Virus record (IMG/VR): IMGVR_UViG_3300045988_178329
Location: 1 to 62,705 of that record
Direction: 5' to 3' (one strand)
Source: a virus
Length of the DNA: 62,705 bases
Part shown: positions 1 to 62,705 of the stretch, piece after piece
Numbering within the stretch: position 1 is the stretch's first letter
How the letters are laid out: the number at the start of each line of letters is the position of its first letter
Program-made: the position numbers and the translations under genes
The notes under the pieces: generated by a model
Database searches by the model: none
What the model saw: only the letters and a program-made list of their open reading frames with translations
What the model was told of the DNA's origin: nothing

Positions 1-51
1 TTACAAACTTACTTCTGTACCACAGCTTGATACCTCAAACGTTACAGACAT
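1..51. repeat. Terminal direct repeat identical to 62655..62705; taken as the circular-contig assembly overlap
   Basis: Exact 51-bp identity between the two window ends; the reading frame of the flanking gene is continuous across it. Confidence 0.85.
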
Positions 52-286
52 GAGTAGAATGTTCAATCTTTGTTCAACTCTTGCAGAAATTCACATGTAT
101 GGCATGAAGGTGAACTTTTACATTAGTGCGTCTACCAAGTTCACACGTGAGGCATTGGTGGAAATCCTCAACAATCTTGCAACTGTAACTTCAACTCAAA
201 CATTGACCATGGGTTCCACGAACCTGGCAAAACTCACAGATGAAGATAAGGCTATTGCAACCGGTAAGGGTTGGACACTAGCATAG
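2..286 (+). CDS. 3' part of BspA-like leucine-rich-repeat (DUF285/LRR_5-type) protein; the gene starts at 62470 and crosses the circular junction
   Basis: In-frame continuation of the ORF starting at ATG 62470. Contains the repeated DTSNVTDMSxMF..C..LTS motif typical of BspA-like LRR surface proteins. TAG stop at 284-286. Confidence 0.7.
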   Translation, partial: YKLTSVPQLDTSNVTDMSRMFNLCSTLAEIHMYGMKVNFYISASTKFTREALVEILNNLATVTSTQTLTMGSTNLAKLTDEDKAIATGKGWTLA

Positions 287-299
287 AAAGGAAATAATT

Positions 300-515
300 A
301 TGGAAGAAACAAAAACCACAACAAGAATCGAGGTAAGGAAACTTGAACCTTCGAAAGGAAAACACCTAAGAAACAGAAAGACACTCGATTGCTTCGAGGG
401 GGCTATCTACTTAGGTGTCTATGATTCAGCCGACAACTATGAGGAGATTACAGACTCCGAATACAAGTCCTATTTGAAGAAACTGGAGGAAAAAGCAAAT
501 GCCGACAGACACTAA
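300..515 (+). CDS. hypothetical protein (71 aa)
   Basis: ORF preceded by AAAGGAA ribosome-binding site; lies in the late operon. Confidence 0.4.
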   Translation: MEETKTTTRIEVRKLEPSKGKHLRNRKTLDCFEGAIYLGVYDSADNYEEITDSEYKSYLKKLEEKANADRH

Positions 516-1248
516 GTTAAAAGAACTCATAATCAATGAGTTGACCGAGGAACAATACAAGGCTCTAACGCCAAATGACGATGAATTGTACCTCACCCCA
601 GACGGAAGCATCACCAAGAACGAAAACGGAAGCTATGTTTTCAACGAAGGGTTGGAAGTAAAGTCTAATGGAGATGTTACTGTAGGAAAGAACCTAGAAG
701 TCGATGGGACTGCAAAGTTGAATGGTGGTTTAGAATTTATACATAGGTATGAATTAGGTAGTAACAATTACCTTAATGTTGTATTTGAAAAGACTATAGG
801 GTACTCAATCTTCGTGGGATTTGGGTATTTAGAGCACATCGGAAACTTATATGCTTGTATGTTCAGATATTTGAAATCTGGAACAGCAATAAATAGAATT
901 TGGGCGATAAACAACGATTCAATTTATACGTATGAAGATAATAAATTAACCTTTAATTTAATAGCAAAAGAAGTAAATTGCCAAAGCAAACTTTTCCGAC
1001 ACACCCTAACCCTAACCGCTTCGGACAAGTCCTACATATTAGTTTATGATAGCACTAGCAACCTCAACTGCGACAGCGTTGCCGACCTAAGAACCATAAT
1101 GAAGATTTCCTCCTCCCACGAGAGTGAGGTACTCCCATTATGTCCGAGTGATATGACATCCCCTGCAAGCCTTAAGGTAACGGCATCGGTTTGCCAAATC
1201 GGTACTAATAACGTAACGGCAGTAGCCGACGTTGTAGACTTGAAGTAA
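499..1248 (+). CDS. putative tail fibre or receptor-binding protein
   Basis: 249-aa ORF at the end of the late or tail-fibre operon. N-terminal region resembles tail-fibre N-termini (LKELIINELTEEQYKAL; NLEVDGTAKLNGGLE). Confidence 0.4.
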   Translation: MPTDTKLKELIINELTEEQYKALTPNDDELYLTPDGSITKNENGSYVFNEGLEVKSNGDVTVGKNLEVDGTAKLNGGLEFIHRYELGSNNYLNVVFEKTIGYSIFVGFGYLEHIGNLYACMFRYLKSGTAINRIWAINNDSIYTYEDNKLTFNLIAKEVNCQSKLFRHTLTLTASDKSYILVYDSTSNLNCDSVADLRTIMKISSSHESEVLPLCPSDMTSPASLKVTASVCQIGTNNVTAVADVVDLK

Positions 1249-1259
1249 AGGAGAAACAC

Positions 1260-1469
1260 ATGAAATACATCAAGACAATGCAATTACCCCTAAATGGGGA
1301 AACCATAGAACTAAAGGGCAAGTCCATCTATGATGGACAAACCAAGAGGTTCACCTGTGTATGCGAAGATGAGACAACCAAGATTGTTCCCATTACCTTT
1401 AGTGGCAAAGTGGCAACCCTTGGGAAAGTCGACGGCAAGGGTGAGATAGAAATCTTTTTCGAGTGTTGA
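1260..1469 (+). CDS. hypothetical protein (69 aa), last gene of the late operon
   Basis: ORF with AAAGGAG ribosome-binding site. Confidence 0.45.
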   Translation: MKYIKTMQLPLNGETIELKGKSIYDGQTKRFTCVCEDETTKIVPITFSGKVATLGKVDGKGEIEIFFEC

Positions 1470-1609
1470 AATCTCTATCATAAGAACTATAATCTAAGAG
1501 AACGATGAACCCATTGTTGAGCCTGATTTGCAATGGTGGAGTTCCTAGAAGGGCTATTGGACATAATTACCGCGTTCAGGAAGCCGAAAGGCCAGAAGAT
1601 GTCCATGGA

Positions 1610-1640
1610 CTGCCACCTGCTCCTTGGTGGCAGTTTTTCT
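1610..1640 (+). terminator. rho-independent terminator closing the late operon
   Basis: Stem CTGCCACC / GGTGGCAG with 8-nt loop, followed by TTTTTC. Confidence 0.7.
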
Positions 1641-1642
1641 TT

Positions 1643-1712
1643 ACCTTAAATCAACCTAAAAATATAAAAAAGTATTTCCATTTTCTATTTACTTGCCTTA
1701 ATATGTTGGTAC
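1643..1712 (+). promoter_or_regulatory. Conserved promoter region: A-tract motif AACCTTAAATCAACCTAAAAAT followed by a TTTTCTATTTACTT box
   Basis: Near-identical element at 17967-18045. Related copies at 22846 (+) and on the minus strand at 37706, 41383, 42056 and 42438. Sits directly upstream of the first early gene. Confidence 0.55.
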
Positions 1713-1729
1713 GAACAAAGGAGAAAAAA

Positions 1730-1936
1730 ATGGGAAAAAGAAAATTCTATTATAATGAAAAGGCCTATGAAAATGGATTAGACCTAAGTATTTCTGTCCA
1801 GTTCATCTATGGTGGGGACTGCATTATGAATATACTATCCTGCACCGTAAGCGACGGAACAAAGGCAACCGACTATGGAATGGTTGCAGGGGAGACAACC
1901 CTCGAAGAAGTAGTAAGGGAGTTCCTAGGGCAATGA
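1730..1936 (+). CDS. hypothetical protein (68 aa)
   Basis: ATG 1730 follows AAAGGAG. The upstream part of track ORF 1505..1936 runs through the terminator and promoter and is rejected. Confidence 0.45.
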   Translation: MGKRKFYYNEKAYENGLDLSISVQFIYGGDCIMNILSCTVSDGTKATDYGMVAGETTLEEVVREFLGQ

Positions 1937-2154
1937 AAAAAAGAACCATAGAGGAAGTCCACGATAGGGATATAGGACATAGGAAGTTTGCCAGGTTCAT
2001 CGACAAGGCAATTGCCGAGGGATACGAAATAACGAACATAAGGGAAACGAATGTAATGTTCAAGTTCGACATGGACGGATACCAAATGGACTTCGACAAG
2101 ATGAATTTCAAAACCCAAAAGAAGCTTGATGAGATGTGGGGGAAGAGAAAATGA
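1933..2154 (+). CDS. hypothetical protein (73 aa)
   Basis: ORF; ATGA start-stop overlap with the next gene. Confidence 0.45.
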   Translation: MKKRTIEEVHDRDIGHRKFARFIDKAIAEGYEITNIRETNVMFKFDMDGYQMDFDKMNFKTQKKLDEMWGKRK

Positions 2155-2456
2155 CTTATGCCAAAACAAAAGATGGAAGAATTGTAAAAACGAGCAAAAG
2201 ACTTGCCTATTATGATGACAATGTTATAAAAGTTGATGACAATATAGAGTATTTGTTCGATGGGTTTGTATGCGAAAGCAATGAGGAAGGCAATGATTTT
2301 TGTGAGATTTATAAAACCAAATCCCTAATGTTAAGAGATGTTTTCTGGACCGAGGGTAGGGAACATTACAATTTCTATGCTGGAATAATAGTTAAGGGTA
2401 AAGGATTACTGTATGTAGCACGTTTATATGAAGATGGGAGATTTAGATTGTTATGA
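2151..2456 (+). CDS. paralog family A member 1 (KTKDGRIV ... LYVARLxxDGxxxLL)
   Basis: N- and C-terminal motifs shared with 2536..3006 and 3003..3460. Confidence 0.55.
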   Translation: MTYAKTKDGRIVKTSKRLAYYDDNVIKVDDNIEYLFDGFVCESNEEGNDFCEIYKTKSLMLRDVFWTEGREHYNFYAGIIVKGKGLLYVARLYEDGRFRLL

Positions 2457-2535
2457 AAGAAAGAGAAAGAATAACAAAGAGAGATGACATTTATTTAGAT
2501 GAATTTCAAGAAAAGAAGGGAAAATAGGAATTATT

Positions 2536-3006
2536 ATGAGATACATTAGAACAAAAAATGGAGTAATTATTGATTTAGAAAAGTTTATCAATAACGAAAA
2601 AGATACACCTTACTATACAGATTTCATTTTTGATGAAATAACAAAAGATGGGAATTTGAAGTGGACTGCTGTTGGAACTGATAAAAATACAATGGAAAAT
2701 CAAAGAGGCAGAAGATGTCAATTTGGTGCTACTCTTAATAGTGAAATCATCAGCCAAGCCGACACTATAGAGGAACTATGTGATGAGTTTGACTGGAAAT
2801 GGAATGAAAAAGAGTTTCCATATAGCAAAGTAAGACAACATAGTAGATATGGTGGTTATGGCGACTTGGAAAGAGCAATGAAAGAAGAAGAGAATTATGG
2901 AAAACATCTTAACTATGATTATGAAATCTATGGTGCTATCTGGACTGATAAAGGCTTAACCTATGTGGCAAAACTTAATTCAAAAGGAGAATTGGAACTA
3001 TTATGA
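2536..3006 (+). CDS. paralog family A member 2 (156 aa)
   Basis: MRYIRTKNGVII ... LTYVAKLNSKGELELL; paralogous to its neighbours. Confidence 0.6.
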   Translation: MRYIRTKNGVIIDLEKFINNEKDTPYYTDFIFDEITKDGNLKWTAVGTDKNTMENQRGRRCQFGATLNSEIISQADTIEELCDEFDWKWNEKEFPYSKVRQHSRYGGYGDLERAMKEEENYGKHLNYDYEIYGAIWTDKGLTYVAKLNSKGELELL

Positions 3007-3460
3007 AATATGTTAGAACAAAAGACGGAAGAATTGTTGATGTAGAAAAGTTTATCAGCAAAGAGAAAGATACACCTTATTATAAAGATTTTGAATTTGA
3101 AGAAATCTCAAAAGATGGTGTATTAAAATGGACGGCTATTGGAACAGAAAAAACTCAATGGAAGAACAAAGGGGAATAAGATGTCATTTTTCTGCTGAAT
3201 TAAATAGCGAAGTCATCAAACAAGCCAACACTATTGAAGAATTGATATGCGATGATGATATTCTTTACCTTTATGACCTATATCCAGATGCAGTATTAGT
3301 TGTTGAGGGAAAAATCAAACCATTTGGTTATGACACGGCAATTGAATTGAAAGAATGGTTAGGTTATGAACTTGAGTATGATTTATTTACAAAAGACAGT
3401 GAAGGAAATTATATCAAAAGAACGAAGAGAAACGAGAAGTGGGAAATGGAATTGCTATGA
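3003..3460 (+). pseudogene. paralog family A member 3, split by a -1 frame change in an A6 run (3148-3153)
   Basis: 3003..3179 encodes MKYVRTKDGRIVDVEKFISKEKDTPYY...KWTAIGTEK. ORF 3128..3460 in the -1 frame continues the paralog alignment (NSMEEQRGIRCHF...EMELL). One extra A would restore a single ORF. Confidence 0.6.
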
Positions 3461-4155
3461 GATTAACAAATAAAGAAACAAAAATTAAGTTAAGTGATAC
3501 AAAAAGATATGACTTACAAGACCATAAAATGTTTACTAAATTAAGTGAATTAGAAGATATTGAGGACAAATTAGGCTTCGGTCTCGTTGCGTTGTTTGAT
3601 GGGTTGAATAGAAGCAATAGTTCAATCTGCATCATACATAATGGCGGTATCATCAATGTCCCAGTTGGTTTTGGGAATATCAACTGTGGTGCCATAGGCA
3701 AAGAAAAGATAAAGTATTTCTTCGATTTAGACGAAGGTCAATACTTCCTCGAAGATTATGGCAAGACATGGGCGTTCACAAAAAAGGAACTGGTAAAAGA
3801 AGAACAAGACTATGCTAATGTTCTAGGAAAAAAATTGACAGATAGCAACATCTATGGATTCTACGATTTACTTGATGCAGTCAACGCATGCTACGGCAGC
3901 TCATTAGACATAAGGGGTGAGAAAGCAAGGGTATCTGCTTTTTTAGAGAAATTGAAGAATGGCGTCTACTATACAGATATTAAGAAAGCCGTCTACGGTA
4001 AATATATTAACATTAATAAAAGTATAAAGTTTGCAAGAAATCCAGAATTGAAGTTATCTTATGGAATTCTAAAGATAGATGAATTCGATTCCAAATTATT
4101 AATTGATTATGGCAAGACTTGGGCGTTAACGAAAGAGGAGTTATTGAATGATTAG
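3457..4155 (+). CDS. paralog family B protein (MRLTxK...LEDIE..., two DYGKTWA(F/L)TK(K/E)EL motifs)
   Basis: Shares its N-terminal region and the C-terminal YGKTWALTxEEL motif with 24307..24927. ATGA overlap with the upstream gene. Confidence 0.55.
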   Translation: MRLTNKETKIKLSDTKRYDLQDHKMFTKLSELEDIEDKLGFGLVALFDGLNRSNSSICIIHNGGIINVPVGFGNINCGAIGKEKIKYFFDLDEGQYFLEDYGKTWAFTKKELVKEEQDYANVLGKKLTDSNIYGFYDLLDAVNACYGSSLDIRGEKARVSAFLEKLKNGVYYTDIKKAVYGKYININKSIKFARNPELKLSYGILKIDEFDSKLLIDYGKTWALTKEELLND

Positions 4156-4477
4156 CGGAAATGATATGTATAAATTTTATACAACTAGAATCGAGGCATC
4201 ATTTATCATTGCTAATAAAAATGTCAATGTCCCCTTTTTGGAGAAGTGTTCTGACTTAAAACGATACAATGAATATATAAGCCTAAATGCAGCTGATTAT
4301 CAAGACAAGTTACTAACAAAAGAAGAATTTGATTTGTTGAAGGAATTCTTGGGAATTCATAGGAAAATGACCGAAGAGTATTTGGAAAAGTTGCTAAAGG
4401 CAAAATATAGAATGTTCAAAGGTTGTAGGAGTTTTCAAAGGGAATATCATTATGTGTATAAAGGAAAAGGAGAATAA
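4148..4477 (+). CDS. hypothetical protein (109 aa)
   Basis: ORF in an operon context. Confidence 0.45.
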   Translation: MISGNDMYKFYTTRIEASFIIANKNVNVPFLEKCSDLKRYNEYISLNAADYQDKLLTKEEFDLLKEFLGIHRKMTEEYLEKLLKAKYRMFKGCRSFQREYHYVYKGKGE

Positions 4478-4485
4478 CGTTTATC

Positions 4486-4827
4486 ATGAAATATACAAGG
4501 AAGTTTGAATTTTTCCCTTCTTGGGAATCGAGAAGTACGAATAGACCTAATACAAGCGATTTATATGAGATACCGCCCTTCAACTGGATTGCAAGGTTTC
4601 TTAACCAAAGTGGGTGGCAGATAGATTCGTTCAAATATATAGATGACACCTATCCACATTACCCTACCGATGAGATGAAAAGCATTGAACTATATTGTTC
4701 AAAGGAAACTGAATCATTCGTAGAGGAAAAGACCTACGCATATTGGTCATCTAGCAATAGTGAACTATCATTCTACAATTCCTATACAGGAAAGAGAGAG
4801 AAAATGGAAATAGATTTTTATAGTTGA
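4486..4827 (+). CDS. hypothetical protein (113 aa)
   Basis: ORF. Confidence 0.45.
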   Translation: MKYTRKFEFFPSWESRSTNRPNTSDLYEIPPFNWIARFLNQSGWQIDSFKYIDDTYPHYPTDEMKSIELYCSKETESFVEEKTYAYWSSSNSELSFYNSYTGKREKMEIDFYS

Positions 4828-4828
4828 T

Positions 4829-5173
4829 ATGGAACTAAGGTATGATGAACTCCCAAGGAAGATATTGCTTGGGATAATAAGGACACTGGAAGCAAAGTCT
4901 AGTGGAAGGGATTGCCTGGAATTCGCTACTTCAAGGAATAGGGAAGAAATATCCACGTATGCAAAGCTAATATCCAAGGAAAGGGATATGTCCAAAGAAG
5001 TGGAAAATCTCTATTCAAGTCTACAAAAGACAATGAAAATCGTTTATGGCGATGGATCGAGGAACGATATTTCGGAAGCCGAATGGAAGGCACTTGATAG
5101 TTCCGAGAAGGAATACGAGAAGGCAAATACCAAGCTAAAAAAACTAAGGGAAGAGATAAGGGGATACAACTGA
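4829..5173 (+). CDS. hypothetical protein (114 aa)
   Basis: ORF. Confidence 0.45.
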   Translation: MELRYDELPRKILLGIIRTLEAKSSGRDCLEFATSRNREEISTYAKLISKERDMSKEVENLYSSLQKTMKIVYGDGSRNDISEAEWKALDSSEKEYEKANTKLKKLREEIRGYN

Positions 5174-5385
5174 TGGATTACAATGCTGCAATAGATGCAA
5201 TAACAAGGGATACTTCGCTTATGGCGTATAGAAAGTCATTGGGCGACTTATCGGAAGAATCGGCAATGTTCATGTACAATGGAAAACTATCGACATTCGA
5301 GAGCCTTGCAAGGGTAAAGGACAGGAAGATAACCAAGGAAGATTTAAGGGCAACCGACTGGGAAGTGGTAAGCCTCAATGAATAG
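5173..5385 (+). CDS. hypothetical protein (70 aa)
   Basis: ORF tightly packed against its neighbours. Confidence 0.4.
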   Translation: MDYNAAIDAITRDTSLMAYRKSLGDLSEESAMFMYNGKLSTFESLARVKDRKITKEDLRATDWEVVSLNE

Positions 5386-5608
5386 GAGGATGGAAATGAA
5401 GTTCATGTTGCCAAGCGGTAGCCACGTTCCGATTATATACGGATATGAAACGGCTTACCTATACAAGACGAAAGAGGACTTGTACACCGTTGCCAAGACG
5501 CCTGGAAAGGCTCTGGCAAACATAAAGTCCAGACTTGGTTTCCTGTTGCAGGAACGCCCGTCAAGCATTGGAATAGGAATTTGCGATTTGTATCGTGTGG
5601 ATATATAA
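5378..5608 (+). CDS. hypothetical protein (76 aa)
   Basis: ORF. Confidence 0.4.
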   Translation: MNRRMEMKFMLPSGSHVPIIYGYETAYLYKTKEDLYTVAKTPGKALANIKSRLGFLLQERPSSIGIGICDLYRVDI

Positions 5609-5615
5609 TTAGCCT

Positions 5616-6032
5616 ATGGAAATAACCTTGGACTATAAACCACACTTTGCGACGCCAGAGGACTTCAAGACCTACTCCGGCATAGACCTATCGGAGGAAT
5701 TGCTGCCACCGCAGACGCCGGATTCATTCATGTTGGACGTTGAACAAAGAATAATAAACTACATTTCGCTTCAATCATGGCTTCCACTCAGGAAGATGAT
5801 CCGCGAAAACAAATTGAGCCAATACCAAGTCAATTCGTTGGCACTCGCGATATTGCAGCAAACGAAGTACGAATTCTTCAATGGCACATCATCAATGGAT
5901 AGCGGAATCGACCCGGAAAGGGGAAAGGTGAGTTCCAGGGACGACCTCAATAGGGCAGCCATTTGCCAAGACGCAATAGATACTCTCCAATGCTCTGGAT
6001 TGATAAGCAGGGTAATGAGGGGATATTACTAA
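5616..6032 (+). CDS. hypothetical protein (138 aa)
   Basis: ORF followed by a terminator. Confidence 0.45.
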   Translation: MEITLDYKPHFATPEDFKTYSGIDLSEELLPPQTPDSFMLDVEQRIINYISLQSWLPLRKMIRENKLSQYQVNSLALAILQQTKYEFFNGTSSMDSGIDPERGKVSSRDDLNRAAICQDAIDTLQCSGLISRVMRGYY

Positions 6033-6038
6033 GAAAAA

Positions 6039-6062
6039 GACCTCGGAAAGACCGGGGTTTTA
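6039..6062 (+). terminator. rho-independent terminator
   Basis: CCTCGG-aaaga-CCGGGG stem-loop followed by TTTT. Confidence 0.55.
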
Positions 6063-6099
6063 ATTTTTTAATAAATTTCATAAATTTTTCAAAAAACTA

Positions 6100-6128
6100 T
6101 TGAACTTGTTTAAACTTTGTTTTATTAT
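6100..6128 (+). promoter_or_regulatory. sigma70-like promoter TTGAAC-N17-TATTAT
   Basis: Canonical spacing; an AT-rich UP-like tract lies upstream; drives the HTH gene. Confidence 0.5.
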
Positions 6129-6151
6129 TGTTTCGTGAAAGGAGAAACCAA

Positions 6152-6433
6152 ATGACAAAATTGAAGAAGGCAAGGCTCTTGAAGGGATACACCATAGAAA
6201 AGGTTGCTACCGACCTAGGCATCACCAAGCAACGCTACTACCAAATAGAGATACGTGGTTTGGAAAGGTGTTCCGAAAGGAATACAAACAACCTATGCGA
6301 ATACTTTGGCGTAGGCAACAAGTTCGACCTAATCGGCATTGACATAATGAAGGTTGTGCCAAAGACCAAGGAAGAATGGGAATCGTTCGAGAGGACAATA
6401 AAGGAAACAAAGAAGAAACAGGGAATTGAATAA
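6152..6433 (+). CDS. HTH XRE-family transcriptional regulator
   Basis: MTKLKKARLLKGYTIEKVATDLGITKQRYYQIE is a helix-turn-helix motif; AAAGGAG ribosome-binding site. Confidence 0.7.
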   Translation: MTKLKKARLLKGYTIEKVATDLGITKQRYYQIEIRGLERCSERNTNNLCEYFGVGNKFDLIGIDIMKVVPKTKEEWESFERTIKETKKKQGIE

Positions 6434-6801
6434 TGGGAGTATTGAAGAATATACTTAACAGCGTAAACGGAATGTGGGTTGAATTGAGGGAGTTGAAAAA
6501 GCTCCAGGATCCAACCAACAAGGTCAAGGCAGAGGCGTTTGACAAGCTCAACGAGACATTGGCAAAAGCCCAAGGCGGTATAAAGGTAAGGAACATATCC
6601 GCCAAGATTGACGAAAAAGGGAACGATTATGTCGAGGTAAGGTATCAACCCATCATCGAAAGAATTTATGTCGATAGCAATGGGGAAACCAACTCGACAC
6701 CATTGTTCAAGGCTCTCAACCATTCCGATTTGGTATCGTTCAAGGACCAGATGAAGATAAGGGACGCAATCGATAAGCAAATCAGGAATATCAAGGATTA
6801 G
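6433..6801 (+). CDS. hypothetical protein (122 aa)
   Basis: ORF between two HTH regulator genes. Confidence 0.45.
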   Translation: MGVLKNILNSVNGMWVELRELKKLQDPTNKVKAEAFDKLNETLAKAQGGIKVRNISAKIDEKGNDYVEVRYQPIIERIYVDSNGETNSTPLFKALNHSDLVSFKDQMKIRDAIDKQIRNIKD

Positions 6802-6812
6802 GAGGTAAGGAA

Positions 6813-7049
6813 ATGGGAAAGGAAAGAGAATCAAGGGGAACGGAATGGAGCGGACTTATTGTAAGCTACATGCAAAAGAGGCAAATGACAGTTGCCGATT
6901 TGTCAAAGGCTTCGGGAATTTCCAAGGCTTCAATCTATGAATTGCTCAACGGAAACACAAGAACTTTGAATTCAGCTACATTGATAGCCTATATCAAGGC
7001 GCTTGAAATACCAACCGAGGAAATATCAGAATTCCTTGACAATATGTAA
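6813..7049 (+). CDS. HTH XRE-family transcriptional regulator
   Basis: MTVADLSKASGISKASIYELLNG HTH motif. Confidence 0.65.
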   Translation: MGKERESRGTEWSGLIVSYMQKRQMTVADLSKASGISKASIYELLNGNTRTLNSATLIAYIKALEIPTEEISEFLDNM

Positions 7050-7066
7050 AAAGGAAAGGGGGTAAA

Positions 7067-7840
7067 ATGGACAATAAGGATTATTTCAGTAAGGAAAACG
7101 AAAAGAAGTACATGTCATATTCGCAGTTCAAGGATTTCCTTGAATGTGAGGAAATGGCACTGGCAAAGGCAGAGGGTAGGTTCTCCGAACCTCCTTCCAA
7201 GGCAATGTTGCAAGGATCGTATATAGATGCCCATTTCTCGAATGAAATGGAAGAGTTCACGAAAGAGCATGGCGATTTGTTCAAGAAGGACGGAACGCTA
7301 AAGTCGGATTACGAGATATGCAACAAGGTCATCGAGGCAATAGAGGGAGACAATGAACTCCTTGACCAATTCTATTCAGGTGAAAGCCAAAGGATAGTCA
7401 AGGGAACTATCTCTGGAGTTCCGTTCAAAGGAAAGATAGACATGCTATATCCGACCAAGATAGTCGATATGAAGGCAATGGCTAGTCTAGAACCTGTATG
7501 GGACGAAAAAGAGTATAGGAAGAAACCCTTCTATAGTTTGTATAGGTATGACTTACAGGCTGCCATATACCAGGAATTGGTAAGGCAGGAAACGGGAATA
7601 AAGCTTCCCTATTACCTAGCGGTTGCAACAAAGGAAAGAGTACCGCAAAAGAAGGTTTACCTCTTCTCACAGGAAGTATTGGACAATGCCTTGAATCAGG
7701 TAAGGGAATTGGCACCTAGGTTCCAGAAGATAAAGAACCACGAACTAAAGCCCAATTGCTGTGGAAAGTGTGAATGGTGCCTGCAAAACAAGAAGTTTGA
7801 TATATTCGACATCGAAAAGATAACAATGGAGGAAATGTAA
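7067..7840 (+). CDS. PD-(D/E)XK nuclease, Cas4/RecB-like recombination exonuclease
   Basis: Motifs GKIDMLY...IVDMK and QAAIYQEL, with a C-terminal Cys cluster CCGKCEWC. Confidence 0.6.
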   Translation: MDNKDYFSKENEKKYMSYSQFKDFLECEEMALAKAEGRFSEPPSKAMLQGSYIDAHFSNEMEEFTKEHGDLFKKDGTLKSDYEICNKVIEAIEGDNELLDQFYSGESQRIVKGTISGVPFKGKIDMLYPTKIVDMKAMASLEPVWDEKEYRKKPFYSLYRYDLQAAIYQELVRQETGIKLPYYLAVATKERVPQKKVYLFSQEVLDNALNQVRELAPRFQKIKNHELKPNCCGKCEWCLQNKKFDIFDIEKITMEEM

Positions 7841-7841
7841 A

Positions 7842-8528
7842 ATGGCAGATGAAAAGACAAGTTTCGAACAAGTGCAGTCCAAGTTGATAGGGACTGTATT
7901 GGACAAAAGCAAAATCGAGGTCAAGGACGATGGAAGGGGCAACAAGCTTTCCTATCTATCATGGGCTTGGGCTTGGGCAGAGGTTTTGAAGGTATGCCCG
8001 GATGCGTCCTATGAAATCGAGAGGTTTGGTGAGGAAAGGCTTCCATACCAAAGGGCACCAGAAGGTTTCATGGTGTGGACAAGGGTTACGATGAAGGGCA
8101 TAACCAGGGAAATGTGGCTTCCTGTAATGGATAGCCATAACCTTACAATGCTATCCGAACCATGGAAGAAGGCAACCAAGAGGGGTGAGATACCCGTTGA
8201 AAGGGCAACGATGACTGACATAAACAAGACGATCATGCGTTGTTTGGTAAAGAACATTGCAATGTTCGGTTTAGGCTTGAACATCTATGCCGGTGAGGAT
8301 ACCCCAAGGCAATTGGTTGCTGAATCGGATGTAATGGAAGCACCAAAACCCATATTCTGTAAGGAATGTGGAAAGGAGATAGCCCCATACAAGAACATGA
8401 GTGCACAGGACTTTGCCACCAATACCTTGGCTTCCTATGGCAAGGAACTATGCCTAGGCTGTGCCAACAAGGCAAAAGAAGAGAGAAAGAGAAAAGCCGA
8501 GGAAGAAAACAAGGATAAAAAGGAGTAA
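7842..8528 (+). CDS. putative single-strand annealing protein (Rad52/Sak-like) with C-terminal zinc ribbon
   Basis: Sits between the exonuclease and SSB. Contains YLSWAWAWAEV and CKECGK...CLGCANKAKEERKRK. Confidence 0.35.
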   Translation: MADEKTSFEQVQSKLIGTVLDKSKIEVKDDGRGNKLSYLSWAWAWAEVLKVCPDASYEIERFGEERLPYQRAPEGFMVWTRVTMKGITREMWLPVMDSHNLTMLSEPWKKATKRGEIPVERATMTDINKTIMRCLVKNIAMFGLGLNIYAGEDTPRQLVAESDVMEAPKPIFCKECGKEIAPYKNMSAQDFATNTLASYGKELCLGCANKAKEERKRKAEEENKDKKE

Positions 8529-8537
8529 TCAAATATT

Positions 8538-8972
8538 ATGCTAAACATTATTACAATCGTAGGTCGCTTGACACGCGACCCGGAACTTAGGAAAACCAAG
8601 TCCGAAACAAGTGTCGCAAGTTTCACAGTTGCATGTGATGATTCAAGGAAGGCACCAGACGGAAGCAAACAAACCGTATTCCTTCCGGTAAGCGTATTCG
8701 GTAGCCAAGCCGACATAATAATGAAGTTCACCAAGAAAGGCTACTTGATTGGCATAAGCGGTAGGCTCACGCAACGCAAGTACCAAAACAAGCAAGGTGT
8801 TGAAATCACTTCTACCGAAGTCATTGCCAATACCATTGAACTAATGGAACCAAAGGCCAAGGAAGAAGCCGAGGGCGAAGCTCCAAAGGTAACCGCACCA
8901 GAAGAAAAGACCGAAAGTGCCGTTAAGCCAGCAGGCGATGACGGAATGCTAGATGACGATTTGCCGTTCTAG
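8538..8972 (+). CDS. ssb: single-stranded DNA-binding protein
   Basis: OB-fold N-terminus (ITIVGRLTRDPELR) and the bacterial-type acidic tail DDDLPF. Confidence 0.85.
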   Translation: MLNIITIVGRLTRDPELRKTKSETSVASFTVACDDSRKAPDGSKQTVFLPVSVFGSQADIIMKFTKKGYLIGISGRLTQRKYQNKQGVEITSTEVIANTIELMEPKAKEEAEGEAPKVTAPEEKTESAVKPAGDDGMLDDDLPF

Positions 8973-8997
8973 TCCATAGGACAACAAAAACCTACTT

Positions 8998-9024
8998 GCC
9001 CTTTCCAGGTTAGCGAAAGGGCTT
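8998..9024 (+). terminator. rho-independent terminator after ssb
   Basis: GCCCTTTC-caggttagc-GAAAGGGC followed by TTT. Confidence 0.6.
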
Positions 9025-9030
9025 TAAATA

Positions 9031-9100
9031 TGGGGAAGATGGAATTGGTAGTTCTGCCATTCTTCCAATTCCTCCGAGCCAATTACTCGGCTTCCCCACC
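9031..9100 (+). ncRNA. tRNA-like element (possible degenerate tRNA or attP-like remnant)
   Basis: Perfect 7-bp acceptor-like stem GGGGAAG/CTTCCCC, an adjacent T-arm-like hairpin CCGAG-ccaatta-CTCGG and a 3' ACCA. The D and anticodon region is too short and the T-loop is non-canonical. Confidence 0.3.
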
Positions 9101-9162
9101 AATGTTAATCTAATGGCAAGTAATATAATGATGATTTAATAGAAAGGGTGGAAGTTTCGCAA

Positions 9163-11742
9163 ATGGCAGATTTGAACGAACTAAAGGCAAGATATAGCAA
9201 CATACCACAGGAAATGACGCAAATGCGTAGATGGGTTTGCTTTAAAGTTGTGGAGAGGGATGGGAAAAAGACCAAAGTCCCATTTGACCCCCATACCGGA
9301 AACGGAGCAAAAAGCAACGACAAGAATACCTGGGGTGATTTTGATGAGGCAATTAACGCCTGCGCCAAATACAATCTTGACGGACTTGGCTTTGAGTTGG
9401 GTGATGGCATTTGTGGAATAGATTTGGATAACCACCCAGACACTAATGGGGAATTCATGCCTGCAAAGCAGTTCCAGGATCTTGCAAACGAATTCGTAAG
9501 GACAATGAATTCCTATAGTGAATGGAGTGTTTCTGGAAACGGAATACACATATTTTTCTACGGAAAACTCCCAAGCGGTAGGAGAAAGACCTCCAATGTA
9601 GAGATGTATGATAGTGTACGCTTCTTTGCAATGACCGGAAAAAGCATTGGTAGGAGGTCTATAGCCTTTAGGGAAGAGGAAGCGACTTCCCTATGGAAGA
9701 AATATGTTGATGATAGTGAAGCGTTGGCTAGGAAGAAAAAGGAAGCCGAGGAAAGGAACAAAAAATACCTCGAAAGCCTTAATGGGGTTGCCGTACTCCA
9801 GAACCTAAGCGACAGCGATTTGATAGACAAGGCGCAGAAAGCCCCAAATGGCGGAGCCAAGTTTTCTAGGTTGATGAGAGGTGATATGTCGGATTTCGAT
9901 GGCGATCATTCAAAATGCGACCAATCGCTTTGCAATATGTTGGCGTTTTTTTCCAATAGGAACGCCGAACAGATAGATAGGATATTCCGCACTTCTGGCC
10001 TTATGAGGGAAAAATGGGATTCCAAAAGGGGCGATACCACCTATGGTGGGATAGTGATACAGAACGCAATTGATGATTGCTCCGCAACATACGTAAGGAT
10101 AATAAAGGATACGACAAATAAACAAGTGGAAACCAATAATAGCGAAAAAGACAAGGAGAAGAATCCGTTGCTTGTAGAGATGAACATAGATGATGATGGG
10201 GAACCGATATTCAGGATCAACCCGTCTCTACCAAAGGGAAAGGCATACCATTTGGACGATACGGGGAATGCACTTAGGTTCTATGACTTCTTTGGTCAGC
10301 ACTTTCATTGGAACGCCACCGACAAGGTGTTCATGTTCTGGACTGGAAAGACATGGATATTCGACAATAAGGGAATTGTCAGGAAATATGCAAACCAATT
10401 GATAGAGAACCTCCGTTCCGAACTTACGAACCTCAACGAACAGATAAAGGAATGTGGAAGCGAGGAAGAGGGTGAGGAAGTAAGGAAAAAGCTTTTGGGG
10501 ATAAAGGCAGCCTGTGAAAAGAATATAACCAGAATATCCAACAAGGCAGGAAAAGATGCAATGATTTCAGAATTGCAGACACTTGGAAAAATGCCAATAA
10601 TGAATGAGGAGTTCGACAGTAATCCGTGGATATTGAATACAAATTCCGGCATTGTTGACCTAAAGACCGGAAATATAATGAACTTTGATAGGAATTTATT
10701 ACTATCGAAGAATACCAATATAGATGTTTCGTATGACGAACCAACCGAATGGCTAAAGTTCCTACATTCGATATTCGAAAGACAGGATAAAAAGGAAACC
10801 GAAGAGATTATAGAGTGCTTCCAAAGGTCTATGGGCTATACGCTTACGGGACTTTGTGGGGAACAGATAATGTACTTGCTCCATGGCGGTGGCTCAAATG
10901 GAAAGTCAACGGCAATGAAGGTCATGATGGACATAATGGGAGACTATTGCAAATCAATAGATTCCAGTCAACTCATGGTTCAGAAGAACCAAAGCACGTC
11001 AGTCCAATACTCATTGGCGGAACTCCAAGGTGCAAGACTTGTCATAACACAGGAAACCGACAAGGGTGCAAGGCTATCCGAATCCATGATTAAGCAATTG
11101 ACTGGTGGCGATCCTATAAACGCCCAAAGGAAATATGGTAGGCCTTTTAGCTTCAGACCTATATTCAAACTATGGATGATGACCAATAATTTGCCGATAA
11201 TCACCGGTACCGACTACGGTATATGGCGTCGTATATTCCTAATTCCGTTCAAGAAGCAATTTACGGAAGAGCAAAAGGACAAGAGCCTACCCGAAAAACT
11301 ATCCAAGGAATATCCACAGATACTTGGGTGGGCGATAAAGGGTTGCGTCAAGTACCTATCCGATATGGATTTGCACAAACCTGATTGCCTTGAAAAGGAA
11401 TTAGCCCTATACCAAAACGATATGGATGTCATTGCAAAATTCCTAAATTCCGAATGTCAGGACAAGAGAAGTGAAAACCTTGAAAGAAAGACTTCCAAGA
11501 ACGATTTGTACAAGGCTTTCAAGGCTTGGTCGTTCAACAACAACGAATATGCAATGCCTGAATCCAAGTTCAGCGATGAATTGATGAAGAAGGGTTTCAG
11601 GATAGAGACGGACAAGAAGAACGGCATAAGGTACTATCTTGGCTTGATATTGAACGAGAATGCAATATGGACGGATAGTTTCCCAAAGCAGAGGAAGAAG
11701 AGTGGCTATGAAGAGGTAAATCCATTTGATGATGATATTTGA
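9163..11742 (+). CDS. bifunctional DNA primase-helicase (prim-pol N-terminus plus D5/P4-type SF3 helicase)
   Basis: N-terminal primase-polymerase-like region; Walker A LLHGGGSNGKST; about 860 aa. A GTG at 9148 is an alternative start. Confidence 0.8.
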   Translation: MADLNELKARYSNIPQEMTQMRRWVCFKVVERDGKKTKVPFDPHTGNGAKSNDKNTWGDFDEAINACAKYNLDGLGFELGDGICGIDLDNHPDTNGEFMPAKQFQDLANEFVRTMNSYSEWSVSGNGIHIFFYGKLPSGRRKTSNVEMYDSVRFFAMTGKSIGRRSIAFREEEATSLWKKYVDDSEALARKKKEAEERNKKYLESLNGVAVLQNLSDSDLIDKAQKAPNGGAKFSRLMRGDMSDFDGDHSKCDQSLCNMLAFFSNRNAEQIDRIFRTSGLMREKWDSKRGDTTYGGIVIQNAIDDCSATYVRIIKDTTNKQVETNNSEKDKEKNPLLVEMNIDDDGEPIFRINPSLPKGKAYHLDDTGNALRFYDFFGQHFHWNATDKVFMFWTGKTWIFDNKGIVRKYANQLIENLRSELTNLNEQIKECGSEEEGEEVRKKLLGIKAACEKNITRISNKAGKDAMISELQTLGKMPIMNEEFDSNPWILNTNSGIVDLKTGNIMNFDRNLLLSKNTNIDVSYDEPTEWLKFLHSIFERQDKKETEEIIECFQRSMGYTLTGLCGEQIMYLLHGGGSNGKSTAMKVMMDIMGDYCKSIDSSQLMVQKNQSTSVQYSLAELQGARLVITQETDKGARLSESMIKQLTGGDPINAQRKYGRPFSFRPIFKLWMMTNNLPIITGTDYGIWRRIFLIPFKKQFTEEQKDKSLPEKLSKEYPQILGWAIKGCVKYLSDMDLHKPDCLEKELALYQNDMDVIAKFLNSECQDKRSENLERKTSKNDLYKAFKAWSFNNNEYAMPESKFSDELMKKGFRIETDKKNGIRYYLGLILNENAIWTDSFPKQRKKSGYEEVNPFDDDI

Positions 11743-11757
11743 TGAAAGGAAAAGGAT

Positions 11758-12411
11758 ATGGAGATATATATGGAAAACATAAAGTTTAAGCCTAGGGGAA
11801 TCAACTGGCGTCGTCTTGAGAGTGCTGCGTGGCGCTCCTTGGTGGCAAACGAAAGCAATGAAGATAGGGAACGCCTCCGCAAGCAGGTGGCGGAACGTAT
11901 CGACGAATACATTCGTGTTGGTGGAATTGACCGCGACATAGCCGAACTCGATTCCATGTTCGTGGACGAAAACCTAAAGGAGAGGCTGGATGCCATCGGT
12001 AATCCGTCGCTATGGACACCTGAAATGGGAAACCCAGCGGTGGTTGCAGGGACTAGCGGAAGGTATGGACATAAGCTTGTCTTGAAACAAGATGACATGG
12101 ATCCATCCGGAGTGGCACTCATAGCATGGTGGTCTCCATGTTCGAGAGAGGTCTGGATGGATTCAACGTTTAATGGAAAACCATTCCTTTCATCGCTCGT
12201 CAACAGACTTGCATCAAGGAAGGAACACACCGTGATGGACGCCGTTCGCAAGACATTTGTTGACAGACTATCCCTTGCCGAGGAGGCAATGTGCAAGAGA
12301 ATTAACGAAACTTCGGGTTTTGAAAAACTCGTGGGGAGTACAATCCCCAAGGGCATTTGGGACTACATCAAAAGGTGTGAAAGCGAGGTATTGGGGGAGG
12401 AAGAATTATGA
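11758..12411 (+). CDS. hypothetical protein (217 aa) with atypical codon usage
   Basis: ORF. Arg codons are mostly CGT/CGC, whereas the rest of the genome prefers AGG/AGA. Confidence 0.45.
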   Translation: MEIYMENIKFKPRGINWRRLESAAWRSLVANESNEDRERLRKQVAERIDEYIRVGGIDRDIAELDSMFVDENLKERLDAIGNPSLWTPEMGNPAVVAGTSGRYGHKLVLKQDDMDPSGVALIAWWSPCSREVWMDSTFNGKPFLSSLVNRLASRKEHTVMDAVRKTFVDRLSLAEEAMCKRINETSGFEKLVGSTIPKGIWDYIKRCESEVLGEEEL

Positions 12412-12427
12412 TGGAAGAGGAAATGAT

Positions 12428-12598
12428 ATGGAGATAGTTGTGTGTGTCGAGTATGCAGACGGAAGCAAGAAGGAGATACCGCTTGGGGATAAGTCCGTAA
12501 GCGATGCAATAAAGGTCATGGATTCCCTTCTTGATAGCGACATGAACATAAAGACGGCAACAATAAGGAAGGTAAGACCAAATGCTTGTAAAGGTTAG
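12428..12598 (+). CDS. hypothetical small protein (56 aa)
   Basis: MEIVVCVEYADGSKKEIPLG...; in operon. Confidence 0.35.
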   Translation: MEIVVCVEYADGSKKEIPLGDKSVSDAIKVMDSLLDSDMNIKTATIRKVRPNACKG

Positions 12599-13979
12599 CG
12601 GAGACTTGGAGATAACCAATCCTACGGAAGAGGTTGTCAAGTGGATTGAGGAAAACCTCACCCTTACCAACCCTACCTATGTCAACCTCATAAAAAGGGG
12701 CAAGGAACTTGTCGGTAGGCAAAGATATGTACAGCCTACGATAAAGTCCTATGTAGTGAGGAACGGAACGTATATCGTTCCATTTGGCTGCCTATATGGA
12801 CTTGCCCCATTGTTCAATGGCTGCAAAAGGGAACTAGACCTTGCAGAACCCCATAGCAATGGGTTTGAGGGGCTTCCTTGTGCCGTAAACCTATTTCCTT
12901 ACCAAGAGAGAGCCGTCGAGGGCTTAATCAAGGCAAAGGGAGGTTTGCTAAAGGCTGGTTGTGCCTCCGGAAAGACCTATATCGGCATTGAATTGCTAAG
13001 GCGCTTTCATCTCCGTTTCCTATGGATTTGCGGAAAGCAGGACTTGCTAATGCAGGCACTAAGAAACATAAACAAGCTATATCCAAGCCTTGACATAGGC
13101 GTGATTACCGACGGTGAGGTAAGGATGGGAAGAGACGGAACAATAGCCACAGTCCAGACAATGATAAATGTCGATAGGAAACTATACGAAAACGAGTTCA
13201 ACATAGTCATTGTCGATGAATGTCATGCCGTTGTTTCCAATCCAGAAACAAGGGCAATGTATGCAAAGGTAATGTCTAGGTGCAAGGCAAGGTTCAAGTA
13301 TGGACTTACGGCAACACCGACAAGGCAAGACGGACTTACGAGGCTAATCTATGCAAACATAGGGATGTCTCCAAGGGGAACATTCAAGCCTACTGTTGAG
13401 ATTTACGATAGCGAAACCCAGTCATTGGTTGCAAAATACGAAACACTCGATTTGTTCACAAAGGATAGTTTCTCATATCTAAATGGCGATGGCACGATAG
13501 ACTACAATGGACTTCTTGATTACCTTGCCAACAATGTCGAAAGGAACAGGAAGATAGCCGATAAGGTAAAATCGCTGGTTGACGGTGGAAGGAAGATTGC
13601 CCTTTTGTCAAATAGGGTATCCCACGTTGAGAAGCTTAACTCCCTTTTGTGCGAAATGGGGGTAAGAAGCAAGATAGTAACGGGAAAGAGCAATAAGAAG
13701 CAAAGGCAAGAGGCACTCTCAAACCCTGATTCCTGGGACGTAATCTGCTCTACCGTATCGCTTTTCAAGGAAGGATTGGACATAAAGGCACTTGATACCA
13801 CATTCATAGCATTGCCGTTCAAGGATCCAACCGGGATACAGCAAAGTGAGGGTAGGAGCGAAAGGCCTATGGAAGGAAAAAAGGAACCACTATTCATCTT
13901 CGCGTTCGACAACGAGATACCATATTGTCAATCTGTCGAGAGGAAGATGAGAAGGGTTGTTTGCAGGAGGAGGAAATAA
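12582..13979 (+). CDS. SF2 DEAD/DEAH-box DNA helicase
   Basis: Motif I GCASGKT, motif II DECH, motif III TATP, motif VI QQSEGRSERP. Confidence 0.8.
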   Translation: MLVKVSGDLEITNPTEEVVKWIEENLTLTNPTYVNLIKRGKELVGRQRYVQPTIKSYVVRNGTYIVPFGCLYGLAPLFNGCKRELDLAEPHSNGFEGLPCAVNLFPYQERAVEGLIKAKGGLLKAGCASGKTYIGIELLRRFHLRFLWICGKQDLLMQALRNINKLYPSLDIGVITDGEVRMGRDGTIATVQTMINVDRKLYENEFNIVIVDECHAVVSNPETRAMYAKVMSRCKARFKYGLTATPTRQDGLTRLIYANIGMSPRGTFKPTVEIYDSETQSLVAKYETLDLFTKDSFSYLNGDGTIDYNGLLDYLANNVERNRKIADKVKSLVDGGRKIALLSNRVSHVEKLNSLLCEMGVRSKIVTGKSNKKQRQEALSNPDSWDVICSTVSLFKEGLDIKALDTTFIALPFKDPTGIQQSEGRSERPMEGKKEPLFIFAFDNEIPYCQSVERKMRRVVCRRRK

Positions 13980-14410
13980 TGGGAGCCAAATCTAGGGAAA
14001 ACGGAAAAAAGGGAGAGACAATAGGACAGGCCTTGTTCAGGAGAAACGGATATTGGGTTCACTTGACAGGGCGTTCGCAGTCAGGCTCACAGCCAGTTGA
14101 CCTCGTTGCCATAAAGGGAACGAATACCGAAACATTGGCTTGGCTACTGGACGTAAAGTTTGTGTCAATCCAGAAACCCTCATTCGGCTTTGAGGACATA
14201 CAGCCTGACCAATTGACTACGCTAAGGTATGCAAGGGAGTTTGCAAACATGGAAAGGCTTGGGTTCCTCATAGTGTTCGAAAGGGACTTGGAAAACCCTA
14301 GGTTCCTATCCTATGACGATTATTTGAACATTTCCAAGAAAGGTAGAAAAAGTGTGAATATGGATTCACTTGAATATATGGAGGAAACACTGAAATGTGC
14401 GGAAAGATAA
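13979..14410 (+). CDS. Holliday junction resolvase (Hjc-like PD-(D/E)XK)
   Basis: GETIGQALFRRNGYWVHLTGRSQSG...VDLVAIKG...LLDVKF matches the Hjc catalytic pattern. Confidence 0.5.
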   Translation: MGAKSRENGKKGETIGQALFRRNGYWVHLTGRSQSGSQPVDLVAIKGTNTETLAWLLDVKFVSIQKPSFGFEDIQPDQLTTLRYAREFANMERLGFLIVFERDLENPRFLSYDDYLNISKKGRKSVNMDSLEYMEETLKCAER

Positions 14411-15216
14411 AGAATTCCATCATCGACGTAGACGAGCCGAATAGACTTGCCTACTATGCCTACTTCGGCTTTAGTGGAGAGGTGTTGGGCTTGGTAAGCC
14501 TAAAGCTTCACGAGGGCGATAAATGGTCGCTCTACAAGGAAGCAAGGAGCAATACAAAGAAACGCTTTGCCATTGCCGTCAACTATCTCGACATGAACGA
14601 CAATAGGCATTATTGGCGCTTCCTAAATCCCGAGACATGGGTGATGAGGTATGGGGAAACGGATACCTACACCCTAGAGGAGATTGCCTTGATGCTACAG
14701 GAAAACAAGGGAAAGCCAATGAAGTTTCCAGACGGTACCCCGATACCACCTACGTATCCGAAGATAATAGAGGAAGCCGACATACCCTATTACAAGGGTT
14801 TCATGCCAAGGAGAAGGATATACATAAAGGCACCTACTAGGGAGGAAGTCTATAAAATGTTCAACGGACATTGCGCATACTGTGGCAAGAGGATAAAGAT
14901 TAAGGATATGCAGGTAGACCATATCGTGAGCCACTTTAGGCACAATGGAACGGACGAATTGGAAAACTACTTCCCATCATGCAAGGATTGCAATGGGCTG
15001 AAGTCGGATTACCTATTGGAAGAGTTTAGGGAAACCCTTATCCCAAAGTGCCTAGACAAGGTAAGGATAGGGAACACGATAAACAGGAGTAGGGACTGCC
15101 GTTCGCTTAGGATAGTGGTTGCCTACGGACTTGATAGGGATCCCAAGAAGAAGATAGAATTCTATTTCGAGAAGAAGGAAAGGGAAAAGGAAAGGGAAAA
15201 CGACGATGAGATTTGA
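14395..15216 (+). CDS. HNH endonuclease
   Basis: CAYCGKRI...VDHIVSHFRHNGTDELENYFPSCKDCNGLK. Confidence 0.75.
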   Translation: MCGKIKNSIIDVDEPNRLAYYAYFGFSGEVLGLVSLKLHEGDKWSLYKEARSNTKKRFAIAVNYLDMNDNRHYWRFLNPETWVMRYGETDTYTLEEIALMLQENKGKPMKFPDGTPIPPTYPKIIEEADIPYYKGFMPRRRIYIKAPTREEVYKMFNGHCAYCGKRIKIKDMQVDHIVSHFRHNGTDELENYFPSCKDCNGLKSDYLLEEFRETLIPKCLDKVRIGNTINRSRDCRSLRIVVAYGLDRDPKKKIEFYFEKKEREKERENDDEI

Positions 15217-15694
15217 GAAGGTAAGCCTTGAACAGGCATGTATAGAATACAAGAATGCATTTGGGGAAGAACCAGACAAAAGGCTGCTAAAGGATATACT
15301 TGACAGGTTGGAACTCCCAACAAGGGCAACGGATAGGAGCATTGGCTATGATTTCCATTGTCCGTTTGAGATACAGATGAAAAAGGGAACGAGCGTTTTC
15401 TTTCCCCTTTTCATTACCGTAAGGGATATGCCAAAAGGCGTAGGGCTATTCATCTATAACCGCTCTGGACTTTCGATGTTTCAGGGAGTAACCCTAGACA
15501 ATGACGTAGGGTTAATCGATGGCGACTATTACCCTCGTGGCATTGGCTGCAAGTTGACTTCCTCCAAAAAGGATTTCCACATAAGCGAGAGTTCTAGGGT
15601 ATGCCAAGGCACTTTCCAGAATGTACTCTTTGTGGAAAATGATAGAATTGTGGAAAATGAAAGGAAAGGTGGATTCGGTTCTACCGGTAAATGA
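15206..15694 (+). CDS. dut: dUTP diphosphatase
   Basis: Motifs RSIGYD, GLIDGDYYPRGIG and RKGGFGSTG. Confidence 0.85.
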   Translation: MRFEKVSLEQACIEYKNAFGEEPDKRLLKDILDRLELPTRATDRSIGYDFHCPFEIQMKKGTSVFFPLFITVRDMPKGVGLFIYNRSGLSMFQGVTLDNDVGLIDGDYYPRGIGCKLTSSKKDFHISESSRVCQGTFQNVLFVENDRIVENERKGGFGSTGK

Positions 15695-15695
15695 T

Positions 15696-16196
15696 ATGGA
15701 AAACAAGGAAGAAAATGAAAAACTATATGACGTATATGCCATAAGGAATGACAAGGACGAACTCAACAAGTTAGGGCTTATAGAATGGGAGGTAATATCC
15801 CAAAGTCCGTTCTTGTTGGCAAAGACGTTCGAAATGGAGGAAAACTCCGAGATACTCGACCAATTCGAGGCATGGATTAATATCCAGGCAAATAAGGACG
15901 CCAAGGTTATGAAGGTTCTTAGGAAATGGGGATTTTCGTTCAAACAGGTCTACAATGACGAAAAGAGAAAGAGGGAATATAGGGTAGAGAGAAAGAAATC
16001 CCTTACCGAATGGAGGTTGGAGATAGAGGTGGAGCCGGGTGAGGATCTCCTCCTTGTCGGAATGACTTTCGGACCACTGGAAATGAATACCCCCATATTC
16101 TATGGGAAAGACGTAATAGACAAGTATGTGCCAAGGGAAATCCTAGACGAATTGACTGGTGAGAATGGCATAGCACCTACCAAATTGGCAAAGTAG
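15696..16196 (+). CDS. putative terminase small subunit
   Basis: 166-aa ORF immediately upstream of the large terminase; no direct motif evidence. Confidence 0.3.
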   Translation: MENKEENEKLYDVYAIRNDKDELNKLGLIEWEVISQSPFLLAKTFEMEENSEILDQFEAWINIQANKDAKVMKVLRKWGFSFKQVYNDEKRKREYRVERKKSLTEWRLEIEVEPGEDLLLVGMTFGPLEMNTPIFYGKDVIDKYVPREILDELTGENGIAPTKLAK

Positions 16197-16204
16197 GATT
16201 GGTT

Positions 16205-17752
16205 ATGAGGCAAGACATCCTAGACGAAAGAGGGAGGGTTGTGGTATCAAGGCTTTTTTCGAAGGCCTTTTCACATCATCTTTTCCTAAACGGGAATACT
16301 TGTAGGTACAACGTATACAAAGGGGCGAGAAATACCGGCAAGTCTATTTGCATAATCGGGTATGAATCATTGCTGAAGATATTGTCCAATCCCGAAAAGA
16401 ATATCCTCATAACGAGGTTGAATTCCAACTCCAACAAGCAATCGACCTATGAGAATATCTGTGGTAGGATATATGACCTTGGATTGGAACGCTCGTTTTC
16501 GATGAAGGAAAACCCAACTCCCGAAATAACCTATAAGCCTACGGGGCAAAAGATAATATTCAAGGGACTTAACGATCCTACCACACTAAACTCCCTTACG
16601 TTTGCAAACGGATACCTTACCGACATCTACATAGAGGAAGCCTTCGAGATTGAATCCTATTCTGATTTCAGGAAACTCGATGGCTCTCTCCGTGGAAAGA
16701 CAATGGATGGGAGAAGGATACCCTTGCAGATAACGCTCTGCTTCAATGCCTGGAGCAAGGAAAGCTGGATTTACGAAAAGTTCTTCAAGGGAGTATTCGA
16801 GGACGATGAGGCATATCTCGATAATCCAGACAATACATACGATGACTATTATGATCCTGAATGGCAAGGAGACTTCGGAAAGGGACTTTACCTACATACT
16901 TCAACCTGGAAAGCAAATGACTTCAGGGACAAGGAAATAACTGACCCGGCTGCTTTGGAAATGAAGAAGCGTTCCTTGGATATATATAGGACGGATTATC
17001 TCGGAATGTGGGGCAATTCAACGGCTTCCACCTATGCCGAATTCAAGGATAACTGCATAATGCCTTTATCTGCCATAAGGGAAAAGTACATGAGGTTCTC
17101 TTCGTTTGCCATTGGGATAGACACAGGGCTATCAAACGGAGAAGGTGGAAAGAGAACCGTAGGAAGGCATCAAGTCGTAGAGGAAAGGATAAAGTCCGCC
17201 ACGGTTATGACGCTATCGGCGGTTACGTCCGATTTCGAATCGATAGTCTGCCTAGATGAATACTACCATACCGAAATAGAGAGGAATGGTTCATACAATA
17301 CCGACACGCCATACCAACTAGGCGAACCGGGCTTGATAAAGGCCTGTGCCGACTACATAGAGAAATGGTTCGACAAGTACTCGAATTCCGGAATGGGTAT
17401 ATTTGAGGGTCAGACCATATCCATATACATAGATAGTGCGGATATAGGCTTTAGGCAAATGCTGGAATTGGAACTCAGGATAAGGAACTTCAGGAATGTC
17501 GATGTCTATCTATCTCCAAAGCTTAGCACCCAGACCAGGGTTGACTTCGAGAAAGTAATGTTTGCCTGGGGCAATATGGTTATATGCGACCAGTGTAAGA
17601 ACACAATACGCGAGTTCAGGAACGCCCGTAGGGACAAGAAGGGTAGGGCACGTGAGGACAATGACGACCATGCCCTTACAAGCTTCGAATATGGCTTTAC
17701 TCCACAACTAGGCGATGTCAGGATGTGGAAGCAGTTCAAGGAAAGGAAATGA
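16205..17752 (+). CDS. terL: terminase large subunit (PBSX family)
   Basis: Walker A YKGARNTGKS, ITRLNSNSNKQST, IIFKGLNDPTTLNS...DIYIEEAFE, and a C-terminal nuclease region. Confidence 0.8.
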   Translation: MRQDILDERGRVVVSRLFSKAFSHHLFLNGNTCRYNVYKGARNTGKSICIIGYESLLKILSNPEKNILITRLNSNSNKQSTYENICGRIYDLGLERSFSMKENPTPEITYKPTGQKIIFKGLNDPTTLNSLTFANGYLTDIYIEEAFEIESYSDFRKLDGSLRGKTMDGRRIPLQITLCFNAWSKESWIYEKFFKGVFEDDEAYLDNPDNTYDDYYDPEWQGDFGKGLYLHTSTWKANDFRDKEITDPAALEMKKRSLDIYRTDYLGMWGNSTASTYAEFKDNCIMPLSAIREKYMRFSSFAIGIDTGLSNGEGGKRTVGRHQVVEERIKSATVMTLSAVTSDFESIVCLDEYYHTEIERNGSYNTDTPYQLGEPGLIKACADYIEKWFDKYSNSGMGIFEGQTISIYIDSADIGFRQMLELELRIRNFRNVDVYLSPKLSTQTRVDFEKVMFAWGNMVICDQCKNTIREFRNARRDKKGRAREDNDDHALTSFEYGFTPQLGDVRMWKQFKERK

Positions 17753-17937
17753 CAATGGGATTCTTGGTTGCACAGATTGGATTCATACTCCTCAACGAAA
17801 TGCTTGCAGCAACATTGCTGCTGGTATCATTGCTTAGGGGAGTATACTGGATGGTTGCCTATATGGCGGTGTTGCTAACCCTTCTTGGGTTGGCTGCACT
17901 GGTTTCCATAATCGATTTCATCATAAGGGAAAAATGA
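17725..17937 (+). CDS. small membrane protein with two transmembrane helices (holin-like)
   Basis: 70 aa, two hydrophobic helices, followed by a strong terminator. Confidence 0.4.
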   Translation: MEAVQGKEMTMGFLVAQIGFILLNEMLAATLLLVSLLRGVYWMVAYMAVLLTLLGLAALVSIIDFIIREK

Positions 17938-17963
17938 AACGGCTCTTGGTAGCCGTTTTTTTG
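17938..17963 (+). terminator. rho-independent terminator
   Basis: ACGGCT-cttggt-AGCCGT followed by TTTTTTT. Confidence 0.75.
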
Positions 17964-17966
17964 TCA

Positions 17967-18045
17967 AACCTTAAACAAACCTAAAAATTCTTAAATTTTC
18001 ATTTACTTCCATTTTTGCATAATATAGAATTTAGGTATCAAAGGG
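17967..18045 (+). promoter_or_regulatory. Conserved promoter region (A-tract motif AACCTTAAACAAACCTAAAAAT, TTTTCATTTACTT box, ATAATAT)
   Basis: Near-duplicate of 1643-1712. Confidence 0.55.
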
Positions 18046-18057
18046 AGATAAACGAAA

Positions 18058-18729
18058 ATGGAAGAAAAACTTACTGAAAGACAAATTGAACAAATAGCAG
18101 GGGAAAGGATTTTCCAAAGGCTTTGCAATTACTACAAGGATCATGAATTGCTCAATATGGGAAATGCCAAAATAGAATGTGTATCCACACAGAATGGATA
18201 TTCTTTGAAAGTTTCCATACCACCAAGGGATTTCGATGATGTGTATAGTTGCAGGAGATTCCTAAAGCATTTTAAATTCGACAAGAAAACTACTAGCGAA
18301 AGCATTGCCCTTGCCATAGACCAGGAAATCGAAAGGTTTGAGGTTGCGACTACAAAATGGTTTAGGGCAATCAGGGTAGCAAGTAAGTATATTGATATGG
18401 AAGAGCCAAACAGGGAATTGACTGAAGAGGACTTCGAAAACATGACCGAGGCGGTGGAATATGCCATGTGTAAGATACTTGGCTACGATACCTTTGACCT
18501 AGACAGCAAAATGGAAGTCAAACCCTCGATTTACGAATATGAGGGTAGCGAATTCATCGACATAGACATATCCTTGCGTAGTAGGGAAGATGTTGTTTGC
18601 CAATGCAAATTCGACCATGAAATGGAATTTGAGGCGCAAGTAAGCTCATTCAAGATAGCATTTGTCGAATTCATACAGGCATTGGTAAGGGAAAGGGCTA
18701 ATGTAAATTCGTATATATACAATGAATAG
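18058..18729 (+). CDS. hypothetical protein (223 aa)
   Basis: ORF with GGGAGAT ribosome-binding site. Confidence 0.5.
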   Translation: MEEKLTERQIEQIAGERIFQRLCNYYKDHELLNMGNAKIECVSTQNGYSLKVSIPPRDFDDVYSCRRFLKHFKFDKKTTSESIALAIDQEIERFEVATTKWFRAIRVASKYIDMEEPNRELTEEDFENMTEAVEYAMCKILGYDTFDLDSKMEVKPSIYEYEGSEFIDIDISLRSREDVVCQCKFDHEMEFEAQVSSFKIAFVEFIQALVRERANVNSYIYNE

Positions 18730-18749
18730 GAGATTGGAAAGGAGAATGT

Positions 18750-19076
18750 ATGAAAAGGAAAAGAAATGAATATGAAGTCCAGATGAGGGAAGAAACAAAA
18801 AGGAAGGGTAGGTGGAAAACCATTGGCGACTTTGCCAATGCGTTTGACGCCCAAAGCGAGGTAAACACAATGGTAGGCAACAACGGTACGGCAAGGGTAG
18901 TCAGGAAGCTATCGTGGGCTTATTTGCCGGTCATTGCATTGGTTGGATTGGTTTGTTTGGTGTTATCCATATTGATATGTGTAGTCCTATTCCCATTCTT
19001 TGTCTGGAAATTTGTAGGGGACTTCATGTCCGACTTCATAAGCGACGAGAAGAGAAAGAGATATGAAAAGGACTAG
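18750..19076 (+). CDS. hypothetical membrane protein (108 aa)
   Basis: Transmembrane segment LPVIALVGLVCLVLSILICVVLFPFFVW. Confidence 0.45.
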   Translation: MKRKRNEYEVQMREETKRKGRWKTIGDFANAFDAQSEVNTMVGNNGTARVVRKLSWAYLPVIALVGLVCLVLSILICVVLFPFFVWKFVGDFMSDFISDEKRKRYEKD

Positions 19077-19202
19077 GGGCGAGATAATGGTGTGTCAGTT
19101 TCGGGACGGCAAATATGTTCATGTGGAATTGTTTAGGGACATAAATAAGGCAAGGAGAAGGAAATCGGCACTAAAGAAAAAGGCAAGGGAGGAAAATAGG
19201 AA

Positions 19203-19448
19203 ATGGCTAACGACACTGGAAACGAATTTGAGATGATGGATCGACTGAATCCAAGGTCAACGCCATATGAGGTATTCATAAAGGAAGATATAGAGGTTTC
19301 TGCAAAGGACATCGAAAAGGCAAGGAATGAAATGGAATACCAAAGGCACTTTGGTGGTTTTGGATACAAACAGGCAAAAAGGACATACGAAAGGCTATTG
19401 AGGAAGTTCAAGGCTACGGAAAGGAAGGAATTAGGAAATGGAAATTGA
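19203..19448 (+). CDS. hypothetical protein (81 aa)
   Basis: ORF. Confidence 0.4.
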   Translation: MANDTGNEFEMMDRLNPRSTPYEVFIKEDIEVSAKDIEKARNEMEYQRHFGGFGYKQAKRTYERLLRKFKATERKELGNGN

Positions 19449-19647
19449 CGGAATGTGGGAAGTGGAAAGGGTAACTATCCGCAACAAATACAATGGAAGG
19501 GAATTGGAACTAGACAAGGAAGAATGGGAAAGGATAAGGAGTGGCACAAGCGTATCGAAGATATATCACGAAAAGCTTACGTCAAGCGGTGTCTATAACC
19601 CAAACAAATTCTTCTGCACCGAGAAGGGGCTAAAATGGCAATACTAG
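19438..19647 (+). CDS. hypothetical protein (69 aa)
   Basis: ORF. Confidence 0.4.
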   Translation: MEIDGMWEVERVTIRNKYNGRELELDKEEWERIRSGTSVSKIYHEKLTSSGVYNPNKFFCTEKGLKWQY

Positions 19648-19907
19648 GAGATACGAATATGAGAACCAAGGGTGAATTGAAATATTTTTTGCTAAATAGG
19701 CTTGGGCTAAGGAAACGCACAGCCAATGTATTGACAAGGTATTCCGAAGAATGGATTGAATTGCCTTGTTCTGTGGAGGAAGCCATAACGGCACTTGGAA
19801 GAACCGAGGGTGGAAAGCCTACCATAAGGAACATACACAACATGGGCGTAAATTCCACCAACGAGGTATTGAAGGCAATAGAAAGTTATAATGGCTATGG
19901 ATACTAG
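19635..19907 (+). CDS. small protein with a helix-hairpin-helix region resembling the RNA polymerase alpha subunit C-terminal domain
   Basis: LGLRKRTANVLTRY...EEAITALGRTEGGKPTIRNI resembles the alpha-CTD pattern LSVRSANCL...LGKKSLEEI. Confidence 0.35.
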   Translation: MAILGDTNMRTKGELKYFLLNRLGLRKRTANVLTRYSEEWIELPCSVEEAITALGRTEGGKPTIRNIHNMGVNSTNEVLKAIESYNGYGY

Positions 19908-19928
19908 GCCAAAAGGGGGATATGTCTT

Positions 19929-20177
19929 ATGAACAGTAGGCTAGAAAAGGATATAAGGAGAATTGTAGGCGATAGCGACAATAGAATTGAGTTTTACTTG
20001 GGAAGAGATGTCTGTACGGCTAGTCTATCCCTAGGTAATTACAAAGGCACAAAGTCCGAATTAATGGAAGGAATGGAATATATGGAAACAAGAGACGGAA
20101 AATACCTAGCCATGGATTTCGGCAATGGGATTGTAACGACAATAATCTTCGATAACTGGGAAGTGAGGGGTTTATAA
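19929..20177 (+). CDS. hypothetical protein (82 aa)
   Basis: ORF with ribosome-binding site. Confidence 0.4.
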   Translation: MNSRLEKDIRRIVGDSDNRIEFYLGRDVCTASLSLGNYKGTKSELMEGMEYMETRDGKYLAMDFGNGIVTTIIFDNWEVRGL

Positions 20178-21877
20178 TGGTACAGCTTGACTTATTTGCA
20201 TCCACCTACGGCCAATTCGAACTAAAGGGAAAGCTAAGGCTCATCGAATTCTTCGCAGGTATAGGGGCACAGGCAAGGGCACTGGAGAACCTAGGTGTCG
20301 ATTTCATATCCCATAGGGTATGCGAATGGAGTTGCAAGTCGATTAGGGCATATAGGGCTATACACGTAAAGGAAGCCCCTAGCAAGGAATTGCTCGATAG
20401 GGTGGGAAAACTATCCATTGAGGAACTAATCGATGCCGTAAGGGGTGTTTCCATGGACTATAGCAAACCAATGACCGACGACCAATTGAGGAAGAAGGGA
20501 AAGGAATGGCTACAAGAACTATATGTCGACATGCTCATGATAGGCGATACCTGCCCAGACATTTCAAGGCTCAATGGTGTAGACCTTGGCATTGAGAAAG
20601 AGAAAGGCAGAAAGGATACGTACATGATGACATATTCCTTTCCATGCACTGACATCTCCAATGCCGGCAAAATGGAAGGCATGGAAAGGGGTTCTGGGAC
20701 ACGTTCCGGACTTCTTTGGGAAGTCGAGAGAATACTCCTTGAACTAAGGGATATGGAATGCCGTCCTGATGTCCTCCTAATGGAAAATGTGCCAGGTGTA
20801 TGTGGTTTGAAGAACCTAAAGCCTTGGAATGATTGGCTACAAAGCCTACACAAGATGGGATATACCAACTATTTCTCCGTATTGAATGCCAAGGATTATG
20901 GGATACCGCAGAACAGGGAACGTTGCTTCATGGTTTCCTTGCTTGGGGAGAAATCCTATGAATTCCCAAGAAAGGTAAGGCTAAGATATAGGTTAAAGGA
21001 CTTCCTAGATGAGGAAATCGATAGCAAGTACAACCTTTCCGAAAAGGTAACGTCGAAGTTCATAAGGGTGTATGAGCCAAAGGGATATTCATCAATCGAC
21101 AATTATAACAAGAAGATAAAGGAAAACCCCGAGACTTCCAATACGCTTACGGCAAGGTATCAGGTTCCCAACCATGGAGAAAGGATAGTGGAACCTATCG
21201 TATGTGAACCAAGGGTAAAGGTAGAGGGAAGCCTAGGCTACTATGGCTTCAGGAGAGCCGATGACATAATATCCAAGGAAGGCTGCTCACCAACGATACT
21301 AACCCATGGTGAAAGGATCGGATACTCGATCAATGTCGTGGAGAGAGGCAAGAAGATAGTCGTTGGCAAGGTAAACGATTCCCAAAGCGGTACCGTCCTT
21401 AGTGCCGAAGGAATATGCCAGACCTTGATGGCAAGGGACTACAAGGATCCTGCCAAGATAGTGATAGAGGACGAAAATGCCATTGTGGTTCCAGAGAACA
21501 CCAAGCAGGGATACCAACTAGAACACGAGGGTGATGGCATATATACCAATAGGGTTGAGCAGAAGAGGGGAACCGTACAGAGGGGTAGCATACAGACGAT
21601 AAAGGCAAACAATAGCGATATTGCCGTAGTGGACAATGGGTTACGCATAAGGAGGCTCACGCCATTCGAGTGCGGTAAGCTCATGGGCTTCGACCGCAGC
21701 GACTTCGAGAGAATGTACGATAGTGGCTTGAGCGAGAGCGCATTGTACCATTCGGCAGGCGATAGCATAGTAACGACAGTCCTCATGGGATTGTTCGGAA
21801 GCCTACTGGGAATTGATTATGCAAAGAAAATAGAAGCCGTTGCGGATAGGATAGCAACGGAGAAGGGAAGAAAATGA
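20177..21877 (+). CDS. DNA (cytosine-5)-methyltransferase
   Basis: Motif I FAGIGAQ, PC motif SFPCTDIS, ENVPG, QNRERCF; large target-recognition domain. Confidence 0.85.
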   Translation: MVQLDLFASTYGQFELKGKLRLIEFFAGIGAQARALENLGVDFISHRVCEWSCKSIRAYRAIHVKEAPSKELLDRVGKLSIEELIDAVRGVSMDYSKPMTDDQLRKKGKEWLQELYVDMLMIGDTCPDISRLNGVDLGIEKEKGRKDTYMMTYSFPCTDISNAGKMEGMERGSGTRSGLLWEVERILLELRDMECRPDVLLMENVPGVCGLKNLKPWNDWLQSLHKMGYTNYFSVLNAKDYGIPQNRERCFMVSLLGEKSYEFPRKVRLRYRLKDFLDEEIDSKYNLSEKVTSKFIRVYEPKGYSSIDNYNKKIKENPETSNTLTARYQVPNHGERIVEPIVCEPRVKVEGSLGYYGFRRADDIISKEGCSPTILTHGERIGYSINVVERGKKIVVGKVNDSQSGTVLSAEGICQTLMARDYKDPAKIVIEDENAIVVPENTKQGYQLEHEGDGIYTNRVEQKRGTVQRGSIQTIKANNSDIAVVDNGLRIRRLTPFECGKLMGFDRSDFERMYDSGLSESALYHSAGDSIVTTVLMGLFGSLLGIDYAKKIEAVADRIATEKGRK

Positions 21878-22176
21878 AGAAAGGCAATAGGATTCCTTAT
21901 ATATACATAAGGTACCTCAAAATGATAATAAACGGTGTAGAGGGGGGTAAATACTCCCTCTATAGCGATGGCAGAAACATTATCCTGAAACTTGACGGAA
22001 ATGGCGATTTCTCCATAGGCGATGGTGGAAGGAAGGAAATCGAATCCCTAGACGCAAGGAAGTTCATCGCAGGTCATTTCTATGGGAACGGAACGCCAAG
22101 GGATACCAAGTTCAGGTCGTATGGAACAAATGGAAGGAAAGGGGAAACCATCTTCTCGGAATGGAAGGAGATTTAA
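21874..22176 (+). CDS. hypothetical protein; tandem paralog of 22178..22513
   Basis: Shared C-terminus GETIFSEWKEI versus GCTLVFSKWRKE. Confidence 0.45.
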   Translation: MKKGNRIPYIYIRYLKMIINGVEGGKYSLYSDGRNIILKLDGNGDFSIGDGGRKEIESLDARKFIAGHFYGNGTPRDTKFRSYGTNGRKGETIFSEWKEI

Positions 22177-22177
22177 G

Positions 22178-22513
22178 ATGAGGAAGAGGATATTCGTCGG
22201 AAGAAAGGAAGATAGGGAACCCTATATCCGCATAACGCCATGCAGCGTAAGCATAAATAGGGTTGATCCTGGAAAATACCTCATAAAGTTCCATGGTAGG
22301 AGAATCCACCTAGCCAAGGATTTATCTACGTGGAATGTCGTTGTTTCCGAAAGGACAAGAAGGGGTTGCACAAGCAACTGGATAGTGATGAGGGAAAGCA
22401 TAAAGTATTTCTATGGAAACAAAAAGCCAGAATCCAACCACTACCCAGTCTTTGTTTCATATGGTAGGGGAAAGGGCTGCACCCTTGTATTCTCGAAGTG
22501 GAGGAAGGAATGA
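22178..22513 (+). CDS. hypothetical protein; tandem paralog of 21874..22176
   Basis: ATG at 22178 directly follows the upstream stop. Confidence 0.45.
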   Translation: MRKRIFVGRKEDREPYIRITPCSVSINRVDPGKYLIKFHGRRIHLAKDLSTWNVVVSERTRRGCTSNWIVMRESIKYFYGNKKPESNHYPVFVSYGRGKGCTLVFSKWRKE

Positions 22514-22842
22514 TGGGCAAGGACTATGCAATAATCGTAAAGCCACGCATCGAAATATCCTCCATAGACATTACGGACGATGGCAAGTATGGGTTCCTAG
22601 TTACCCCAGACTTGTTCCTATTGGGGTTCGGGTATGATGAAAATGGGAAACCGAAAAAGGGAACAATAAGGAACTATGGATTGGTCGTAAGGCTCTTGCA
22701 GACCGACAACGAGGAAAAGACAATTGATGTCTGCCGTAGGTATGACGAAAGGCTTTCCGACATAGACGAGGAGATATGCAACATTGTGAGGGATAGGATG
22801 TCAATGGGTTTCCCAAATGACAAAAGGAAGAACAATGCCTAA
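22498..22842 (+). CDS. hypothetical protein (114 aa)
   Basis: ORF. Confidence 0.4.
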   Translation: MEEGMMGKDYAIIVKPRIEISSIDITDDGKYGFLVTPDLFLLGFGYDENGKPKKGTIRNYGLVVRLLQTDNEEKTIDVCRRYDERLSDIDEEICNIVRDRMSMGFPNDKRKNNA

Positions 22843-22845
22843 CCT

Positions 22846-22906
22846 AAAACCAACCTTAAATGGTATTTACCAATACAAAAAAGGTGTATACACTTTGTGC
22901 AACGAA
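22846..22906 (+). promoter_or_regulatory. Internal promoter region: A-tract motif AACCTAAAACCAACCTTAAAT plus 10-bp palindrome GTGTATACAC
   Basis: Same motif family as 1643 and 17967. The palindrome recurs at 42928 and, imperfectly, at 29571. Confidence 0.45.
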
Positions 22907-22917
22907 AGGAAAAATAG

Positions 22918-23289
22918 ATGAAAAAGATAGAAAGTAAATACATTGTACTCTTCTCTAGGGGGAAGTTCACAGTTGCAATGCAAATGGAAGGCTTCTTGAT
23001 GCTTGAAGTGGGAAACCACTTGTTCTGTGGGCTTGGCGATTGTCCATACAAGCTTACAAACGAGGGAAATATATTGCATGAGACAAATAATGGCATGGAA
23101 GCCGATGAATTCGTGAGAAAGGCTAGGCTTAGGGCAAACTCGGAGGACTTCTTGGAGGAAGTGGGGAATGGCAATATGCAAAGCCCATTCTACCAATCGT
23201 TCGTAAATAGCCTTCTGGGACTTGCCAAGAGCCTTGAAAGGGAAATGTCCAATGGAACCAAAAAAAATCTATCTAGGCAACTGCTATGA
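22918..23289 (+). CDS. hypothetical protein (123 aa)
   Basis: ORF. Confidence 0.4.
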   Translation: MKKIESKYIVLFSRGKFTVAMQMEGFLMLEVGNHLFCGLGDCPYKLTNEGNILHETNNGMEADEFVRKARLRANSEDFLEEVGNGNMQSPFYQSFVNSLLGLAKSLEREMSNGTKKNLSRQLL

Positions 23290-23939
23290 ACTCATAAGGC
23301 AGGTTAAGGACAATAGCGTCGACCTCATAGTAACCGATCCTCCCTACAAGATAGAGAATTTGCATGGAAGTGGGATTATGAAATCCAGGAACAAGGAAAA
23401 CTTCTCCAGGGAGATAAAGGAATCCAACCTTGACGTAGGGATAGGCACATCCATACTCGACGAGTTTATGAGGGTGATGAAGAGGGTGAACATCTACCTT
23501 TGGTGCAACAAGGGGCAGATACTTCCCTACCTCGAATATTTCGTGAAGGAAAGGAAGTGCAGCTTCGAGATGATTGTATGGGGCAAGAAGAACCCAATAC
23601 CGTTCTGTGGTACGCATTACCTTGTAGACAAGGAATACTGCCTATACTTCTGGGAGGAAGGTGCTCCGGTAGACATTCCGTTTGGTAGGGCAAGGACAAT
23701 TTATATGAGCAACACGAACGTTGCCGACAAGAAGGCGTATGGACATCCTACCATAAAGCCACTTGACATAATAAAGACATTAATCGAGAACTCATCAAGG
23801 CAAGGCGATTTGGTACTTGATCCATTCCTTGGGAAGGAACTACATAGGGTTTGAGATTAACGAAAAGTATTATAGGATAGCAAATGAAAGGATAGAGGGG
23901 TTTGACCAGAATGGAAGAATGAACCTCTTGGAGTTATAG
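23222..23939 (+). pseudogene. beta-class N6-adenine/N4-cytosine DNA methyltransferase disrupted by deletion of motif I
   Basis: DPPY motif (LIVTDPPYKI) present and the ORF ends ...GDLVLDPFLG-KELHRV*. The +1 frame continues LGRNYIGFEINEKYYRIANERIEG, the canonical C-terminus. The SGTT motif and about 30 nt are missing between CTTGG microhomologies. Confidence 0.5.
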
Positions 23940-23941
23940 GA

Positions 23942-24286
23942 ATGAAAAGGAAACTTACAAGATTGGGACTTATTGTTGTTGCAATGACCACACTATGTTC
24001 CTGCAATAACAATAACAATAATGATGAATGGACATACCCAAGGGAACTCTACGTGGAATGCTTCGATGGAAGCAATACCACAATGAGGTACACCAGGAAG
24101 TTCATCAACGACAAGCATTCCAAGGCTGGGTACAGGTATGACGGCAATACCCTTTTCGTAAGGGAGAGCAAGGAGGACTACACAACGGAAATGGACAATG
24201 GCTATTACGTCGTGAAATACCTTGGTACGTGGGGCGAGGAAAGCACCACAAAATTTCTGCTATGTGGAATCACTAAAACAAATTAG
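23942..24286 (+). CDS. putative secreted lipoprotein
   Basis: Signal peptide ending LCSC, then an Asn run. Confidence 0.45.
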   Translation: MKRKLTRLGLIVVAMTTLCSCNNNNNNDEWTYPRELYVECFDGSNTTMRYTRKFINDKHSKAGYRYDGNTLFVRESKEDYTTEMDNGYYVVKYLGTWGEESTTKFLLCGITKTN

Positions 24287-24306
24287 ACATAAAAGGAGGT
24301 ATTGTT

Positions 24307-24927
24307 ATGAGATTAACAAAGAAAAATAATGGAACAGGTAGTTGGACACAATTGGGCGATGAATATTTACCTGCTCACAATGTAAAACATAAAGAATGTG
24401 TCAATAAGCTCGGACAGTTGGAAGATATTGAGGAAAGAATCGGAATCGACCTAGTTACATTGTTCAGGATACTAGAAAGGTTTGACAAGACAATTAGGAA
24501 TGGAGGGTGTGGGAACAGTTATGTCAACTTCCCAGACGGAACGACATTCTCCACCGACATGGGATATGTAGAGGAATTCATCGAAAGGTTCAAAAAACTC
24601 ATCAATGATTACGGAAAGACCTGGGCATTAACAAGGGAGGAATTGGAAAATGCTAGAAATACTAACGATTCAAGAAGAAAGGAGAAATTTATGACATTCG
24701 GAGAAGCATTGGAACTATTGAAGAAAGGCAAGAAGGTAGCAAGGAGAGGTTGGAACGGAAAGGGGCTTTGGCTCGAACTCCAGAGACCTGACAAAAACTC
24801 AAAGATGACCTTGCCATACGTCTACCTTAACTACCCAAGTGGGGACAAGTACCATGATGGTTGCAAAGTACCGTGGTTGCCATCCCAGACTGACATGCTC
24901 GAGCAAGACTGGGTAGAGGTCGAATGA
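24307..24927 (+). CDS. fusion protein: paralog family B N-domain plus C-terminal DUF2829 (Tad2-like, anti-Thoeris sponge family) domain
   Basis: N-terminus MRLTKK..LEDIEE...DYGKTWALTREEL. The C-terminus from internal ATG 24691 (own ribosome-binding site GAAAGGAG) reads MTFGEALELLKKGKKVARRGWNGKGLWLEL...VPWLPSQTDMLEQDWVEV, which matches the DUF2829 consensus. Confidence 0.6.
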   Translation: MRLTKKNNGTGSWTQLGDEYLPAHNVKHKECVNKLGQLEDIEERIGIDLVTLFRILERFDKTIRNGGCGNSYVNFPDGTTFSTDMGYVEEFIERFKKLINDYGKTWALTREELENARNTNDSRRKEKFMTFGEALELLKKGKKVARRGWNGKGLWLELQRPDKNSKMTLPYVYLNYPSGDKYHDGCKVPWLPSQTDMLEQDWVEVE

Positions 24928-25382
24928 TGAGGGAAAAATACATTGGGAAAATCTATGACGGTAGGTGGGAGGTAATCCGCTATGAGCCTTACGGAAGCAA
25001 TAGCAAGGCAGGCAAGTTTGTGCTGAGGAACATCTACAATGGGAACGAGGTCAGCTTCAAGGACTCGACACTCCGGAAGGTCGATAGCGGAAAGACCACG
25101 GTATCGTATCTAAGATACAAAAGGCTGAAAACCATAAAAAGGAAAGAGGGGGAGTTTGATATGAGCCACAAGAGGATACTGAGCACAAACCCCGGTCAGG
25201 AGGAACTCTGGGAAATGGCACAAAGGCTGGGATACGTATATGTGAGGCTTGAAAGTGGCAACGTCAAAAAAGATATGCTTGACTATTGCCACTTCATGAC
25301 TGAGACATCGACCTACCATGTGCGTCTTACCCAGAGAACTTATGGTAGGGAATGGGCACTTACGGAAGGAGAATTGAAATGA
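24924..25382 (+). CDS. hypothetical protein (152 aa) ending in a WALTEGEL motif
   Basis: C-terminus RTYGREWALTEGELK resembles the family B motif. Confidence 0.45.
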   Translation: MMREKYIGKIYDGRWEVIRYEPYGSNSKAGKFVLRNIYNGNEVSFKDSTLRKVDSGKTTVSYLRYKRLKTIKRKEGEFDMSHKRILSTNPGQEELWEMAQRLGYVYVRLESGNVKKDMLDYCHFMTETSTYHVRLTQRTYGREWALTEGELK

Positions 25383-25639
25383 CATTGCATGATACATTAT
25401 TGGAAAACGCCGACAATCTTGAATACGTTACATTAAACGCAATATATCTCGACCTTGGTGGAAACGAACATATCTTTGTCTATACTGGGTATGTCGTAAC
25501 CCCTAGATACATAGATGATCACTTGCCTAAAAAGATATTAGATTCCCAAGTGGTAAGAATTAACCATGGAAAGAAATGGGGCATCAATGCCCTTGAACAA
25601 ATAGTCAAGATAGACGCTGAAATCTATATACTGTTTTGA
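25379..25639 (+). CDS. hypothetical protein
   Basis: ATGA overlap start; MTLHDTLLENADN... Confidence 0.4.
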   Translation: MTLHDTLLENADNLEYVTLNAIYLDLGGNEHIFVYTGYVVTPRYIDDHLPKKILDSQVVRINHGKKWGINALEQIVKIDAEIYILF

Positions 25640-25652
25640 GAGGAAACAGACA

Positions 25653-25844
25653 ATGAAAAGGGAAACGATAGATAAGTTTCTATACCGTAACGTAACACTA
25701 ATCGACTGCAACGAAATGGTCATGAGTGGCTACTTCGTACCTTATGACAAGAAGTACAAGCTCTTCCCAGACAATGGCGGTTGGGATACCTATGTATATA
25801 GGCCATCACACATAAGGAAGATTGAATTGAAAAAAAAGGAGTAA
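25653..25844 (+). CDS. hypothetical protein (63 aa)
   Basis: ORF. Confidence 0.35.
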   Translation: MKRETIDKFLYRNVTLIDCNEMVMSGYFVPYDKKYKLFPDNGGWDTYVYRPSHIRKIELKKKE

Positions 25845-25849
25845 ATTAT

Positions 25850-26209
25850 ATGACAAAATACTTAAGGATACTCGGAACTAACAGGATACATAAGATTGGC
25901 GAGATAGGTGTACCGGGATTAGGGCTTATCCAGTTTGGGAAGCCAATCCTTTGCTACATAGATGGAAGGAAAGCCTTGGTTTCCGAGAACATCTTCGATT
26001 TATGCGACGCCTACCGCGTAAGGGGCAATGACGGAAGCGAAAAGATACTCGACAATAGCGAGGAACTAGTTGGTATAGCCCAGTATTTTGCCGATTGTAC
26101 GCTACTAGTTAAATACAAAGACGATTTAGTTGATGCAGCTTGGGTTAACAGGAACGGAGAGGTTATATTGAAGGGAGAATTGGAATGGACATCTACGAAA
26201 GAACAATAA
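25850..26209 (+). CDS. hypothetical protein (119 aa)
   Basis: ORF. Confidence 0.45.
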   Translation: MTKYLRILGTNRIHKIGEIGVPGLGLIQFGKPILCYIDGRKALVSENIFDLCDAYRVRGNDGSEKILDNSEELVGIAQYFADCTLLVKYKDDLVDAAWVNRNGEVILKGELEWTSTKEQ

Positions 26210-26508
26210 GGAAGATAGGAAAGATTGTTGCCGATACCGAAAAGGCACTTGAAACCATCGATAGTGGGGAAATACCACCATACCTCGACTGCGACAATGA
26301 GAAAGACCTACTGGACGCCTATGGAGGCGGTTGCATTACCAAGAAACAATTCGAGGAAGGGTGCAAGTACTTTGCCGAAGCGAATGAAAGCATTGCTTAC
26401 AAGGGTAGGGACTATAGACTGGTGCTAAAGGCACTTAGGGGAACGATTACGACACTTACCGAATACATGGAAGATGATAGGGAGGATAGGAAATGGAAAA
26501 GGAACTAG
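26185..26508 (+). CDS. hypothetical protein (107 aa)
   Basis: ORF. Confidence 0.4.
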   Translation: MDIYERTIRKIGKIVADTEKALETIDSGEIPPYLDCDNEKDLLDAYGGGCITKKQFEEGCKYFAEANESIAYKGRDYRLVLKALRGTITTLTEYMEDDREDRKWKRN

Positions 26509-27281
26509 ACATCAATGAGATTGTCAAGTTGATGGAAGAGAACGAAATAGTCGACTTGGAAGGATTAAGGAAGATAATCAAGGACTATGACAGCCTATGC
26601 GAGGATGTCGTACAGCTTACATGCGTCCTTGCGTTGCTTAATTCATTCATAAATGAAAAGGGGTTGAAGGACGAGGCAAGGAAGTACCTTGCAAGGATGC
26701 AACAAGGCAATAACAACAATAATAAGGGGAGGCATGATATAAGAATGGACGAATGGGCGAAAGGGGAAGTTGAACTCTTTTGCAAGGGTCAGGACGATTA
26801 TTGGAAACTATGTGCCAAGAGTGCCCTAAAGGCATTTTTGAGCCTAAGTGATGACAACCATAGTGGTTTCAGCTGGGGAGTGACAACTAGTTTGTTGATA
26901 AGGCTTATGGATGGCCTCCCACTCAGACCAATAGAGGACAGCGACTTCCTTGACCAGGAAGGAATGATACAGCAAAGCGAGGAATATCTTAGGGAATTTG
27001 GGCTTAAGTCCGATCTCCAGTGCAAGAGGATGTCAAGCCTATTCAGACAGGAAACGCTGGACGGGAAGGTAACATACCACTGTACAGACAGGGTGCTATG
27101 CTATGACGAGGAAGATGAAAAGAGGATTCCGTTCACCTGTGGCGAGGGTGCTAGGCTAATCGACAGAATGTTCCCAATTACGATGCCATACTGGCCAACG
27201 GGGGAGAAGTACGTAGTCATGTTCAGGGGTGGCAAGCCGATATGGGTAAGGACGCCAGAAGGGGAGAAGATAGACCTATGA
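26493..27281 (+). CDS. hypothetical protein (262 aa)
   Basis: ORF containing an Asn run. Confidence 0.5.
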   Translation: MEKELDINEIVKLMEENEIVDLEGLRKIIKDYDSLCEDVVQLTCVLALLNSFINEKGLKDEARKYLARMQQGNNNNNKGRHDIRMDEWAKGEVELFCKGQDDYWKLCAKSALKAFLSLSDDNHSGFSWGVTTSLLIRLMDGLPLRPIEDSDFLDQEGMIQQSEEYLREFGLKSDLQCKRMSSLFRQETLDGKVTYHCTDRVLCYDEEDEKRIPFTCGEGARLIDRMFPITMPYWPTGEKYVVMFRGGKPIWVRTPEGEKIDL

Positions 27282-27406
27282 TACTTGAATATGGGTTTAT
27301 AGAGGTTGCCTTCCTCTCCTTCCTTGGGTTGGTGATCGCTTCCTCCCTCATCTTCCTTTGCTGGACAATCTACAAATGGAGGAAGGATATGAATGGGAAG
27401 GAATAG
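27278..27406 (+). CDS. putative small single-pass membrane peptide (42 aa)
   Basis: MILEYGFIEVAFLSFLGLVIASSLIFLCWTIYKWRKDMNGKE; ATGA overlap with the upstream stop; below the ORF-track length cutoff. Confidence 0.35.
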   Translation: MILEYGFIEVAFLSFLGLVIASSLIFLCWTIYKWRKDMNGKE

Positions 27407-27683
27407 AGGTAGGCAAATGGGGCTAAAGGAAGCCTATTCCAGGATAAGGGAGAACTATCCTAGGGGAAAGGGCTTTCCAGTCGAGCTATTTATCGTGGAG
27501 GATGCCCTGAAGGCACTATCCATCATCATCGACAAGAACGTTGTGCCGAACCTACTGAAGGGAAGCCAGTGTGTCGATGACTACAACAGGTTCTCCAACC
27601 TTACCAACAGGATGCTCACGCCAAGGGAGTACCTGCTATTGAAGAAGTTCCTTGGCAACAACGGAAACGAAAGGAAACAATGA
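27393..27683 (+). CDS. hypothetical protein (96 aa)
   Basis: ORF. Confidence 0.4.
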   Translation: MGRNRGRQMGLKEAYSRIRENYPRGKGFPVELFIVEDALKALSIIIDKNVVPNLLKGSQCVDDYNRFSNLTNRMLTPREYLLLKKFLGNNGNERKQ

Positions 27684-28029
27684 GATGAAAAAGGGATTGA
27701 TTATTCTGGGAATGCTATTCCCATCGATTGCACTTTGTTCCTGCACTGGGACAACATACGAATCAACAGATGAAAACGGAAGTACAATAAAGGTAACTAC
27801 CAACTATAATGTGGCACACATCTGCCTCAATAGTACCGGAGCCATAGACATTAGGATAAAGGAGTGGAATGCGAGTGCAACCGATGGCGCATATACCCTA
27901 ACCCTCGAGGACGGCAGGAAGATGAAGGTGGGAAAGGATTCCTGTGTCCTTTTCATGGACAGGTGCGAATTTGACATCAAGCAGCACTTCAGCCAAAAAT
28001 ACTATATCGGAACCCAGACATACCTATAG
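27652..28029 (+). CDS. putative secreted lipoprotein
   Basis: Signal peptide MKKGLIILGMLFPSIALCSC, with the same LCSC box as 23942. Confidence 0.45.
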   Translation: MATTETKGNNEMKKGLIILGMLFPSIALCSCTGTTYESTDENGSTIKVTTNYNVAHICLNSTGAIDIRIKEWNASATDGAYTLTLEDGRKMKVGKDSCVLFMDRCEFDIKQHFSQKYYIGTQTYL

Positions 28030-28096
28030 GGAAAACGAATGTCTTTTTAAAATTTTTTAATTTATCATTGACTTACGATTTCAAAGGCTTTAACAT

Positions 28097-28321
28097 ATGT
28101 ACATAGGGAATTCAAGGGAGGAAAGTATGGAAAACAACACTAACGAATTGACCAAGAACGACTACAGGATCCTTGCCGAGTTGGTAAGGGAACAAATCGA
28201 CCATTGCGTCGAACATGAAATGGGAACCGACGACCCAGTACAGAAGGCATTCTGGAGGGATAGTGCAGCCCACTTCATAGGGGTTTACTACCGCATCCCC
28301 GGAATAACTAGGGATAGATAA
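28097..28321 (+). CDS. hypothetical protein (74 aa)
   Basis: ORF. Confidence 0.4.
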   Translation: MYIGNSREESMENNTNELTKNDYRILAELVREQIDHCVEHEMGTDDPVQKAFWRDSAAHFIGVYYRIPGITRDR

Positions 28322-28617
28322 TGGAACTAGGGAAAAAAGACATAATCATGGTGAGGATGACACTCGCCAAGGCAAGGTTCGAGAAGGTGTCGATATGGAT
28401 AAGGTCGCTATCTAGCCTCGCCTTTTTAATCGGTGGGGTTGGGAGCGGACTATACCTAACATTGGACGACCAGTTCCTGAATACCTATGCCAAGGCTGCA
28501 CTATTATCTTCGCTTGGACTGGGATTCATCTTCAGGTTCATATCCGATGTTGTATTGCCGTCTATCTGCAAGAGGGTATGCTCATCGATATTGGAGGAGA
28601 TGGGCGATGGACATTGA
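28321..28617 (+). CDS. hypothetical membrane protein (98 aa)
   Basis: Two hydrophobic segments. Confidence 0.45.
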   Translation: MELGKKDIIMVRMTLAKARFEKVSIWIRSLSSLAFLIGGVGSGLYLTLDDQFLNTYAKAALLSSLGLGFIFRFISDVVLPSICKRVCSSILEEMGDGH

Positions 28618-28843
28618 GCTTGAGATAAGGTTCAAGGACGAATTCGGCTTCGACAAGGCTGCATATAGGGAACTTACCATAGTTGACCTGAATAGGATAT
28701 TGACCGACAGGAGTCCATTCAAGCTCCTTTTGTCTGACTACATAAACCCCATTCTCGACGAATACGACCTAGACATAGGCGAATATGACTGGTCTATTGT
28801 TGAAGGTGGCGATGGTGGGAAAAAAGAGAGAAAAGAGTGCTGA
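28607..28843 (+). CDS. hypothetical acidic protein (78 aa)
   Basis: MDIELEIRFKDEFGFDKAAY... Confidence 0.4.
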   Translation: MDIELEIRFKDEFGFDKAAYRELTIVDLNRILTDRSPFKLLLSDYINPILDEYDLDIGEYDWSIVEGGDGGKKERKEC

Positions 28844-28853
28844 CAATAACAAT

Positions 28854-29375
28854 ATGGATAATAACAACGATAGGGAACTCCCCTGGTACGAAAGGGTTAG
28901 GAAGGATCAGGAAGAAAGGGAAGGGAAGGGAGAGGTAGAGAAACCAGAGGTTTCTCCTACTTCTTCTTCTTCTTCTATTTTATATGGAGAGGTGGACCAG
29001 AAGAAAAAACACTATGTTTACCTGAAGTCCCGTTCATTGAAGCAGGTACTCCTTCCCTTGGTATCCTCCACCTATCCCATGATCCAAGGTTTTCGCGCTT
29101 GGGCTAAGGTAAACGTCTCCTGCAAGAAGAGGACCGAGAGGAGAGACGTCTATGACGAAAATGTAGATAAGTACACCCGCTTTACATGGATACTCACCTG
29201 CCATTGCTACATTACCCATAGAAGGGGAAAGGGTACCTGCGACATCTCCATGGATTACGACATGGACCTCTACGAAAGCCAGGGAAAGGATTACGACAGA
29301 GAATTCCTCCTCCGCTTTGCAAAGGTTCTCCAAGACAGGAAGTCATGGCTCGTAAAGGAGATGGGGATAAGATAG
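28854..29375 (+). CDS. hypothetical protein (about 173 aa)
   Basis: MDNNNDRELPWYERV...; the alternative upstream start at 28785 overlaps the previous gene. Confidence 0.4.
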   Translation: MDNNNDRELPWYERVRKDQEEREGKGEVEKPEVSPTSSSSSILYGEVDQKKKHYVYLKSRSLKQVLLPLVSSTYPMIQGFRAWAKVNVSCKKRTERRDVYDENVDKYTRFTWILTCHCYITHRRGKGTCDISMDYDMDLYESQGKDYDREFLLRFAKVLQDRKSWLVKEMGIR

Positions 29376-29564
29376 GAAAAAAAGTAAAAAATTAGAAAAA
29401 AATTTTTTCTTTTTTTCTCTCTATTTCCACTTTTGATTGACAATTTTTTTGTAAGGAAAGTGGAACGAAAATTATAGTTTTTGGAGGAACAAAGATGAAA
29501 GGAATCGGACAGAGAAAATCGCTGAACACGTGTAGAGTGTTGTGTACAGACAAGGGGAATTACC

Positions 29565-29790
29565 GAATAGTTGTATACACCAAAATCGGACTTTTCAAAA
29601 AAAGTGGTACTCCCGAAACGGAAGTTATATATAATTTACTATCTATACCAGATAGTAATATATATATAAAAAGTATTGACTTTTTCCACGGTGGAAGAAA
29701 TAAAAAACGTTTTAAAAAAAAGGGGATTAAAATAAAAAAAGAATATGGATTTTTCCACCGCCGGAAAAGTCAAGGGTATTTATTTACATA
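29565..29790. repeat. Copy 1 of a duplicated AT-rich regulatory or origin-like region (copy 2 at 42922..43165)
   Basis: Shared blocks GTATACACCAA, CGGACTTTT(C)AAAAAAAGTGGTACTCCCG, an AT-rich core, GGAAGAAATAAAAAACGTTTT, TAAAATAAAAAAAGAAT, TTTTTCCACCG, GAAAAGTCAAG. Confidence 0.6.
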
Positions 29791-29819
29791 GTAAATAATT
29801 TTGGATTGGAGAGTAACAC

Positions 29820-30164
29820 ATGGGAAAGGTGATGAAAGTCGGTATATGTAAATATACCGGAGGATATGGATTGTTCGAATTGAGGATCAGGACGAGGGAA
29901 GGGACGATTTGCTGGAAGGTCGACATTGACGAATTCATGAACGGTTGGTTCTCGCTTAGGGAGGACAATCGGAAAAGGGTTCACAGGGCGAGGTGGAACG
30001 GATATATCGACGAATGGGAGAGGAGGCATGGAAGGGAGATGCCAAGGGAGGTAGCCGAGGCGGTGTCAGGGTGGATGCTGGTGCCGAGTACCCTTGAAAG
30101 GGTTGGAAAAAGGCGCGGACATGGTGTAGAATGGTTGATGAGAAGGAAGGTGATGGAGAGATGA
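29820..30164 (+). CDS. hypothetical protein (114 aa)
   Basis: ORF with ribosome-binding site. Confidence 0.45.
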   Translation: MGKVMKVGICKYTGGYGLFELRIRTREGTICWKVDIDEFMNGWFSLREDNRKRVHRARWNGYIDEWERRHGREMPREVAEAVSGWMLVPSTLERVGKRRGHGVEWLMRRKVMER

Positions 30165-30598
30165 AGGAAAACCCATTGGTAGAGATGTTCGACAGGCCTG
30201 CCGAGTGGAAGCTGGACAGGAAGAGGTACCCATGGCTATCCGACAAGGAGGTTGGGTTCCTCGAATCCATGCCGTTCGACTATGGGAACATAATGGCTGC
30301 CGTCAGTTACTTCCTCACCAAGGAACAGGTGGCTGAGAGGCTACTGACTACGGAGGAGGAGTTGGACAAGTATTGTCAGACATTGTGGAATAGGGACTTT
30401 AATAGCGTGTATACAGTGCTAATGAAAAAAGCCAAAGAAACCGGTATTGACACCTTCAAGTGGTTTGCCAATAAGGGAAATGCCACTGCCCTCTCCATAA
30501 TGGCTCACTCCATCATGAAGCTTGATAGGGAGGACAATGACAAGTCGCTGAAGGTTACCATTGTCAATGACCTTCCAGACATGGGTAATGGGAAATGA
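30131..30598 (+). CDS. hypothetical protein (155 aa)
   Basis: ORF. Confidence 0.45.
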   Translation: MVDEKEGDGEMKENPLVEMFDRPAEWKLDRKRYPWLSDKEVGFLESMPFDYGNIMAAVSYFLTKEQVAERLLTTEEELDKYCQTLWNRDFNSVYTVLMKKAKETGIDTFKWFANKGNATALSIMAHSIMKLDREDNDKSLKVTIVNDLPDMGNGK

Positions 30599-31272
30599 TC
30601 CTCCAGGACTTGCGCAAGAAGGACGCGTTCCTCTCTTCCGTCGATGAAGAGCAAAGGGACGCCATGGAACTCCTCTATGGCGAGAGTGGGAAGATGATTA
30701 ACAAGCAATCGTTCTCCCAGGCCATAATGGGATCGGAGGCGTTTGCCAAGAGTTCACCACTGATAAGGCCAAAGGTATCCGTACTCAGAAAGCCACTGTC
30801 GCTTGATGAGGATTCGGACAGCAGGGTTGACCTATTTCAGACCGACGGACATTACTACGTAACCTATAACAACGAGTTCAGCTACGAATATCTCTGCAAC
30901 CCGGAAAAGGTGAAGGAGATGCCGTTTGTGGTATCTGGGGACATATTCACTACGAATTCAAGGGTTCCCAATAGGTATCGCGACTACTACCACCTGATGG
31001 CAATGGGGAAACTGATACCGATGCTTGGCACCGTGCTTGAGTTCTCAAACATCTCGAAGGACCTGTTCTTCATGGCTAGGAGAAATCCGATGGTAAGGTT
31101 TCCGTTCTGTTTCGACTTCGTTCGCTATGAGGAGGAAGTTGGTCAGACGCACTTCGTTACCAGAGACCTCTATGGAAAGCAGATAGACTTCGAGAAGGCA
31201 CGGAGCAGCAATCCGGCATACATGTATAGGATCAAGCATGGTCTTGACCCGGTAACCAAGGAGAAGATGTGA
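30595..31272 (+). CDS. hypothetical protein (225 aa)
   Basis: ORF. Confidence 0.5.
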   Translation: MILQDLRKKDAFLSSVDEEQRDAMELLYGESGKMINKQSFSQAIMGSEAFAKSSPLIRPKVSVLRKPLSLDEDSDSRVDLFQTDGHYYVTYNNEFSYEYLCNPEKVKEMPFVVSGDIFTTNSRVPNRYRDYYHLMAMGKLIPMLGTVLEFSNISKDLFFMARRNPMVRFPFCFDFVRYEEEVGQTHFVTRDLYGKQIDFEKARSSNPAYMYRIKHGLDPVTKEKM

Positions 31273-31273
31273 T

Positions 31274-32923
31274 ATGGAATTGACAAAGTACCTAGACACG
31301 ATTGCGTTGTCCTGCCTGGGTTTGCAGAAGGCACCCACCCCACTTGAGCTAGAGAAGGCGGTGTTCACGAACGATTTGGAGGGTGTCCTCCACTATAGGC
31401 TTGCAGAAGGCCGTGCATGGTATTCCGCAGATGACGACGAGATACTTGCCTTCTACAACTATTCGGAGAGGGTGGAGTACAATACCGAACCATATAGGTA
31501 CAAGAACAAGCGTTCGTTCTTCTGGGCACGTTCATCACTCGAGGACGAGATGAAGAGGACGCACAGTGGCTTTGCCCGGGATATTGTCGATACAGACGTT
31601 GCACTCCTTGGGCTTCCTAGGATTAAGGTTGGCGTAAAGAGGAAGCCAGATAGCGACCTTATCGACAGGAAGTACCCAACGCTTGACGGGAAGAAGCCAC
31701 AGGAAGCACTTGATGACATAATGGAATACAATGACCTTCCAAGAATGGTTCAGGAAGAGCAGGAACCACTTACCCTGGTAGACGGTTGGGGGGCGTTCAA
31801 GATTACATGGGGAGAGGAAGCTGACGTGCCTCTAGTCCACTACTATGGCGGAGAGAGGGTTAGGATACACTCCAGGGGAAGCTCCGTATTCGGTATGACA
31901 TTCCTTGACTGGTATTCAGATGCACAGGGGAAGAGATACCTCATAGCCGAGACTAGGCTAATGAAGGACGGAAGGGGAATGATACGCTATAACTGCTTTA
32001 GGGACATCGGAAACGGGACCTTGGCTCCGCTTAGCAGGGAAGAGGCTGCGTTCTTCACCAAGGCGCAGGACCTGGATGACCTGCCGTGCCTATTTGCCGT
32101 TCCTACCTCGTTCTATGCGGACACCCAGAATGGACTTCCGGGAAGAAGCATCTTCAATGGCAAGTACAGTGTCTTTGATGACATAGACCAGGCGTTCTCC
32201 CAATGTGCAAATGCCATTAGGCGTTCCACCCCGGTAGAGAAGTTCGACCTCGACTATTGCGAAAGGGACAAGGATGGCATTGCAAGGATGCCTAAGCTCT
32301 TCGAAAGGAGGTACATTGGAATCCGTGGAATGAAGAACGCCTATGGTGAGAAGTCTGGGGACGATCCGGTAACCGTATCCCAGCCAAGGCTAGACATAGA
32401 AATGTATGTCCGTGCAATAGAACTCAATATGAGGAAGGCAATTAACGGACATTTGTCCCCTACTACCATAGGGCTTGATACCGAGAGGAAGGACAATGCG
32501 GACGCCCAGAGGGAATCCGAGAAGATAACAATCTTCACCATGAAGCATCTTGCAGGTAGGGAAAAGAGGATCCTGGAAAGACTAGCGAACCAACTCCTCA
32601 TCGCCTATGAATACATAACTGCCAAGAACCACGTAATCACCTGCGATGACTATGGTGTCAGTGTCGAGTATGATGAGTTCGGCAACCAGAGCTTCGAATC
32701 CAAGATAACCACACTTGCGACAGTACTTGCAAATGATGGCATATCACCTTCAATGTATGTCTCCAAGGTATATGGAGATTCCATATCAGAGGCAGACAGG
32801 AAGGAGGAAATCAAGTGGCTGGAATCCAAGCACACGCTCGAAACCCCCACCGTGCAAGGCGATAGTAGGGGGAAGGAAGGAAACCTCGACGGACTGCTTG
32901 ATGAAATCGGGGACGGTGAATGA
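31274..32923 (+). CDS. putative portal protein
   Basis: 549 aa, no Walker motifs, immediately upstream of the Mu F/SPP1 gp7-like minor head gene, which is the classic gene order. Confidence 0.4.
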   Translation: MELTKYLDTIALSCLGLQKAPTPLELEKAVFTNDLEGVLHYRLAEGRAWYSADDDEILAFYNYSERVEYNTEPYRYKNKRSFFWARSSLEDEMKRTHSGFARDIVDTDVALLGLPRIKVGVKRKPDSDLIDRKYPTLDGKKPQEALDDIMEYNDLPRMVQEEQEPLTLVDGWGAFKITWGEEADVPLVHYYGGERVRIHSRGSSVFGMTFLDWYSDAQGKRYLIAETRLMKDGRGMIRYNCFRDIGNGTLAPLSREEAAFFTKAQDLDDLPCLFAVPTSFYADTQNGLPGRSIFNGKYSVFDDIDQAFSQCANAIRRSTPVEKFDLDYCERDKDGIARMPKLFERRYIGIRGMKNAYGEKSGDDPVTVSQPRLDIEMYVRAIELNMRKAINGHLSPTTIGLDTERKDNADAQRESEKITIFTMKHLAGREKRILERLANQLLIAYEYITAKNHVITCDDYGVSVEYDEFGNQSFESKITTLATVLANDGISPSMYVSKVYGDSISEADRKEEIKWLESKHTLETPTVQGDSRGKEGNLDGLLDEIGDGE

Positions 32924-33669
32924 ATAGGGACGTAGCTAGGGGAACCAAGGGGACGCTGCTCGCACTGGGCACGTCCCTTTTCTCGGTAGGGACGATCCAA
33001 CATGCAAGGAAGAGCGTCTATGCTTACCTAACCTCCACCGTGCAATGGGCGGATTCCATTGGGCTGCATGGGGTACTGGAAGCTGCCATATCGGTGGCTA
33101 GGACCTATGTAGGGAGGAAGTTGGAGTTCGAGCCAACCTCATTCATGCAGATGGCGTTCCCTAGAATCGTCAAGGCGTTCAACCGTGCAAATAGGCGTAG
33201 GTGGGTTAGGACTAGGAAACTGGACGTAGCCAATACGCTGCGACTTGGGCTTGGTGCCGATAGGGTATTCTTCCTTGTATCGAGCCACCAGAACCCACAA
33301 AAGGCACATGCCCCGTTCCAGGGAAGGATCCTCGTCAACAGCCATTGGAGGTCGCTTGGGGAGGGTTACCGTGCAAGGGTCGGATCGTATGTTAGGAACA
33401 GGAAGGTAATGTCTGTGCAAAGGGCAATGCGTGAACCGTATTACCTGTTCGTCAGACCAAACTGCATGCACTACCTGATTCCACTTGACACAGAAGAAGT
33501 GCTCAGTTCTTCCCCTACTGCCGTTGCAAGGAGGCACCGTGCAACCGAGAGAAGGGTTCGTAGGCCATATACGGACAAGCAACTGTATAGGCAGCGTAGG
33601 GCACTCTACCTCCTAACCCTTGGGTTACTAGAAAAGAAACTTGGGAGAAGTGGGATAAAGGCAAAATGA
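32920..33669 (+). CDS. phage minor head (head morphogenesis) protein, Mu F/SPP1 gp7 family
   Basis: C-terminal ...FQGRILVNSHW...YLFVRPNCMHYLIPL matches the F-like hPNCRC box. Five copies of ACCGTGCAA lie inside this gene. Confidence 0.55.
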   Translation: MNRDVARGTKGTLLALGTSLFSVGTIQHARKSVYAYLTSTVQWADSIGLHGVLEAAISVARTYVGRKLEFEPTSFMQMAFPRIVKAFNRANRRRWVRTRKLDVANTLRLGLGADRVFFLVSSHQNPQKAHAPFQGRILVNSHWRSLGEGYRARVGSYVRNRKVMSVQRAMREPYYLFVRPNCMHYLIPLDTEEVLSSSPTAVARRHRATERRVRRPYTDKQLYRQRRALYLLTLGLLEKKLGRSGIKAK

Positions 33670-33712
33670 AAAAAAGGGTTTGGGATTCAGATCCTAAGCC
33701 CTTTTCCTTTGC
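33668..33712. terminator. bidirectional terminator between convergent modules
   Basis: AAAAAGGGTTTGGG...CCTAAGCCCTTTT hairpin overlapping both stop codons. Confidence 0.5.
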
Positions 33713-34017
33713 GATGAAATCCTCTTTGCCTCCTCTTCGGTTTCCACGAATCGCCCCTTTACATAGTAGTACTTCATACATGTATCCCTGTCTGGGTAGC
33801 CACCGTATTTGTCTGGGCTATCATCTATGAAGCACTCGAACCACTTTGGGGTTTCCCCATCGTAGCCCTCGTACATATGCCCGTAGGCTTCCAGAAACGC
33901 CTCTATGGCCTCTTTTGCAATGTCGATGGATGGAAGTAGCCTCCACCTCCCAATTTGCTCTCCATAGGCCTCAGAATACCTTACAAGGACTGTTGCATCG
34001 TATAGGTATCTATCCAT
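33694..34017 (-). CDS. hypothetical protein (107 aa)
   Basis: ORF on the minus strand. Confidence 0.45.
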   Translation of the reverse strand: MDRYLYDATVLVRYSEAYGEQIGRWRLLPSIDIAKEAIEAFLEAYGHMYEGYDGETPKWFECFIDDSPDKYGGYPDRDTCMKYYYVKGRFVETEEEAKRISSQRKRA

Positions 34018-34198
34018 TGTTTCGCTTTGCCCTCCTTCCCTCGCATATGAAGTCTATCTTTCCCCTCTTGGTGTCGATTACCCTTACATCCCAATTGATG
34101 AGCCTCAGAAGTTTCTTGGCCTTATGGATTGCTGCAATCCTTGTATGGAATATTTCCGTAGGTATTTCAAGCCCTTGGTTAATGATTAGTGAGTACAT
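34010..34198 (-). CDS. hypothetical protein (62 aa)
   Basis: ORF. Confidence 0.35.
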   Translation of the reverse strand: MYSLIINQGLEIPTEIFHTRIAAIHKAKKLLRLINWDVRVIDTKRGKIDFICEGRRAKRNNG

Positions 34199-34203
34199 TT
34201 TCT

Positions 34204-34467
34204 TTACTTAACCTCTCTTACTATCTTTTCGAGAATGATGTTGCCTGTCCTTGTTACATGGTAGGAGAATACGTAAGTCCTACCCTCTTGGATCACATAG
34301 CCAAGTGCAGCATCTGTCTTTGTCTTGGCATTGCTTTCATACCCAGTGGAACTCTCTATTACCGCTGCATAGCGTGGGTTTCCGTAATAGGAGTTGTTTA
34401 GCCTTGTGAGTTCCAAGACCTTGAATGTTCCGTTCATCTTGTTTTTTCCTCCGAACCTTGCTCCCAC
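34204..34467 (-). CDS. hypothetical protein (87 aa)
   Basis: ORF; its sigma70 promoter lies at 34483-34511. Confidence 0.45.
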   Translation of the reverse strand: MGARFGGKNKMNGTFKVLELTRLNNSYYGNPRYAAVIESSTGYESNAKTKTDAALGYVIQEGRTYVFSYHVTRTGNIILEKIVREVK

Positions 34468-34482
34468 TTTGGAAGCATAACC

Positions 34483-34511
34483 ATCTTAAGGGTATTCCAG
34501 AATATTGTCAA
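34483..34511 (-). promoter_or_regulatory. sigma70-like promoter TTGACA-N17-TAAGAT
   Basis: Read on the minus strand; preceded by an AT-rich UP-like tract and a CACCGTGCAA motif at 34565-34574. Confidence 0.55.
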
Positions 34512-34584
34512 GTGTTTTTTAAAAATTTTATTAAAGGTATTAGAAGTAATCGGAGAAACTGTACCACCGTGCAAAACCCTAGCA

Positions 34585-34612
34585 GCAAAAAAAGGGGAGT
34601 GTGTTTCCCCAC
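34585..34612 (-). terminator. rho-independent terminator
   Basis: GGGG-aaacacac-CCCC followed by TTTTTTT on the minus strand. Confidence 0.55.
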
Positions 34613-34615
34613 CCC

Positions 34616-34861
34616 CTAGAGTTCCTCTTCGTAAACCCTATCGATGAACTCCCCTTCTTCTGAACGTTCCTCGATTACGATTTCGGAGTTCGGAAACGGC
34701 TTGCTGCTTTCAAGTTCATCAATTCTGGAATCGACAAAGGCTAGGGCTTCCCTTTCGCTAGGGAAGGAACCAAGCGACATTTCATTGCCGTTTGGTGTCC
34801 CATCTTCCTCGTAGCCTAGTATTACAACCTCGTAAATCATTAGCATACCTCCCATAGCCAT
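34616..34861 (-). CDS. hypothetical acidic protein (81 aa)
   Basis: ORF, Glu/Asp-rich. Confidence 0.45.
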   Translation of the reverse strand: MAMGGMLMIYEVVILGYEEDGTPNGNEMSLGSFPSEREALAFVDSRIDELESSKPFPNSEIVIEERSEEGEFIDRVYEEEL

Positions 34862-35397
34862 CCATCAATGAGGCGTTCCCTATTTGGGTTTAGCCAAACG
34901 ACTTCGCCACTGTACTTGGAATCCACTTCATTTGTGATCCTGAACTTCCCAAGGCTATCGCGTAACGCTCTTGTCATCTTGGCACATGTATCATGGGTTA
35001 GCGTTCCATTTTGGAATACTATGTGTTCGCTAAACTCCATGCCTTCCTCTTCGCTAAACACCTCTATATTACACCCTAGGGAACTTATCTGCCCTAGCGT
35101 AGTTCCCATGAATATTTCAGGGTGTTCCTTGTTGAATTCGTTGTAGTAACTATTCTTGCCAGAAAGCATACAACAATGGACACTCCAAGCACATACACCA
35201 TATGCGTAGAGAACATAACCGTTCGAGGTTTCCTTTATTCCCCCAAACTCATTGTCTACCCTGAAGAAGTGCCTAGCCTTTGGCTTGACATTCTTTAGGT
35301 AGTTATAGTCGCTGTTGTTTAAGGTGGCAAGGAGATATTCAAGAACCTCCCTGTCCTTAGATTTTGCCCTTAATTCGTAGTTGCAATCGTTTGCCAT
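34840..35397 (-). CDS. hypothetical protein (185 aa)
   Basis: ORF. Confidence 0.5.
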   Translation of the reverse strand: MANDCNYELRAKSKDREVLEYLLATLNNSDYNYLKNVKPKARHFFRVDNEFGGIKETSNGYVLYAYGVCAWSVHCCMLSGKNSYYNEFNKEHPEIFMGTTLGQISSLGCNIEVFSEEEGMEFSEHIVFQNGTLTHDTCAKMTRALRDSLGKFRITNEVDSKYSGEVVWLNPNRERLIDGWLWEVC

Positions 35398-35775
35398 TTA
35401 TCTATCCTCCTTGGATTTGATTTCTTCCCTTTCCTTGTCTAACCACTTCTTTAAGGCTTCCCCATCAAATTCGGAAACCATTTTCTTTAGGTTGCCTAGA
35501 TACCTACTTGATTCTGCTAAGTTGCAACCCTTTAGGTAGTGCATGAAGTAGTACTCCACTTGGCTACCGTATTGGTAACGGATAAGGTAGTAGCCACTTG
35601 TTAGGATGCCATTGTATTCAGCGACTAGGTGATCTTGAACCAATTCTTTTTTGATGTCCCTTCCAATATTCCAAGAAGAGTTGTCCCAATTCCTGAAGGT
35701 ACGTTCTAGAGTTTCGGTTGGTTGGGGTATTCCTTCATAGCCCCCAATCGCCTTTAGTTCGGTTTTGATGTGCAT
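35398..35775 (-). CDS. hypothetical protein (125 aa)
   Basis: ORF; promoter TTGACA-N17-TAAGAT at 35808-35836. Confidence 0.5.
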   Translation of the reverse strand: MHIKTELKAIGGYEGIPQPTETLERTFRNWDNSSWNIGRDIKKELVQDHLVAEYNGILTSGYYLIRYQYGSQVEYYFMHYLKGCNLAESSRYLGNLKKMVSEFDGEALKKWLDKEREEIKSKEDR

Positions 35776-35807
35776 GTTCTATGCTCCTTTTCTTCCCCTA
35801 TGGCAAT

Positions 35808-35836
35808 ATCTTAAGTCACTTTGAAATTTGTGTCAA
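35808..35836 (-). promoter_or_regulatory. sigma70-like promoter TTGACA-N17-TAAGAT
   Basis: Canonical spacing on the minus strand. Confidence 0.55.
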
Positions 35837-35889
35837 TAAAAATTTTAAAAAAAGTTTAAACGATATATATGTGTACGCAGAAATCCACC

Positions 35890-36040
35890 CACCGTGCAAT
35901 TAGGAAAGGGGCGCAGATGTCTCTCTTGTGTGGTTATATTTCTCTAAGGACTGCCTACGGTGGGGACAGCAAGGTCTAGTGAGTGGCATACCCATTTCTC
36001 CGATTCTATGGGTAGGGGAAGGATGACCACTTGCACGGTA
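35890..36040. repeat. Inverted-repeat-flanked intergenic unit: CACCGTGCAA, about 130 bp, then TTGCACGGTA
   Basis: 10-bp terminal inverted repeats. The unit sits between the terminator of 36083..36706 and the promoter of 35398..35775. Confidence 0.7.
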
Positions 36041-36043
36041 ACT

Positions 36044-36078
36044 CTTAAAAAGAGTAGGGGAGTTTTGCCCTCCCCCTT
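36044..36078 (-). terminator. rho-independent terminator
   Basis: GGGAG-ggcaaaa-CTCCC followed by a T-run on the minus strand. Confidence 0.5.
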
Positions 36079-36082
36079 TTCC

Positions 36083-36706
36083 CTAGTGGAACTTGAAATA
36101 AACCGACTGCCCTTTTCTTAATGTCCAGCAGGCTAGGCACTCTGGGCAACTCCCACCGCATGGAATGGCGGTCTCTGGGATTTTCGGATTCATCTCCGCT
36201 TTTTTAAAGAACACATAGGCAACGGGGAACTTGTAGGGGTTGTCCACCTTGAACGCCTTAGACCATGCAGAGAACACGATTCTTAAGTTGCTAGGTATCT
36301 TCCCACCGTTTGCAACGTAGCCGTTTACTATGTCAAACTTCTTTGTAAAGCATAGGAACCTAACGCCCTTGCACTTCCTTGCAACCTCTATCATGCCATC
36401 GAAATAGGAAGCGTCTACGATGTCCCCTACAGAATGCCATCTAAAGTACTTATAGGTAACTAGGGAGTTATTAAGGAACGAGGCTATTTCATCAAAGAAG
36501 CCCCTAGGATCTTCCTTGTAGAACAAGGCGTTTGACATGATGGAATTCTGAACGTTCTTGTAGGTGAAATTGCCCTTTTTGCCGTAGCACCCATGAGCAC
36601 ATGGGGCGTCAGCCCTACAGCTGCATTGTGGGGCGAGGTTTACGCTTGGGATTTGGAATCCCAGTTTTGAGTTTGTGGTTGAGATTTTGACTTGCATAAT
36701 TGCCAC
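36083..36706 (-). CDS. Cys-rich protein (two Cys clusters; putative metal or Fe-S binding)
   Basis: CSCRADAPCAHGCYGKKG and CGGSCPECLACW. Confidence 0.5.
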   Translation of the reverse strand: MAIMQVKISTTNSKLGFQIPSVNLAPQCSCRADAPCAHGCYGKKGNFTYKNVQNSIMSNALFYKEDPRGFFDEIASFLNNSLVTYKYFRWHSVGDIVDASYFDGMIEVARKCKGVRFLCFTKKFDIVNGYVANGGKIPSNLRIVFSAWSKAFKVDNPYKFPVAYVFFKKAEMNPKIPETAIPCGGSCPECLACWTLRKGQSVYFKFH

Positions 36707-36808
36707 TCCTTTTTGATGATTACATTCTAATGCATCCCATTATGGAAGTAAAGAGAAAAATAAAAATTTCCTAAATGAGTTTAGAAGTCATCGAATGTCT
36801 GAAACAAC

Positions 36809-36957
36809 CACCGTGCAATTTGATGATAGGGATGGAAAACGGATTTCAAAAAGTACACCAAACCTTCTGGAGAACTTTTGCTGCTGGGGCAAGAAAAGCG
36901 GATGCCGTTCCACCCCCAATTTTGGGGTATGGGGAAATCCGACCTTGGTTGCACGGA
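36809..36957. repeat. Inverted-repeat-flanked intergenic unit: CACCGTGCAA, about 130 bp, then TTGCACGGA
   Basis: Same architecture as 35890-36040. The overlapping short track ORFs 36775..37209, 36788..37018, 36795..37001 and 36878..37081 are considered spurious. Confidence 0.65.
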
Positions 36958-37149
36958 GCACTTCTTTTCGGTTTCCGAACCATTTCAGACAAAAGAGATA
37001 ACAACACAAGATATGCAAATGCCCCTAGAAATCGTTTCTGGGGCGTTCCTATGCGTTTCGTTTCCCTTTGTGGTAATTTAACGCTCTCTAAAGCCTTAAA
37101 AATGAAAAGCCCCCTTTTTCTAGAGGGCTTAGGGATCTCTTTCCCTTTC

Positions 37150-37641
37150 CTAGTTGGCTTTCTTGATTTCGGCTTCCACCTCCTCCCATTCGCTATCTAT
37201 GAAGTCTAGGGCTTCCTCTAGACCGTAATCGATTCTAGAAACCTCTTTACGGTTATTGTTTAGATAGTCGATGAAAGAATCATCGTTGATTGCCTCAAAC
37301 ACAATATCACTGGTTGACTTGGTTTCTATGTGGCCGTATCCGTTGAGCCTGAAATATTCATCGCTCATGTTTACGCTTCCATAGTAGCAGGCCATTAGGG
37401 CATCCCAATGGCTGCTGAAGGTGTTGTCTATTTCCTCATCGTTAAATTCGATGTAGCAATCGCCTGGGTAGTAGTTTCTTAGATAGTCGTTATAGGCATC
37501 TATGACGTCTTGGCTACTTGCTTCGCCTAGGGCGTCCTTTATGAGCGAACGCTCAAGGTTCTCTGAGGAATCGCTTGGGTAACGATTTTCGGCAATGTAT
37601 TCTGCCATTGCCTTGGGGTTTGTGAGTTTTGATAGGTTCAT
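37150..37641 (-). CDS. hypothetical highly acidic protein (163 aa)
   Basis: Asp/Glu-rich ORF; a promoter with A-tract motif lies upstream. Confidence 0.5.
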   Translation of the reverse strand: MNLSKLTNPKAMAEYIAENRYPSDSSENLERSLIKDALGEASSQDVIDAYNDYLRNYYPGDCYIEFNDEEIDNTFSSHWDALMACYYGSVNMSDEYFRLNGYGHIETKSTSDIVFEAINDDSFIDYLNNNRKEVSRIDYGLEEALDFIDSEWEEVEAEIKKAN

Positions 37642-37667
37642 ATTTGTGTCTCCTTTTCAGACAATAC

Positions 37668-37733
37668 CATTATAGAAAATGGGTAGGGTAAGTAAATAGA
37701 AAAGTTAAATTTTTAGGTTCATTTAAGGTTGGC
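37668..37733 (-). promoter_or_regulatory. Promoter region with A-tract motif AACCTTAAATGAACCTAAAAAT, TTTTCTATTTACTT box and TATAAT
   Basis: Minus-strand copy of the 1643 and 17967 element. Confidence 0.55.
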
Positions 37734-37745
37734 TGAAATTCATGG

Positions 37746-37895
37746 TGCCGTGCAATTATAGGGGGTCAAGGAAGCAATGGAAGGCAATGGCTTCGGATTC
37801 ATTTTCTGGCTCAAAAAGGTAGTAGGGATAACTAGGTGTATATTTTATACAGTCGGTTTTGGGGCACTTGGGGAGGGCTGACTTTTTGCACGGTA
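37746..37895. repeat. Inverted-repeat-flanked intergenic unit: GCCGTGCAA, about 130 bp, then TTGCACGGTA
   Basis: Same architecture as 35890-36040. Confidence 0.65.
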
Positions 37896-37902
37896 CGATG
37901 AT

Positions 37903-37934
37903 ACAAAAAAGGAAGGGTGTTTTCCCTTCCCTTT
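37903..37934 (-). terminator. rho-independent terminator
   Basis: GGAAGGG-aaaaca-CCCTTCC followed by TTTTTT on the minus strand. Confidence 0.65.
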
Positions 37935-37939
37935 CAGAC

Positions 37940-38278
37940 TTAATTATCGGTTTCTTCCAACACTTCTTCAATCGCCTTTTGGCAATCTTCCTTGTTAGCA
38001 TAGAAGCCTACAAATGGGTGATACCAGTAAGATCCGACTTCGGCAATTCTCTCTATTGCAAAGTCATCTTCATTTTCATCTTCTTCGGTTTCATAGACTG
38101 TGAAATCATATTCATCGGGTGTGGTGATTTCAACGTTGTTATAGGACTTGTATATCTTTGGATCAAGTTCATCGAATATGGAATCCAATGAATAGAATTC
38201 CCCTTCATAGACAACCTTGTTGTTGTTTCCATAGTCGGTGATTTTAATTGTTTTGCTCTTCATATTTTTTCCTTTCAT
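37940..38278 (-). CDS. hypothetical highly acidic protein (112 aa)
   Basis: ORF rich in Glu/Asp. Confidence 0.5.
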   Translation of the reverse strand: MKGKNMKSKTIKITDYGNNNKVVYEGEFYSLDSIFDELDPKIYKSYNNVEITTPDEYDFTVYETEEDENEDDFAIERIAEVGSYWYHPFVGFYANKEDCQKAIEEVLEETDN

Positions 38279-38332
38279 TGTATGGGAGCTACGGCTTTTG
38301 CATAGCCCCTAGAATTTGTTCGTAGGCAACGC

Positions 38333-38593
38333 CTACATATGTTTTAGGGTGAAACAGTAATCCTTCCAGAAATCTAGAAGGTTTAACTTGTTGTCATACT
38401 TTTCGATGATGTCAGAAATGTCTATTCTTTCATCAAAATGTTGTAGGAAGTAGAGGTATTCATCAAAGAAGTCATAGACTTCGTTTTCGTCAATACCGAA
38501 ACGATTAGAGTAATCGACAGTCATTATGGAATTGAGTGTAACATCTTCCCTAAGCTTGATTACTTGAGATGGCATGAGGTCTTGAATGTGCAT
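38333..38593 (-). CDS. hypothetical protein (86 aa)
   Basis: ORF; promoter TTGACA-N16-TAGAAT at 38622-38649. Confidence 0.45.
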   Translation of the reverse strand: MHIQDLMPSQVIKLREDVTLNSIMTVDYSNRFGIDENEVYDFFDEYLYFLQHFDERIDISDIIEKYDNKLNLLDFWKDYCFTLKHM

Positions 38594-38621
38594 ATTGTTC
38601 CCCCTTTCTTGGGATACACTA

Positions 38622-38649
38622 ATTCTACCATTAACGATATAGTTGTCAA
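38622..38649 (-). promoter_or_regulatory. sigma70-like promoter TTGACA-N16-TAGAAT
   Basis: Minus strand. Confidence 0.5.
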
Positions 38650-38712
38650 TAGGAAAATTAAAAAAAGTTTACAATGATTAGTTCTGAACGGACTTTTTCC
38701 GCGGAATAATGG

Positions 38713-38871
38713 CACCGTGCAACTCAATTGGTTGCCATGTGTGGATTTGGTTTTCTACAAGGTCAGAAGCCTTTCGGCTACCCTTTGCTTCCGTTTGCTT
38801 TTCGCCTACCATAGGCAGCGGTGGAAATGGTGGAGTGGAAGAATTCCCTACCCGATCGGACTTGCACGGTA
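38713..38871. repeat. Inverted-repeat-flanked intergenic unit: CACCGTGCAA, about 140 bp, then TTGCACGGTA
   Basis: Same architecture as 35890-36040. Confidence 0.65.
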
Positions 38872-38917
38872 GCCCCTAGGAAAAAAAGCGCCCTAGGTTT
38901 TTCTAGAGCGTCTTTCC

Positions 38918-39631
38918 CTAAAATGTAATGTTGCTTCTAAACAAGGCTATTACAGGTGTTTCCTCAAAGTTTTTTGTATCGGTACTAACTATGTTTGCAA
39001 CGTATTCGTTTTCGAATTCGCTACTTGGTCCAGAAACAATTCTTATGTACTTTCTACCTAGGTTCTTGGCAACCTTTATTAAATCTTCGAGTTTGCTAAC
39101 GGAAAAGAGCCTATCTATAGTTTGCTCATAGTTTTGGTGGAAGAAACTAAGCTCTACATCATCGAATTCAACATTGTCAAAATATACAACGTCTTTTTCG
39201 ATGGCTTCTAACAAAGAGAAAGAGGCGTATTGTATGCCGTTATGCTTTAGCAACAACAATGTTCTGTAATCACATTCGATCTGGAAATCAAATTCGTACT
39301 TTGGGAAGTTTTTCAACATTTCAGATAGTTTCTTGGTGTTTAGGTCAATTCTGAAATTCTTGCTTACATAGGCTCTGAAAACCTTATGCAAAGGTAGGCA
39401 ATACCTAGTTGAAAAGACATGTATGCAATTTTTGTCCTTTTCGCCTATAATGCTAATTTTACTTTTCATTTCTCCATTCATTTCGCAATTCTGGGAAAAG
39501 GCAACTAGGGTGGAAATGAATTCTTTGTGGGTGGTTAGCCCAAAGTCGGCGGAGGTTTCTTCGAAACCTTGTACCTTGTCAAAGGAAGGTGCTAAGCTTT
39601 CCTTGACTTGGTTAACTGTAAGTTTGTCCAT
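38918..39631 (-). CDS. hypothetical protein (237 aa)
   Basis: ORF with AAAGGAG ribosome-binding site; promoter TTGACA-N16-TAGAAT at 39675-39702. Confidence 0.55.
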   Translation of the reverse strand: MDKLTVNQVKESLAPSFDKVQGFEETSADFGLTTHKEFISTLVAFSQNCEMNGEMKSKISIIGEKDKNCIHVFSTRYCLPLHKVFRAYVSKNFRIDLNTKKLSEMLKNFPKYEFDFQIECDYRTLLLLKHNGIQYASFSLLEAIEKDVVYFDNVEFDDVELSFFHQNYEQTIDRLFSVSKLEDLIKVAKNLGRKYIRIVSGPSSEFENEYVANIVSTDTKNFEETPVIALFRSNITF

Positions 39632-39674
39632 TTGTTCTACTCCTTTAAATGGGTGTTCCTTTTGGAACGATATA

Positions 39675-39702
39675 ATTCTACCATTTCAGATATATGTGTC
39701 AA
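39675..39702 (-). promoter_or_regulatory. sigma70-like promoter TTGACA-N16-TAGAAT
   Basis: Minus strand. Confidence 0.5.
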
Positions 39703-39738
39703 TACTTTTTTAAAACAAAGATTACAATGTATAGTAGC

Positions 39739-39893
39739 CACCGTGCTATTTTTGAAATGGGGTAACGGAAACCCCAGATTTGCAAATGGTGGGAAAACCA
39801 CCTTTCAAAAAACAATAGTCAAAATATAAGCTTAGGAAAATGACACCCCAAATTGTCTAGGGTAGAAAAAAAAGGGGGGTACCTTGCACGGTG
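39739..39893. repeat. Inverted-repeat-flanked intergenic unit: CACCGTGCTA (degenerate), about 135 bp, then TTGCACGGTG
   Basis: Same architecture as 35890-36040. Confidence 0.6.
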
Positions 39894-40027
39894 GCGGATC
39901 CCTGAAATTCTGGAAGCTTTGAAAAATTTTTATAGGGATGTCTGAAACGAGGAAAACCCATAAAAACGGTTTCTAGGCGTTCCTAGGGCTTTTCAGTGTG
40001 GTTAATATAATTTTCCAAACAACAAAA

Positions 40028-40078
40028 GAAAACGCCCCTAGGGGCTTAAAAAAGAGCCGTTTTTTAATTCGGCTCTCT
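40028..40078 (-). terminator. tandem rho-independent terminators
   Basis: AGAGCCG-loop-CGGCTCT followed by TTTTTT, then the palindromic hairpin GCCCCTAGGGGC. Confidence 0.65.
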
Positions 40079-40088
40079 TCCTTAGTTT

Positions 40089-40508
40089 TTAATATCCTAA
40101 ATCTATTACATTTTGTAAAGTTAGGTAAATTATTAATTTAAGCATGAAATCCATTTTATCTTTATTCCATGTTTTCATTTCTTCATCGGTTGCTTCTAGA
40201 ATGTTTCCTAGAATTTCAATAGGCGATTCGGAGTAGTTGAGAATCTTAGGTTTTTTTCCTAGCCATTCTATGAAAGCATCGCTATAAGAGCCATTTTTTA
40301 GACTATATGGATTAAACGGATTAAATTTTACTTCTTCTTCAAATGTTCTATTTATTGCAAGTGCATAATCTCTAAAATCATTAGGGTTATATAATTCGGT
40401 TTTGTCTAGGTGGGTATGTTCCAAGATGAACTTTCTTAATTTTTGGATGGCTTTTGGTGAATTTGCTCTAATCATAATTTTTTCTCTTTCCAAGGGGGCT
40501 TTTTTCAA
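40089..40508 (-). CDS. paralog family C member (139 aa)
   Basis: N-terminus MIRANSPKAIQKLRKFILEH, paralogous to 40522..40896. Confidence 0.5.
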   Translation of the reverse strand: MKKAPLEREKIMIRANSPKAIQKLRKFILEHTHLDKTELYNPNDFRDYALAINRTFEEEVKFNPFNPYSLKNGSYSDAFIEWLGKKPKILNYSESPIEILGNILEATDEEMKTWNKDKMDFMLKLIIYLTLQNVIDLGY

Positions 40509-40521
40509 GCCCCCTATTTCT

Positions 40522-40896
40522 TTATTTAATCGCCTTTCTTACTCTTCTATAAATCATATATGATAATAGGCTTTCGGCTTGGGTTTCGCTAAACCTTGCT
40601 TTTTCTTCCTTGGTTTCTTCCAATATATCGCCTAGGGTTTCAACGGCTGAAACATTGTAATAATAGGAAGTGTCTATAATTGATGGCAACCATTGCAACC
40701 AACTAATGAACGCTTCTTGTTCATTTTGTCTTCTTTCAGATGGGGTGGAGTATACCTCTTTAACGAATTCATCATAGATGGCTTTCATACATTCGTTAGG
40801 GGTGGATGGGGTGAAGTCATAGCCATCAAAGTCGCATCCATCTAAGATGAACTTCTCTAAATTGGCTTGGGCTTTTTTTGAGTTTGTTCTAAGCAT
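40522..40896 (-). CDS. paralog family C member (124 aa)
   Basis: N-terminus MLRTNSKKAQANLEKFILDG; promoter TTGACA-N17-TAACAT at 40924-40952. Confidence 0.5.
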   Translation of the reverse strand: MLRTNSKKAQANLEKFILDGCDFDGYDFTPSTPNECMKAIYDEFVKEVYSTPSERRQNEQEAFISWLQWLPSIIDTSYYYNVSAVETLGDILEETKEEKARFSETQAESLLSYMIYRRVRKAIK

Positions 40897-40923
40897 GATT
40901 TTAACCTCCCTGCTTATGAGAAG

Positions 40924-40952
40924 ATGTTAAACCCATTTCTAAAAGTTGTCAA
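40924..40952 (-). promoter_or_regulatory. sigma70-like promoter TTGACA-N17-TAACAT
   Basis: Minus strand. Confidence 0.5.
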
Positions 40953-41013
40953 TACTTTTTTTAAAACTTTTTTAATACTCCTAGAAATCATCTACACTTT
41001 TTCAGACATCCTT

Positions 41014-41059
41014 TTGCACGGACTAGGGTTTTTGCACGGAGCTTACCTTGTTGCACGGC
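41014..41059. repeat. Three direct copies of TTGCACGG at 18-19-bp spacing
   Basis: TTGCACGGA at 41014 and 41032, TTGCACGGC at 41051. On the minus strand they sit between the terminator of 41104..41325 and the promoter of 40522..40896. Confidence 0.7.
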
Positions 41060-41071
41060 TTTTCTGGGTAA

Positions 41072-41103
41072 TGGAAAAAGAGGGGTTTGTTGTCCCTCCC
41101 TTT
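41072..41103 (-). terminator. rho-independent terminator
   Basis: GAGGG-acaacaaac-CCCTC followed by TTTTT on the minus strand. Confidence 0.5.
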
Positions 41104-41325
41104 TCAGATACCTTCCACACCGTCTAGACCGTCAAGGAACTCTTGGCAAATGGAAGCGGTATCGTCTAACCATTCTTGCCTTTGGCTTTGGGCTTCGGTT
41201 AGTTCGCTTCTTCCTTCATAGGGTTCAATGTCATTGCTAACTTGTTCAATGTGTGATTTGAGAGTGTCAACTATGTTGTAGACACTTCTCAACATTTTGA
41301 TGAAATAGGTTTTTGAGTAAGTCAT
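41104..41325 (-). CDS. hypothetical acidic protein (73 aa)
   Basis: ORF; the upstream region carries four phased AACCT(T)AAA repeats. Confidence 0.45.
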   Translation of the reverse strand: MTYSKTYFIKMLRSVYNIVDTLKSHIEQVSNDIEPYEGRSELTEAQSQRQEWLDDTASICQEFLDGLDGVEGI

Positions 41326-41382
41326 TTTGTGTTCTCCTTTGAACGTCTATATTATATAAAAGTCAATAGAAAAATAAAACAC

Positions 41383-41426
41383 CTTTTAGGTTGATTTAAG
41401 GTTCTTTAAGGTTCATTTTAGGTTGT
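41383..41426 (-). promoter_or_regulatory. Four phased A-tract repeats (AACCTAAAATG, AACCTTAAAG, AACCTTAAATC, AACCTAAAAGG; 10-11-bp period) upstream of a promoter
   Basis: Helically phased A-tracts of the UP-element or curved-DNA type. A CACCGTGCAA-family motif lies at 41440-41449. Confidence 0.55.
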
Positions 41427-41496
41427 CTGAAAAAGCTACTTGCACGGTAACGGATCCATTGAAAAACCCTAGGTTTCCCTAGGGCTTGGGTTTGGA

Positions 41497-41767
41497 TTAG
41501 AAATAACAAGCGTTTCTATATTCCTTCAACATTCTATATTTGTCCTTACCGCAATAGATATGTTGGTCTTTGTATTCTTCCTCTACCAAGCGAGTTTCGA
41601 AGCCATCGAAGAAGTTCATTACTTCCTCTTCATCAATGCCATATTGGTTCTTGTAGCCCCTTCCACCGATGAAATCATTGATGGTGATTTCAAGGTAGAG
41701 ATTCCAAAGTGCATCATTTGGTAAATCACCGATTGTGATTTTTGGGGGTGTTGTTTTCTTTTTCCAT
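41497..41767 (-). pseudogene. frameshifted gene: ATG with strong ribosome-binding site, 13 codons, stop, then continuation in the +1 frame across a C5A5 run
   Basis: On the minus strand: AAAGGGAG-N7-ATG GAA AAA GAA AAC AAC ACC CCC AAA AAT ... TGA. The adjacent frame reads ITIGDLPNDALWNLYLEITINDFIGGRGYKNQYGIDEEEVMNFFDGFETRLVEEEYKDQHIYCGKDKYRMLKEYRNACYF with no start codon of its own. Confidence 0.4.
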
Positions 41768-41814
41768 TTTGTTTTCTCCCTTTGAAACCCCTATTTTTAC
41801 CCCTATTTGATTTC

Positions 41815-42000
41815 TTACCTATCTAGCGACAATTCCACTTGGAACCATGATTTCGCTTCGCCTTTGGACTTAGCCTTAGCCCAAATCCACCTAATCCATT
41901 CGATATGGTTTCCTAGGGGCTTTTCATAGCCTATGGCTTTCTTAGCCCTTAGCAAGGTTTTTTGGTAAGCCTTGACTTGTTTGTTTGTTTCTAGTTTCAT
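41815..42000 (-). CDS. hypothetical basic protein (61 aa)
   Basis: ORF; promoter TTGACT-N16-TATCAA at 42014-42041. Confidence 0.4.
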   Translation of the reverse strand: MKLETNKQVKAYQKTLLRAKKAIGYEKPLGNHIEWIRWIWAKAKSKGEAKSWFQVELSLDR

Positions 42001-42055
42001 AACCCAAACTCCTTTGATAAGAAAAGTTTAAGGAAAGTCAATGATTTTGTAAACA

Positions 42056-42122
42056 TCTTTTAGGTTATTTTTAGGTTGATTTAAGGTTGGACAATTGCCA
42101 GAAACCCATACTTGCACGGTGG
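42056..42122 (-). promoter_or_regulatory. A-tract repeat block (AACCTTAAATCAACCTAAAAATAACCTAAAAG) plus CCACCGTGCAAG motif
   Basis: Same element family as 41383; lies downstream of the terminator at 42130-42160. Confidence 0.5.
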
Positions 42123-42129
42123 CCAGACA

Positions 42130-42160
42130 ATAAAAAATGGGAAGCGTTTTGCTTTCCCAT
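42130..42160 (-). terminator. rho-independent terminator
   Basis: GGGAAAGC-aaaac-GCTTCCC followed by ATTTTTT on the minus strand. Confidence 0.6.
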
Positions 42161-42170
42161 TTGCCTCGCT

Positions 42171-42365
42171 TCATTCGCCTCCTATTAGGCGTTTTGGGTT
42201 GCCTAGCGCCCTTTGAAGTAGTCTTACTTGTGATTCGTTCTCCAAGCGCCAAACAACCTTAGTATGAGATTTGTCAAGCCTTGTTTCAGACATTATCAAA
42301 TCGGCTAGGCATCTATGGGCATAACTCCCCATTTGGTAATTGTTTAAGATTGCGTTTACTTTCAT
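42171..42365 (-). CDS. hypothetical protein (64 aa)
   Basis: ORF with AAAGGAG ribosome-binding site. Confidence 0.4.
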   Translation of the reverse strand: MKVNAILNNYQMGSYAHRCLADLIMSETRLDKSHTKVVWRLENESQVRLLQRALGNPKRLIGGE

Positions 42366-42437
42366 TTTAATTTCTCCTTTGTTCCCCTACGATTATAAGC
42401 ATACACCTGCAAGGGCTCAAATCAACAAAGTGAGAAC

Positions 42438-42496
42438 CATTTTTAGGTTGTTTTAAGGTACAAAAAAATGCCCCATTGGGACATCTTCTTGCACGG
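42438..42496 (-). promoter_or_regulatory. A-tract motif ACCTTAAAACAACCTAAAAAT, terminator hairpin and CCGCCGTGCAAG motif
   Basis: Same element family; terminator ATGTCCC-a-ATGGGGCAT followed by TTTTTTT on the minus strand. Confidence 0.5.
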
Positions 42497-42508
42497 CGGT
42501 GGCCACCA

Positions 42509-42886
42509 CTAGTCCTTCTTGTAGATTTTCCTGAGTTCCTTCTTAACGAGCTTGTAGTCCCTCTTCGGAAGGTCTGAGGTAACGTAGTCTACCATTACCT
42601 CTTCTCCGTTGTAATGACCAACGAATCCGACAAAGGCTGGTTCCCTATCCACGATGTCGATGCAGACTATGATGACTTCCTTGCTCTCCTCGTTGTAGCT
42701 GAACATCACCTGCGAGACAAGTATCTCCTGCCACTTGGAAAGCTGGGATAGGTATCCGCTTGGGTTTGTCCTTGCCATCCTGTTGACCTTCTCCTCCGTA
42801 AAGGTAAGCCAGAGAACGCCATCCACACCTATCGCATTTGCTATCGGCCTATTCAATTTCCACAGTCTCAAATCCTCTATGTTCAT
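42509..42886 (-). CDS. hypothetical protein (125 aa), first gene of the minus-strand module
   Basis: ATG at 42886 with GGAGGAG ribosome-binding site; the longer track ORF extending to 42985 lacks a ribosome-binding site. Confidence 0.5.
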   Translation of the reverse strand: MNIEDLRLWKLNRPIANAIGVDGVLWLTFTEEKVNRMARTNPSGYLSQLSKWQEILVSQVMFSYNEESKEVIIVCIDIVDREPAFVGFVGHYNGEEVMVDYVTSDLPKRDYKLVKKELRKIYKKD

Positions 42887-42921
42887 GTGTCTCCTCCATA
42901 AGGAAATTATACACTTTCCTA

Positions 42922-43165
42922 TTGACTGTGTATACACCAACCTTCGACTTTTTGAAAAATGTGGTACTCTCGGGAGGATGGACATATCTATTTTAATATC
43001 TTTTATATATATCTATAAAAGATATGTAAAATATATATGTAAATGTCAACCTATTCTGTTATGGAAGAAATAAAAAACATTTTGAAAAAATAAAATGTAA
43101 AATAAAAAAGAATTAGGTTTTTTCCACCGTAGAAAAAGTCAATAGCAATTATATATGTAATATAT
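42922..43165. repeat. Copy 2 of the duplicated AT-rich regulatory or origin-like region (copy 1 at 29565..29790), bounded by inverted copies of AAAAAGTGGTACTCTCGG
   Basis: Blocks shared with copy 1, the palindrome GTGTATACAC at 42928-42937, and an inverted-repeat partner at 43176-43196. Confidence 0.6.
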
Positions 43166-43200
43166 AAAAACGCTTCCGAGAGTACCACTTTTTGAGATAA

Positions 43201-43226
43201 CGTAACAAAACGGCAAATTTGTTACG
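43201..43226. promoter_or_regulatory. Perfect 9-bp inverted repeat CGTAACAAA-N8-TTTGTTACG (operator-like) upstream of the late operon
   Basis: Palindrome lying in the divergent control region. Confidence 0.45.
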
Positions 43227-43415
43227 CTAACTCGGTTTTTGACCTATTTCTCCTGTGGTTAAATTTTTGCCTTTCCTTTCTATTTTTCTCGCACGGGTGC
43301 GTACGTGGCACACAAGAAAAGTTTCCAATTTTGTCTGACTTGCCTTAAAATATGATCGAAAGCCATTGGTCGCTAGAAAAAGGCCAAGATTAAACTCGTA
43401 TGGAGAGGGTAAGCC

Positions 43416-44120
43416 ATGGAAGAAGAAAAGAAGATTGAGGAAATCAAATCTGGGGAAACCGAAACCGAGAGGGGACCATTAGACAAGGCAGTGGAGGAAT
43501 CCGTTACCGAACTTGTCGATGGGAACAAGGAGGAGGAGGTTGCCGATACCCAGTCGGCTAGGGAGGGCGAATCTGGAGAGGAAGCCCCAACCGAAACGAA
43601 GGCAGTAGACGAAAGGGCAGAGAAGCCTATGTTCACTCAAAGCCAGGTAAACGAACTCGTGGGGAGGGCAAGGCAGGAAGGCCGTCAGAAGGGCTATGAA
43701 TCCGCCAGGACCGAACTAAGGGAACGCTATGGTGTGGATGGCGACGATGACCTTGACAGGATATTTGCCGACGGAGGTCGCTTCGACGAATTGAGTTCGC
43801 GTTACGAGCAATCGGGAAAGGAACTCGCGGAGGTTAGGGCAGAACTTGCCCTTGCCAGGAGCGGAATAGTCCCCGAACGCCAATCCGATGCACGGGCAAT
43901 ACTTGCAGGCAACGGAATGGACGTAAGCGAGGAAAACATTGCCTCGCTCCTACCGACACATCCAGAGTGGTTGGGAAAGAAGGAGGAGGTTGTCGTTGAG
44001 CCAAAGGTACAGGACAGAGAAATCCCACAGCCGAAGCCTATGGCTGTCGGAATCGAACCGAAGCCGGCAAACGATGACGAGGACATAATGTCCCAGGTAC
44101 TCCAGATGTACAGGCAATAG
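43416..44120 (+). CDS. putative capsid scaffolding protein (acidic, coiled-coil)
   Basis: 234 aa, very acidic, first gene of the late operon, upstream of the putative major capsid gene. Confidence 0.45.
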   Translation: MEEEKKIEEIKSGETETERGPLDKAVEESVTELVDGNKEEEVADTQSAREGESGEEAPTETKAVDERAEKPMFTQSQVNELVGRARQEGRQKGYESARTELRERYGVDGDDDLDRIFADGGRFDELSSRYEQSGKELAEVRAELALARSGIVPERQSDARAILAGNGMDVSEENIASLLPTHPEWLGKKEEVVVEPKVQDREIPQPKPMAVGIEPKPANDDEDIMSQVLQMYRQ

Positions 44121-44140
44121 ACAACCGAAGGGAAATTTAT

Positions 44141-44548
44141 ATGACAAACGAAGAATACGAAGCAATGGTTTCCAGGTTGCAGAAGGAACTTGGGCTATCC
44201 AAGGAGGACATCGCGATTGGCTTCTTCTCATCCTTCTATGATGGATTGATTGACAGGAAGCAATTGGATGCCGTCTTGGCAGGCATAGGTTTCAAGGTAT
44301 CGGACGATTATGCCAAGCTCTCCGACGATGAATTGAAGAAGAAAATCTTCAAGAAGGAAGAGGACGAGGCAAAGGAAGATGCCACACCAAAGGAAGTCGA
44401 GGAAGCAAAGACCGACCCGACTGGGGAAGTCCCCCCAACCGCAAGGAAGTCCGAGGAAAAGAAGAAGGAATCCGAAGATGAACCCGAAGAGGACGAAGAA
44501 AAGATTAAGGAAGAGGTCATGAAGATGTACTTCCCCGAAAGGAAGTAG
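44141..44548 (+). CDS. hypothetical acidic protein (135 aa)
   Basis: ORF; the C-terminal half is Glu/Lys-rich. Confidence 0.45.
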   Translation: MTNEEYEAMVSRLQKELGLSKEDIAIGFFSSFYDGLIDRKQLDAVLAGIGFKVSDDYAKLSDDELKKKIFKKEEDEAKEDATPKEVEEAKTDPTGEVPPTARKSEEKKKESEDEPEEDEEKIKEEVMKMYFPERK

Positions 44549-44572
44549 TCGGACTGACACGAAAGGAAGATT

Positions 44573-45841
44573 ATGCAAACAATAGCAAATAACATTGGAT
44601 TTGTTACCAAGTATTCCCCAAATGCCTGGGACGAAGTATACCAAATGAGCTCTAGGGCTTCCCTATTGAGCAACAAAGGCCTAGTCAACACCAAGGACGT
44701 TGACGGAGCCAGAATCGTAAGGGTCGCAAAGAAAACCTATGGCGGACTTGCACCATATGTCCGCAACAACATCCAGGACGGAGCCACCGAAGGGCTTGGC
44801 TACCATGGCTACAAACAAGCTGCCCAATCCCTCGTCTGGGAAGAGAGAACCCTTACCCAAGACGTAGGTGCTGCCTACCCAATCGAAATCATGGACAACA
44901 ACGAAAGCCTTGGCTTGGCAGTTGCCACTACCACCGCTGACGTCAGTAAGCAAGTCGTCATTCCAGATGTCGATGCCTATTGCTTCTCCCACATCTGTGA
45001 GGAAGTCAAGAGATTGAACCCAACCAACTACAAGAGTGGCGCATTCACTACCGGCAAGTACCTAGAGGAATTGAACAACGCCTTCTTCGCATTGGAAAGC
45101 CAAAACGTCGAATCCGAAAACCAAATCGTATTCGTCTCCACCGCCTACTTCAATGCCTTAAGAAGCACCCCTGAACTATACCGTAAGCTCGACTCCGAAG
45201 GTGATGTCGGCAAGAAGGTATCCTTCAAGATTGTCGGATACGAAGGACGTCCATTGGTTGTCTGCCCACCACAACGTTTCCGCGAAGGATTCAAGAGACG
45301 TGCCGATGGCGGATTCTACTTCACCGGTAGCGACATCGACTTCATCTGCCTCGAAAAGGATGCTGCAATCCATATCACCAAGTACCAAAAGACCAAGGTA
45401 TTGACAGGTGAGGTTGCCCTTGCCTATTCCGGCATGGACAGCATTGTCATCTTTGTCCGTATCTACCACGATGTCTTTGTCTTTGACAACAAGGCCAAGG
45501 GTATCTATGTCCACGTTGGTGGGTTCACCAACGAGGCCGGCAAGCCAAACTTCAACTTCGCAATCGACGGTAACGGCGTATTGACCAATACCCTAGAAAG
45601 CCCAGTTGGAACTTTGACCAGATACTATGCAACCATCAAGTCATTGACCACCGCCAATGTCAATAGCGCTTGGGTAACCGACAAGGCAAAGGATACCCCA
45701 ATCCTAGTCGGTGATACCTTCTCCGCAGGTACAAAGACCGTAGTCGGAGTACAAGGTGGGGAAATCATCGGTGTCAAGACACTCACTGTCTCCGGTACCG
45801 CCCCAAGTATCACATTCACCCTAGCCGACAAGGCTGCCTAA
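44573..45841 (+). CDS. putative major capsid protein
   Basis: 422 aa, placed after the scaffold-like genes; call rests on position only. Confidence 0.45.
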   Translation: MQTIANNIGFVTKYSPNAWDEVYQMSSRASLLSNKGLVNTKDVDGARIVRVAKKTYGGLAPYVRNNIQDGATEGLGYHGYKQAAQSLVWEERTLTQDVGAAYPIEIMDNNESLGLAVATTTADVSKQVVIPDVDAYCFSHICEEVKRLNPTNYKSGAFTTGKYLEELNNAFFALESQNVESENQIVFVSTAYFNALRSTPELYRKLDSEGDVGKKVSFKIVGYEGRPLVVCPPQRFREGFKRRADGGFYFTGSDIDFICLEKDAAIHITKYQKTKVLTGEVALAYSGMDSIVIFVRIYHDVFVFDNKAKGIYVHVGGFTNEAGKPNFNFAIDGNGVLTNTLESPVGTLTRYYATIKSLTTANVNSAWVTDKAKDTPILVGDTFSAGTKTVVGVQGGEIIGVKTLTVSGTAPSITFTLADKAA

Positions 45842-45952
45842 TAGCCTTTGCAGATAGAGGTAAAAATAGGGAGGTAGGCATTGCCTATTTCCCTTTTTCT
45901 TTTCCTTTTCGAAGTGTGGTTATATAATATCCATATATGGAGGATCATACCC

Positions 45953-46609
45953 ATGGCAACACACGATACCAAGAAGATGGACGTAATGCGCAACATAGCG
46001 GAATCGGACAGGAACGACAATTCCGAATATAGCACAAAGTCGCTCAGGAGGAACATGAGCACCGGAGGTGGACAACCAATCCCAAAGGGGGAGAAGTGGA
46101 CCACCGAGAGGAGAAGTCTCCAACCTAGGGATCCGGATACCGGCCACTTCACGTTCAATGCCGATGCCGGGTTCAGCAGGAAATGGAAGCCCGGGGCAAA
46201 GAGGAAGTTCAAGACCATACCGCTTTCCATAAGGAGGACCAACTTCGACTTTTCATCCATGGCGGAGGCAAGCGTAGTCAACATTGTTGGTCGTACATTC
46301 GTTTCCAATGAGGACATGAGTGCGGACGAATTCATTTCCTACTTCCATACATTGGCAGGTGGCGACTATACCACAGACATCCACGGAAAGAAAGAAGTCG
46401 GCAGCGTAAGGTCAGGCGACTATGGAAGCGGATACAAGGAAGGTGCGGAATTCAATAGGTACCTTGGCTCGATAGATGGGGAAATGCTCTTCAGTGGAGT
46501 AAACGATACATTTACCAAGAAGAGGGGAAGGAAGTCCCGCTTCGAGAAGGATTGCATAGAGAAGGCAGTATGGAACGTAAGCAAGGCTTCTTCCGCTGCT
46601 ATGGCATGA
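45953..46609 (+). CDS. hypothetical virion protein (218 aa)
   Basis: ATG after GGAGGA; the upstream part of the track ORF lacks a ribosome-binding site. Confidence 0.45.
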   Translation: MATHDTKKMDVMRNIAESDRNDNSEYSTKSLRRNMSTGGGQPIPKGEKWTTERRSLQPRDPDTGHFTFNADAGFSRKWKPGAKRKFKTIPLSIRRTNFDFSSMAEASVVNIVGRTFVSNEDMSADEFISYFHTLAGGDYTTDIHGKKEVGSVRSGDYGSGYKEGAEFNRYLGSIDGEMLFSGVNDTFTKKRGRKSRFEKDCIEKAVWNVSKASSAAMA

Positions 46610-46626
46610 TAACGGAGGATATTCCT

Positions 46627-46794
46627 ATGGACGTAGACAATACAATTGTTAGCAATGACATTAAGCCAACCGAGAAATTCGTTGGTGGTAGTGGCAAGAT
46701 AGACGGAATACTTGGAAAGAAGAGAAAGGAGAGGAAGTTCGACCGCTCCCTCTTTGGGCTTTTTTCCGAAAAGTCCGATGATGTGGAGGGATAG
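46627..46794 (+). CDS. hypothetical small protein (55 aa)
   Basis: ATG after a GGAGGA ribosome-binding site. Confidence 0.35.
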   Translation: MDVDNTIVSNDIKPTEKFVGGSGKIDGILGKKRKERKFDRSLFGLFSEKSDDVEG

Positions 46795-46801
46795 TGGCAA
46801 C

Positions 46802-47650
46802 ATGGCACAATTCATACCATACAGGAAGCTTTCAGAACTTAGGAAGGCAGCAGACGGTGGGGATTCCAAGGCAAAAAACATCGTCGATAGGTACATGGAT
46901 AGGAACGCCGACATGGAAACCATATCCAGGCTAATGGACGATTACTATGGTGTTTCTTCTTCTAAGAAGAAGGAAGAGGAGAAGGAAACCCCTACCCCAG
47001 TAAAGGAAGTTGAGAAAGAGACTGTTGATATAGTTCCTACCGAAAAAGAAGAGAAGCCATCTTCCTTATCGGCAGATGATTTCTCCGACCTGTCAAAGGA
47101 GTTGGATGGCCTAGTCGACCTTCCAAGCATAGAGCCGACTTCATTCAGGGAATATGTTTCCTCGAAGAAAAAAAGAGGAAGGGCAGCCAAGAAGGATGCC
47201 AACTACTTCAAGGCCTTCGATCCCGAAAGGAGGAAGGCATTCCTCGAGAAGAGCAAGAAGGACTTCTCCGATAGCCTAAATGGGAAGAGAAGGGACCTCG
47301 AACGCTCCTATGGCGACATAAGTTCCGCCCTCGATATCTATGGTCAGTATGTGTCCGATATGCCAGAAGATGATGTCGAACTCGACATATCATCTTCCTC
47401 CAAGGCCTATGGCGACCTCGTGGATAACGATGGAGCAATGTCATCGTTTGGGAGGGGATGGGACGAAAAGGACCTATCCGAGATGAAAAGCGAATTGTCC
47501 GAACTCGTTTCCAAGTACGGAAAGAAGAACGTTGTTGCAATGCTTAACTCTCTAAGGGAGGATGGCAATTCCTGGAGGGACTATGGCAACAACGCCATAG
47601 ACAGTGCCGTATCTAACTACGGCAAATCGCTTGACAAACTATTGAAGTAA
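46802..47650 (+). CDS. hypothetical protein (282 aa)
   Basis: ORF with GGAGGG ribosome-binding site. Confidence 0.5.
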   Translation: MAQFIPYRKLSELRKAADGGDSKAKNIVDRYMDRNADMETISRLMDDYYGVSSSKKKEEEKETPTPVKEVEKETVDIVPTEKEEKPSSLSADDFSDLSKELDGLVDLPSIEPTSFREYVSSKKKRGRAAKKDANYFKAFDPERRKAFLEKSKKDFSDSLNGKRRDLERSYGDISSALDIYGQYVSDMPEDDVELDISSSSKAYGDLVDNDGAMSSFGRGWDEKDLSEMKSELSELVSKYGKKNVVAMLNSLREDGNSWRDYGNNAIDSAVSNYGKSLDKLLK

Positions 47651-47729
47651 ATGGGGCTTCCACCGAAAAAGGTGGGAGCCTTTTTTCCATTTGGTTGAGT
47701 TTTCTCTCCGTGGATATTAAAATATCCCT

Positions 47730-48044
47730 ATGGAAGAAAACGGAAAGAAGATTGTCCTCACTGAAGAGAGGCTACCAATAGACTGCTCCAGGCAGGCTGA
47801 AAAGGGCTGTACGGAGGTATTGCTCTACGACAAGGTGAATAGGTGCTACTACAGGACCGATGTGGAAAGCATCATCTGCCTTGTGCTGAAGAAACTCGCC
47901 GAAAAGGAAAGGGAACTCGACGCGAAGTATTCGGAGCTTGGGAAAAGGCTTACCGACGAACAGTCAAGGTTCATATCTGACATGGTATCCACCAATGAGG
48001 CAATCATGGCTTTGGTCCAGAAGGACGGAGGGAACTCGAAATGA
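47730..48044 (+). CDS. hypothetical protein (104 aa)
   Basis: ORF. Confidence 0.45.
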   Translation: MEENGKKIVLTEERLPIDCSRQAEKGCTEVLLYDKVNRCYYRTDVESIICLVLKKLAEKERELDAKYSELGKRLTDEQSRFISDMVSTNEAIMALVQKDGGNSK

Positions 48045-49174
48045 AGAAGTTTGGCATATTTTTTGGATTGGCACCGCTAGTTGCGGTTCCTTGCATCTTT
48101 GGTAATGGCGGAAACGCAGCACTAGCGACATCCGCTGCCGGGGAAGGTGAAGGGGAAGGAGAGGTTGTTTCATCTGGAGAAGTTTCCGTTTCGGAAACCA
48201 CTTCGGAAACCTCTTCGGAAACCACTTCCGAATCATCTACCCCTGCCACTACCACTTATGAATATAGGGTAATGGAAGCCGTCATAGGCTATAGGGATAG
48301 CGAGGACGTTTCCTATGCAAAGGGAGATTCAAGGATAGGTAGTTACTTCCTTTCCGCCGATGGCTGGAACGATGGCGATACATATGACATCACGATGACC
48401 ATTACCGGCAACGTAACCACCAAACTAGCCGACAAGGTTGTATATATCTATGAATATAGGCCTACCTTGGTAAAGTGGTGTGGAAACGAAATATCGATGA
48501 ACGGAGACAAGACTTATACGTTGGCAAAGCCTACCGAAAAGGGAGACTATGCGCTAGAAATCAACTTTACAAAGACAATGATTACCAACCCAATGGATCT
48601 CACTAGCATAAACTGGTCGTCATTGCTTACCGTCCAGAACCTCATGACCATCGGTTCATGGGTTGTCATAATTGTCGGTATATTGATCCTCTATGGTCTC
48701 AACAGGAGATATAAGAAGAGGGGTTCCACCACATTGGAGGAAGTCAAGAAGTCCATTTCCAGCGAGATAGAGAATGTCTATGGCGTGGAAATGGCAAAGT
48801 CTATCAACTCGTTGCTTGATACTTCCGTAAAGGCTGCCTTTACGGCAATAGATGAAAAACTATCCAAGCTAGACAATAACAATGCGACCTTGGTTCGCTG
48901 CCTACTTGTCATGCAGGAGAATACCCCAGAGGCCAGACTTGCCGTTACCAAGTATTTGAGTGAACTCGATACGGCAGAGGATAGCAAGGCGGAAGAGGTA
49001 AAGAAACTAATCGAGGCCGAAATGGAAAAGTACAAGGCCGACCAGGAAGCCAAGGAAAAGGCCTTGGAGGAAGCAAGGAAGGTCAATGAGCAATGGAAGG
49101 ACAAGGCAACTTCTACCGATACCGAACCAAAGGAAGCAATCGATAGCAACGCAGGGGACGGAACTACCATATGA
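48041..49174 (+). CDS. type I membrane protein: signal peptide, Ser/Thr-rich linker, one transmembrane helix, coiled-coil tail
   Basis: N-terminal signal peptide; TSETSSETTSESS linker; transmembrane helix IGSWVVIIVGILILYGL; charged C-terminus. Confidence 0.55.
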   Translation: MKKFGIFFGLAPLVAVPCIFGNGGNAALATSAAGEGEGEGEVVSSGEVSVSETTSETSSETTSESSTPATTTYEYRVMEAVIGYRDSEDVSYAKGDSRIGSYFLSADGWNDGDTYDITMTITGNVTTKLADKVVYIYEYRPTLVKWCGNEISMNGDKTYTLAKPTEKGDYALEINFTKTMITNPMDLTSINWSSLLTVQNLMTIGSWVVIIVGILILYGLNRRYKKRGSTTLEEVKKSISSEIENVYGVEMAKSINSLLDTSVKAAFTAIDEKLSKLDNNNATLVRCLLVMQENTPEARLAVTKYLSELDTAEDSKAEEVKKLIEAEMEKYKADQEAKEKALEEARKVNEQWKDKATSTDTEPKEAIDSNAGDGTTI

Positions 49175-49374
49175 GTACAAAGCTCAAATGGTGCCTGTTG
49201 GTAGGGCTGTTCCTTGTCATTGGTGGGATAGCGCTTGTCGTAGGGTTCTATTATGCAGGGTTTGACATACTTGGCTGGTTCACCTCCAAGTATGCCTTCA
49301 TAGTCTATTTCTTCATTGGGGCTTATTTGTTCCTGGTGTCGGCACTGCTGGTGAACGATTACATAAGGAAGTAG
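49171..49374 (+). CDS. small two-helix membrane protein (67 aa)
   Basis: Two hydrophobic helices. Confidence 0.5.
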   Translation: MSTKLKWCLLVGLFLVIGGIALVVGFYYAGFDILGWFTSKYAFIVYFFIGAYLFLVSALLVNDYIRK

Positions 49375-49378
49375 AGAG

Positions 49379-50407
49379 ATGTTGAAGAAGGCAAACAAGA
49401 AGATAATACTTGGGGTTGGGGCACTATTGTCGTGCATAGCGATAGTCGGGCTTTGCTCCTTTTTCCCTTTTATATTCGATCCATCGAAGTGGCAGAATAG
49501 CGAATTTTTAAGCGATGAATTGATAGTCGCTGCGATAACCATATTCTCTGTTATATGCCTAATGTTCATAGCACAGGCATCCAACGCCCAGAACCCAAAT
49601 TCCAACATAGCAAGGGCAAGGGTTCGCTTCCTTGGAGGAACCACAAAGGACGGAGACGGGAAAACCATAAGGGTTGAGGGAAGTGTCGAAAGGATAACAA
49701 GGCACAACAAGATTTCCGCCTTTTCCCAATGGGTAAAGAAAGTCATGCAGCCAAGGGATATACAATCCGCCAAGGAAAGGATGCTCACTAAGGCTGGGAT
49801 AAACGATTTCTCGCTACTTGAACTCGATGACAGCGAACTATGGAACCTCACCAAGGATCCGCAGAAGTATGGAGACAAGTTCTATAAGATGATAACCAAG
49901 AAGGAATACAAGGAGATAGAGAGGGCAAAGAGGCTTCGTGTTGATGTGGTCGATCCTTCCTACTACCTCACCTGCTCGTCCATAGATAGCAACAAGACCA
50001 TTACGGAGAAGTCAGGTGGCGAGACAAGGAAGAAGGCAACACTCCTCTCCTATTCCATCGTCTCGAAGATAGTCATTGGGCTTATAATCGGAATGATATT
50101 TGCCTCGTTGATTCTAGATACCTCAACAGGTGTCGAACAGGCAAAGGCATGGATGAAGTTCGTTTCCAGGATGTTCTCCATGGCAACCTCTTCCCTCATG
50201 GGATACATGATTGGTTGCCAGGTAAACGACATCGACGCCGACTTCATAGAGATGAAGTGCCTTGCTCACGACCAGTTCTTCGAGGACAGCACATTCGTGC
50301 CAAAGACCGAGCAGGAACTTGCAAAAGAGGAGTTCGTGGAACGCGTAAAGAGGGAAGGGACACTATTGACCTATGAAAAGGGAAAGGAAGGAAAATCCTG
50401 CGATTAG
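49379..50407 (+). CDS. membrane protein (342 aa)
   Basis: N-terminal transmembrane helices and a later helix IVIGLIIGMIFASLIL. Confidence 0.5.
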   Translation: MLKKANKKIILGVGALLSCIAIVGLCSFFPFIFDPSKWQNSEFLSDELIVAAITIFSVICLMFIAQASNAQNPNSNIARARVRFLGGTTKDGDGKTIRVEGSVERITRHNKISAFSQWVKKVMQPRDIQSAKERMLTKAGINDFSLLELDDSELWNLTKDPQKYGDKFYKMITKKEYKEIERAKRLRVDVVDPSYYLTCSSIDSNKTITEKSGGETRKKATLLSYSIVSKIVIGLIIGMIFASLILDTSTGVEQAKAWMKFVSRMFSMATSSLMGYMIGCQVNDIDADFIEMKCLAHDQFFEDSTFVPKTEQELAKEEFVERVKREGTLLTYEKGKEGKSCD

Positions 50408-50828
50408 GAAATATGAGGAAGCCCAGCGCCTCGAAAGGGAAAGGATAGGCAACGAGCCTTCACCATGGAAGAGGTTCTGGAAAAGGGTTTGGCATTTGGT
50501 TTCATGGCCGTTCAAGTGGCTGTGGGCGCAATGCCACGACTGGCGCTTCCTTGCATTGTTCCTGATAGTGATGGAGGTTGTCTCATCTGAAGTGTGGATA
50601 TTCTACCTATTGGCGCTATTATCGTGGGGAACGGATTTCGGAAAGTGGGCGCTTGGCATTGGTTCCACGATGTGGGCGTTCTGGCTATTGCCGGGAACTC
50701 CGTTCATACCACTTTGCATAGCGATAACAATGGGGTTGCAGGCAATAATCGACAAGGTAAAATATAGGAAGGGAAAGGAAGGTAGCCATGGCAGAGGAAA
50801 TGGAAAAGACGGAAGAGAAAGCCAATGA
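50373..50828 (+). CDS. membrane protein (151 aa), Trp-rich
   Basis: About three transmembrane helices. Confidence 0.5.
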   Translation: MKRERKENPAIRKYEEAQRLERERIGNEPSPWKRFWKRVWHLVSWPFKWLWAQCHDWRFLALFLIVMEVVSSEVWIFYLLALLSWGTDFGKWALGIGSTMWAFWLLPGTPFIPLCIAITMGLQAIIDKVKYRKGKEGSHGRGNGKDGRESQ

Positions 50829-51324
50829 AGAAACCGACGGCTATAGGAAGATGTCGGTAGCGGAGTTCTGGATAAGGTTCTCGATATGGGTGCTCCTTGC
50901 CCTTGTAGCACCTCTTGTCTACATAGCGGTGGCATATGGGATGTTCACTACCAGCAAGGGTGGCGATACCTGCCTTACCGGCTGGGGAACGGTAGCCATA
51001 ATGTTTACGTGCATAATGCTCATGGTGATAGTAAGCCAGGCAAAGAAGGGAATGCGATACGGAAGCATGGCAAGGCAGTGCATAGACGGATATACGGTGT
51101 TGATACCTATATTCTGCCTTATAGTGCTCCTGGAGGCCATAAAGGGGAACATAGAGAGCTTCGAGAGATTCCTTATAGTGATGATTATCTGCGAAGCCAT
51201 TGCAGTGCCTGTAAACCCAATGAGGAAATGGGCGGAGCAAAACCACATAGAGAGGGCTGAGGGCTTCATCACAAGGACATTGAAGAAGGCTCTTGGCAAG
51301 GACAAGAAGGAAGAAAAGAAATAA
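50788..51324 (+). CDS. membrane protein (178 aa), about four transmembrane helices
   Basis: Hydrophobic helices; Lys-rich C-terminus. Confidence 0.5.
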   Translation: MAEEMEKTEEKANEETDGYRKMSVAEFWIRFSIWVLLALVAPLVYIAVAYGMFTTSKGGDTCLTGWGTVAIMFTCIMLMVIVSQAKKGMRYGSMARQCIDGYTVLIPIFCLIVLLEAIKGNIESFERFLIVMIICEAIAVPVNPMRKWAEQNHIERAEGFITRTLKKALGKDKKEEKK

Positions 51325-51353
51325 GCCATGGAAAAATTCATGGCTTTTTTTAA
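51323..51353 (+). terminator. rho-independent terminator
   Basis: AGCCATG-gaaaaattc-ATGGCT followed by TTTTTTT. Confidence 0.75.
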
Positions 51354-51360
51354 AAAGATA

Positions 51361-51388
51361 TTGAAAAAGCAAAAAAACTATCTATAAT
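51361..51388 (+). promoter_or_regulatory. sigma70 promoter TTGAAA-N16-TATAAT
   Basis: Near-consensus -35 and -10 boxes; drives a short unit that ends at the 51510-51540 terminator. Confidence 0.6.
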
Positions 51389-51394
51389 GATGGT

Positions 51395-51540
51395 GATGGG
51401 AAAGACGCATTTCCATTTGGTGTATGGCATTTGTGAGTTTGTTCCATATTCCATCCTTTGAAAATTTTGGTGTCACAGCTTTAACCCCCTTTATTGAGTA
51501 GCACCTATTGAAGCCACTTAGCGTGAGTGGCTTTTTTTGT
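51395..51540 (+). ncRNA. putative small RNA, or leaderless 24-aa peptide unit, between a promoter and a terminator
   Basis: Promoter at 51361-51388 and terminator AGCCACT-tagcgtg-AGTGGCT followed by TTTTTTT at 51510-51540. The only ORF is MMVMGKTHFHLVYGICEFVPYSIL and it has no ribosome-binding site. Confidence 0.35.
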
Positions 51541-51577
51541 TGTTTAAAAGAAAGTACATAAAATGTAGAATTATGTT

Positions 51578-51958
51578 ATGGAATATTCAGGTTACTCAAA
51601 TATGGTAGTGTCTAGGCGCACATATAGGGACAAGTGCGAATGGTGGCAGAGAACCACCGTCAATGGCCAGATAACGCTTAGCATACTAGCCCACACCGTT
51701 GCCCCAAACGGCACATTCAGGGCAAAGAACGTGTCCAATCACTATATGGGAAAGACAATGGAGGGCGATATAAGGCTATCCAATGGATATGTACTCATAG
51801 AGACGCCTGACGATGTATCGTTCCTGAGACCAGACGATTACATAAGGTACGAGGGAATCTTCTATCGTGTCGATACCATACAGAGAAGGGAACTTGCAAG
51901 GACAAGGATGAACATGAAGCATCCCATTTGCGTATTTGTCATACAACTCGTGAGGTAG
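51578..51958 (+). CDS. hypothetical virion protein (126 aa)
   Basis: ORF. Confidence 0.45.
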   Translation: MEYSGYSNMVVSRRTYRDKCEWWQRTTVNGQITLSILAHTVAPNGTFRAKNVSNHYMGKTMEGDIRLSNGYVLIETPDDVSFLRPDDYIRYEGIFYRVDTIQRRELARTRMNMKHPICVFVIQLVR

Positions 51959-51962
51959 TGCG

Positions 51963-52532
51963 ATGGAAAGCAGGACGAGGCGTGAGGCAACAATGTCCCT
52001 TGCAAGGGAGATATTGGACGGTAGGGTAAGGGAGATAGCGAGTGAAGCCCCAAAAAGGACAATGGATCTTGTCGAGATGAAGTGGCATAAATCGAAATTC
52101 CTTGGCGATACCGGAATAGACATAGGCTCATTGGGTAAGGAAGGGTATGACTTCAAGGGTAGGAGATACCTACGCTATGAGAGGACGAAAGAGGAACTTG
52201 GAAAGAGAAGGAGCAAGAAAAGGCAGGAAGCCTTTGCCCTTATAGAGAAATCCGAGATTGACGTTGTTACGATGGTCAAGAGGGAAGCCGATAGGGAAAG
52301 GAAGAAAACCAAGATAAGGCAGGGAAGCGAAAAAGAGGTGTTTGTCATACTTGCATACGAAAGGCTTCCCGGCGAATACAAGGGGAATTACAAAATTGAT
52401 TCAAGCGGAACCGAAAAGAGGGGAATGAGGGTTTCGAAGCTTGATAGGTTGCTTGTCAGTTCCATAAGGAATTGGGCTAGCAGGGAACAAATCAATGTAG
52501 ATATAGAAATCGAGAGTAGTGGGAAGGAGTAG
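51963..52532 (+). CDS. hypothetical protein (189 aa)
   Basis: ORF. Confidence 0.45.
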   Translation: MESRTRREATMSLAREILDGRVREIASEAPKRTMDLVEMKWHKSKFLGDTGIDIGSLGKEGYDFKGRRYLRYERTKEELGKRRSKKRQEAFALIEKSEIDVVTMVKREADRERKKTKIRQGSEKEVFVILAYERLPGEYKGNYKIDSSGTEKRGMRVSKLDRLLVSSIRNWASREQINVDIEIESSGKE

Positions 52533-52537
52533 CCACC

Positions 52538-53488
52538 ATGATGGAATACAGCAAGGTCATAACGACAATATCCAAGCAATTGGGTGCAATAGCAAAGGGG
52601 ATTACCGAGGATTACGACATAGTGATATGTCCGGAAAGGATTTTTGTCGATGATTATCTCCCATCGATAGAACAATACTACGAAAGGAATTCCGAATTGC
52701 CTTCCCTTGATGTGGAAACGCCAGAGGAAATACCTTATGCCAATACGATATTCGTTGTCATAAAGGTTGGATCGGGGCAAAGGAACATGGCGGTTTCGGA
52801 AACTACCGTTACCTTGCAGGTAATGACGGAGGAAAACGATTTCGAGGTTACAAAGAAGATACTTGACATGTTCCTTGCCGAATACAATTTCGAATATAGG
52901 GATGGAATTATACAGAGCTATTTCAACCCAGAGATGGTTTCATCTACCGATTCGGTATATTCCGGGTTCAGGGCAATGTACAATTGCCGTGGAACATTGA
53001 GGATACCAGAGGACAACCTTATGTTCGTCCAGGACATAATGGTGGGTATTCCTGACGAAAAAGGCGTTACCGAAATGCACAAGATACCATTCATTTCGCA
53101 GAGTTATGACAACCATGCAAGTACCGACCCACAACCTCTTTCGGGGTATAATGGGGTTACGCTCAACCTAAATAGGCAGACAACCCAGACCGTCAGTTTG
53201 AATACATACCTATTCTATTTTTCCGATGTCGGTAACGACAAGGAAAAGGCTTGGGTGAATAGGTTTGCGGAGTCCATATTGAGGTCGCAAAGGAACATGA
53301 ATAGGAAATTTAGGATTGCGATAAGGACGAATATCAATGGGGAGAGCGTAGAAGATGAGGGAGGCAAGGTTTGCCTTGCCAATGACTGGTTCACCCTTGT
53401 CGGCACTACCTATAACCAGGACTGGGGAGATATATCGACATGGGCTTTGACATTCAGCAGGTCGAAGGAAAGGGAAGAAGGTGAATAG
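52538..53488 (+). CDS. hypothetical virion or tail protein (316 aa)
   Basis: ORF with GGAAGGAG ribosome-binding site. Confidence 0.5.
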   Translation: MMEYSKVITTISKQLGAIAKGITEDYDIVICPERIFVDDYLPSIEQYYERNSELPSLDVETPEEIPYANTIFVVIKVGSGQRNMAVSETTVTLQVMTEENDFEVTKKILDMFLAEYNFEYRDGIIQSYFNPEMVSSTDSVYSGFRAMYNCRGTLRIPEDNLMFVQDIMVGIPDEKGVTEMHKIPFISQSYDNHASTDPQPLSGYNGVTLNLNRQTTQTVSLNTYLFYFSDVGNDKEKAWVNRFAESILRSQRNMNRKFRIAIRTNINGESVEDEGGKVCLANDWFTLVGTTYNQDWGDISTWALTFSRSKEREEGE

Positions 53489-53490
53489 GC

Positions 53491-53994
53491 ATGGCAAAGA
53501 CCGTTACCATAAGGATTCTCAACGAATCAATCCCAAGTTCACCTTCACCCGACGCAAAGTCAGATGAAAGGAAGAACAAGCCAGAGGGTTCTAGTTCATC
53601 ATCAAACGAACTGAAGATGGCAAAGGCTTTCTTCAAGCCCGTAACCTCAATGGTGTTTCAGGCAGCCGAGGCAGGCTTCAATAGGTATCTTGACATGTCG
53701 GAGGACTATAAGGCGCAGATTGGCGTCCAGAACGGAAAGGCTATCATAAACATAGGGAAGGACGTTTACAATTCCACCAAGAGCTTTGCGAAGATGGGAA
53801 TGGCACTTGGTGGACCGGTAGGCGGAATGATAGGTGCCTTTGTCGGTCTTGTAACTTCTACCGGAAGGATTCGCTTGCAGGCTGGCAAGACACTTGCCGA
53901 ACAAAACAGGAACTTGCAGGAACAGGCCTATTCGCTCTATTTCACGACCGCAAGGGCAGGCATGGTCAACTATTCAAGGGGAACGGAGAACTAA
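53491..53994 (+). CDS. hypothetical protein with Gly-zipper hydrophobic segment (167 aa)
   Basis: KMGMALGGPVGGMIGAFVGLV. Confidence 0.45.
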   Translation: MAKTVTIRILNESIPSSPSPDAKSDERKNKPEGSSSSSNELKMAKAFFKPVTSMVFQAAEAGFNRYLDMSEDYKAQIGVQNGKAIINIGKDVYNSTKSFAKMGMALGGPVGGMIGAFVGLVTSTGRIRLQAGKTLAEQNRNLQEQAYSLYFTTARAGMVNYSRGTEN

Positions 53995-53995
53995 T

Positions 53996-56900
53996 ATGGA
54001 CTTATATGCACACATAAATGGGGTTGACTACCAATTGGCCGTAGATGTCCCTTTGACCGACAATCTTGGGGAGGAACTCGATTCCATGACCATAAACATA
54101 CCCCACGTGCCGGGCTTGGACATAAAGCCATACGATGACGTCATAATCCATGACTATAGACCGAATTACAACAAGGACGGGACATTTTTGTATTCCAACC
54201 TACCATATAGGAACTACTCCGAGGCGTTCGACGATAGGTTCGTCATGGTTGCAAAAAAAAGGCTAAAGGGAAACACAAGGCATTTCTATAGGCATTTCCT
54301 TATATCTGACTGGCGTGATGAACAGGTAAACAATGTCGTAGGTATGTACAACTATTCCATAGACCTTGTATCCGAAACAAAGATACTGGAGAAATATCCG
54401 TTGCCGAACAGGACGATAACAAATCCGTTGAATAGGCCTGGAAAGACAGTTGCGTGGATGGCAAACCATTTCTGCAATAGGTATTCGTGGAGGATAAAGG
54501 TAACTACCTTCTATTCGGAAAAGAACTGGGAATATGTACCAAGGATTGTCGTATCAGGTTTCGAGAAGGATGCCAAGATTAGGAAGGATAACGAAGAGGT
54601 TGCCGAACTATTGGGTGTGGAAACCATAGGCAAGAGGTTTGGCAACATAAGGTGCTTCGAGACATCGTTCAACAACCCAAACCTACGTGAGGTATTGACA
54701 AAGATTTTCCAAGCATCCAATTGCCTTCCATATATAAGGGATGGCGTCCTTTTCTGCATTGACCTGAAGAAGAAGAGGGATAGGTTCGAAAGCATACCCG
54801 GAGAGATTTGGAAGAGCGGTTCCATGACTGGAAGCGATTATGTGGATAGGCTTAGGAAGAACTATTCCGGTGCACTTACCGGACCGCGAGGCACGAAATT
54901 CCATGAATTCGTCGGTTTCAGGAACATCAACTCCGCCACGATGAAAATAACCAATTTGAAGATTGAAACGAAATATCCGATTTACCTAATAGACAAGTTT
55001 ATCCTATGTTTCTACTCGGCGGAGGAGAATGGCGAACTAGTTAAGTATGACCTAACGAGTTTTGTCCTTCCTTCAACCACAAGGGCTTTGCTATCGAACG
55101 ATTACCTATATTTCAACAAGCACCAGCCAAAGACGCTGAATGGGTATAAGGATTACCACGGCAACTATGTCCTTGGGCTTTGCGACTACCGCTTTATGAC
55201 TGTCGAATATAAAATTGGTTCAAAGGAGATAACCGGTTTCGGCGATTTTATCCAATATACGGAAAACGGGATAACATACAACAAGAAATGCGTACTTGAA
55301 AACGTACTTAACGTAGCATTGGAACACAAATACAATTCCAAGTCGTTTGAAGCTTCCTTAAAGCCAAACGAGAACCCAAACGTTTCCAATTACGTGAAAC
55401 TCGACGTAGGAAAGAGGGAGTTCTATAAGGACATTGTTGCCCCAGAACCTTCAAGCGAATGGCTCTCTTCCGTTGTTGCGAAGGCATCGGATTACCTTTT
55501 CGGTGATATAGATAGTAACAACAAGGATGGCGGATATGTCGGAACGAATACCCTTGCCATGAAGAACATCTTCTTTGAAATCGAGTACCAAGCCCAGATT
55601 TCATCGGCCGTAATCGTAGCCAAGGATAGGCATGACGGAGAGATAATGGCTCCCGATTCGCAACAGGAATCCCTTGCCATAACCGAACAGGACGGAATTG
55701 TATCCGAGGTCAAGGCAAATAGGCTAGGGAACAAGACAAGGGTAGTTACCGCAAGGGTTCCATATGGTTCTGGAGCGAAGCAATGGGACACCTATTTGAT
55801 AAGGATAGGCCAATGGAACGAGGAATATGGTATCTGCTACAAGAGGACAATAACGATTGGCGTTGGTTTCATATCGATAGTTTATTTCTTCTGCAAGGAC
55901 TATGTGTTGACCAATTTCTATACAAGCGTATTTGCAAAATACAGGTCGTCCGCCTATGCTTCCATAGGGGAATCCGTATCAAGGGAGGAGAATAGGTACT
56001 TTTCGCTCCTTCTCTCCAATGATACGGCATTGCGTTGCGATACCAACCAGACCAATGGTGGCGACAACAGCCAAAGGGAATGGAAGGACTGGCAGGGTTT
56101 TGACGGCAAGGAATATGTCTATGGGTATGACTTCAAGTTGCCATTTGATTCCGTCATAGGCCTCTTCAAGCCCTCGAAGGAAAACGAAAAGCCATTGGCA
56201 ATGTATTCGCTGAACGCCCCAAAGCAAGACATATATTTCTTCGACGAGGTAACAAGCGCCCAAGCCGAATACCAATATTTCGTCTCCGATAGGGCGCAAT
56301 ACCTCTCTGGTGATTCGCTTTGCATTTCCTTTGGAATGAGCGATAGCGTTACATCAGGCACATACATTAGGCAGATGTACCCAAACCTTTCCAACGTAAC
56401 CCTAGATGCCCTAGGGGTAAGCAAAAACGATAAAAATTCGATTTCATCATATGGACAATACATTACCTATGATTCACCAATATCCGACGTAACCGGTACC
56501 ATGCAGAACTTCCTTTCCCTACCGCTTTCGAAATCCGATGGCTCGGTAAGTGGGATAAAGTTCTCGTTCTGTGGGAACAAGGATAACGTACAGGGTAAGA
56601 CATACGGAGAGGAAAACCAAAGCAATACCAAACTTTCGATAGATTCCTTTTACTATGAACATCTATACAAATTGCCAAGAATCTCTTCCACCATTGCAAT
56701 CTCCAGTGGACTAGAGGAATGCCATGTGTCGGTATATGAGGACTACAAGGATTCGAAGGAAATCATTTCCGAGACATTCCAGGTCGATCCGGTTTCAGAT
56801 GATGAGGGAATTGCCATATCTCCATATTTTATGAAGATGTCCCCAATGGCTGGTGATATGGTAGAGAAGAATTTCGCAAGGGTATTGCCAGAGGACGATA

Positions 56901-58258
56901 CATATCCGTTGCTACTATTTGCCGATAGCCTTTTCTCTGCGACATCGGCTGAGGGATATGCGTTGCATTCCTTTGGTATGTATAGCCAAAAGGGTGATTT
57001 GTCCCTCACTAGGTTCAAGGAACTCGTAGGCAAGGAAATCAACAAGAAGATAACCACCCAATTCTATGCTACCGGAACATATGTCGGAACCACATTGGAG
57101 ATAACGATACACAAGATAGCCAGGATAGATGAGTATGCAAGGTATATAGTTGTCGATATGTCGTTCCATTCCGACGTTGCATTGCCAAGCAGCGCAACCG
57201 AACCTTGGAAGAACCTAAAGAGCGTAGATGCAAGTCATGTCAATGTCGTTTGGTGGAACGCAGCCATGATAGATACCGACAAAGAAGCGATGAAGCCACT
57301 AATTAACCAAGAAAGGCAAATAGATGGCGTAATCGGTTACTATCCAAGTTTCCTGCATACGGCAAGTGGAGACGTAGGATTTGCCTATGACTATGTTTAC
57401 CATTGGAATGGAACAAACAAGCCTACATACTTTACGACCATAGAAAACAGGGTAGGCTTTGTTTTCAACATGGCTTCGTTCCCAAATTACCAATCAAAGA
57501 TTAAATACAAGGATGGCGTTCCTACGGTGGCAGGTAGCACATACTGGAACTCAACCGAAATAGATCCTACGGGAAATGCGGAACTTGCTCAGCCTGTATT
57601 GAACTCGAAATGCGGTATCTGGTATGCCGGTCCATCTTCTGAGTGGCGCTATGAGGCAACCCAGTCCAAGTTGGCTGACATATCGGCGGAATCCGCTGCC
57701 AAGGAACAAACTGTATTCTGGTTCCTGTCAAAGGATTCCATAGATAGTTCCTTCGATACCAATATTTCCTATTCAAAAGAAGAGGTGGAAGGACTTGAAA
57801 CCACAGGGGGAATCAAGGTATTGCCTTGCTATCTCGACTTTAAGGAAAGCGACCTTGGAAAGGAATGTGTCCATGGCTACATAAAGGAAGATGATACGCT
57901 GGAATCGAAGCCAACGGCAATGTATCTCGACATATATGAGACGATAACGCTCGAATCCCCAGAATGGAAGAGTGCAAAATGTTTCATTGTCGATAGGGAT
58001 GGATTATACCATTTCGTATTTGGCACGAACATTGCAAACCCACAACTTGTCCCTGGGACAACGGTAAAACTTTACCAGAGGAAACTCTACCTTTCCATTG
58101 TCCCAGACAGGTCTAGGACCGTATATGGGCGCGATGACATGGAACCTAGGTATAGGACTGCAAACTACGCAAATGTCGATGATATAGAAACGGTAACGCC
58201 TTCGTCAACCCAAGGATGTATCCAAAGGGATGGCTTTGGCAATGTTGGGAAAATCTAA
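53996..58258 (+). CDS. large virion structural protein (about 1420 aa; putative tail or baseplate protein)
   Basis: Long ORF with GGAG ribosome-binding site before ATG 53996, upstream of the tail-fibre genes. Confidence 0.55.
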   Translation: MDLYAHINGVDYQLAVDVPLTDNLGEELDSMTINIPHVPGLDIKPYDDVIIHDYRPNYNKDGTFLYSNLPYRNYSEAFDDRFVMVAKKRLKGNTRHFYRHFLISDWRDEQVNNVVGMYNYSIDLVSETKILEKYPLPNRTITNPLNRPGKTVAWMANHFCNRYSWRIKVTTFYSEKNWEYVPRIVVSGFEKDAKIRKDNEEVAELLGVETIGKRFGNIRCFETSFNNPNLREVLTKIFQASNCLPYIRDGVLFCIDLKKKRDRFESIPGEIWKSGSMTGSDYVDRLRKNYSGALTGPRGTKFHEFVGFRNINSATMKITNLKIETKYPIYLIDKFILCFYSAEENGELVKYDLTSFVLPSTTRALLSNDYLYFNKHQPKTLNGYKDYHGNYVLGLCDYRFMTVEYKIGSKEITGFGDFIQYTENGITYNKKCVLENVLNVALEHKYNSKSFEASLKPNENPNVSNYVKLDVGKREFYKDIVAPEPSSEWLSSVVAKASDYLFGDIDSNNKDGGYVGTNTLAMKNIFFEIEYQAQISSAVIVAKDRHDGEIMAPDSQQESLAITEQDGIVSEVKANRLGNKTRVVTARVPYGSGAKQWDTYLIRIGQWNEEYGICYKRTITIGVGFISIVYFFCKDYVLTNFYTSVFAKYRSSAYASIGESVSREENRYFSLLLSNDTALRCDTNQTNGGDNSQREWKDWQGFDGKEYVYGYDFKLPFDSVIGLFKPSKENEKPLAMYSLNAPKQDIYFFDEVTSAQAEYQYFVSDRAQYLSGDSLCISFGMSDSVTSGTYIRQMYPNLSNVTLDALGVSKNDKNSISSYGQYITYDSPISDVTGTMQNFLSLPLSKSDGSVSGIKFSFCGNKDNVQGKTYGEENQSNTKLSIDSFYYEHLYKLPRISSTIAISSGLEECHVSVYEDYKDSKEIISETFQVDPVSDDEGIAISPYFMKMSPMAGDMVEKNFARVLPEDDTYPLLLFADSLFSATSAEGYALHSFGMYSQKGDLSLTRFKELVGKEINKKITTQFYATGTYVGTTLEITIHKIARIDEYARYIVVDMSFHSDVALPSSATEPWKNLKSVDASHVNVVWWNAAMIDTDKEAMKPLINQERQIDGVIGYYPSFLHTASGDVGFAYDYVYHWNGTNKPTYFTTIENRVGFVFNMASFPNYQSKIKYKDGVPTVAGSTYWNSTEIDPTGNAELAQPVLNSKCGIWYAGPSSEWRYEATQSKLADISAESAAKEQTVFWFLSKDSIDSSFDTNISYSKEEVEGLETTGGIKVLPCYLDFKESDLGKECVHGYIKEDDTLESKPTAMYLDIYETITLESPEWKSAKCFIVDRDGLYHFVFGTNIANPQLVPGTTVKLYQRKLYLSIVPDRSRTVYGRDDMEPRYRTANYANVDDIETVTPSSTQGCIQRDGFGNVGKI

Positions 58259-58314
58259 AAAATTGGAAAAGGGCTTCCATTTGGTTTAGAATACTAAGGT
58301 AGGAGACAAACAAG

Positions 58315-60537
58315 ATGCTATGGGTTCATGTAGGAGTAGACGGTTCGATTGATTGCCAAGTCAATGTAGGCAACAAGGTTAGGCAGGGGAACGGCTTTGA
58401 GCTGTTCATCGTAACCGAAACGAACAATGTCGAGAATTTCGAGATAAACAGGGTTGGCTACATAAAGCCCGGAGAACAGGAAATCGTAAGTTTGAACGTG
58501 CCCGTTCGTAGGGAAGAAAACATTGAGTTCGAATTGAACCGTCCAAGCCAAGCCAATTCCTTTTTTAAGGGTGGTGCTACCTATAATGGGTATATGGCTT
58601 CCATACCTTCCGATGCCACTACATTCTATGGCAACGGTGGACATATCCAACTTGTAATATATGCCGTTTCTGTAGATGGCAGGTCGGAGAATACCCAGAA
58701 CGTAACCGTTTTCGTCGAACCTACATACGGAAGTAAGTATGTAGGTATTTCGGATAATGACTATGGTGTCATCTTACGTCTATTTGACGATTTCAATAAA
58801 AACAAACTTGATAGAGAAAACCCAATAATATATGACAGCAAGGGCAACGTATCCGCAAGGTTTACCCACAGTGGTCTTTCAATCACCGGAAGTTCCCTTA
58901 CCCTAAATGATGAAACATGGGGTTTTACGAAGGTATCAAAAAAGGGGACTGACGGAACGAAGAGAAGTGTCGGAATGTTGCTATTCAACTTCCTGTATGA
59001 CAGTGGTACAAGTGTAGATTTGGGTTCTGCCTTGCTACTTACCGACACAAGGCAGGTCTTTGCACTCAGCGACGAAAGCATCGAATTCATCGAACTCACA
59101 AAGCAAGAAATCGTAGTTAGCGAGGAAACTGCAAACTACCTGACAATGAACAGGGTTGACCTATCATCAATCCCTGACTGGGTAGGTGAGAGATACGTCA
59201 AGAAACTTGGTGCCGGAAGTGGATACAGGGTGTACATGGTAGCTCCGGATGGAAGTGATACATTCAGGACTGCATCCAGTTCATTGGTAAACGGGGCGAT
59301 TCCATTAAGGACTTCCACCGGACAGCTTGAATTGCCTGACCAAGCTCAGAACGTACCAGGCGGAAACCAAGCAATATCCAAGGGCTATGCAGATGGGAAA
59401 TATCTCCTTGACAGGAAAACAACCGATTTCCACCCAATAACCACTTTTAGGTGGCTGAACGACAACAATCAGAGGGAGATGACAATAAATGGCTCGTGGA
59501 TTATTTTCTATGCAGGCGGAAACCAATTGCTCACCATCAGGGGTGATTATTTCACTTATTTAGACAAAGCCGTGAAATGGAGCGACCTTGCGGACATTGT
59601 GGAAAACAAGTCGCCATTGCTAAACGGAGACAGGGGAGCGATAGGTTCGTACAAGTCAGATGGGAATGGCATATCGAGTGCCACGACATTTGCCGGAAGC
59701 GACATAACTAATACCGCAAAGGGTATCAATTCGTTCTCCCTTGGCAGACTCAATGTCGTAGAGGGTGCCGGTTGCCTTGCCTATGGGAACAAGAATACCG
59801 TCAAGGGTGCAGGTTCGGTTGCACTTGGGGGTGGAAACACCTCTGGCGACAGGATAGACTGGACTTCCGCAAGTGCTTCGGTGAACAATTCGTCAGCCTA
59901 TTGCATATCTCTTGGCGAGAACAATACCACGACCGGAAGGAGTGCGGTATCCGTTGGCATATCGAACAAATCGAATGGCGATGGTTCGGTCTCGGTTGGA
60001 AGGGACAATACCGTATGGAGCAAGGAAAGCGTTGCCATAGGGCGTAACAACACGCTCAACAAGGTAAGCACAGGCTCCTATGATGAACAGGAGCCAGACC
60101 AAGGCAATGGTGTGGTCGCAATAGGGACTGGGCTTATGACACCAAAGAGGTGGAATGACGTAAACCTCGAGAGCCTTTACTGGAACTGCGTTGTCGTTGG
60201 TAGGTACAACGACCCATACGTATATGGCTGTGCAAGGAGTACAGACCTTCCATACAAGAACAACTGTGCCCCGGTATTTACGCTGGGAAATGGTTCGGAC
60301 GACAGCAACAGGAGAAACTCCATCGTTACGTTCCACAATTCTGGTTTCCAGGAAAGGAGATATGACTGGACGTACTTCAATGACTACTGCCTTTTCAACC
60401 AGATATGCGAGTTCAGGAACGCGAACAACATATTCGAGAACAACATTACCGTATGGGGCATCGTCAAGGACAAGCAGGGTGTCCAGTACCTAAAGGGCGG
60501 ACAGATTTCCGACACGTTCATAAATTCATTATTCTAG
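58315..60537 (+). CDS. tail fibre or tailspike protein with YadA-head-like (Hep_Hag) Gly/Asn/Ser repeats
   Basis: Repeats of the type NSFSLGRLNVVEGAGCLAYGNKNTVKGAGSVALGGGNT...SVSVGRDNTV...SVAIGRNNT. Confidence 0.55.
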   Translation: MLWVHVGVDGSIDCQVNVGNKVRQGNGFELFIVTETNNVENFEINRVGYIKPGEQEIVSLNVPVRREENIEFELNRPSQANSFFKGGATYNGYMASIPSDATTFYGNGGHIQLVIYAVSVDGRSENTQNVTVFVEPTYGSKYVGISDNDYGVILRLFDDFNKNKLDRENPIIYDSKGNVSARFTHSGLSITGSSLTLNDETWGFTKVSKKGTDGTKRSVGMLLFNFLYDSGTSVDLGSALLLTDTRQVFALSDESIEFIELTKQEIVVSEETANYLTMNRVDLSSIPDWVGERYVKKLGAGSGYRVYMVAPDGSDTFRTASSSLVNGAIPLRTSTGQLELPDQAQNVPGGNQAISKGYADGKYLLDRKTTDFHPITTFRWLNDNNQREMTINGSWIIFYAGGNQLLTIRGDYFTYLDKAVKWSDLADIVENKSPLLNGDRGAIGSYKSDGNGISSATTFAGSDITNTAKGINSFSLGRLNVVEGAGCLAYGNKNTVKGAGSVALGGGNTSGDRIDWTSASASVNNSSAYCISLGENNTTTGRSAVSVGISNKSNGDGSVSVGRDNTVWSKESVAIGRNNTLNKVSTGSYDEQEPDQGNGVVAIGTGLMTPKRWNDVNLESLYWNCVVVGRYNDPYVYGCARSTDLPYKNNCAPVFTLGNGSDDSNRRNSIVTFHNSGFQERRYDWTYFNDYCLFNQICEFRNANNIFENNITVWGIVKDKQGVQYLKGGQISDTFINSLF

Positions 60538-60547
60538 GAGGAAGGAA

Positions 60548-62017
60548 ATGGCAAATTACTTAGACGAGAATGGGCTTAGAACCCTTATAAGCAAGATAAA
60601 GGACAACTTTGTCCCATACACGGGTGCAACAAAGAATATTGACTTGGGTGTACGTTCTGTAACTGCCAATAACATTATTGCAAATGGATCCACAAAACTA
60701 GTTGGTGGCATAAAATCTTTGCATACGATAAGATTCAGCGACCCTAGCCAAATCTACACTATCGATATTCTCTATGAAAAGGAAGACGATAACGCTGGTG
60801 GTTATAATTTCATTGGTGTCTATAATGATTCTTCAGATATGAACTGGATTGTCAATGGACATTATAGTGTAAATACTACCAATCAAAACACCTATGTCCG
60901 CTTTGTTGTTTTCGACGGAGAAGAAAGCAAATGCTCAGTCCATTTTATTACAATAGACAAAGATAACGTCGCGCAAGAAAACTATATGAAATACCTTACT
61001 GACGAAGATGATTTAAAAACCATCGGTGAGAAACTAAACGGTGGCGATGTTGTCTATAATAATGGTTTGACCGTTAGCTCTACCGGTGATGTAATTGTTT
61101 CTGAAAACTTAATTGTTCAAGGCAATGCCACACTAAGTGGAGTTACCATTTCAGGGGATACTGATGCTGACTATATACAATCGAATAAGAGGAATGTAGA
61201 CCTTACGGTTCATTCCGCATACGGTCATTGTGTCCTTCGTGTTTCCGACCACCATGCAATGGTCTTTGGCGATGACCTTGGGGAACCTTTCAGGGTTAGC
61301 CTAAAGGATGACCCTTCGGCAGCAGGAAGGGGAGGTAAGATAGTTGGCCACATTACCGGTGGCGCTAGTTATGTCCCAACCTCCAATTCGGACTTGACGC
61401 CAAAGAAATACGTGGACGGAGAGATTGGAAAACTCCAGACCGCCACAGGCTCTGACTGGGAGTTCCTCGACAAGATTGCGGAAAAGACCTTCCAAAAGGC
61501 CTTCACCGAGGTGAAGCCGGGTAGTAGTGGCATACCAAGTGGCAATGCCACCGTAAATGTTACCGCCACCACCTACCAAAAGAGAATCGATGGTACGGTA
61601 GTGGGCTACAAGACGATAGTCGACGTTACCTGCAGGTGTGAGAAGTTCAACCTGAATGACGTTGGATTCAATGTATTGCTCTCAGAGGTCGGAAGCCGTT
61701 GGTTCATGCCGAGGATGGCAGTTTCCAAAGGGAATATGAATTCAACCGCATTCAATATAATGATGGACAGGCTCAATGCCCAGAAGGACAGGGTAGGCAT
61801 CTCGGTCGATGAGGTATCCGTATTCAGGGATGCCACCACGAACCTTGGTGCACTCAATGTCAGCGGTGTCATAAATGGGCAGGTTGCCTATGACTATGCC
61901 GAATTCAGGGTATTCGCGGTAATGCTCGAGCTTGACAAGGACAACGAAGGAAAGGCTATCCCTTGCACTGGGGCACACTACAGGATAGTCCTGTACCACC
62001 CAGAGACAATCTTATAG
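60548..62017 (+). CDS. putative tail fibre protein
   Basis: N-terminus MANYLDENGLRTLISKIKDNF resembles tail-fibre N-termini; 489 aa. Confidence 0.45.
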   Translation: MANYLDENGLRTLISKIKDNFVPYTGATKNIDLGVRSVTANNIIANGSTKLVGGIKSLHTIRFSDPSQIYTIDILYEKEDDNAGGYNFIGVYNDSSDMNWIVNGHYSVNTTNQNTYVRFVVFDGEESKCSVHFITIDKDNVAQENYMKYLTDEDDLKTIGEKLNGGDVVYNNGLTVSSTGDVIVSENLIVQGNATLSGVTISGDTDADYIQSNKRNVDLTVHSAYGHCVLRVSDHHAMVFGDDLGEPFRVSLKDDPSAAGRGGKIVGHITGGASYVPTSNSDLTPKKYVDGEIGKLQTATGSDWEFLDKIAEKTFQKAFTEVKPGSSGIPSGNATVNVTATTYQKRIDGTVVGYKTIVDVTCRCEKFNLNDVGFNVLLSEVGSRWFMPRMAVSKGNMNSTAFNIMMDRLNAQKDRVGISVDEVSVFRDATTNLGALNVSGVINGQVAYDYAEFRVFAVMLELDKDNEGKAIPCTGAHYRIVLYHPETIL

Positions 62018-62033
62018 AGAAGGAGGACAGTAT

Positions 62034-62468
62034 ATGTCGACAATAATGAAGAAACCCCTCATCGAAACCATAATGGACAATTTGGATGGGGACACATTGG
62101 CAAAGCTACATTCCAACATCGATTCGGATACTGGCTATTCGGAATACAACCTCTTGGAGAGGTATCTTCCCCAACTCGGGGAAGGCGAACAATCATTGGC
62201 GGTCAGGGCAACCCTGATTACTAATGGGGAGACACTGGTTGGATCATACATAAAGTATTCCAGCCTTGGGGAAACCCATTCCTACCTTTTGAACTATGGT
62301 AGGGGAGTGCACAAGGTCTATATCTATGAAATCAACGAAGAGAAAAGGACTACCTACCTCGTAGGGGAATGCCTTGGCGTTTCCGAACTCCGTAGAGTAA
62401 TTGTAGATAGGCTCATAGAGATTGGTATTGGGAACGGCAGTACATCCGCCATCATAAGGAGGTATTGA
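62034..62468 (+). CDS. hypothetical protein (144 aa)
   Basis: ORF with AAGGAGG ribosome-binding site. Confidence 0.45.
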   Translation: MSTIMKKPLIETIMDNLDGDTLAKLHSNIDSDTGYSEYNLLERYLPQLGEGEQSLAVRATLITNGETLVGSYIKYSSLGETHSYLLNYGRGVHKVYIYEINEEKRTTYLVGECLGVSELRRVIVDRLIEIGIGNGSTSAIIRRY

Positions 62469-62469
62469 T

Positions 62470-62705
62470 ATGGCTCTTTACCTAGGAAAGAAAAGGGTTG
62501 CACCCTCAATTCAAGTCAAGGTTCCCTCTATGAAGGCTTTCTTCGAAGCAGGTGGAAAATGCGGTCGTAGTGCAAGTGTTACCTCATTCGAAGGAATAAT
62601 CAAGTACGGTGATACCTCAAACGTTACAGACATGAGTGATATGTTTCATGATTGTTACAAACTTACTTCTGTACCACAGCTTGATACCTCAAACGTTACA
62701 GACAT
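62470..62705 (+). CDS. 5' part of the BspA-like LRR protein gene that continues at positions 52..286 across the circular junction
   Basis: ATG at 62470 and an open frame to the window end; the frame is continuous with 2..286. Confidence 0.7.
   Translation, partial: MALYLGKKRVAPSIQVKVPSMKAFFEAGGKCGRSASVTSFEGIIKYGDTSNVTDMSDMFHDCYKLTSVPQLDTSNVTD

Follow-up and report, generated by a model that had tools for sequence, protein, structure and literature searches.

Genomic context of the modules

The window, that is, the whole 62,705-nt stretch analyzed here (IMG/VR record IMGVR_UViG_3300045988_178329), is a phage genome of ~62.65 kb that was assembled as a circle, with a terminal overlap of 51 nt. 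It contains exactly two copies of an AT-rich module built of inverted repeats. Copy 1 is placed in a 444-nt gap ahead of the plus-strand portal block, of which gene 29820-30164 is the first gene. Copy 2 occupies a divergent gap of 529 nt, flanked on one side by the small genes of a minus-strand module and on the other by the head/tail block. Positions of the modules and their neighbors are collected in Table 1. Both downstream blocks are presumed to be late, a status read only from their gene content. The replication genes and an HNH/terminase cluster sit elsewhere, at 7-18 kb. The replication set consists of gene 9148-11742, whose product joins an NrS-1-like prim-pol to a D5/SF3 helicase (D5_N/DUF5906/Pox_D5), together with another helicase, a nuclease, and a Sak annealase.

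Searches of the genes flanking both copies against PHROG, Pfam, and NCBIfam recognized no regulator. The 114-aa protein encoded beside copy 1 yielded a confident structural model (pLDDT 88) that matched no fold in the PDB, and it has few homologues. No tRNA or tmRNA was found in a scan of the window. A different repeated motif, (AACCTWAAA)x2, occurs at 11 sites in the other intergenic regions of the window.

Sigma-70-like promoter sequences either coincide with the 3' edge of the module or follow it by 30-130 nt. The rightward promoter that follows copy 2 has promoter-like -10 boxes at the matching position in relatives. In addition, TTGACA-17-TATACT follows one related element (L045) and TATAAT boxes follow other copy-2 elements. 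Upstream of copy 2, a promoter scan of the window yielded no convincing candidate. The best sequence ahead of copy 1, TTGTAA-18-TATAGT, is a weak match that is not conserved in the 97% relative (L001), and copy 1 itself contains just -10-like sequences, which lie within its H3 hairpin.

Table 1. Features of the two modules and of the gene blocks that follow them, in window coordinates
Feature	Position	Strand	Description
Leftward sigma-70-like promoter TATACA-17-TATAAT	42906..42937	-	Serves the minus-strand module; -35 lies inside the exact GTGTATACAC (42928-42937)
Palindrome-like TTGTATACAC	29571..29580		One mismatch to the 10-bp palindrome GTGTATACAC; ~20 nt to the left of P1 of copy 1
Copy 1, P1 left arm	29604..29623	+	Core GTGGTACTC, preceded by an A-run
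Copy 1, H1	29625..29669	+	AT-rich; inner stem TACTATCT/AGATAGTA
Copy 1, H2	29676..29773	+	TTGACTTTTTCCACGGTGGAA / TTCCACCGCCGGAAAAGTCAA; encloses the conserved A-rich core, ~29697-29750
Copy 1, H3	29780..29798	+	Short AT hairpin
Copy 1, P1 right arm	29799..29819	+	Degenerate GGAGAGTAACAC; overlaps the GGAG Shine-Dalgarno sequence of gene 29820-30164 and is directly followed by its ATG
Putative late block 1, downstream of copy 1	29820..33669	+	Genes of 114, 155, and 225 aa, portal, 249-aa minor-capsid-like gene
Portal gene	31274-32923	+	phrog_533
Copy 2, P1 left arm	42956..42979	+	AAAAATGTGGTACTCTCGG...
Copy 2, H1	42977..43047	+	Inner perfect 12-bp stem ATATCTTTTATA/TATAAAAGATAT
Copy 2, H2 and A-rich core	43054..43134	+	Left arm degenerate
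Copy 2, H2 right-arm block TTTTCCACCGTAGAAAAAGTCAA	43120-43142	+	Conserved with copy 1
Copy 2, H3	43149..43167	+	Short AT hairpin
Copy 2, P1 right arm	43172..43193	+	CCGAGAGTACCACTTTTT, then a T-run
Rightward sigma-70-like promoter TTTCCA-18-TAAAAT	43322..43351	+	129 nt after copy 2; precedes the scaffold/capsid block (first ATG 43416)
Putative late block 2, downstream of copy 2	43416..62468	+	Genes of 234 and 135 aa, major head protein, tail genes
Major head protein gene	44573-45841	+	phrog_422

Anatomy of the two copies

Each copy measures ~220-240 bp, has 20-28% G+C, and is composed of four properly nested inverted repeats, which we term P1, H1, H2, and H3. P1 is the outer pair, its arms ~200 bp apart (GTGGTACTC...GAGTRCCAC). 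Inside it lie H1, a long AT hairpin, H2, a wide hairpin that encloses an A-rich core, and H3, a short AT hairpin. A GACTTTT-N6-8-GTGGWA motif also recurs, in loose form, in the window lineage. With G+C fractions of 0.205 (copy 2) and 0.26 (copy 1) in a genome of 0.438, the modules are the first and third most AT-rich 200-bp windows of the genome.

When folded without constraints, a single strand of either copy adopts a closing stem with three branches, i.e. a closed four-way junction. Against dinucleotide-preserving shuffles, the two copies in the window scored z = -7.2 and -8.7, and the elements scored in this way fell between -7 and -10. A scan of the intergenic gaps of the window with mononucleotide shuffles gave the modules -7.2 and -8.4, and all other gaps -3.9 or weaker.

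An earlier, sequence-only reading of this genome had described an AT-rich duplication with copies 13 kb apart, one between plus-strand gene blocks and the other in a divergent control region. Both the duplication and the two placements are borne out. In a blastn search of copy 1 against the whole window, 29572-29798 aligned with 42929-43167 at 70.5% identity (241 columns, 16 gaps, E=4e-23), while MAFFT column identity between the copies was 77-78%. Both values lie above the limit of about 60% below which that reading was to be abandoned. Every ordered block that it named was found in the sequence, the shared blocks being GTATACACCAA; GACTTTT..AAAAA.GTGGTACTCYCG; GGAAGAAATAAAAAACRTTTT; TAAAATAAAAAAGAAT; TTTTTCCACCG; and AAAAGTCAA. 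The block TTTTCCACCGNNGNAAAAGTCAA occurs three times where none is expected. The description of an AT-rich core flanked by inverted, binding-site-like repeats was likewise an accurate account of the anatomy. An open reading frame at 29495-29791, which had been called spurious, is rejected as coding: eight of its nine changed codons are nonsynonymous and one synonymous relative to L001, and the paralogous copy carries frame-breaking indels that are not multiples of three.

Other details required revision. The repeat unit is real but longer than described, extending from ~29572 to 29819 in copy 1 and from 42929 to 43193 in copy 2, up to the right-hand inverted arm. Similarity between the copies also reaches beyond the left arm. 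The inverted bracket reported around copy 2 exists, but its perfect part is 13 bp (GTGGTACTCTCGG, 42961-42973 versus 43176-43188), lengthened by an A-run and a T-run with one extra T on the left side. Copy 1 has the same bracket, with the right arm degenerate (its core at 29808-29819). A third site of the palindrome GTGTATACAC also exists, at 22884-22893 rather than at 22896, the only other exact site being the one at the left edge of copy 2. The palindrome of copy 1 differs from it by one mismatch, and at up to one mismatch there are five sites versus 0.97 expected. The key feature missing from the sequence-only reading is that nesting and complementarity, and not sequence, are conserved across the phage family.

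The two-copy layout in uncultured relatives

Scans of IMG/VR for exact patterns of the conserved blocks returned one close relative, the only one in that collection, together with chance matches. Because such scans gave no distant relatives, these were reached through the portal and capsid proteins. Searches for DNA similarity to cultured phages, in both near and distant modes, found none. The closest cultured portal and capsid genes are just ~25% identical, so no experimental model is available. MAG bins that contain relatives belong mostly to Clostridia, Lachnospiraceae, and Bacilli.

The two-copy layout recurs in distant uncultured relatives whose portal identity is as low as ~35-50%. The portal block and the scaffold/capsid block are each preceded by one copy, and the two copies have the same orientation. 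For example, phage B, with a portal 51% and a capsid 62% identical to those of the window, carries one module before its portal block (L032, 8295-8526) and one before its head block (L035, 8380-8604). Phages E (L040, L041) and C (L033, L037) have the same arrangement as the window. A total of 15 genome pairs was tested, comprising 12 IMG/VR contigs with portal and capsid loci as well as phages B, E, and C. In about ten of the 15, the two upstream regions share a same-orientation repeat of ~30-250 nt with 69-97% identity. Upstream sequence was sufficient in 47 portal relatives; 21 of these contain, 1.4-2.6 kb ahead of the portal gene, an AT-rich 230-nt segment that scores z = -5 or lower.

The upstream neighbors of the modules vary. 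They are accessory genes in the window and the terminase in phage E; in phage B they are plus-strand genes that have a terminator of their own. The distance from module to first gene also varies, from 0 to 230 nt. These comparisons indicate that the modules are a conserved element of an uncultured family of gut Bacillota phages.

Complementarity is kept while sequence is replaced

Between lineages, the stem sequences of the P1 and H2 arms are exchanged wholesale and the pairing is retained. In the window lineage and phage B, P1 reads GTGGTACTC/GAGTRCCAC; phage E has ATGGGGAA/TTCCCCAT, a third clade GGTGACG/CGTCACC, and a fourth CCAGGTAAAGTCAAAA/TTTTGACTTTRCATG. Unconstrained folding gives most elements a common closing stem with three to four branches. 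In the third clade, an alignment (A5) built with MAFFT blind to structure has 97.4% of its cells paired, including 12 cells with both sides changed, versus 35-62% paired in slid controls. The covariation score of this alignment was 0.177, compared with 0.069 for shuffles (0 of 500). A covariance model derived from the third clade alone finds L032, L035, L041, L001, and L038 on the plus strand, and the boundaries it assigns agree with those that had been set independently beforehand.

The same behavior is seen over a short evolutionary distance. The window and its 97% relative differ by 16 substitutions in the two modules. Six of these fall in the P1, H1, and H2 stems and pairing is kept in all of them, including two double compensations (C-G to T-A and T-A to C-G) in one 8-bp stem, the inner stem of H1 in copy 1, which make two fully compensated pair changes relative to L001. 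In copy 2, the difference in H1 from relative L002 is confined to the loop. Of the remaining ten substitutions, seven are at unpaired positions; the other three affect a weak mini-helix that is predicted to lie within the A-rich core, and two of them break a predicted pair. DNA hairpins would yield the same signal of compensatory change as RNA helices, and covariation by itself does not prove RNA.

The two copies evolve in concert

Similarity between paralogous modules equals or exceeds that between orthologues. The two copies of one genome have H2 stem variants in common, namely TTTGC in L048 and L123, TTATGA in L066 and L124, and TTATGTA in L049 and L131, and the orthologous copies in other genomes carry variants unlike these. 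Within each genome, the P1 and H2 arms are common to both copies, whereas H1 and H3 differ between them. It follows that P1 and H2 hold the sequence requirement that is common to both copies. Either a lineage-specific factor reads these arms, or conversion is limited to those parts of the module.

DNA or RNA form

The nested architecture raises the question of whether the module is transcribed and folds as a plus-strand four-way junction of RNA. Such an RNA might be the 5' leader of a late operon, acting on stability, translation, or antitermination, or else an autonomous non-coding RNA of ~230 nt running from P1 to the T-run past P1. We regard a structured RNA as unlikely, although several observations fit it. 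The helices are properly nested and show compensated changes, and an outer stem that spans ~200 nt forms only in a single strand. In the window and in phages B and E, copy 1 reaches up to the ribosome-binding site and ATG of the first gene and leaves no room for a promoter there, so part of the module, including its 3' end, must be transcribed into mRNA. A T-run follows the 3' arm of P1 in nine of 15 elements. In one clade, a conserved block (GTGAYTAG..TATTATAAC) that includes a -10-like TATTAT is located right before P1 in both copies. A few U.G pairs are present in P1 and H2, and the plus strand folds more stably in seven of the first eight elements.

That strand preference did not persist: over 15 elements, the difference in folding energy between plus and minus strands is not significant (p=0.19). 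To place G.T and A.C on an equal footing as mismatches, the helices were re-derived with G.U forbidden. The counts of G.T versus A.C were 7 versus 5 in the first set and 19 versus 14 in 13 further lineages, i.e. 26 versus 19 in total among about two thousand pairs (p=0.37), with no excess of G.U. Perfect AU stems of up to ~38 bp and dyad symmetry of the whole element are also atypical of functional RNAs; in some lineages, H1 and H3 are so alike that the whole module is a giant near-perfect palindrome. The promoters described above argue against the RNA as well, since consensus sequences lie downstream of the module, as in L045 and after every copy 2, and none that is convincing lies upstream of copy 2 in the window.

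The module resembles Rfam families such as phage pRNA, GOLLD/ROOL, and 6S in being mid-sized and branched, with a stem that closes the 5' and 3' ends, but no Rfam family matched at gathering thresholds in the whole window, and both module regions gave only sub-threshold noise at E up to 10. Organizational parallels are lambda nutL/nutR and HK022 putL/putR, which also are two paralogous copies, one per operon, closer within a phage than between phages. The nut and put sites are short RNA elements (15-70 nt) downstream of promoters. The module is 3-10 times larger, lacks the wobble tolerance typical of RNA, and in many lineages is found upstream of promoter-like sites. We found no paper that describes the module; literature searches turned up large catalogues of candidate phage RNAs and no match to it.

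Since the stems are nearly pure Watson-Crick and do not tolerate G.U over A.C, the form that is folded or recognized is more likely DNA than RNA. We therefore favor an element that would act at the DNA level, whether as single-stranded DNA, as extruded DNA, or as symmetric protein sites.

Candidate functions

Among the functions considered, we rank first, though tentatively, that the modules are paralogous cis-control elements of the late genes. A pair of replication origins and a structured RNA rank level behind this proposal, and a selfish or accidental repeat ranks last. Late control is placed first because there are exactly two copies, in fixed orientation, at the 5' edge of each virion block, despite differing upstream neighbors. 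The sequence-only reading had proposed a replication origin or master operator; its operator half fits the conserved position before both virion blocks, and its origin half is not favored.

Under late control, the modules would mark the 5' edge of each of the two virion-morphogenesis gene blocks and control their expression. A lineage-specific factor encoded by the phage would recognize the P1 and H2 arms. Binding of this factor, extrusion of the AT palindromes in DNA that is supercoiled or made transiently single-stranded by replication, or both, would gate the adjacent late promoters. Both late blocks would thereby be switched together. Within this proposal, a DNA-level mechanism is favored.

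Precedents for shared late control include the dyad of P2 Ogr/P4 Delta at about -55 of each late promoter, the C sites of Mu, and the p4/p6 central control region of phi29. As in these systems, one copy of a phage-specific cis element with dyad symmetry and an AT-rich, bendable context precedes each putative late unit. The likeness to phi29 extends to the divergent early/late control region in a Bacillota phage. Unlike these sites, which measure 20-40 bp and keep a fixed distance to the promoter, the module is 220-240 bp long, has four nested repeats, and lies at a variable distance. Homologues of Ogr, C, p4, or p6 were not detected. Several points count against late control. Known late-promoter activator sites are 20-40 bp and not 220-bp palindrome nests, no module copy lies ahead of the terminase genes (16199-17752), no regulator was recognized among the flanking proteins, and copy 1 of the window and of phages B and E leaves no promoter space before the first gene. 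Gene conversion could explain the shared stem variants without a shared factor. In addition, AT-richness, dyad symmetry, and the SF3-type primase-helicase fit an origin equally well.

The last of these points leads to the origin reading, which we judge to be improbable to the same degree as a structured RNA. It holds that the modules are a pair of dyad-symmetric AT-rich origins, or an origin with a cis partner in the manner of P4 ori/crr. The D5/SF3 primase-helicase would recognize them; the inverted arms would be its initiator sites, and unwinding would take place at the AT palindromes. The extreme AT-richness of the modules, the dyad symmetry that becomes a giant palindrome in some lineages, and the Watson-Crick-only stems of both strands agree with this. 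The arms are lineage-specific and common to both copies, as initiator sites should be, and the genome encodes the prim-pol/helicase fusion described above. Near the replication genes, no better candidate was seen, and none of the iteron type. SF3-helicase initiators such as SV40 LTag, papillomavirus E1, and P4 alpha act at origins that are palindromic or contain multiple sites, and two loci are required in P4.

Other points speak against an origin. The modules lie at 29.6 kb and 43.0 kb, and 17 kb and 31 kb separate them from the gene for the primase-helicase, whereas in D5-type replicons (SaPI, S. thermophilus phages) the origin is usually beside the gene. Across lineages with differing upstream content, each copy keeps its orientation and its place at the 5' edge of a putative late block. 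Arrays of at least three direct iterons were not found in or near the modules, in which the inverted arms are the repeated units. H1 and H3 are not the same in the two copies of a genome and so cannot be sequence-specific initiator sites. Cumulative GC skew, proposed earlier as a check, merely tracks gene orientation and is uninformative on the origin. A DnaA-box-like TTTTCCAC(G/C) in the H2 arms is restricted to the window lineage and was treated as coincidence.

Known origins provide partial parallels. P4 ori and crr, the SaPI origin, the SV40 and papillomavirus core origins, and HSV oriS/oriL are AT-rich with dyad symmetry and inverted recognition arms, and may be present in multiple copies. 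The module differs from them in having no iteron arrays, in lying away from the initiator gene, and in its fixed position before late blocks. It further differs from SF3/D5-type origins in that its AT hairpins are not the same in the two copies. In lactococcal phage c2, the origin is a transcribed intergenic stretch, rich in AT and in repeats, that separates divergently oriented early and late genes. Copy 2 is comparable in its location at a divergent early/late junction and in its AT-rich inverted repeats. The c2 origin is single-copy, whereas a second copy of the module lies inside a co-directional gene array, and there is no sequence similarity between the two.

It is very improbable that the modules are selfish or accidental repeats, be it a MITE-like element, att-like sites, or functionless self-complementary (TA)n DNA. 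Their length of ~220 bp, AT-richness, inverted-repeat brackets, and two copies would suit such a repeat, (TA)n runs are self-complementary by nature, and the contigs of several relatives break within the module (L031, L050). Against this, the copies keep position and orientation in genomes with portals just 35-50% identical, their similarity continues outside the left arm, an essential portal gene lies between them, and no recombinase is adjacent. The stems that are not (TA)n (P1, H2, and H1 of copy 1) are maintained through compensated changes, and z scores of -7 to -10 persist against dinucleotide-preserving shuffles. MITEs and att sites in particular are rejected, as the arms have no flanking target-site duplication and the modules are found at the same two syntenic sites throughout the family.

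Implications for the phage family

We class the module with palindromic AT-rich regions of control or origin-like character; it is notable for its size, its nesting, its two-copy rule, and its conservation throughout the family. Irrespective of function, it is a clear case in nature of compensated changes that maintain complementarity over a long range, combined with concerted evolution of paralogous non-coding copies. If the modules are an origin pair, this would be the first origin assignment for phages of this family with NrS-1/D5-type primase-helicases, as well as an example of a two-locus origin.

A bolder possibility, which we hold to be doubtful, is that the module represents a new class of folded nucleic-acid switch, in which DNA unwound through replication or supercoiling, or an RNA copy, forms a four-way junction of ~230 nt. 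Through such a switch, a lineage-specific phage factor may couple both virion-assembly blocks to the replication state of the genome. Alternatively, the copies may encode twin non-coding RNAs that act in capsid assembly or packaging. If either is true, the uncultured gut Bacillota phages would possess a family-wide element that has so far gone unannotated.

If the modules are a late-gene switch, as in the proposal ranked first, they would offer a handle on temporal regulation in a large family of uncultured 60-80 kb Bacillota phages of gut and rumen, for which there is no known regulator. The nested repeats before the portal and capsid blocks would also provide a sequence-independent signature with which to annotate late operons in these phages.

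The module in relatives and its neighbouring genes

In two relatives, L031 (module at 1-126) and L050 (1-115), the contig ends inside the AT-rich module of inverted repeats, whose two copies precede the portal block and the scaffold/capsid block. These ends probably reflect assembly breakage at an AT-rich, hairpin-forming sequence present in two copies. Metagenome assemblies may therefore under-represent the module. More distant lineages have the element ahead of the portal block as a single giant, near-perfect palindrome (z as low as -13), with a GC-richer centre, GCGCGCGAGGAG...CCTTCCTTGCGTACGG, between arms of about 100 bp. Ahead of the capsid gene, blastn found no paralogue in L108/L126 or L060/L129, and in L116/L135 the match spans only 24 nt.

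The first gene after copy 1 (29820-30164) encodes a 114-aa protein with a basic C-terminus, conserved throughout the family. AlphaFold predicts its structure with confidence (pLDDT 88, pTM 0.78); the model has no significant fold match in the PDB and the protein no family match.

Notable genes elsewhere in the window lie at 9148-11742, 26493-27281, 20177-21877 and 23222-23854. The first encodes an 864-aa protein in which an NrS-1-like prim-pol helix-bundle domain is fused to a D5_N/DUF5906/Pox_D5 helicase. The gene content also includes a Tad3-like anti-Thoeris protein and two methylases, one C5 cytosine and one N6/N4. Three small paralogous genes stand in tandem at 2136-3180, with similar starts (2151, 2536, 3003) and a 171-nt repeat at 2516/2983 (79% identity). 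A further repeat pair occurs at 3754/4105/24607, and the 12-nt sequence TTCGGAAACCAC is repeated four times in tandem (48190-48237) inside the region of gene 48041-49174.

Candidate control sequences of the head and early genes

A small hairpin in the scaffold gene's 5' untranslated region is preceded by a conserved -10 box and is kept across lineages with compensated changes (stems TTGGTC/GGCCAA, TTGGCC/GGCCAA, TCGGTC/GGCCGA and TCGTAC/GTACGA). The head-operon upstream region shares the promoter-like sequence TTTCCA-N11-ACTTGCCTTAAWAT with one or two other sites; the window has two matches against 0.02 expected. In phage B (L032 and L035), the motif TTGCACGGC recurs around the copy-2 region, at five or more intergenic positions. 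A GCACGG/GTGCG motif resembling it lies upstream of the window's head promoter (43291-43305), and other clades carry one of this type as GTGCGAATGTCCCC before TATAAT.

Positions of candidate control sequences and palindromes
Feature	Sequence	Positions	Strand or match
Scaffold-gene hairpin	window	43366-43387	
Scaffold-gene hairpin	L035	~8790-8815	
Scaffold-gene hairpin	L038	~8700-8725	
Scaffold-gene hairpin	L041	~2810-2835	
Scaffold-gene hairpin	L037	~4720-4745	
TTTCCA-N11-ACTTGCCTTAAWAT	window	1674-1704, 43321-43351	
TTTCCA-N11-ACTTGCCTTAAWAT	window	37684-37710	minus
TTGCACGGC	L035	~6850, 7190, 7320, 8195, 8660	
TTTAGGTTnnTTTAAGGTT	window	1642-1660, 17967-17985, 22841-22859	minus
TTTAGGTTnnTTTAAGGTT	window	37712-37730, 41385-41424, 42059-42088, 42442-42460	plus
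TTTAGGTTnnTTTAAGGTT	window	57201	
GTGTATACAC	window	22884-22893, 42928-42937	exact
GTGTATACAC	window	29571-29580	1 mismatch
Giant palindrome	L108	1077-1306	
Giant palindrome	L116	852-1081	
Giant palindrome	L060	652-881	
Giant palindrome	L119	1149-1378	

The 10-bp palindrome GTGTATACAC occurs at three sites in the window and is specific to the window lineage, with no copy in phages B and E (L040 and L041). The copy at 42928 overlaps the -35 box of the leftward sigma-70-like promoter of the minus-strand module. The copy at 22884 adjoins the motif AACCTAAAA and precedes the ATG at 22918 by 25 nt. The palindrome is a plausible candidate operator for a dimeric regulator.

The tandem motif TTTAGGTTnnTTTAAGGTT, with 11-nt spacing, occurs 11 times in the window against 0.5 expected. 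It is located between genes of the early/accessory modules, is antisense to local transcription at every site, and reads AACCTTAAAnnAACCTAAA immediately 5' of promoter-like sequences. It is probably an operator or activator site for another temporal class of promoters.

Follow-up and report, generated by a model that had tools for sequence, protein, structure and literature searches.

Why does one short word recur again and again within a single region of this viral genome? In the window (the whole stretch of DNA analysed, 62,705 nt), the 10-mer CACCGTGCAA occurs exactly nine times against 0.05 expected, a count matched by none of 100 shuffles, and is the top-ranking 10-mer by frequency. Allowing at most one mismatch yields 21 copies against 2.1 expected, 19 of them inside 32848–42498, and the 8-mer CCGTGCAA is present 22 times, each time inside 32410–42496, the variant CACCGTGCTA at 39739 coming in addition. 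In the window the motif takes the form yACCGTGCAA, asymmetric and ~10 bp long, with a constant core, CCGTGC (GCACGG on the other strand). We found this core 29 times between 31031 and 43895 (~13 kb) and nowhere in the remaining ~50 kb, where an order-2 Markov model predicts ~8 copies. The array claimed in the preliminary description is therefore non-random and more tightly confined than proposed, and the k-mer scan suggested there showed a strong positional bias instead of a uniform distribution.

Its left part lies in a portal operon ending at a bidirectional terminator (~33.68 kb), and its right part extends through a leftward module of small genes (Table 1). All 17 intergenic coordinates given earlier were right (those at 37746, 41014, 41051 and 42489 matching at 8/10 or 9/10 positions); the five coding ones were displaced by 1–11 bp and are corrected in Table 1, and the copy at 32408–32417 had been overlooked. 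The accompanying TTTCAGACA, said to lie 3–5 bp away, is present at three of seven exact TGTCTGAAA copies, at 4–7 bp (36796, 41000 and 41424), and not at the others. Two related AT-rich regions flank the array.

Table 1 Genes and motif copies in the window (R, a 91%-identical relative; L numbers, other related loci)
Feature	Position	Strand	Remarks
HNH endonuclease gene	14395–15216	+	relative of terminase-linked nicking HNH enzymes
TerL	16199–17752		HNH gene block just upstream
Portal operon	29820–33669	+	p114, p155, p225, portal, minor head protein
p155	30131–30598	+	conserved helical protein, weakly HTH-like; co-occurs with array
p225	30595–31272	+	conserved protein; co-occurs with array
Portal gene	31274–32923	+	
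Minor head protein gene	32920–33669	+	
Leftward module	33694–42985	−	~18 small genes without assigned function, most with sigma70-type promoter and intrinsic terminator
Core-only CCGTGC	31031–31036	+	p225 gene; left edge of array
Core-only (GCACGG on + strand)	31198–31203	−	p225 gene
Core-only	31411–31416	+	portal gene; alignment column common to L010
Core-only	32084–32089	+	portal gene; column common to L010
Copy GTCCGTGCAA	32408–32417	+	portal gene
Exact copy	32848–32857	+	portal gene, 3' end
Exact copy	33036–33045	+	minor head gene, reading frame TVQ
Copy AACCGTGCAA	33181–33190	+	minor head gene (FNRAN); homologous position in L010, L011
Copy TACCGTGCAA	33367–33376	+	minor head gene
Exact copy	33535–33544	+	minor head gene
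Exact copy	34565–34574	+	single-copy spacer; stop +43 bp, next ATG at 100 bp
Exact copy	35890–35899	+	pair 1, left; promoter-proximal, 117 bp to ATG
Copy	36031–36040	−	pair 1, right; terminator-proximal, stop +44 bp
Exact copy	36809–36818	+	pair 2; promoter-proximal
Copy CTCCGTGCAA	36949–36958	−	pair 2
Copy TGCCGTGCAA	37746–37755	+	pair 3; promoter-proximal
Copy	37886–37895	−	pair 3; terminator-proximal
Exact copy	38713–38722	+	pair 4; left junction of 1,017-bp cassette missing from R
Copy	38862–38871	−	pair 4; terminator-proximal
Variant CACCGTGCTA	39739–39748	+	pair 5; right junction of 1,017-bp cassette missing from R
Exact copy	39884–39893	−	pair 5
Three tandem copies (41014, 41032, 41051)	41014–41060	−	spacing 18–19 bp
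Copy at 41032	41032	−	junction of 1.3-kb segment found in R and L007
Copy	41440–41449	−	single-copy spacer; stop +49 bp, 117 bp to ATG
Exact copy	42112–42121	−	single-copy spacer; 51/114 bp
Copy CGCCGTGCAA	42489–42498	−	stop of first module gene +12 bp
Core-only	43291–43296	−	spacer preceding unannotated + ORF 43416–44120
Core-only	43890–43895	−	within unannotated + ORF 43416–44120; right edge of array

Conservation and exclusion among relatives

The search of related phages proposed earlier recovered a core array beginning at the portal operon in ~12 relatives, with portal identities down to 33–38% and GC contents of 35–57%. At all 21 sites common to the window and R the 8-mer is unaltered, and the neighbouring bases vary. 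Flanks are lineage-specific, and coding copies adopt the flank of their lineage (Q codon CAA versus L codon CTC); the base before CCG is in the majority A in 9 of 14 sequences, G in L012 and L017, and T in L014 and L022. Outside the arrays of 13 loci only two core copies occur against ~30 expected, an exclusion consistent with a site that is costly within transcription units. Neither this family-wide conservation nor the exclusion had been seen in the preliminary description, which had also missed the two-armed polarity described below and the fact that the portal and minor-head coding copies are an integral, conserved part of the array.

A short core purged on both strands from everything outside the array is also the pattern expected when a genome avoids the site of its own enzyme, and the copies could be sites at which the phage's terminase-linked HNH endonuclease introduces localized single-strand interruptions, as in T5, phiKMV and tf. 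Nicks would then affect the bottom strand of the left arm and the top strand of the right, possibly serving packaging, concatemer processing or nick-primed replication. The encoded enzyme matches PDB 4h9d, which we take to be a terminase-associated nicking HNH protein although its database entry reads only 'HNH endonuclease', and homologues share a gene block with TerL in L014 and L015. Such enzymes nick in a strand-specific manner at sites of 3–7 bp, among them CG^GT (AC^CG), YG^GTY, CSG^GT and HSSG^GT (PMC3592412); the complement of our motif, TTGCACGGTG, includes CGGT, and the universal core GCACGG includes CGG. Phage tf carries 14 nicks within TACT/RTGMC, a consensus similar to yACC GTGC, all on one strand and 11 of the 14 in the left half, with near-variants rare (PMC3517423). 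We nevertheless consider this explanation unlikely. The canonical ACCG is not universal, given that A precedes CCG as the majority base in just 9 of the 14 sequences, and the 4-mer ACCG/CGGT shows no avoidance outside the array. Known nick systems use a single strand, nicks in the portal operon would hit the template strand, the enzyme's presence is checkable in a minority of array-bearing relatives, and neither the precise placement of copies relative to terminators and promoters nor the constant −10 distance in L018 (see below) would be given a reason.

Placement and polarity of the copies

As the preliminary description had claimed, copies in the leftward module sit between a terminator and the next promoter, and this is true of all of them. 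Every module copy is intergenic, with one to three per untranscribed spacer, and lies 43–51 bp after a stop codon and/or 100–126 bp before the next ATG, placement peaks that recur across 12 loci. In L018, all 11 spacers place the site 25 ± 1 nt upstream of the −10 element, and their −35 elements are weak; copies in the window lie 36–73 nt from the −35 element, a variation that disfavours a phase-dependent activator there. Copies within confirmed genes are restricted to the portal operon, with one further copy in an unannotated ORF (43416–44120), and those in the portal and minor-head genes of six genomes are co-oriented with transcription by 54 to 8. The array as a whole has two arms, with '+' copies on the left and '−' copies on the right, a rule that each of 11 loci obeys (p, 1e-5 to 0.03). 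At the array centre '+' and '−' copies are interleaved, and inside the module orientation is independent of gene direction, '+' copies standing among leftward genes in its left half.

The invariant core, drifting flanks, orientation independent of module gene strand and lack of an RNA signal point to recognition by a protein at the DNA level, and the motif is probably a ~10-bp site for a conserved DNA-binding protein that the phage itself encodes. Of the roles listed in the preliminary description (operator, packaging or pausing site, recombination core), which found partial support, the operator or transcriptional one is strengthened by the constant position of copies at terminator/promoter junctions across 12 loci and by the fixed −10 distance in L018. 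Our tentative reading, a possibility that we favour over the others, is that the asymmetric site insulates transcription or acts as an operator, in loose analogy to the 'stoperators' of phage L5, with occasional cassette crossovers as a by-product. The two-armed array combines co-oriented sites in the rightward portal/minor-head operon with spacer sites in the converging leftward module, the latter at the exact joint between the terminator of the upstream gene and the promoter of the next. There, the putative bound protein may act on transcription as an insulator or direction-dependent roadblock, which would block read-through between cassettes and keep antisense polymerases from strong leftward promoters out of the portal operon; in some lineages, the site may function close to the promoter as an operator or activator box. 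The '+' copies among leftward genes mean that one polar-roadblock rule fails for some copies, and the exclusion of co-oriented copies from other rightward genes needs the extra assumption that the site is costly in any transcribed DNA.

A candidate for the binder is p155. Together with p225, with which it lies directly upstream of the portal gene, it is found in array-bearing loci whose sequence extends to these genes (L022 being the exception), and both are absent from two array-less relatives, in which TerL adjoins the portal gene; as these two loci are also the most distant, the co-occurrence may be mere phylogeny. Structure prediction gave a poor model for p155 (pLDDT 59) with HTH-like matches below significance, and p155 and its orthologues had no relatives in Pfam, PHROG or PDB; p225 had no match in PHROG or PDB, and its Pfam scan was empty. 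The window also encodes two Cro/CI-type HTH proteins, put forward as possible binders in the preliminary description, which nothing in the analysis connects with the motif.

Opposed arms would suit replication elements, either initiation sites or iterons for an NrS-1-like primase-polymerase/D5 helicase, priming outward from both arms, or polar barriers that trap forks in the manner of a terminus. An 864-aa prim-pol with helix-bundle domain plus a D5-type helicase is encoded by the phage, the arm polarity resembles ssiA/ssiB-type origins or Ter traps, the AT-rich regions border the array, and coding copies are co-oriented with transcription, as polar barriers would be. Prim-pol enzymes start at template words TTTGGTTA or GTG (PMC8718748), and the core contains GTG, although this is a mere trinucleotide. 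Some 30 sites over 7–13 kb, however, far exceed known origins or phage termini, the central interleaving would mean, for a strict fork trap, a stretch left unreplicated, and the array lies >20 kb from the replication genes of the window, at a distance that varies among relatives; the prim-pol is checkable in L014 only. We regard a replication role as quite improbable.

More improbable still, in our judgement, are Chi-like sites that would attenuate a host AddAB/RecBCD-type nuclease and shield ends arising mid-array, such as headful ends, even though '+' left and '−' right is the active orientation against an exonuclease entering from ends at the array centre. Chi sequences vary between genera, but the core here is identical across phages of 35–57% GC; Chi would be harmless in the rest of the genome, so that the strict exclusion goes unexplained; and genome ends are not placeable in a window that is a circular assembly. 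Phages LLS, MD8 and P1 have Chi arrays that cluster terminally and are biased in orientation, with Chi as the commonest octamer, but phages with their own Rec module, as here, are mostly without Chi (PMC12315714).

Cassette gain and loss at the motif

Two of the six indels between the window and R join exactly on direct motif copies (window 38723–39748, R 18940–20266), the remaining junctions falling at gene, ribosome-binding-site or terminator borders. Spacer R4 consists of the left flank of W4, the motif and the interior of W5, and L007 has a 21-bp tandem duplication at one of these sites. Module gene content varies between close relatives, and the promoter modules of L017 and L022 are near-identical repeats. 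Since the same word flanks every cassette, it also provides an occasional crossover point for cassette gain and loss, and to this extent, but no further, the earlier suggestion of a recombination core holds. That the motif is primarily such a core, a linker for swapping promoter–gene–terminator cassettes between related phages in the manner of T4 PeSL or lambdoid boundary sequences, possibly with a dedicated recombinase, appears to us decidedly unlikely. Copies do lie exactly on cassette borders, and a PDDEXK exonuclease and the annealing protein Sak are among the phage's gene products; yet the motif was used in only those two indels, a 10-bp word is short for recombination by annealing, a scan of ~50 proteins revealed no integrase or recombinase, and neither the 8–12 conserved portal/minor-head coding copies nor the arm polarity nor the exclusion elsewhere would be accounted for.

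Separately, the ~150-bp units with inverted copies were considered as structured RNA genes, MITE-like elements or integron attC sites, given that five spacers have CACCGTGCAA ... TTGCACGGTG ends 138–149 bp apart and able to close a stem. This is largely refuted and scarcely credible: Rfam and tRNA searches of the spacers gave no matches, '+'-strand promoters flanking the units were not found, spacer interiors are mutually non-homologous and drift between relatives, and fold z-scores are modest (−0.1 to −4.9) and alike on both strands. In other lineages paired copies are direct, divergent or single (34–160 bp). For attC in particular, the ends mismatch the consensus GTTRRRY, cassettes carry their own promoters and no tyrosine recombinase was found.

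Comparison with known systems

The stoperators of mycobacteriophage L5 and Cluster A, which Brown et al. are said to have described in 1997, are reportedly 13-bp asymmetric repressor sites, considered to affect RNA polymerase during elongation. Like the copies described here, they are asymmetric, span about one helical turn, number tens per genome and lie in short intergenic spaces and at times in genes; in both, orientation tracks transcriptional direction and so flips between genome arms. Against the analogy, stoperators of L5 occur throughout its genome, whereas the present sites are confined to ~20% of it and purged elsewhere, have no evident immunity function and keep their core across very divergent phages.

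T4-type PeSL (promoter-early stem-loop) elements, which are mobile regulatory cassettes, and lambdoid boundary sequences share with the array a hyperplastic module of small genes, most flanked by a stem-loop terminator and a conserved promoter, as well as regulatory modules in repeated copies and border indels between relatives. Unlike these systems, the array has an additional, far more conserved word of 6–10 bp between terminator and promoter, which also occurs, with polarity, inside neighbouring essential genes. The polar replication terminators Tus/Ter and RTP/Ter and the origin iterons of the P4 alpha primase-helicase resemble the array in having asymmetric sites in two opposed groups, with genic sites tolerated only if co-oriented with transcription, and a D5-type primase-helicase is present here. 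The array site, however, is much shorter and far more numerous, its orientations interleave in the centre, and no Tus- or RTP-like protein was found in the phage.

The interruption sites of tf/LUZ24, T5 and phiKMV and the sites of HNH nickases are also short, asymmetric, multi-copy consensus sequences, unevenly spread and rare elsewhere (PMC3517423, PMC3592412), and their sequences resemble ours (TACT/RTGMC in tf, CG^GT in nickases), an HNH gene being present in the window. The known nick sites occupy just one strand and have no tie to terminator/promoter joints, and the ACCG flank of the array is not universal among array-bearing phages. The Chi arrays of LLS, MD8 and P1 are similarly clustered and orientation-biased (PMC12315714), but the array differs from them in a core that stays the same in hosts of widely differing GC content and is excluded outside the cluster, in its two opposed arms and in belonging to a phage with its own recombination module.

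Extent and setting of the CCGTGC array

The word CACCGTGCAA is the commonest 10-mer in the window, where it occurs in nine exact copies against 0.05 expected, a count reached by no shuffle, and in 21 matches with at most one mismatch against 2.1 expected. These numbers uphold the preliminary description, which had called the motif dense and non-random and placed about 22 copies in 32.8-42.5 kb, and its claim of confinement to one stretch held even more sharply than stated: counted on both strands, the core CCGTGC is present 29 times in 31031-43895 and absent from the other 49.6 kb, where about 8 copies would be expected under an order-2 Markov model. All 22 copies of the 8-mer CCGTGCAA lie in 32410-42496, and a variant of it, CACCGTGCTA, lies at 39739. 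The intergenic coordinates first given were right, whereas the five coding ones were 1-11 bp off and a copy at 32408 had been missed. Outside the array, CGTG (108 against 163 expected), CCGTG (14 against 37) and CGTGC (12 against 36) are under-represented, and avoidance thus reaches partial matches to the core.

The contig is a circular assembly of a phage genome, broken within a gene of ~69-bp repeats encoding ...LDTSNVTDM...; its ends (1-51 and 62655-62705) are identical over 51 bp inside this gene, at which the contigs of two relatives also break. Genes were identified for two Cro/CI-type HTH proteins, a PDDEXK exonuclease, a Sak annealing protein, SSB, an NrS-1-like primase-polymerase fused to a D5 helicase, a separate helicase, an HNH endonuclease, dUTPase, TerL and two DNA methylases. 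The anti-Thoeris proteins Tad2 and Tad3 are encoded away from the array, in a gap between TerL and the portal operon that looks like a second variable accessory region and spans just 2-5 kb in four relatives (L012, L014, L015 and L019).

The array itself has two arms, one in the portal operon and one in a module of small genes that converges on it (see table). Within the portal operon, all copies but one core-only copy are on the + strand, and they fall in three reading frames (TVQ, xRA and PC). The only confirmed genes to contain copies are the portal and minor head genes and p225, a small gene just upstream of the portal gene; the minor head gene is truly coding, with 32 of 46 substitutions against a relative at third codon positions. 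In the leftward module, all copies are intergenic, and most spacers hold a strong sigma70-type promoter (e.g. TTGACA-16-TAGAAT) together with an intrinsic terminator. Terminator-proximal copies lie 43-51 bp past the stop codon of the upstream gene and ~8-14 nt beyond the T-run, and promoter-proximal copies have the next ATG 100-126 bp away. The AT-rich regions on either side of the array both contain TATATA tracts and the palindrome TTCCACGGTGGAA, and the right-hand one carries a 21-bp inverted repeat (AAAATGTGGTACTCTCGGGAG / CTTCCGAGAGTACCACTTTTT) with arms separated by 196 bp. They probably serve as regulated promoters for the portal operon and for the block of + strand genes from 43416; contigs of several relatives break in the equivalent region.

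Coordinates of the array and of associated features (motif strand is that of CCGTGC)
Feature	Position	Strand or direction	Content or setting
Portal operon	29820-33669	rightward	p114, p155, p225 (small, conserved), portal, minor head protein
Leftward module	33694-42985	converging on portal operon	~18 small genes without assigned function
AT-rich regions	29572-29798 and 42929-43190		flank the array; paralogous, 77% identity over 137 bp
+ motif copies	31031-39741	+	
motif copies	36033-43890	-	
Outlying core-only copy	31198	-	
Core-only copy	43890	-	inside unannotated + ORF 43416-44120
Alternating + and - copies	35.9-39.9 kb	both	five convergent pairs, 138-149 bp apart
Short spacers with a single copy	34567, 41442, 42114		copy fits both stop and ATG distances
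Phased repeats AACCTAAAA / AACCTTAAA	37711-37730, 41384-41437, 42058-42090, 42441-42460	-	
Phased repeats AACCTAAAA / AACCTTAAA	17967-17986, 22841-22860	+	just upstream of + ORFs outside the array
Exact TGTCTGAAA/TTTCAGACA copies	36796, 36983, 37655, 39939, 41000, 41424, 42284		seven copies, all within the leftward module
Spacers with extra DNA	36959-37106 and 39894-40040		~150 bp of additional non-coding DNA
TerL-to-portal gap	17753-29800		~12 kb; methylase, Tad2, Tad3, small unassigned genes

Conservation of the array across an uncultured phage family

The 30-45 kb stretch of the window had no megablast match in 50,697 phage records, and a tblastn search with the portal protein against deposited phage records returned no relative above 26% identity. 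Metagenomic relatives ranged from R (L001 and L002 together, about 91% nucleotide identity) through L007 (portal 96%), L010 (71%), L011 (51%) and L012, L014 and L015 (about 46%) to L017-L022, contigs binned into MAGs (33-38%). The phages belong to a family of widespread uncultured siphophages without a cultured member, whose hosts are probably Bacillota. The preliminary description had suggested looking for the motif in related phages, and the same core array was found in all metagenomic relatives except the two most distant, L023 and L024. In these genomes, up to 10 kb upstream is free of copies, the first copy is found anywhere from ~400 bp ahead of the portal start codon to 1.1 kb past it, and 9-35 copies per genome follow over 7-13 kb. 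Copies outside the arrays number 2 against ~30 expected, summed over 13 loci, and + copies lie to the left of - copies in all 11 testable loci (p from 1e-5 to 0.03).

The core is invariant and its flanks are lineage-specific: yACCGTGCAA in the window, sGCCGTGCTC in L012, CACCGTGCTAt in L015 and tCCGTGCaA in L022. Coding copies carry the flank of their own lineage, some of them at homologous columns of the portal and minor head protein alignments, and between the window and R the 8-mer is identical at 21 of 21 shared sites while neighbouring bases differ. Judged from these comparisons, the word is under strong purifying selection, with co-evolving flanks, across phages of 35% to 57% GC. It is conserved more deeply than most of the surrounding proteins and would thus mark an essential cis-acting function, one that would go unreported by any annotation pipeline. 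The array is genuine, family-wide and experimentally tractable, and the invariance of the core over deep divergence and such a wide GC range makes a host factor unlikely as its reader.

The same invariance bears on whether the sites protect DNA ends. A Chi word is specific to its host, in whose chromosome it is over-represented, and is read by RecBCD/AddAB. The geometry of the array would fit Chi-like end protection, and clustered Chi arrays do exist in phages (PMC12315714); however, host specificity is hard to square with a core that stays identical in phages from 35% to 57% GC, the word is excluded elsewhere and the phage has its own Rec module, and we regard such a role as very improbable.

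Enzyme sites are typical examples of short words purged from a genome, and nicking by the HNH endonuclease of the phage, which matches PDB 4h9d, was weighed. HNH enzymes linked to terminases nick one specific strand and recognise sites of 3-7 bp such as CG^GT (PMC3592412), and the motif complement TTGCACGGTG contains CGGT; in phage tf, 14 nicks fall in TACT/RTGMC and cluster in one half of the genome (PMC3517423). Nick sites nevertheless seem unlikely, as the ACCG flank is not universal (the -1 base differs by lineage), the motif lies on both strands whereas known nick systems are one-stranded, and placement at terminator/promoter joints would go unexplained. In L014, a palindrome at 13589-13598 (CCGTGCACGG) contains both core orientations overlapping, the sole such site among the loci; if the core were nicked at GCACG|G, it would yield a cos-like 8-nt staggered cut. 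Three of five contig ends lie within ~65 bp of a motif copy, which is not significant.

Replication initiation or terminus sites are quite improbable. Primase-polymerases with helix-bundle domains do start at defined words, including GTG (PMC8718748), but 30 sites over 13 kb with interleaved polarity are unlike any known origin or fork trap. The position of the array centre opposite the replication genes on the circular map fails in L014 and was treated as coincidence.

Placement at cassette joints and cassette turnover

Pooled over 12 loci, module copies cluster 30-50 bp past a stop codon (60 of 140) and 100-140 bp ahead of an ATG (61 of 143). In L017 and L021, the T-run of the terminator is followed 9-14 nt later by a copy, with TTGACA about 56-75 nt beyond that copy; in L022, copies precede TTGACA by 32-43 nt or by ~62 nt, depending on their orientation. 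The tightest geometry was seen in L018, which has minimal spacers and weak -35 elements: in 11 of 11 spacers, 5'-aGCACGGtaaa lies 25 +/- 1 nt upstream of CTTwTAtaat, with the site centre near -44. The sequence in between is variable, and the fixed gap is thus evidence for a spacing constraint. Pairs within a spacer may be convergent, divergent or direct, at 34-160 bp, varying by lineage, so that the 140-bp convergent pairs of the window are a local habit rather than a rule.

Phased repeats with an 11-bp period (AACCTAAAA / AACCTTAAA), also found in L010, directly precede the -35 element at several promoters and might serve, independently of CCGTGC, as an UP-like element or as a site for a second regulator. 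Some copies of TGTCTGAAA/TTTCAGACA sit in 5' UTRs directly before the ribosome-binding site and some adjoin copies of CCGTGC; L015 and L022 have spacers enriched in related CAGAC/CCAGA words. The two spacers with extra DNA have in common the word GGCGTTCCTA and a terminator-like hairpin, and may represent remnants of lost cassettes or small leftward transcripts. In L017 (13532-16600) and L022 (6864-14224), the promoter modules of several cassettes are near-identical over ~60-70 bp, e.g. ...gtttgtttaaatacTTGACAacgctatctatatatggTATAAT, which suggests duplication or gene conversion of regulatory cassettes.

Comparison of indels between the window, R and L007 revealed two events with junctions exactly inside direct-orientation motif copies. 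A 1,017-bp unit of spacer plus gene (window 38723-39748) is missing from R; conversely, a 1.3-kb segment of R and L007 is missing from the window at 41032. Spacer R4 of R consists of the left flank of window spacer W4, the motif and the interior of W5. These junctions would be expected of a dedicated recombination core, a role that leaves the coding copies unexplained and that we hold to be distinctly unlikely. In the four remaining differences, genes were deleted or replaced with gene-level precision, and the junctions coincide with the borders of genes, ribosome-binding sites or terminators. Crossovers can occur at the motif, but turnover mostly uses the repeated modules of promoter and terminator, in the manner of PeSL-type cassettes: here too, repeated promoter plus stem-loop modules flank the small genes of a hyperplastic region, and recombination occurs at them. 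A 21-bp tandem duplication in L007 (18118-18160, GTATAGTAGCCACCGTGC(AA/..)) lies exactly at a motif copy that is an indel junction and may be a recombination scar.

An RNA gene, a MITE or an attC site is scarcely credible, and all three were rejected. Across the whole window, Rfam gave no hit at the gathering threshold and ARAGORN no tRNA, and no + strand promoters were found beside the paired spacers. Folded on either strand, the nine paired spacers gave z-scores from -0.1 to -4.9 and branched structures, with neither strand consistently favoured; these modest scores and branched folds led us to drop the readings as RNA genes and attC sites. As to a structured RNA, the spacer interiors could not be aligned with one another and drift between relatives; motif orientation within the module is independent of gene strand, which makes any RNA-level role unlikely. 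For attC, the ends are CACCGTGCAA / TTGCACGGTG and not R'' (RYYYAAC) / R' (GTTRRRY), the interior is branched and weakly stable rather than a single bulged hairpin, and many spacers have single or direct copies. Integron cassettes fit no better, with no tyrosine-recombinase integrase among the proteins scanned and most module genes preceded by strong sigma70-type promoters, whereas cassettes of integrons are promoterless and share a single orientation. A MITE or REP-like repeat is contradicted by the sharing of only the 8-10 bp ends (mean column identity 51% in a gap-rich spacer alignment), and when viral contigs were scanned for ACCGTGCAA-N(125-145)-TTGCACGGT, the matches were confined to this phage lineage apart from two isolated pairs consistent with chance. 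Sigma-54 promoters, known Firmicute regulator boxes and parS do not fit either; the palindrome of the flanking AT-rich regions is only parS-like.

Possible function, candidate binders and known systems

Any explanation must account for an invariant core with lineage-specific flanks, exclusion elsewhere on both strands, anchoring at the portal operon, opposed arms with an interleaved centre, and occasional crossovers, and for the fact that copies in transcribed DNA are only co-oriented with transcription while the others occur only in untranscribed spacers at terminator/promoter joints. We tentatively favour a model in which a conserved DNA-binding protein of the phage recognises the asymmetric site and acts on transcription at the joints. 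The mechanism we infer is that the bound protein would insulate cassettes from one another, or act between them as a direction-dependent roadblock, and would also stop antisense polymerases from entering the portal operon; in compact lineages, the site would be a promoter-proximal operator or activator box. An action on transcription would cover the conservation of core and flanks, exclusion, portal anchoring, joint placement and the geometry in L018, and the polarity of the arms only in part. If the sites are insulators or roadblocks, they would show a phage running a dense, strongly expressed accessory block head-on against its late structural operon.

Candidate binders are the products of p155 and p225. 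Where the sequence of an array-bearing locus extends far enough, both genes were detected immediately ahead of the portal gene, L022 excepted; in the two array-less loci they are lacking and TerL directly adjoins the portal gene. This co-occurrence may be mere phylogeny. Neither protein could be assigned to a fold or family. The predicted structure of p155 (pLDDT 59) had no significant Foldseek match, those returned being HTH domains, and that of p225 (pLDDT 41) was unusable. A profile of 11 p155 orthologues found no match in the PDB, the 11-member alignment had no hits in PHROGs, and Pfam gave none for six orthologues and the window protein. These searches lend no backing to our impression that p155 might resemble a small terminase subunit.

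A bolder reading, which we consider possible if on the unlikely side, is that the array is a new cis-acting marker of a genome domain: a polar 6-bp word purged except from a portal-anchored, two-armed zone of 7-13 kb and read by p155 and p225 as a dedicated pair for a DNA-tracking process. That process could be initiation of a packaging series, end handling or a switch of replication mode, rather than ordinary transcription control. It would give a phage counterpart to KOPS, matS, Ter and other polar motifs that operate at chromosome scale. Should the word be a signal for nicking, packaging or replication, a defined geometry and a candidate enzyme could be assigned to the enigmatic 'localized nicks' of phages. 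The motif offers a defined DNA bait for identification of the binder, and the combination of core word, exclusion elsewhere and two arms is a signature with which such domains can be sought in metagenomic phages.

A full-text literature search for the word itself yielded nothing relevant, and no comparable confined two-armed array was found described. L5-type stoperators, which are bound by the immunity repressor, are asymmetric sites in one orientation relative to transcription; here, coding copies are co-oriented with transcription 54:8, and orientation within the module does not follow gene strand. Stoperators are dispersed genome-wide, whereas the present array is confined to 31.0-43.9 kb, with 0 copies elsewhere. 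Relative to PeSL cassettes, the CCGTGC word is an extra feature, undescribed for that system. Stoperators, nick-site consensuses, Chi clusters and PeSL cassettes are the nearest kinds, and the array differs from each of them in at least one defining respect.

Follow-up and report, generated by a model that had tools for sequence, protein, structure and literature searches.

The window analysed here, a stretch of 62,705 nucleotides, is a complete circular phage genome (∼62.65 kb) whose head-gene module is split by an island of early genes. To the left of the island lie two plus-strand late genes. The portal gene (31274-32923) was identified by tblastn matches to annotated portal proteins and has homologues in all relatives, and it is followed by the gene for a minor head protein of the SPP1 gp7/Mu F-like type (32920-33669), whose homologues share 40-92% identity and in one case gave a faint match to PF06152 (Phage_min_cap2). 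Directly upstream of the portal gene is a plus-strand gene (30595-31272) encoding a 225-aa protein with no assigned function. The island itself (33694-42985, minus strand), recognized from its ORFs, promoter matches, and terminators, consists of single- or few-gene early cassettes, most of which carry their own sigma-70-type promoter and hairpin terminator; its best promoter matches are near-consensus and all lie on the minus strand. No other region runs counter to the prevailing direction of transcription, the portal and minor-head genes converge on the island, and its gene content is hypervariable, differing between lineages.

A short, asymmetric motif with the consensus R-CCGTGC-AA, here called the box, is repeated across this region. 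The information in the motif is limited to 8-9 bp, with almost none at the flanking positions, and a scan of the array showed the box to be nearly without degenerate copies; a strictly invariant site of this length is uncommon for a transcription factor and commoner among motifs read by translocases. The exact 9-mer ACCGTGCAA was found 15 times in the window against 0.32 expected, a number reached by none of 100 shuffles. All 22 copies of CCGTGCAA and all 29 CCGTGC cores fall inside 31.0-43.9 kb, and the remaining 49.6 kb of the window contains no core where 5.8-9.9 would be expected; the core is similarly absent from the flanks outside the array in relatives. The array is 10-13 kb long and comprises at least 23 copies in the window (23-29 depending on the definition of the box), the last two bases of which vary by lineage as AA, TC, or WA. 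The motif string returned primer-type matches only from the literature, no Rfam family matched the array region, and a tRNA scan gave none.

The sequence-only reading had listed five copies of the motif within the portal and minor-head genes. All five exist and all are on the plus strand, although the start coordinates given for them were off by up to 12 nt, and a further copy and the core-only matches at 31031, 31411, and 32084 were absent from that list. The first copy of ACCGTGCAA (32849-32857, with the box CCGTGCAA at 32850-32857) is at the portal C-terminus and is read TVQ. The other four are in the minor-head gene: 33037-33045 (box 33038-33045), read TVQW; 33182-33190 (box 33183-33190), read NRAN; 33368-33376 (box 33369-33376), read YRAR; and 33536-33544 (box 33537-33544), read HRAT, the last three using the rare Arg codon CGT. 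These are the reading frames that had been claimed. The sixth coding copy, in which CCGTGCAA occurs as TCCGTGCAA, lies in the portal gene at 32410-32417 (plus strand) and is read VRAI. Together the six form the plus-oriented left arm of the array, which runs ∼2.5 kb into the two late genes; in all, 6-9 box copies of the window are inside coding sequence. The portal gene also holds core-only CCGTGC matches at 31411 and 32084 (both plus strand), the outermost core on the left is at 31031-31036 (plus strand), and further core-only matches are found at 31198, 43291, and 43890 (all minus strand). The first four copies (boxes at 32850, 33038, 33183, and 33369) have a box at the homologous position in two relatives, L011 and L014, whereas the fifth (33537) is confined to the lineage of the window.

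Comparison of the portal and minor-head genes across lineages revealed 106 sense copies of the box versus three in antisense. The coding copies occupy at least 45 alignment positions and all three reading frames, and the codons that they impose are rare ones, GTG accounting for 11% of Val codons and CGT for 9% of Arg codons. At the codon level, synonymous choice lets homologues encode identical residues in a form that contains the box or in one that does not: a conserved P-V-Q is CCC GTG CAA in the AT-rich lineages that bear boxes and CCT GTA CAA in the lineages that lack them. In L011 and L014, three to four box positions are kept exactly at ∼50% amino-acid identity. Given the three frames, the many positions, and the rare or synonymous codons, we conclude that the constraint acts on the DNA rather than on the protein, as had been proposed from the window alone. 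The sense bias across lineages, combined with this codon usage, likewise makes the proposed polar DNA-level function well supported, for the coding arm only.

The rest of the array had been placed in the minus-strand module, and box positions from 34567 to 42496 bear this out. The leftmost island box (34567-34574, plus strand) lies in a spacer just after the terminator at 34595-34616, and 56 bp separate it from the downstream -35 hexamer of a minus-strand promoter (34511-34483). Between 35892 and 39891 are five convergent pairs, each composed of a plus box and a minus box 139-148 bp apart: 35892-36038 (plus 35892-35899, minus 36031-36038), 36811-36956 (plus 36811-36818, minus 36949-36956), 37748-37893 (plus 37748-37755, minus 37886-37893), 38715-38869 (plus 38715-38722, minus 38862-38869), and 39741-39891 (plus variant CCGTGCTA at 39741-39748, minus 39884-39891). 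The first pair is flanked by the promoter at 35836-35808 on one side and the terminator at 36056-36076 on the other, and its spacer is neither conserved nor significantly folded. Six minus copies follow between 41014 and 42496. Three of these are in tandem (41014-41058, starting at 41014, 41032, and 41051), after the terminator of the gene at 41104-41325; the promoter at 40952-40924 has its -35 hexamer 62 bp downstream of them. The box at 41440-41447 comes 14 nt after a terminator T-run and is followed by phased A-tracts and the promoter of the gene at 41104-41325; that at 42112-42119 comes 12 nt after a terminator T-run, with A-tracts and the promoter at 42053-42025 downstream of it; and that at 42489-42496 is ∼10 nt after the stop codon of the gene at 42509-42985 and upstream of the promoter at 42420-42392.

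The island boxes thus occupy the spacers between the terminator of one cassette and the sigma-70 promoter of the next, in either orientation, abutting these elements without overlapping them. A T-run ends at most 20 nt before 46% of the 250 island boxes (most often 10-17 nt before), compared with 12% of random positions, and for 51% a strong sigma-70 promoter follows in the next 130 nt; the distance from box to -35 hexamer peaks at 12-13 nt and at 52-66 nt. In orientation, 161 of the 250 are co-oriented and 89 inverted, and the terminator-proximal boxes are divided into 62 co-oriented and 52 inverted. The flanks of the island differ: the 3 kb beyond the downstream end of island transcription hold 8-10 boxes, and the 3 kb on the upstream side 0-1. 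The position at terminator/promoter junctions in either orientation, which had been missed earlier, suggests a boundary or regulatory element to which a protein binds. The convergent pairs might have delimited a noncoding RNA or a MITE, but we rejected this idea, as the 130-bp interiors of the five pairs show no relationship to one another (54% column identity) and the pairs share only their 9-bp ends; the folding z-scores of the interiors are mostly near zero on both strands. Nor was a dif-like site evident at the center of the array, where the orientation switch falls in different cassettes in each lineage.

The core is shared by at least 15 related lineages with the same layout, despite portal identities of 32-54% and GC contents of 29-55%. 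These are uncultured phages recurring in gut and rumen metagenomes, and the contig of one relative was binned in an "uncultured Clostridia" MAG. A nucleotide search of a phage collection gave no match, the portal protein is at best ∼25% identical to those of Clostridium and Anaerostipes phages, a plasmid collection provided nothing informative, and a motif-pair scan of viral contigs yielded, besides a close relative, chance matches only and no arrays. Three relatives without the island have 0-1 copy and no array, and the comparison of relatives shows that the array follows the presence of the island, not the terminase. Canonical parS is absent from the window; it is present in relatives.

The arrangement of the boxes varies among the relatives. 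Opposed groups, plus on the left and minus on the right, are seen in the window and most relatives, but this pattern fails in L051, where boxes are nearly all plus and the inverted box is 12-13 nt from the -35 hexamer, and in L029, where the island boxes are all minus and lie at a fixed 33-35 nt from the -10 hexamer; in other lineages the orientations are interleaved within the island. Helical phasing of box-promoter distances was considered and set aside: L029 and L026 keep a tight spacing of 33-35 nt to the -10 hexamer, but other lineages do not generally do so. The cassette arrangement itself is reversed between the window ("<-cassette->") and L034 ("->cassette<-"). L029 has island boxes and no coding arm, which shows that at least one lineage can do without the latter. 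L026 possesses a bidirectional terminator at the convergent junction, yet the coding arm is present. Relative to the window, the 94%-identical relative L001 shows cassette indels: a cassette that it lacks has its left junction on the plus box at 38713-38722 and its right junction on the plus box at 39739-39748, and a 1.3 kb insertion in L001 has its junction on the tandem minus box starting at 41032 (junction 41032-41044).

Judging from sequence comparisons, we tentatively propose that the boxes are sites for a sequence-specific DNA-binding protein, probably phage-encoded and tied to the hypervariable early-cassette island, a reading to which we give slightly less than an even chance. The bound protein would mark or insulate the cassette boundaries and the junction of convergent late and early transcription. 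Orientation is free in the untranscribed spacers and fixed in the transcribed genes, which suggests an asymmetric protein-DNA complex, one that probably affects a tracking enzyme (most simply RNA polymerase) differently from its two sides. Polymerases reading the essential late genes in the sense direction could then get through, and antisense polymerases from the island would be blocked. Inside the island, both orientations of the terminator-proximal boxes and the reversed cassette arrangement leave a strictly polar roadblock unsupported.

An orientation-dependent block of this kind would be analogous to the repressor/stoperator sites of cluster A mycobacteriophages, with no claim of family membership. 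In those phages, monomeric repressors bind asymmetric multi-copy sites, and orientation matters for blocking elongation (PMC9283540). As with the stoperators of the L5 gp71-type repressor, there are many copies of a short asymmetric site with one reader, located at promoters and away from them (PMC9283540); orientation is tied to the direction of transcription in transcribed DNA, and the site consensus varies between phage lineages. The two differ in that the box is 8-9 bp rather than 13-14 bp, the boxes are confined to 10-13 kb around one island whereas stoperators (>20 copies) are genome-wide, about half of the boxes are inside coding sequence instead of short intergenic gaps, and orientation is mixed inside the island.

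The 225-aa protein encoded upstream of the portal gene is a circumstantial candidate for the box-binding protein. Its family is present at 15 of 15 array-bearing loci and at none of three array-less loci, and it contains a conserved segment, SNxSxxLFxIARxNP. Its distribution fits that of the arrays, but we could not adopt it as the reader because it showed no Pfam, PDB, or large-terminase homology and its AlphaFold model was unusable (pLDDT 38). A GP88-family gene (36083-36706), conserved in 12 lineages, was also considered and set aside because it occurs in unrelated phages without arrays; its predicted structure shows no DNA-binding fold, and the structures it matched, weakly and below significance, were mostly TIM-barrel and radical-SAM enzymes. 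Searches of the candidates against Pfam, PHROGs, and NCBIfam for a binding protein provided no match, and no repressor homologue was recognized among the scanned ORFs.

Other readers of the boxes can be envisaged, and the Ter-like, Chi-like, and recombination-site readings are possible but weaker than the protein-bound boundary. The replication or recombination hotspot and the protected or targeted site suggested from the sequence alone may also apply, and two cassette indel junctions do fall on boxes. Oriented, multi-copy sites are typical of polar replication-fork barriers (Tus-Ter, RTP-Ter, and the TTF-I/Reb1/Fob1 barriers of rDNA), which would here halt forks arriving from one side and thereby confine the meeting of forks or avoid head-on collisions between the replisome and the strong, oppositely directed transcription of the island. 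The window has two opposed groups, plus on the left and minus on the right, around the one region transcribed against the rest of the genome; its boxes follow closely on the 3' ends of transcription units, ∼10-17 nt after a T-rich termination element, much as rDNA-type barriers do at the ends of strongly transcribed units; the core is absent elsewhere, as a barrier would predict; and the phage encodes its own primase-helicase, SSB, exonuclease, and annealing protein. We nevertheless consider a fork barrier unlikely. Because island orientation differs by lineage (all plus in L051, all minus in L029, interleaved in others), no single polarity lets forks cross every island, and terminator-proximal copies occur in both orientations; in addition, the box is much shorter than the ∼20-30 bp Ter sites, the scanned ORFs gave no match to the Tus or RTP families, neither an origin nor a terminus was located in the window, and GC skew follows the gene strand and is uninformative. 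The gap at 6.0-6.8 kb, examined as an origin opposite the array, turned out to be coding (an XRE-type HTH gene and another ORF). Lower still is the probability we assign to a motif read by a translocase, such as Chi by AddAB/RecBCD or the KOPS/SRS octamers by FtsK/SpoIIIE, which would serve DNA protection or recombination at breaks in or near the island, or the steering of a translocase to it. The box shares with these octamers its length, exactness, asymmetry, near lack of degenerate copies, and presence in both coding and noncoding DNA, and the oppositely oriented arms of the window and the cassette exchange junctions on boxes fit as well. Known Chi sequences vary between genera, however, and the same core is found in phages of 29-55% GC with probably different hosts, which argues against a host-specific motif. 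Moreover, the boxes are clustered and excluded from the remaining genome rather than enriched throughout it, the array reaches into one flank only, the boxes are placed precisely at terminator/promoter junctions, and the putative cos region is ∼15 kb off, so the genome ends would not be protected by them.

Of similarly low probability is the suggestion that the boxes are crossover sites for the gain and loss of cassettes, by a recombinase or by microhomology. Like integron attC sites, the PeSLs of T4-like phages, and lambdoid "boundary sequences," they lie between mobile, variable single-gene cassettes; every cassette is bounded by boxes, two indels between the window and L001 have junctions exactly on boxes, and the boxes persist through rapid turnover of gene content. 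Against this, the boxes extend into essential genes, where a site-specific recombinase acting on the 8-10 direct repeats of the portal and minor-head genes would cause lethal deletions; the scan of ORFs turned up neither a recombinase nor an integrase. The pairs 139-148 bp apart also lack the internal pairing and hairpin architecture of attC (57-141 bp, with R and L boxes), their unrelated interiors mostly folding no lower than shuffled sequence, and the cassettes bring their own near-consensus promoters whereas those of integrons are mostly promoterless. Recombination at boxes is better read as a by-product, the box being the only sequence shared by otherwise unrelated spacers. We regard as very unlikely a role for the coding copies in the transcript or the non-template strand, as an endoribonuclease or RNA-binding site tuning portal and minor-head expression or as an ops-like pause. 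The 106 to 3 sense bias would follow automatically from such a role, but the island boxes occur in both orientations and, being between terminators and promoters, are mostly untranscribed; there was no Rfam family match and no conserved structure around the boxes, and one reader acting on DNA would explain both sets of boxes more simply than two different ones. Finally, packaging recognition had been suggested, in which the boxes would be pac or cos sites for terminase. Small-terminase recognition regions can hold several short repeats inside coding DNA, and the array begins beside the portal gene. This proposal is not supported and is extremely improbable: the genes for an HNH endonuclease, a putative small terminase, and the large terminase occupy 14.4-17.7 kb, ∼15 kb from the array, and the 13 kb around them are free of boxes; the terminase genes are at 15.6-17.7 kb and the nearest core at 31031, whereas pac and cos repeats lie in or beside the small-subunit gene and the cleavage site; the array is 10-13 kb long with both orientations in the window and most relatives; and the island-less relatives keep terminase and portal but have no array.

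To return to the protein-bound boundary, a more specific form of it, which we consider doubtful but possible, is a dedicated insulator in which the asymmetric complex would be a one-way barrier to RNA polymerase, the replisome, or both, fencing the island. Such an insulator would be written through synonymous codons into coding sequence, where hairpin terminators are impossible, and repeated at every cassette boundary; the fenced island would comprise rapidly exchanging early, possibly anti-defense, genes transcribed against the rest of the genome. If true, the insulator would be a previously undescribed genome-organizing element of a large clade of uncultivated gut and rumen phages.

The coding arm provides an unusually clear natural case in which selection on DNA sequence overrides codon preference within essential phage genes, the same 6-9 bp box having been gained at at least 45 codon positions, in one orientation (106 versus 3), in genomes of 29-55% GC. 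As a cis-element that travels with the hypervariable island, the box therefore makes it simple to locate such islands, and the points where they end, from sequence. Reading by a translocase or a recombinase would explain cassette swapping. Should the box act as an orientation-dependent barrier, it would illustrate a way for phages to insulate converging early and late transcription, or replication, without terminators, and it would extend the stoperator principle beyond the actinobacteriophages.

The five repeats that the sequence-only reading had noticed at the end of the portal gene and in the minor-head gene are real: exact copies of ACCGTGCAA lie at positions 32849, 33037, 33182, 33368, and 33536, all on the plus strand, and the start coordinates originally assigned to them were wrong by up to 12 nt. 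The reading frames reported for these copies hold, with TVQ encoded at the end of the portal gene (31274-32923) and TVQW, NRAN, YRAR, and HRAT in the minor-head gene (32920-33669). That observation nevertheless understates the array, of which the five copies form one arm only. The group is extended by a sixth coding copy at 32410 (VRAI) and by three core-only copies farther left. Within the window, the 9-mer ACCGTGCAA occurs 15 times in comparison to 0.32 copies expected, a count reached by 0 of 100 shuffled sequences. The 8-mer CCGTGCAA is present in 22 copies together with one variant, CCGTGCTA, and all 23 are located within 32410-42496. The 6-mer core of this asymmetric box, CCGTGC, occurs 29 times, exclusively within 31031-43895, and is absent from the other 49.6 kb of the window, where 5.8 to 9.9 copies were expected (Markov models of order 1 to 3).

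The first and last ~50 bases of the window are identical (1-55 versus 62651-62705), indicating a circular assembly and a complete genome of ~62.65 kb. Nearly all of the genes are carried on the plus strand. Genes for an exonuclease, a Sak-type annealing protein, SSB, and a primase-helicase lie at 7-12 kb, those for an HNH endonuclease, a putative small terminase, and the large terminase at 14.4-17.7 kb, the portal and minor-head genes at 31.3-33.7 kb (plus strand), and the scaffold, major capsid, and tail genes from 43.4 kb; two DNA methyltransferases are also encoded. A 9.3-kb island of small genes on the minus strand (33.7-43.0 kb) separates the minor-head and scaffold genes. Most island genes possess their own near-consensus sigma-70 promoter and hairpin terminator, often with phased A-tracts upstream of the promoter, and family searches returned no recognizable protein family for almost all of them. 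The cassette at 41480-41767 (minus strand) has a normal ribosome-binding site and ATG, but its frame is broken by many stop codons; its start region has repeats at 41322, 41764, and 42362, and the cassette appears to carry a decayed gene. Where the island and the scaffold gene diverge (42956-43193), the DNA is very AT-rich. It contains a 21-bp inverted repeat whose arms (42956-42976 and 43173-43193) are 90% complementary, together with a 20-bp hairpin palindrome (42991-43030) and recurring ATATGTAAA words, and may serve as a regulatory region or an origin. Elsewhere, a gene for a 93-residue XRE-type helix-turn-helix protein (6153-6434, plus strand), recognized by eye from its translated N-terminal sequence, is preceded by a terminator and promoter-like sequence at about 6040-6130 and probably marks the start of the early replication/recombination operon.

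No close match to the window was found among catalogued phages. Over 40 related loci, found in metagenomes of gut and rumen, were recovered through protein look-ups, retrieval of contigs, and a single scan of each collection (viral, genome, and metagenome); one of these loci is on a contig binned in an "uncultured Clostridia" MAG. An array with the same core is present in at least 15 distinct lineages, whose portal proteins share between 32% and 54% identity with that of the window and whose GC contents span 29-55%. In each, the array begins in the portal gene and crosses a minus-strand island at the same position; the only lineage-specific difference is in the two bases after the core (AA, TC, or WA). 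The three relatives without an island (L049, L055, and L056), in which the large terminase gene adjoins the portal gene, have at most one copy, so the array goes with the island. The gene content of the island is not conserved between lineages, and the 94%-identical relative L001 differs from the window by cassette indels, with two junctions exactly on boxes. The island spacers of the ~50%-identity relatives also contain perfect canonical parS palindromes (GTTTCACGTGAAAC), one to three per locus (L011:13093-13106 and 15244-15257; L014:12706-12719, 14129-14142, and 14907-14920; also L012 and L015-L017), each displaced from a box by about 25-35 bp toward the promoter. No parS site is present in the window, even with three mismatches allowed; phased A-tract repeats (AACCTAAAA/AACCTTAAA) occupy the equivalent place. 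The palindromes hint that this parS-bearing lineage uses host ParB/SMC or is maintained in a plasmid-like manner.

In the portal and minor-head genes of 13-14 lineages, the core occurs in 106 sense versus 3 antisense copies, which are spread over no fewer than 45 distinct alignment positions and fall in all three frames. Between lineages with only ~50% protein identity, the box is kept exactly in place at portal TVQ and at minor-head TVQW, NRAN, and xRAR; most of the remaining positions are lineage-specific gains. The conserved portal P-V-Q is encoded by CCC GTG CAA in the AT-rich box-bearing lineages versus CCT GTA CAA or CCA GTT CAG in lineages lacking the box, and the window boxes employ GTG and CGT, which account for 11% of Val codons and 9% of Arg codons, respectively. 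The earlier proposal that the constraint acts on the DNA and not on the protein is borne out by this codon-level comparison: synonymous sites are constrained, and the same residues are encoded without the box where it is not kept. DNA-level constraint on the boxes is firmly established.

Along the window, the plus-strand copies in the portal and minor-head genes are followed by one plus-strand copy at 34567, then by convergent pairs, and finally by six minus-strand copies in the right-hand spacers. Five convergent plus/minus pairs, 139-148 bp apart, occupy successive island spacers. The ~130 bp between partners is unrelated from pair to pair and has no significant structure, excluding a repeated RNA gene or MITE between the paired boxes. 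Minus-strand copies in the window spacers lie 8-16 nt past the T-run of the upstream gene's terminator, and each early promoter is preceded by a box at a distance of 39-80 bp from its −35 hexamer. When 250 island boxes from 15 lineages were surveyed, a T-run ended no more than 20 nt upstream (relative to island transcription) for 46% of them, compared to 12% of random positions, with the T-run-to-box distance peaking at 10-17 nt, and a strong sigma-70 promoter was found within 130 nt downstream for 51%. Boxes co-oriented with island transcription numbered 161 and inverted boxes 89; for the terminator-proximal boxes these values were 62 and 52. Compact lineages have the box squeezed between terminator and promoter, as in L029 (T-run, about 10 nt, CCGTGC, a fixed 33-35 nt, and the −10 hexamer) and L051 (T-run, about 10 nt, inverted GCACGG, 12-13 nt, and TTGACA), and lineages with longer spacers have two boxes, one at the terminator and one at the promoter. 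The arrangement of paired boxes varies from convergent and 140 bp apart in the window to divergent with a 24-66 bp separation in L026, L032, and L034. The box adjoins the promoter and its A/T-rich upstream element without overlap. This placement fits a protein bound beside transcription signals and suggests that the box marks a boundary rather than serving as core promoter or operator.

Other repeated words were seen in the spacers. A second module at 36985-37110 and 39930-40040, with shared stretches such as GTTTCT(A/G)GGCGTTCCTA, sits between terminator and box in two cassettes of the window, and short GTCTGAAA words recur close to boxes. Between the paired boxes of the AT-rich relatives L026, L032, and L034, GAATC/GATTC (GANTC-type) and CCAGA/TCTGG words look abundant by eye (uncounted; examples are L034:13900-14030 and L026:16740-16850). 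N6/N4 DNA methyltransferases are encoded by the window, L011, L014-L016, and L018, and methylation-sensitive regulation is conceivable in this phage group.

The array overshoots the island by 2-3 kb on one side, that toward which island transcription heads and where late and early transcription converge; the 3-kb flanks of the island contain 8-10 boxes on the convergent side versus 0-1 on the other. This one-sidedness ties the coding arm to the late/early convergent junction, which in the window is a 25-bp gap without a terminator. The most economical reading of these patterns is a single sequence-specific DNA-binding protein, probably phage-encoded, since the core is constant across very different base compositions and is lost along with the island. 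The protein would bind the asymmetric 8-9 bp box at each cassette boundary and also over the 3'-terminal stretch of the late operon that converges on the island. Because orientation is free in the rarely transcribed spacers and fixed in genes that must be transcribed, we infer that the complex is asymmetric toward RNA polymerase. It would tolerate polymerases that cross the portal and minor-head genes in the sense direction and hinder those leaving the island in antisense, and the array would have an insulating purpose.

Several other readings were weighed against this one. Polar replication barriers are the main alternative and match the geometry in the window, but the polarity is inconsistent across lineages and neither an origin nor a terminus could be located. 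Symmetric processes, such as a fork trap centered on a terminus or Chi sites around a break, would not predict a one-sided array. A Chi-like or KOPS-like motif agrees with the boxes in length and exactness, and the strict invariance of so short a site, which counts against the bound protein that we favor, is more typical of translocase-read motifs; such a motif fits poorly with the exclusion of the core from the rest of the genome, its retention across presumably different hosts, and the placement at junctions. The indel junctions on boxes are those expected of cassette recombination sites, yet ten direct repeats lie within essential genes, no recombinase was found among the ORFs scanned, and attC-like structure is missing. 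A signal acting in RNA or on the non-template strand would account for the sense-only orientation in the coding arm but not for the island copies, which are mostly untranscribed and in both orientations. Packaging recognition, suggested in the sequence-only reading, is disfavored by the position of the terminase genes, ~15 kb away without nearby boxes, and by an array that tracks the island rather than the terminase.

No box-binding protein was found among the candidates examined, and the coding arm is missing in L029; both points count against the bound-protein reading. The gene immediately preceding the portal gene (30595-31272) encodes a 225-residue protein that all 15 array-bearing loci, and none of the 3 array-less ones, possess. 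A conserved segment of this protein is helix-rich; comparisons with Pfam families, PDB chains, and the large terminase revealed no homology, and modeling gave no usable structure. A rearrangement separating the large terminase gene from the portal gene may by itself account for the distribution of the protein. The array-less L049, L055, and L056 have the large terminase directly between a homologue of the 155-residue protein gene and the portal gene, a slot that holds the unrelated 225-residue protein gene in the window (30131-31272 for the 155- and 225-residue protein genes) and all array-bearing relatives. Among array-bearing loci, the large terminase gene (43-44% identical) was located in two, the window (16199-17752) and L018; in both it sits beside an HNH endonuclease gene at a considerable distance ahead of the portal gene, about 14 kb in the window. 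The GP88-family (PF17338) gene at 36083-36706 (minus strand) is the sole widely conserved island gene, occurring in 12 lineages with 50-75% identity, which exceeds that of the portal protein. Members also occur in unrelated array-less phages, beside NAD-salvage genes; in unrelated prophages the neighbors are genes for NAMPT/NAPRTase, a Macro domain, NAD synthase, and RNA ligase. The AlphaFold prediction has high confidence (pLDDT 92), and its PDB matches, mostly TIM-barrel glycosidases plus two radical-SAM enzymes (QueE and BlsE), are all weak and non-significant. Given its presence in array-less phages and only these enzyme-fold matches, the GP88-family protein is not a good candidate for the box-binding protein; it may have an enzymatic role in an early or anti-defence pathway.

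For the bound-protein reading, the nearest known principle is the stoperator, a multi-copy asymmetric repressor site. In cluster A mycobacteriophages, reversal of the site abolishes the block (PMC9283540), and the orientation-dependent block proposed for the box array would resemble this behavior. Unlike stoperators, the boxes are shorter, clustered, and not uniformly oriented in intergenic DNA, and we therefore do not classify them as such. The repeats first noticed in the portal and minor-head genes belong, as one arm, to an oriented array of boxes that is conserved across a broad clade of uncultivated phages and accompanies a hypervariable island of early genes.
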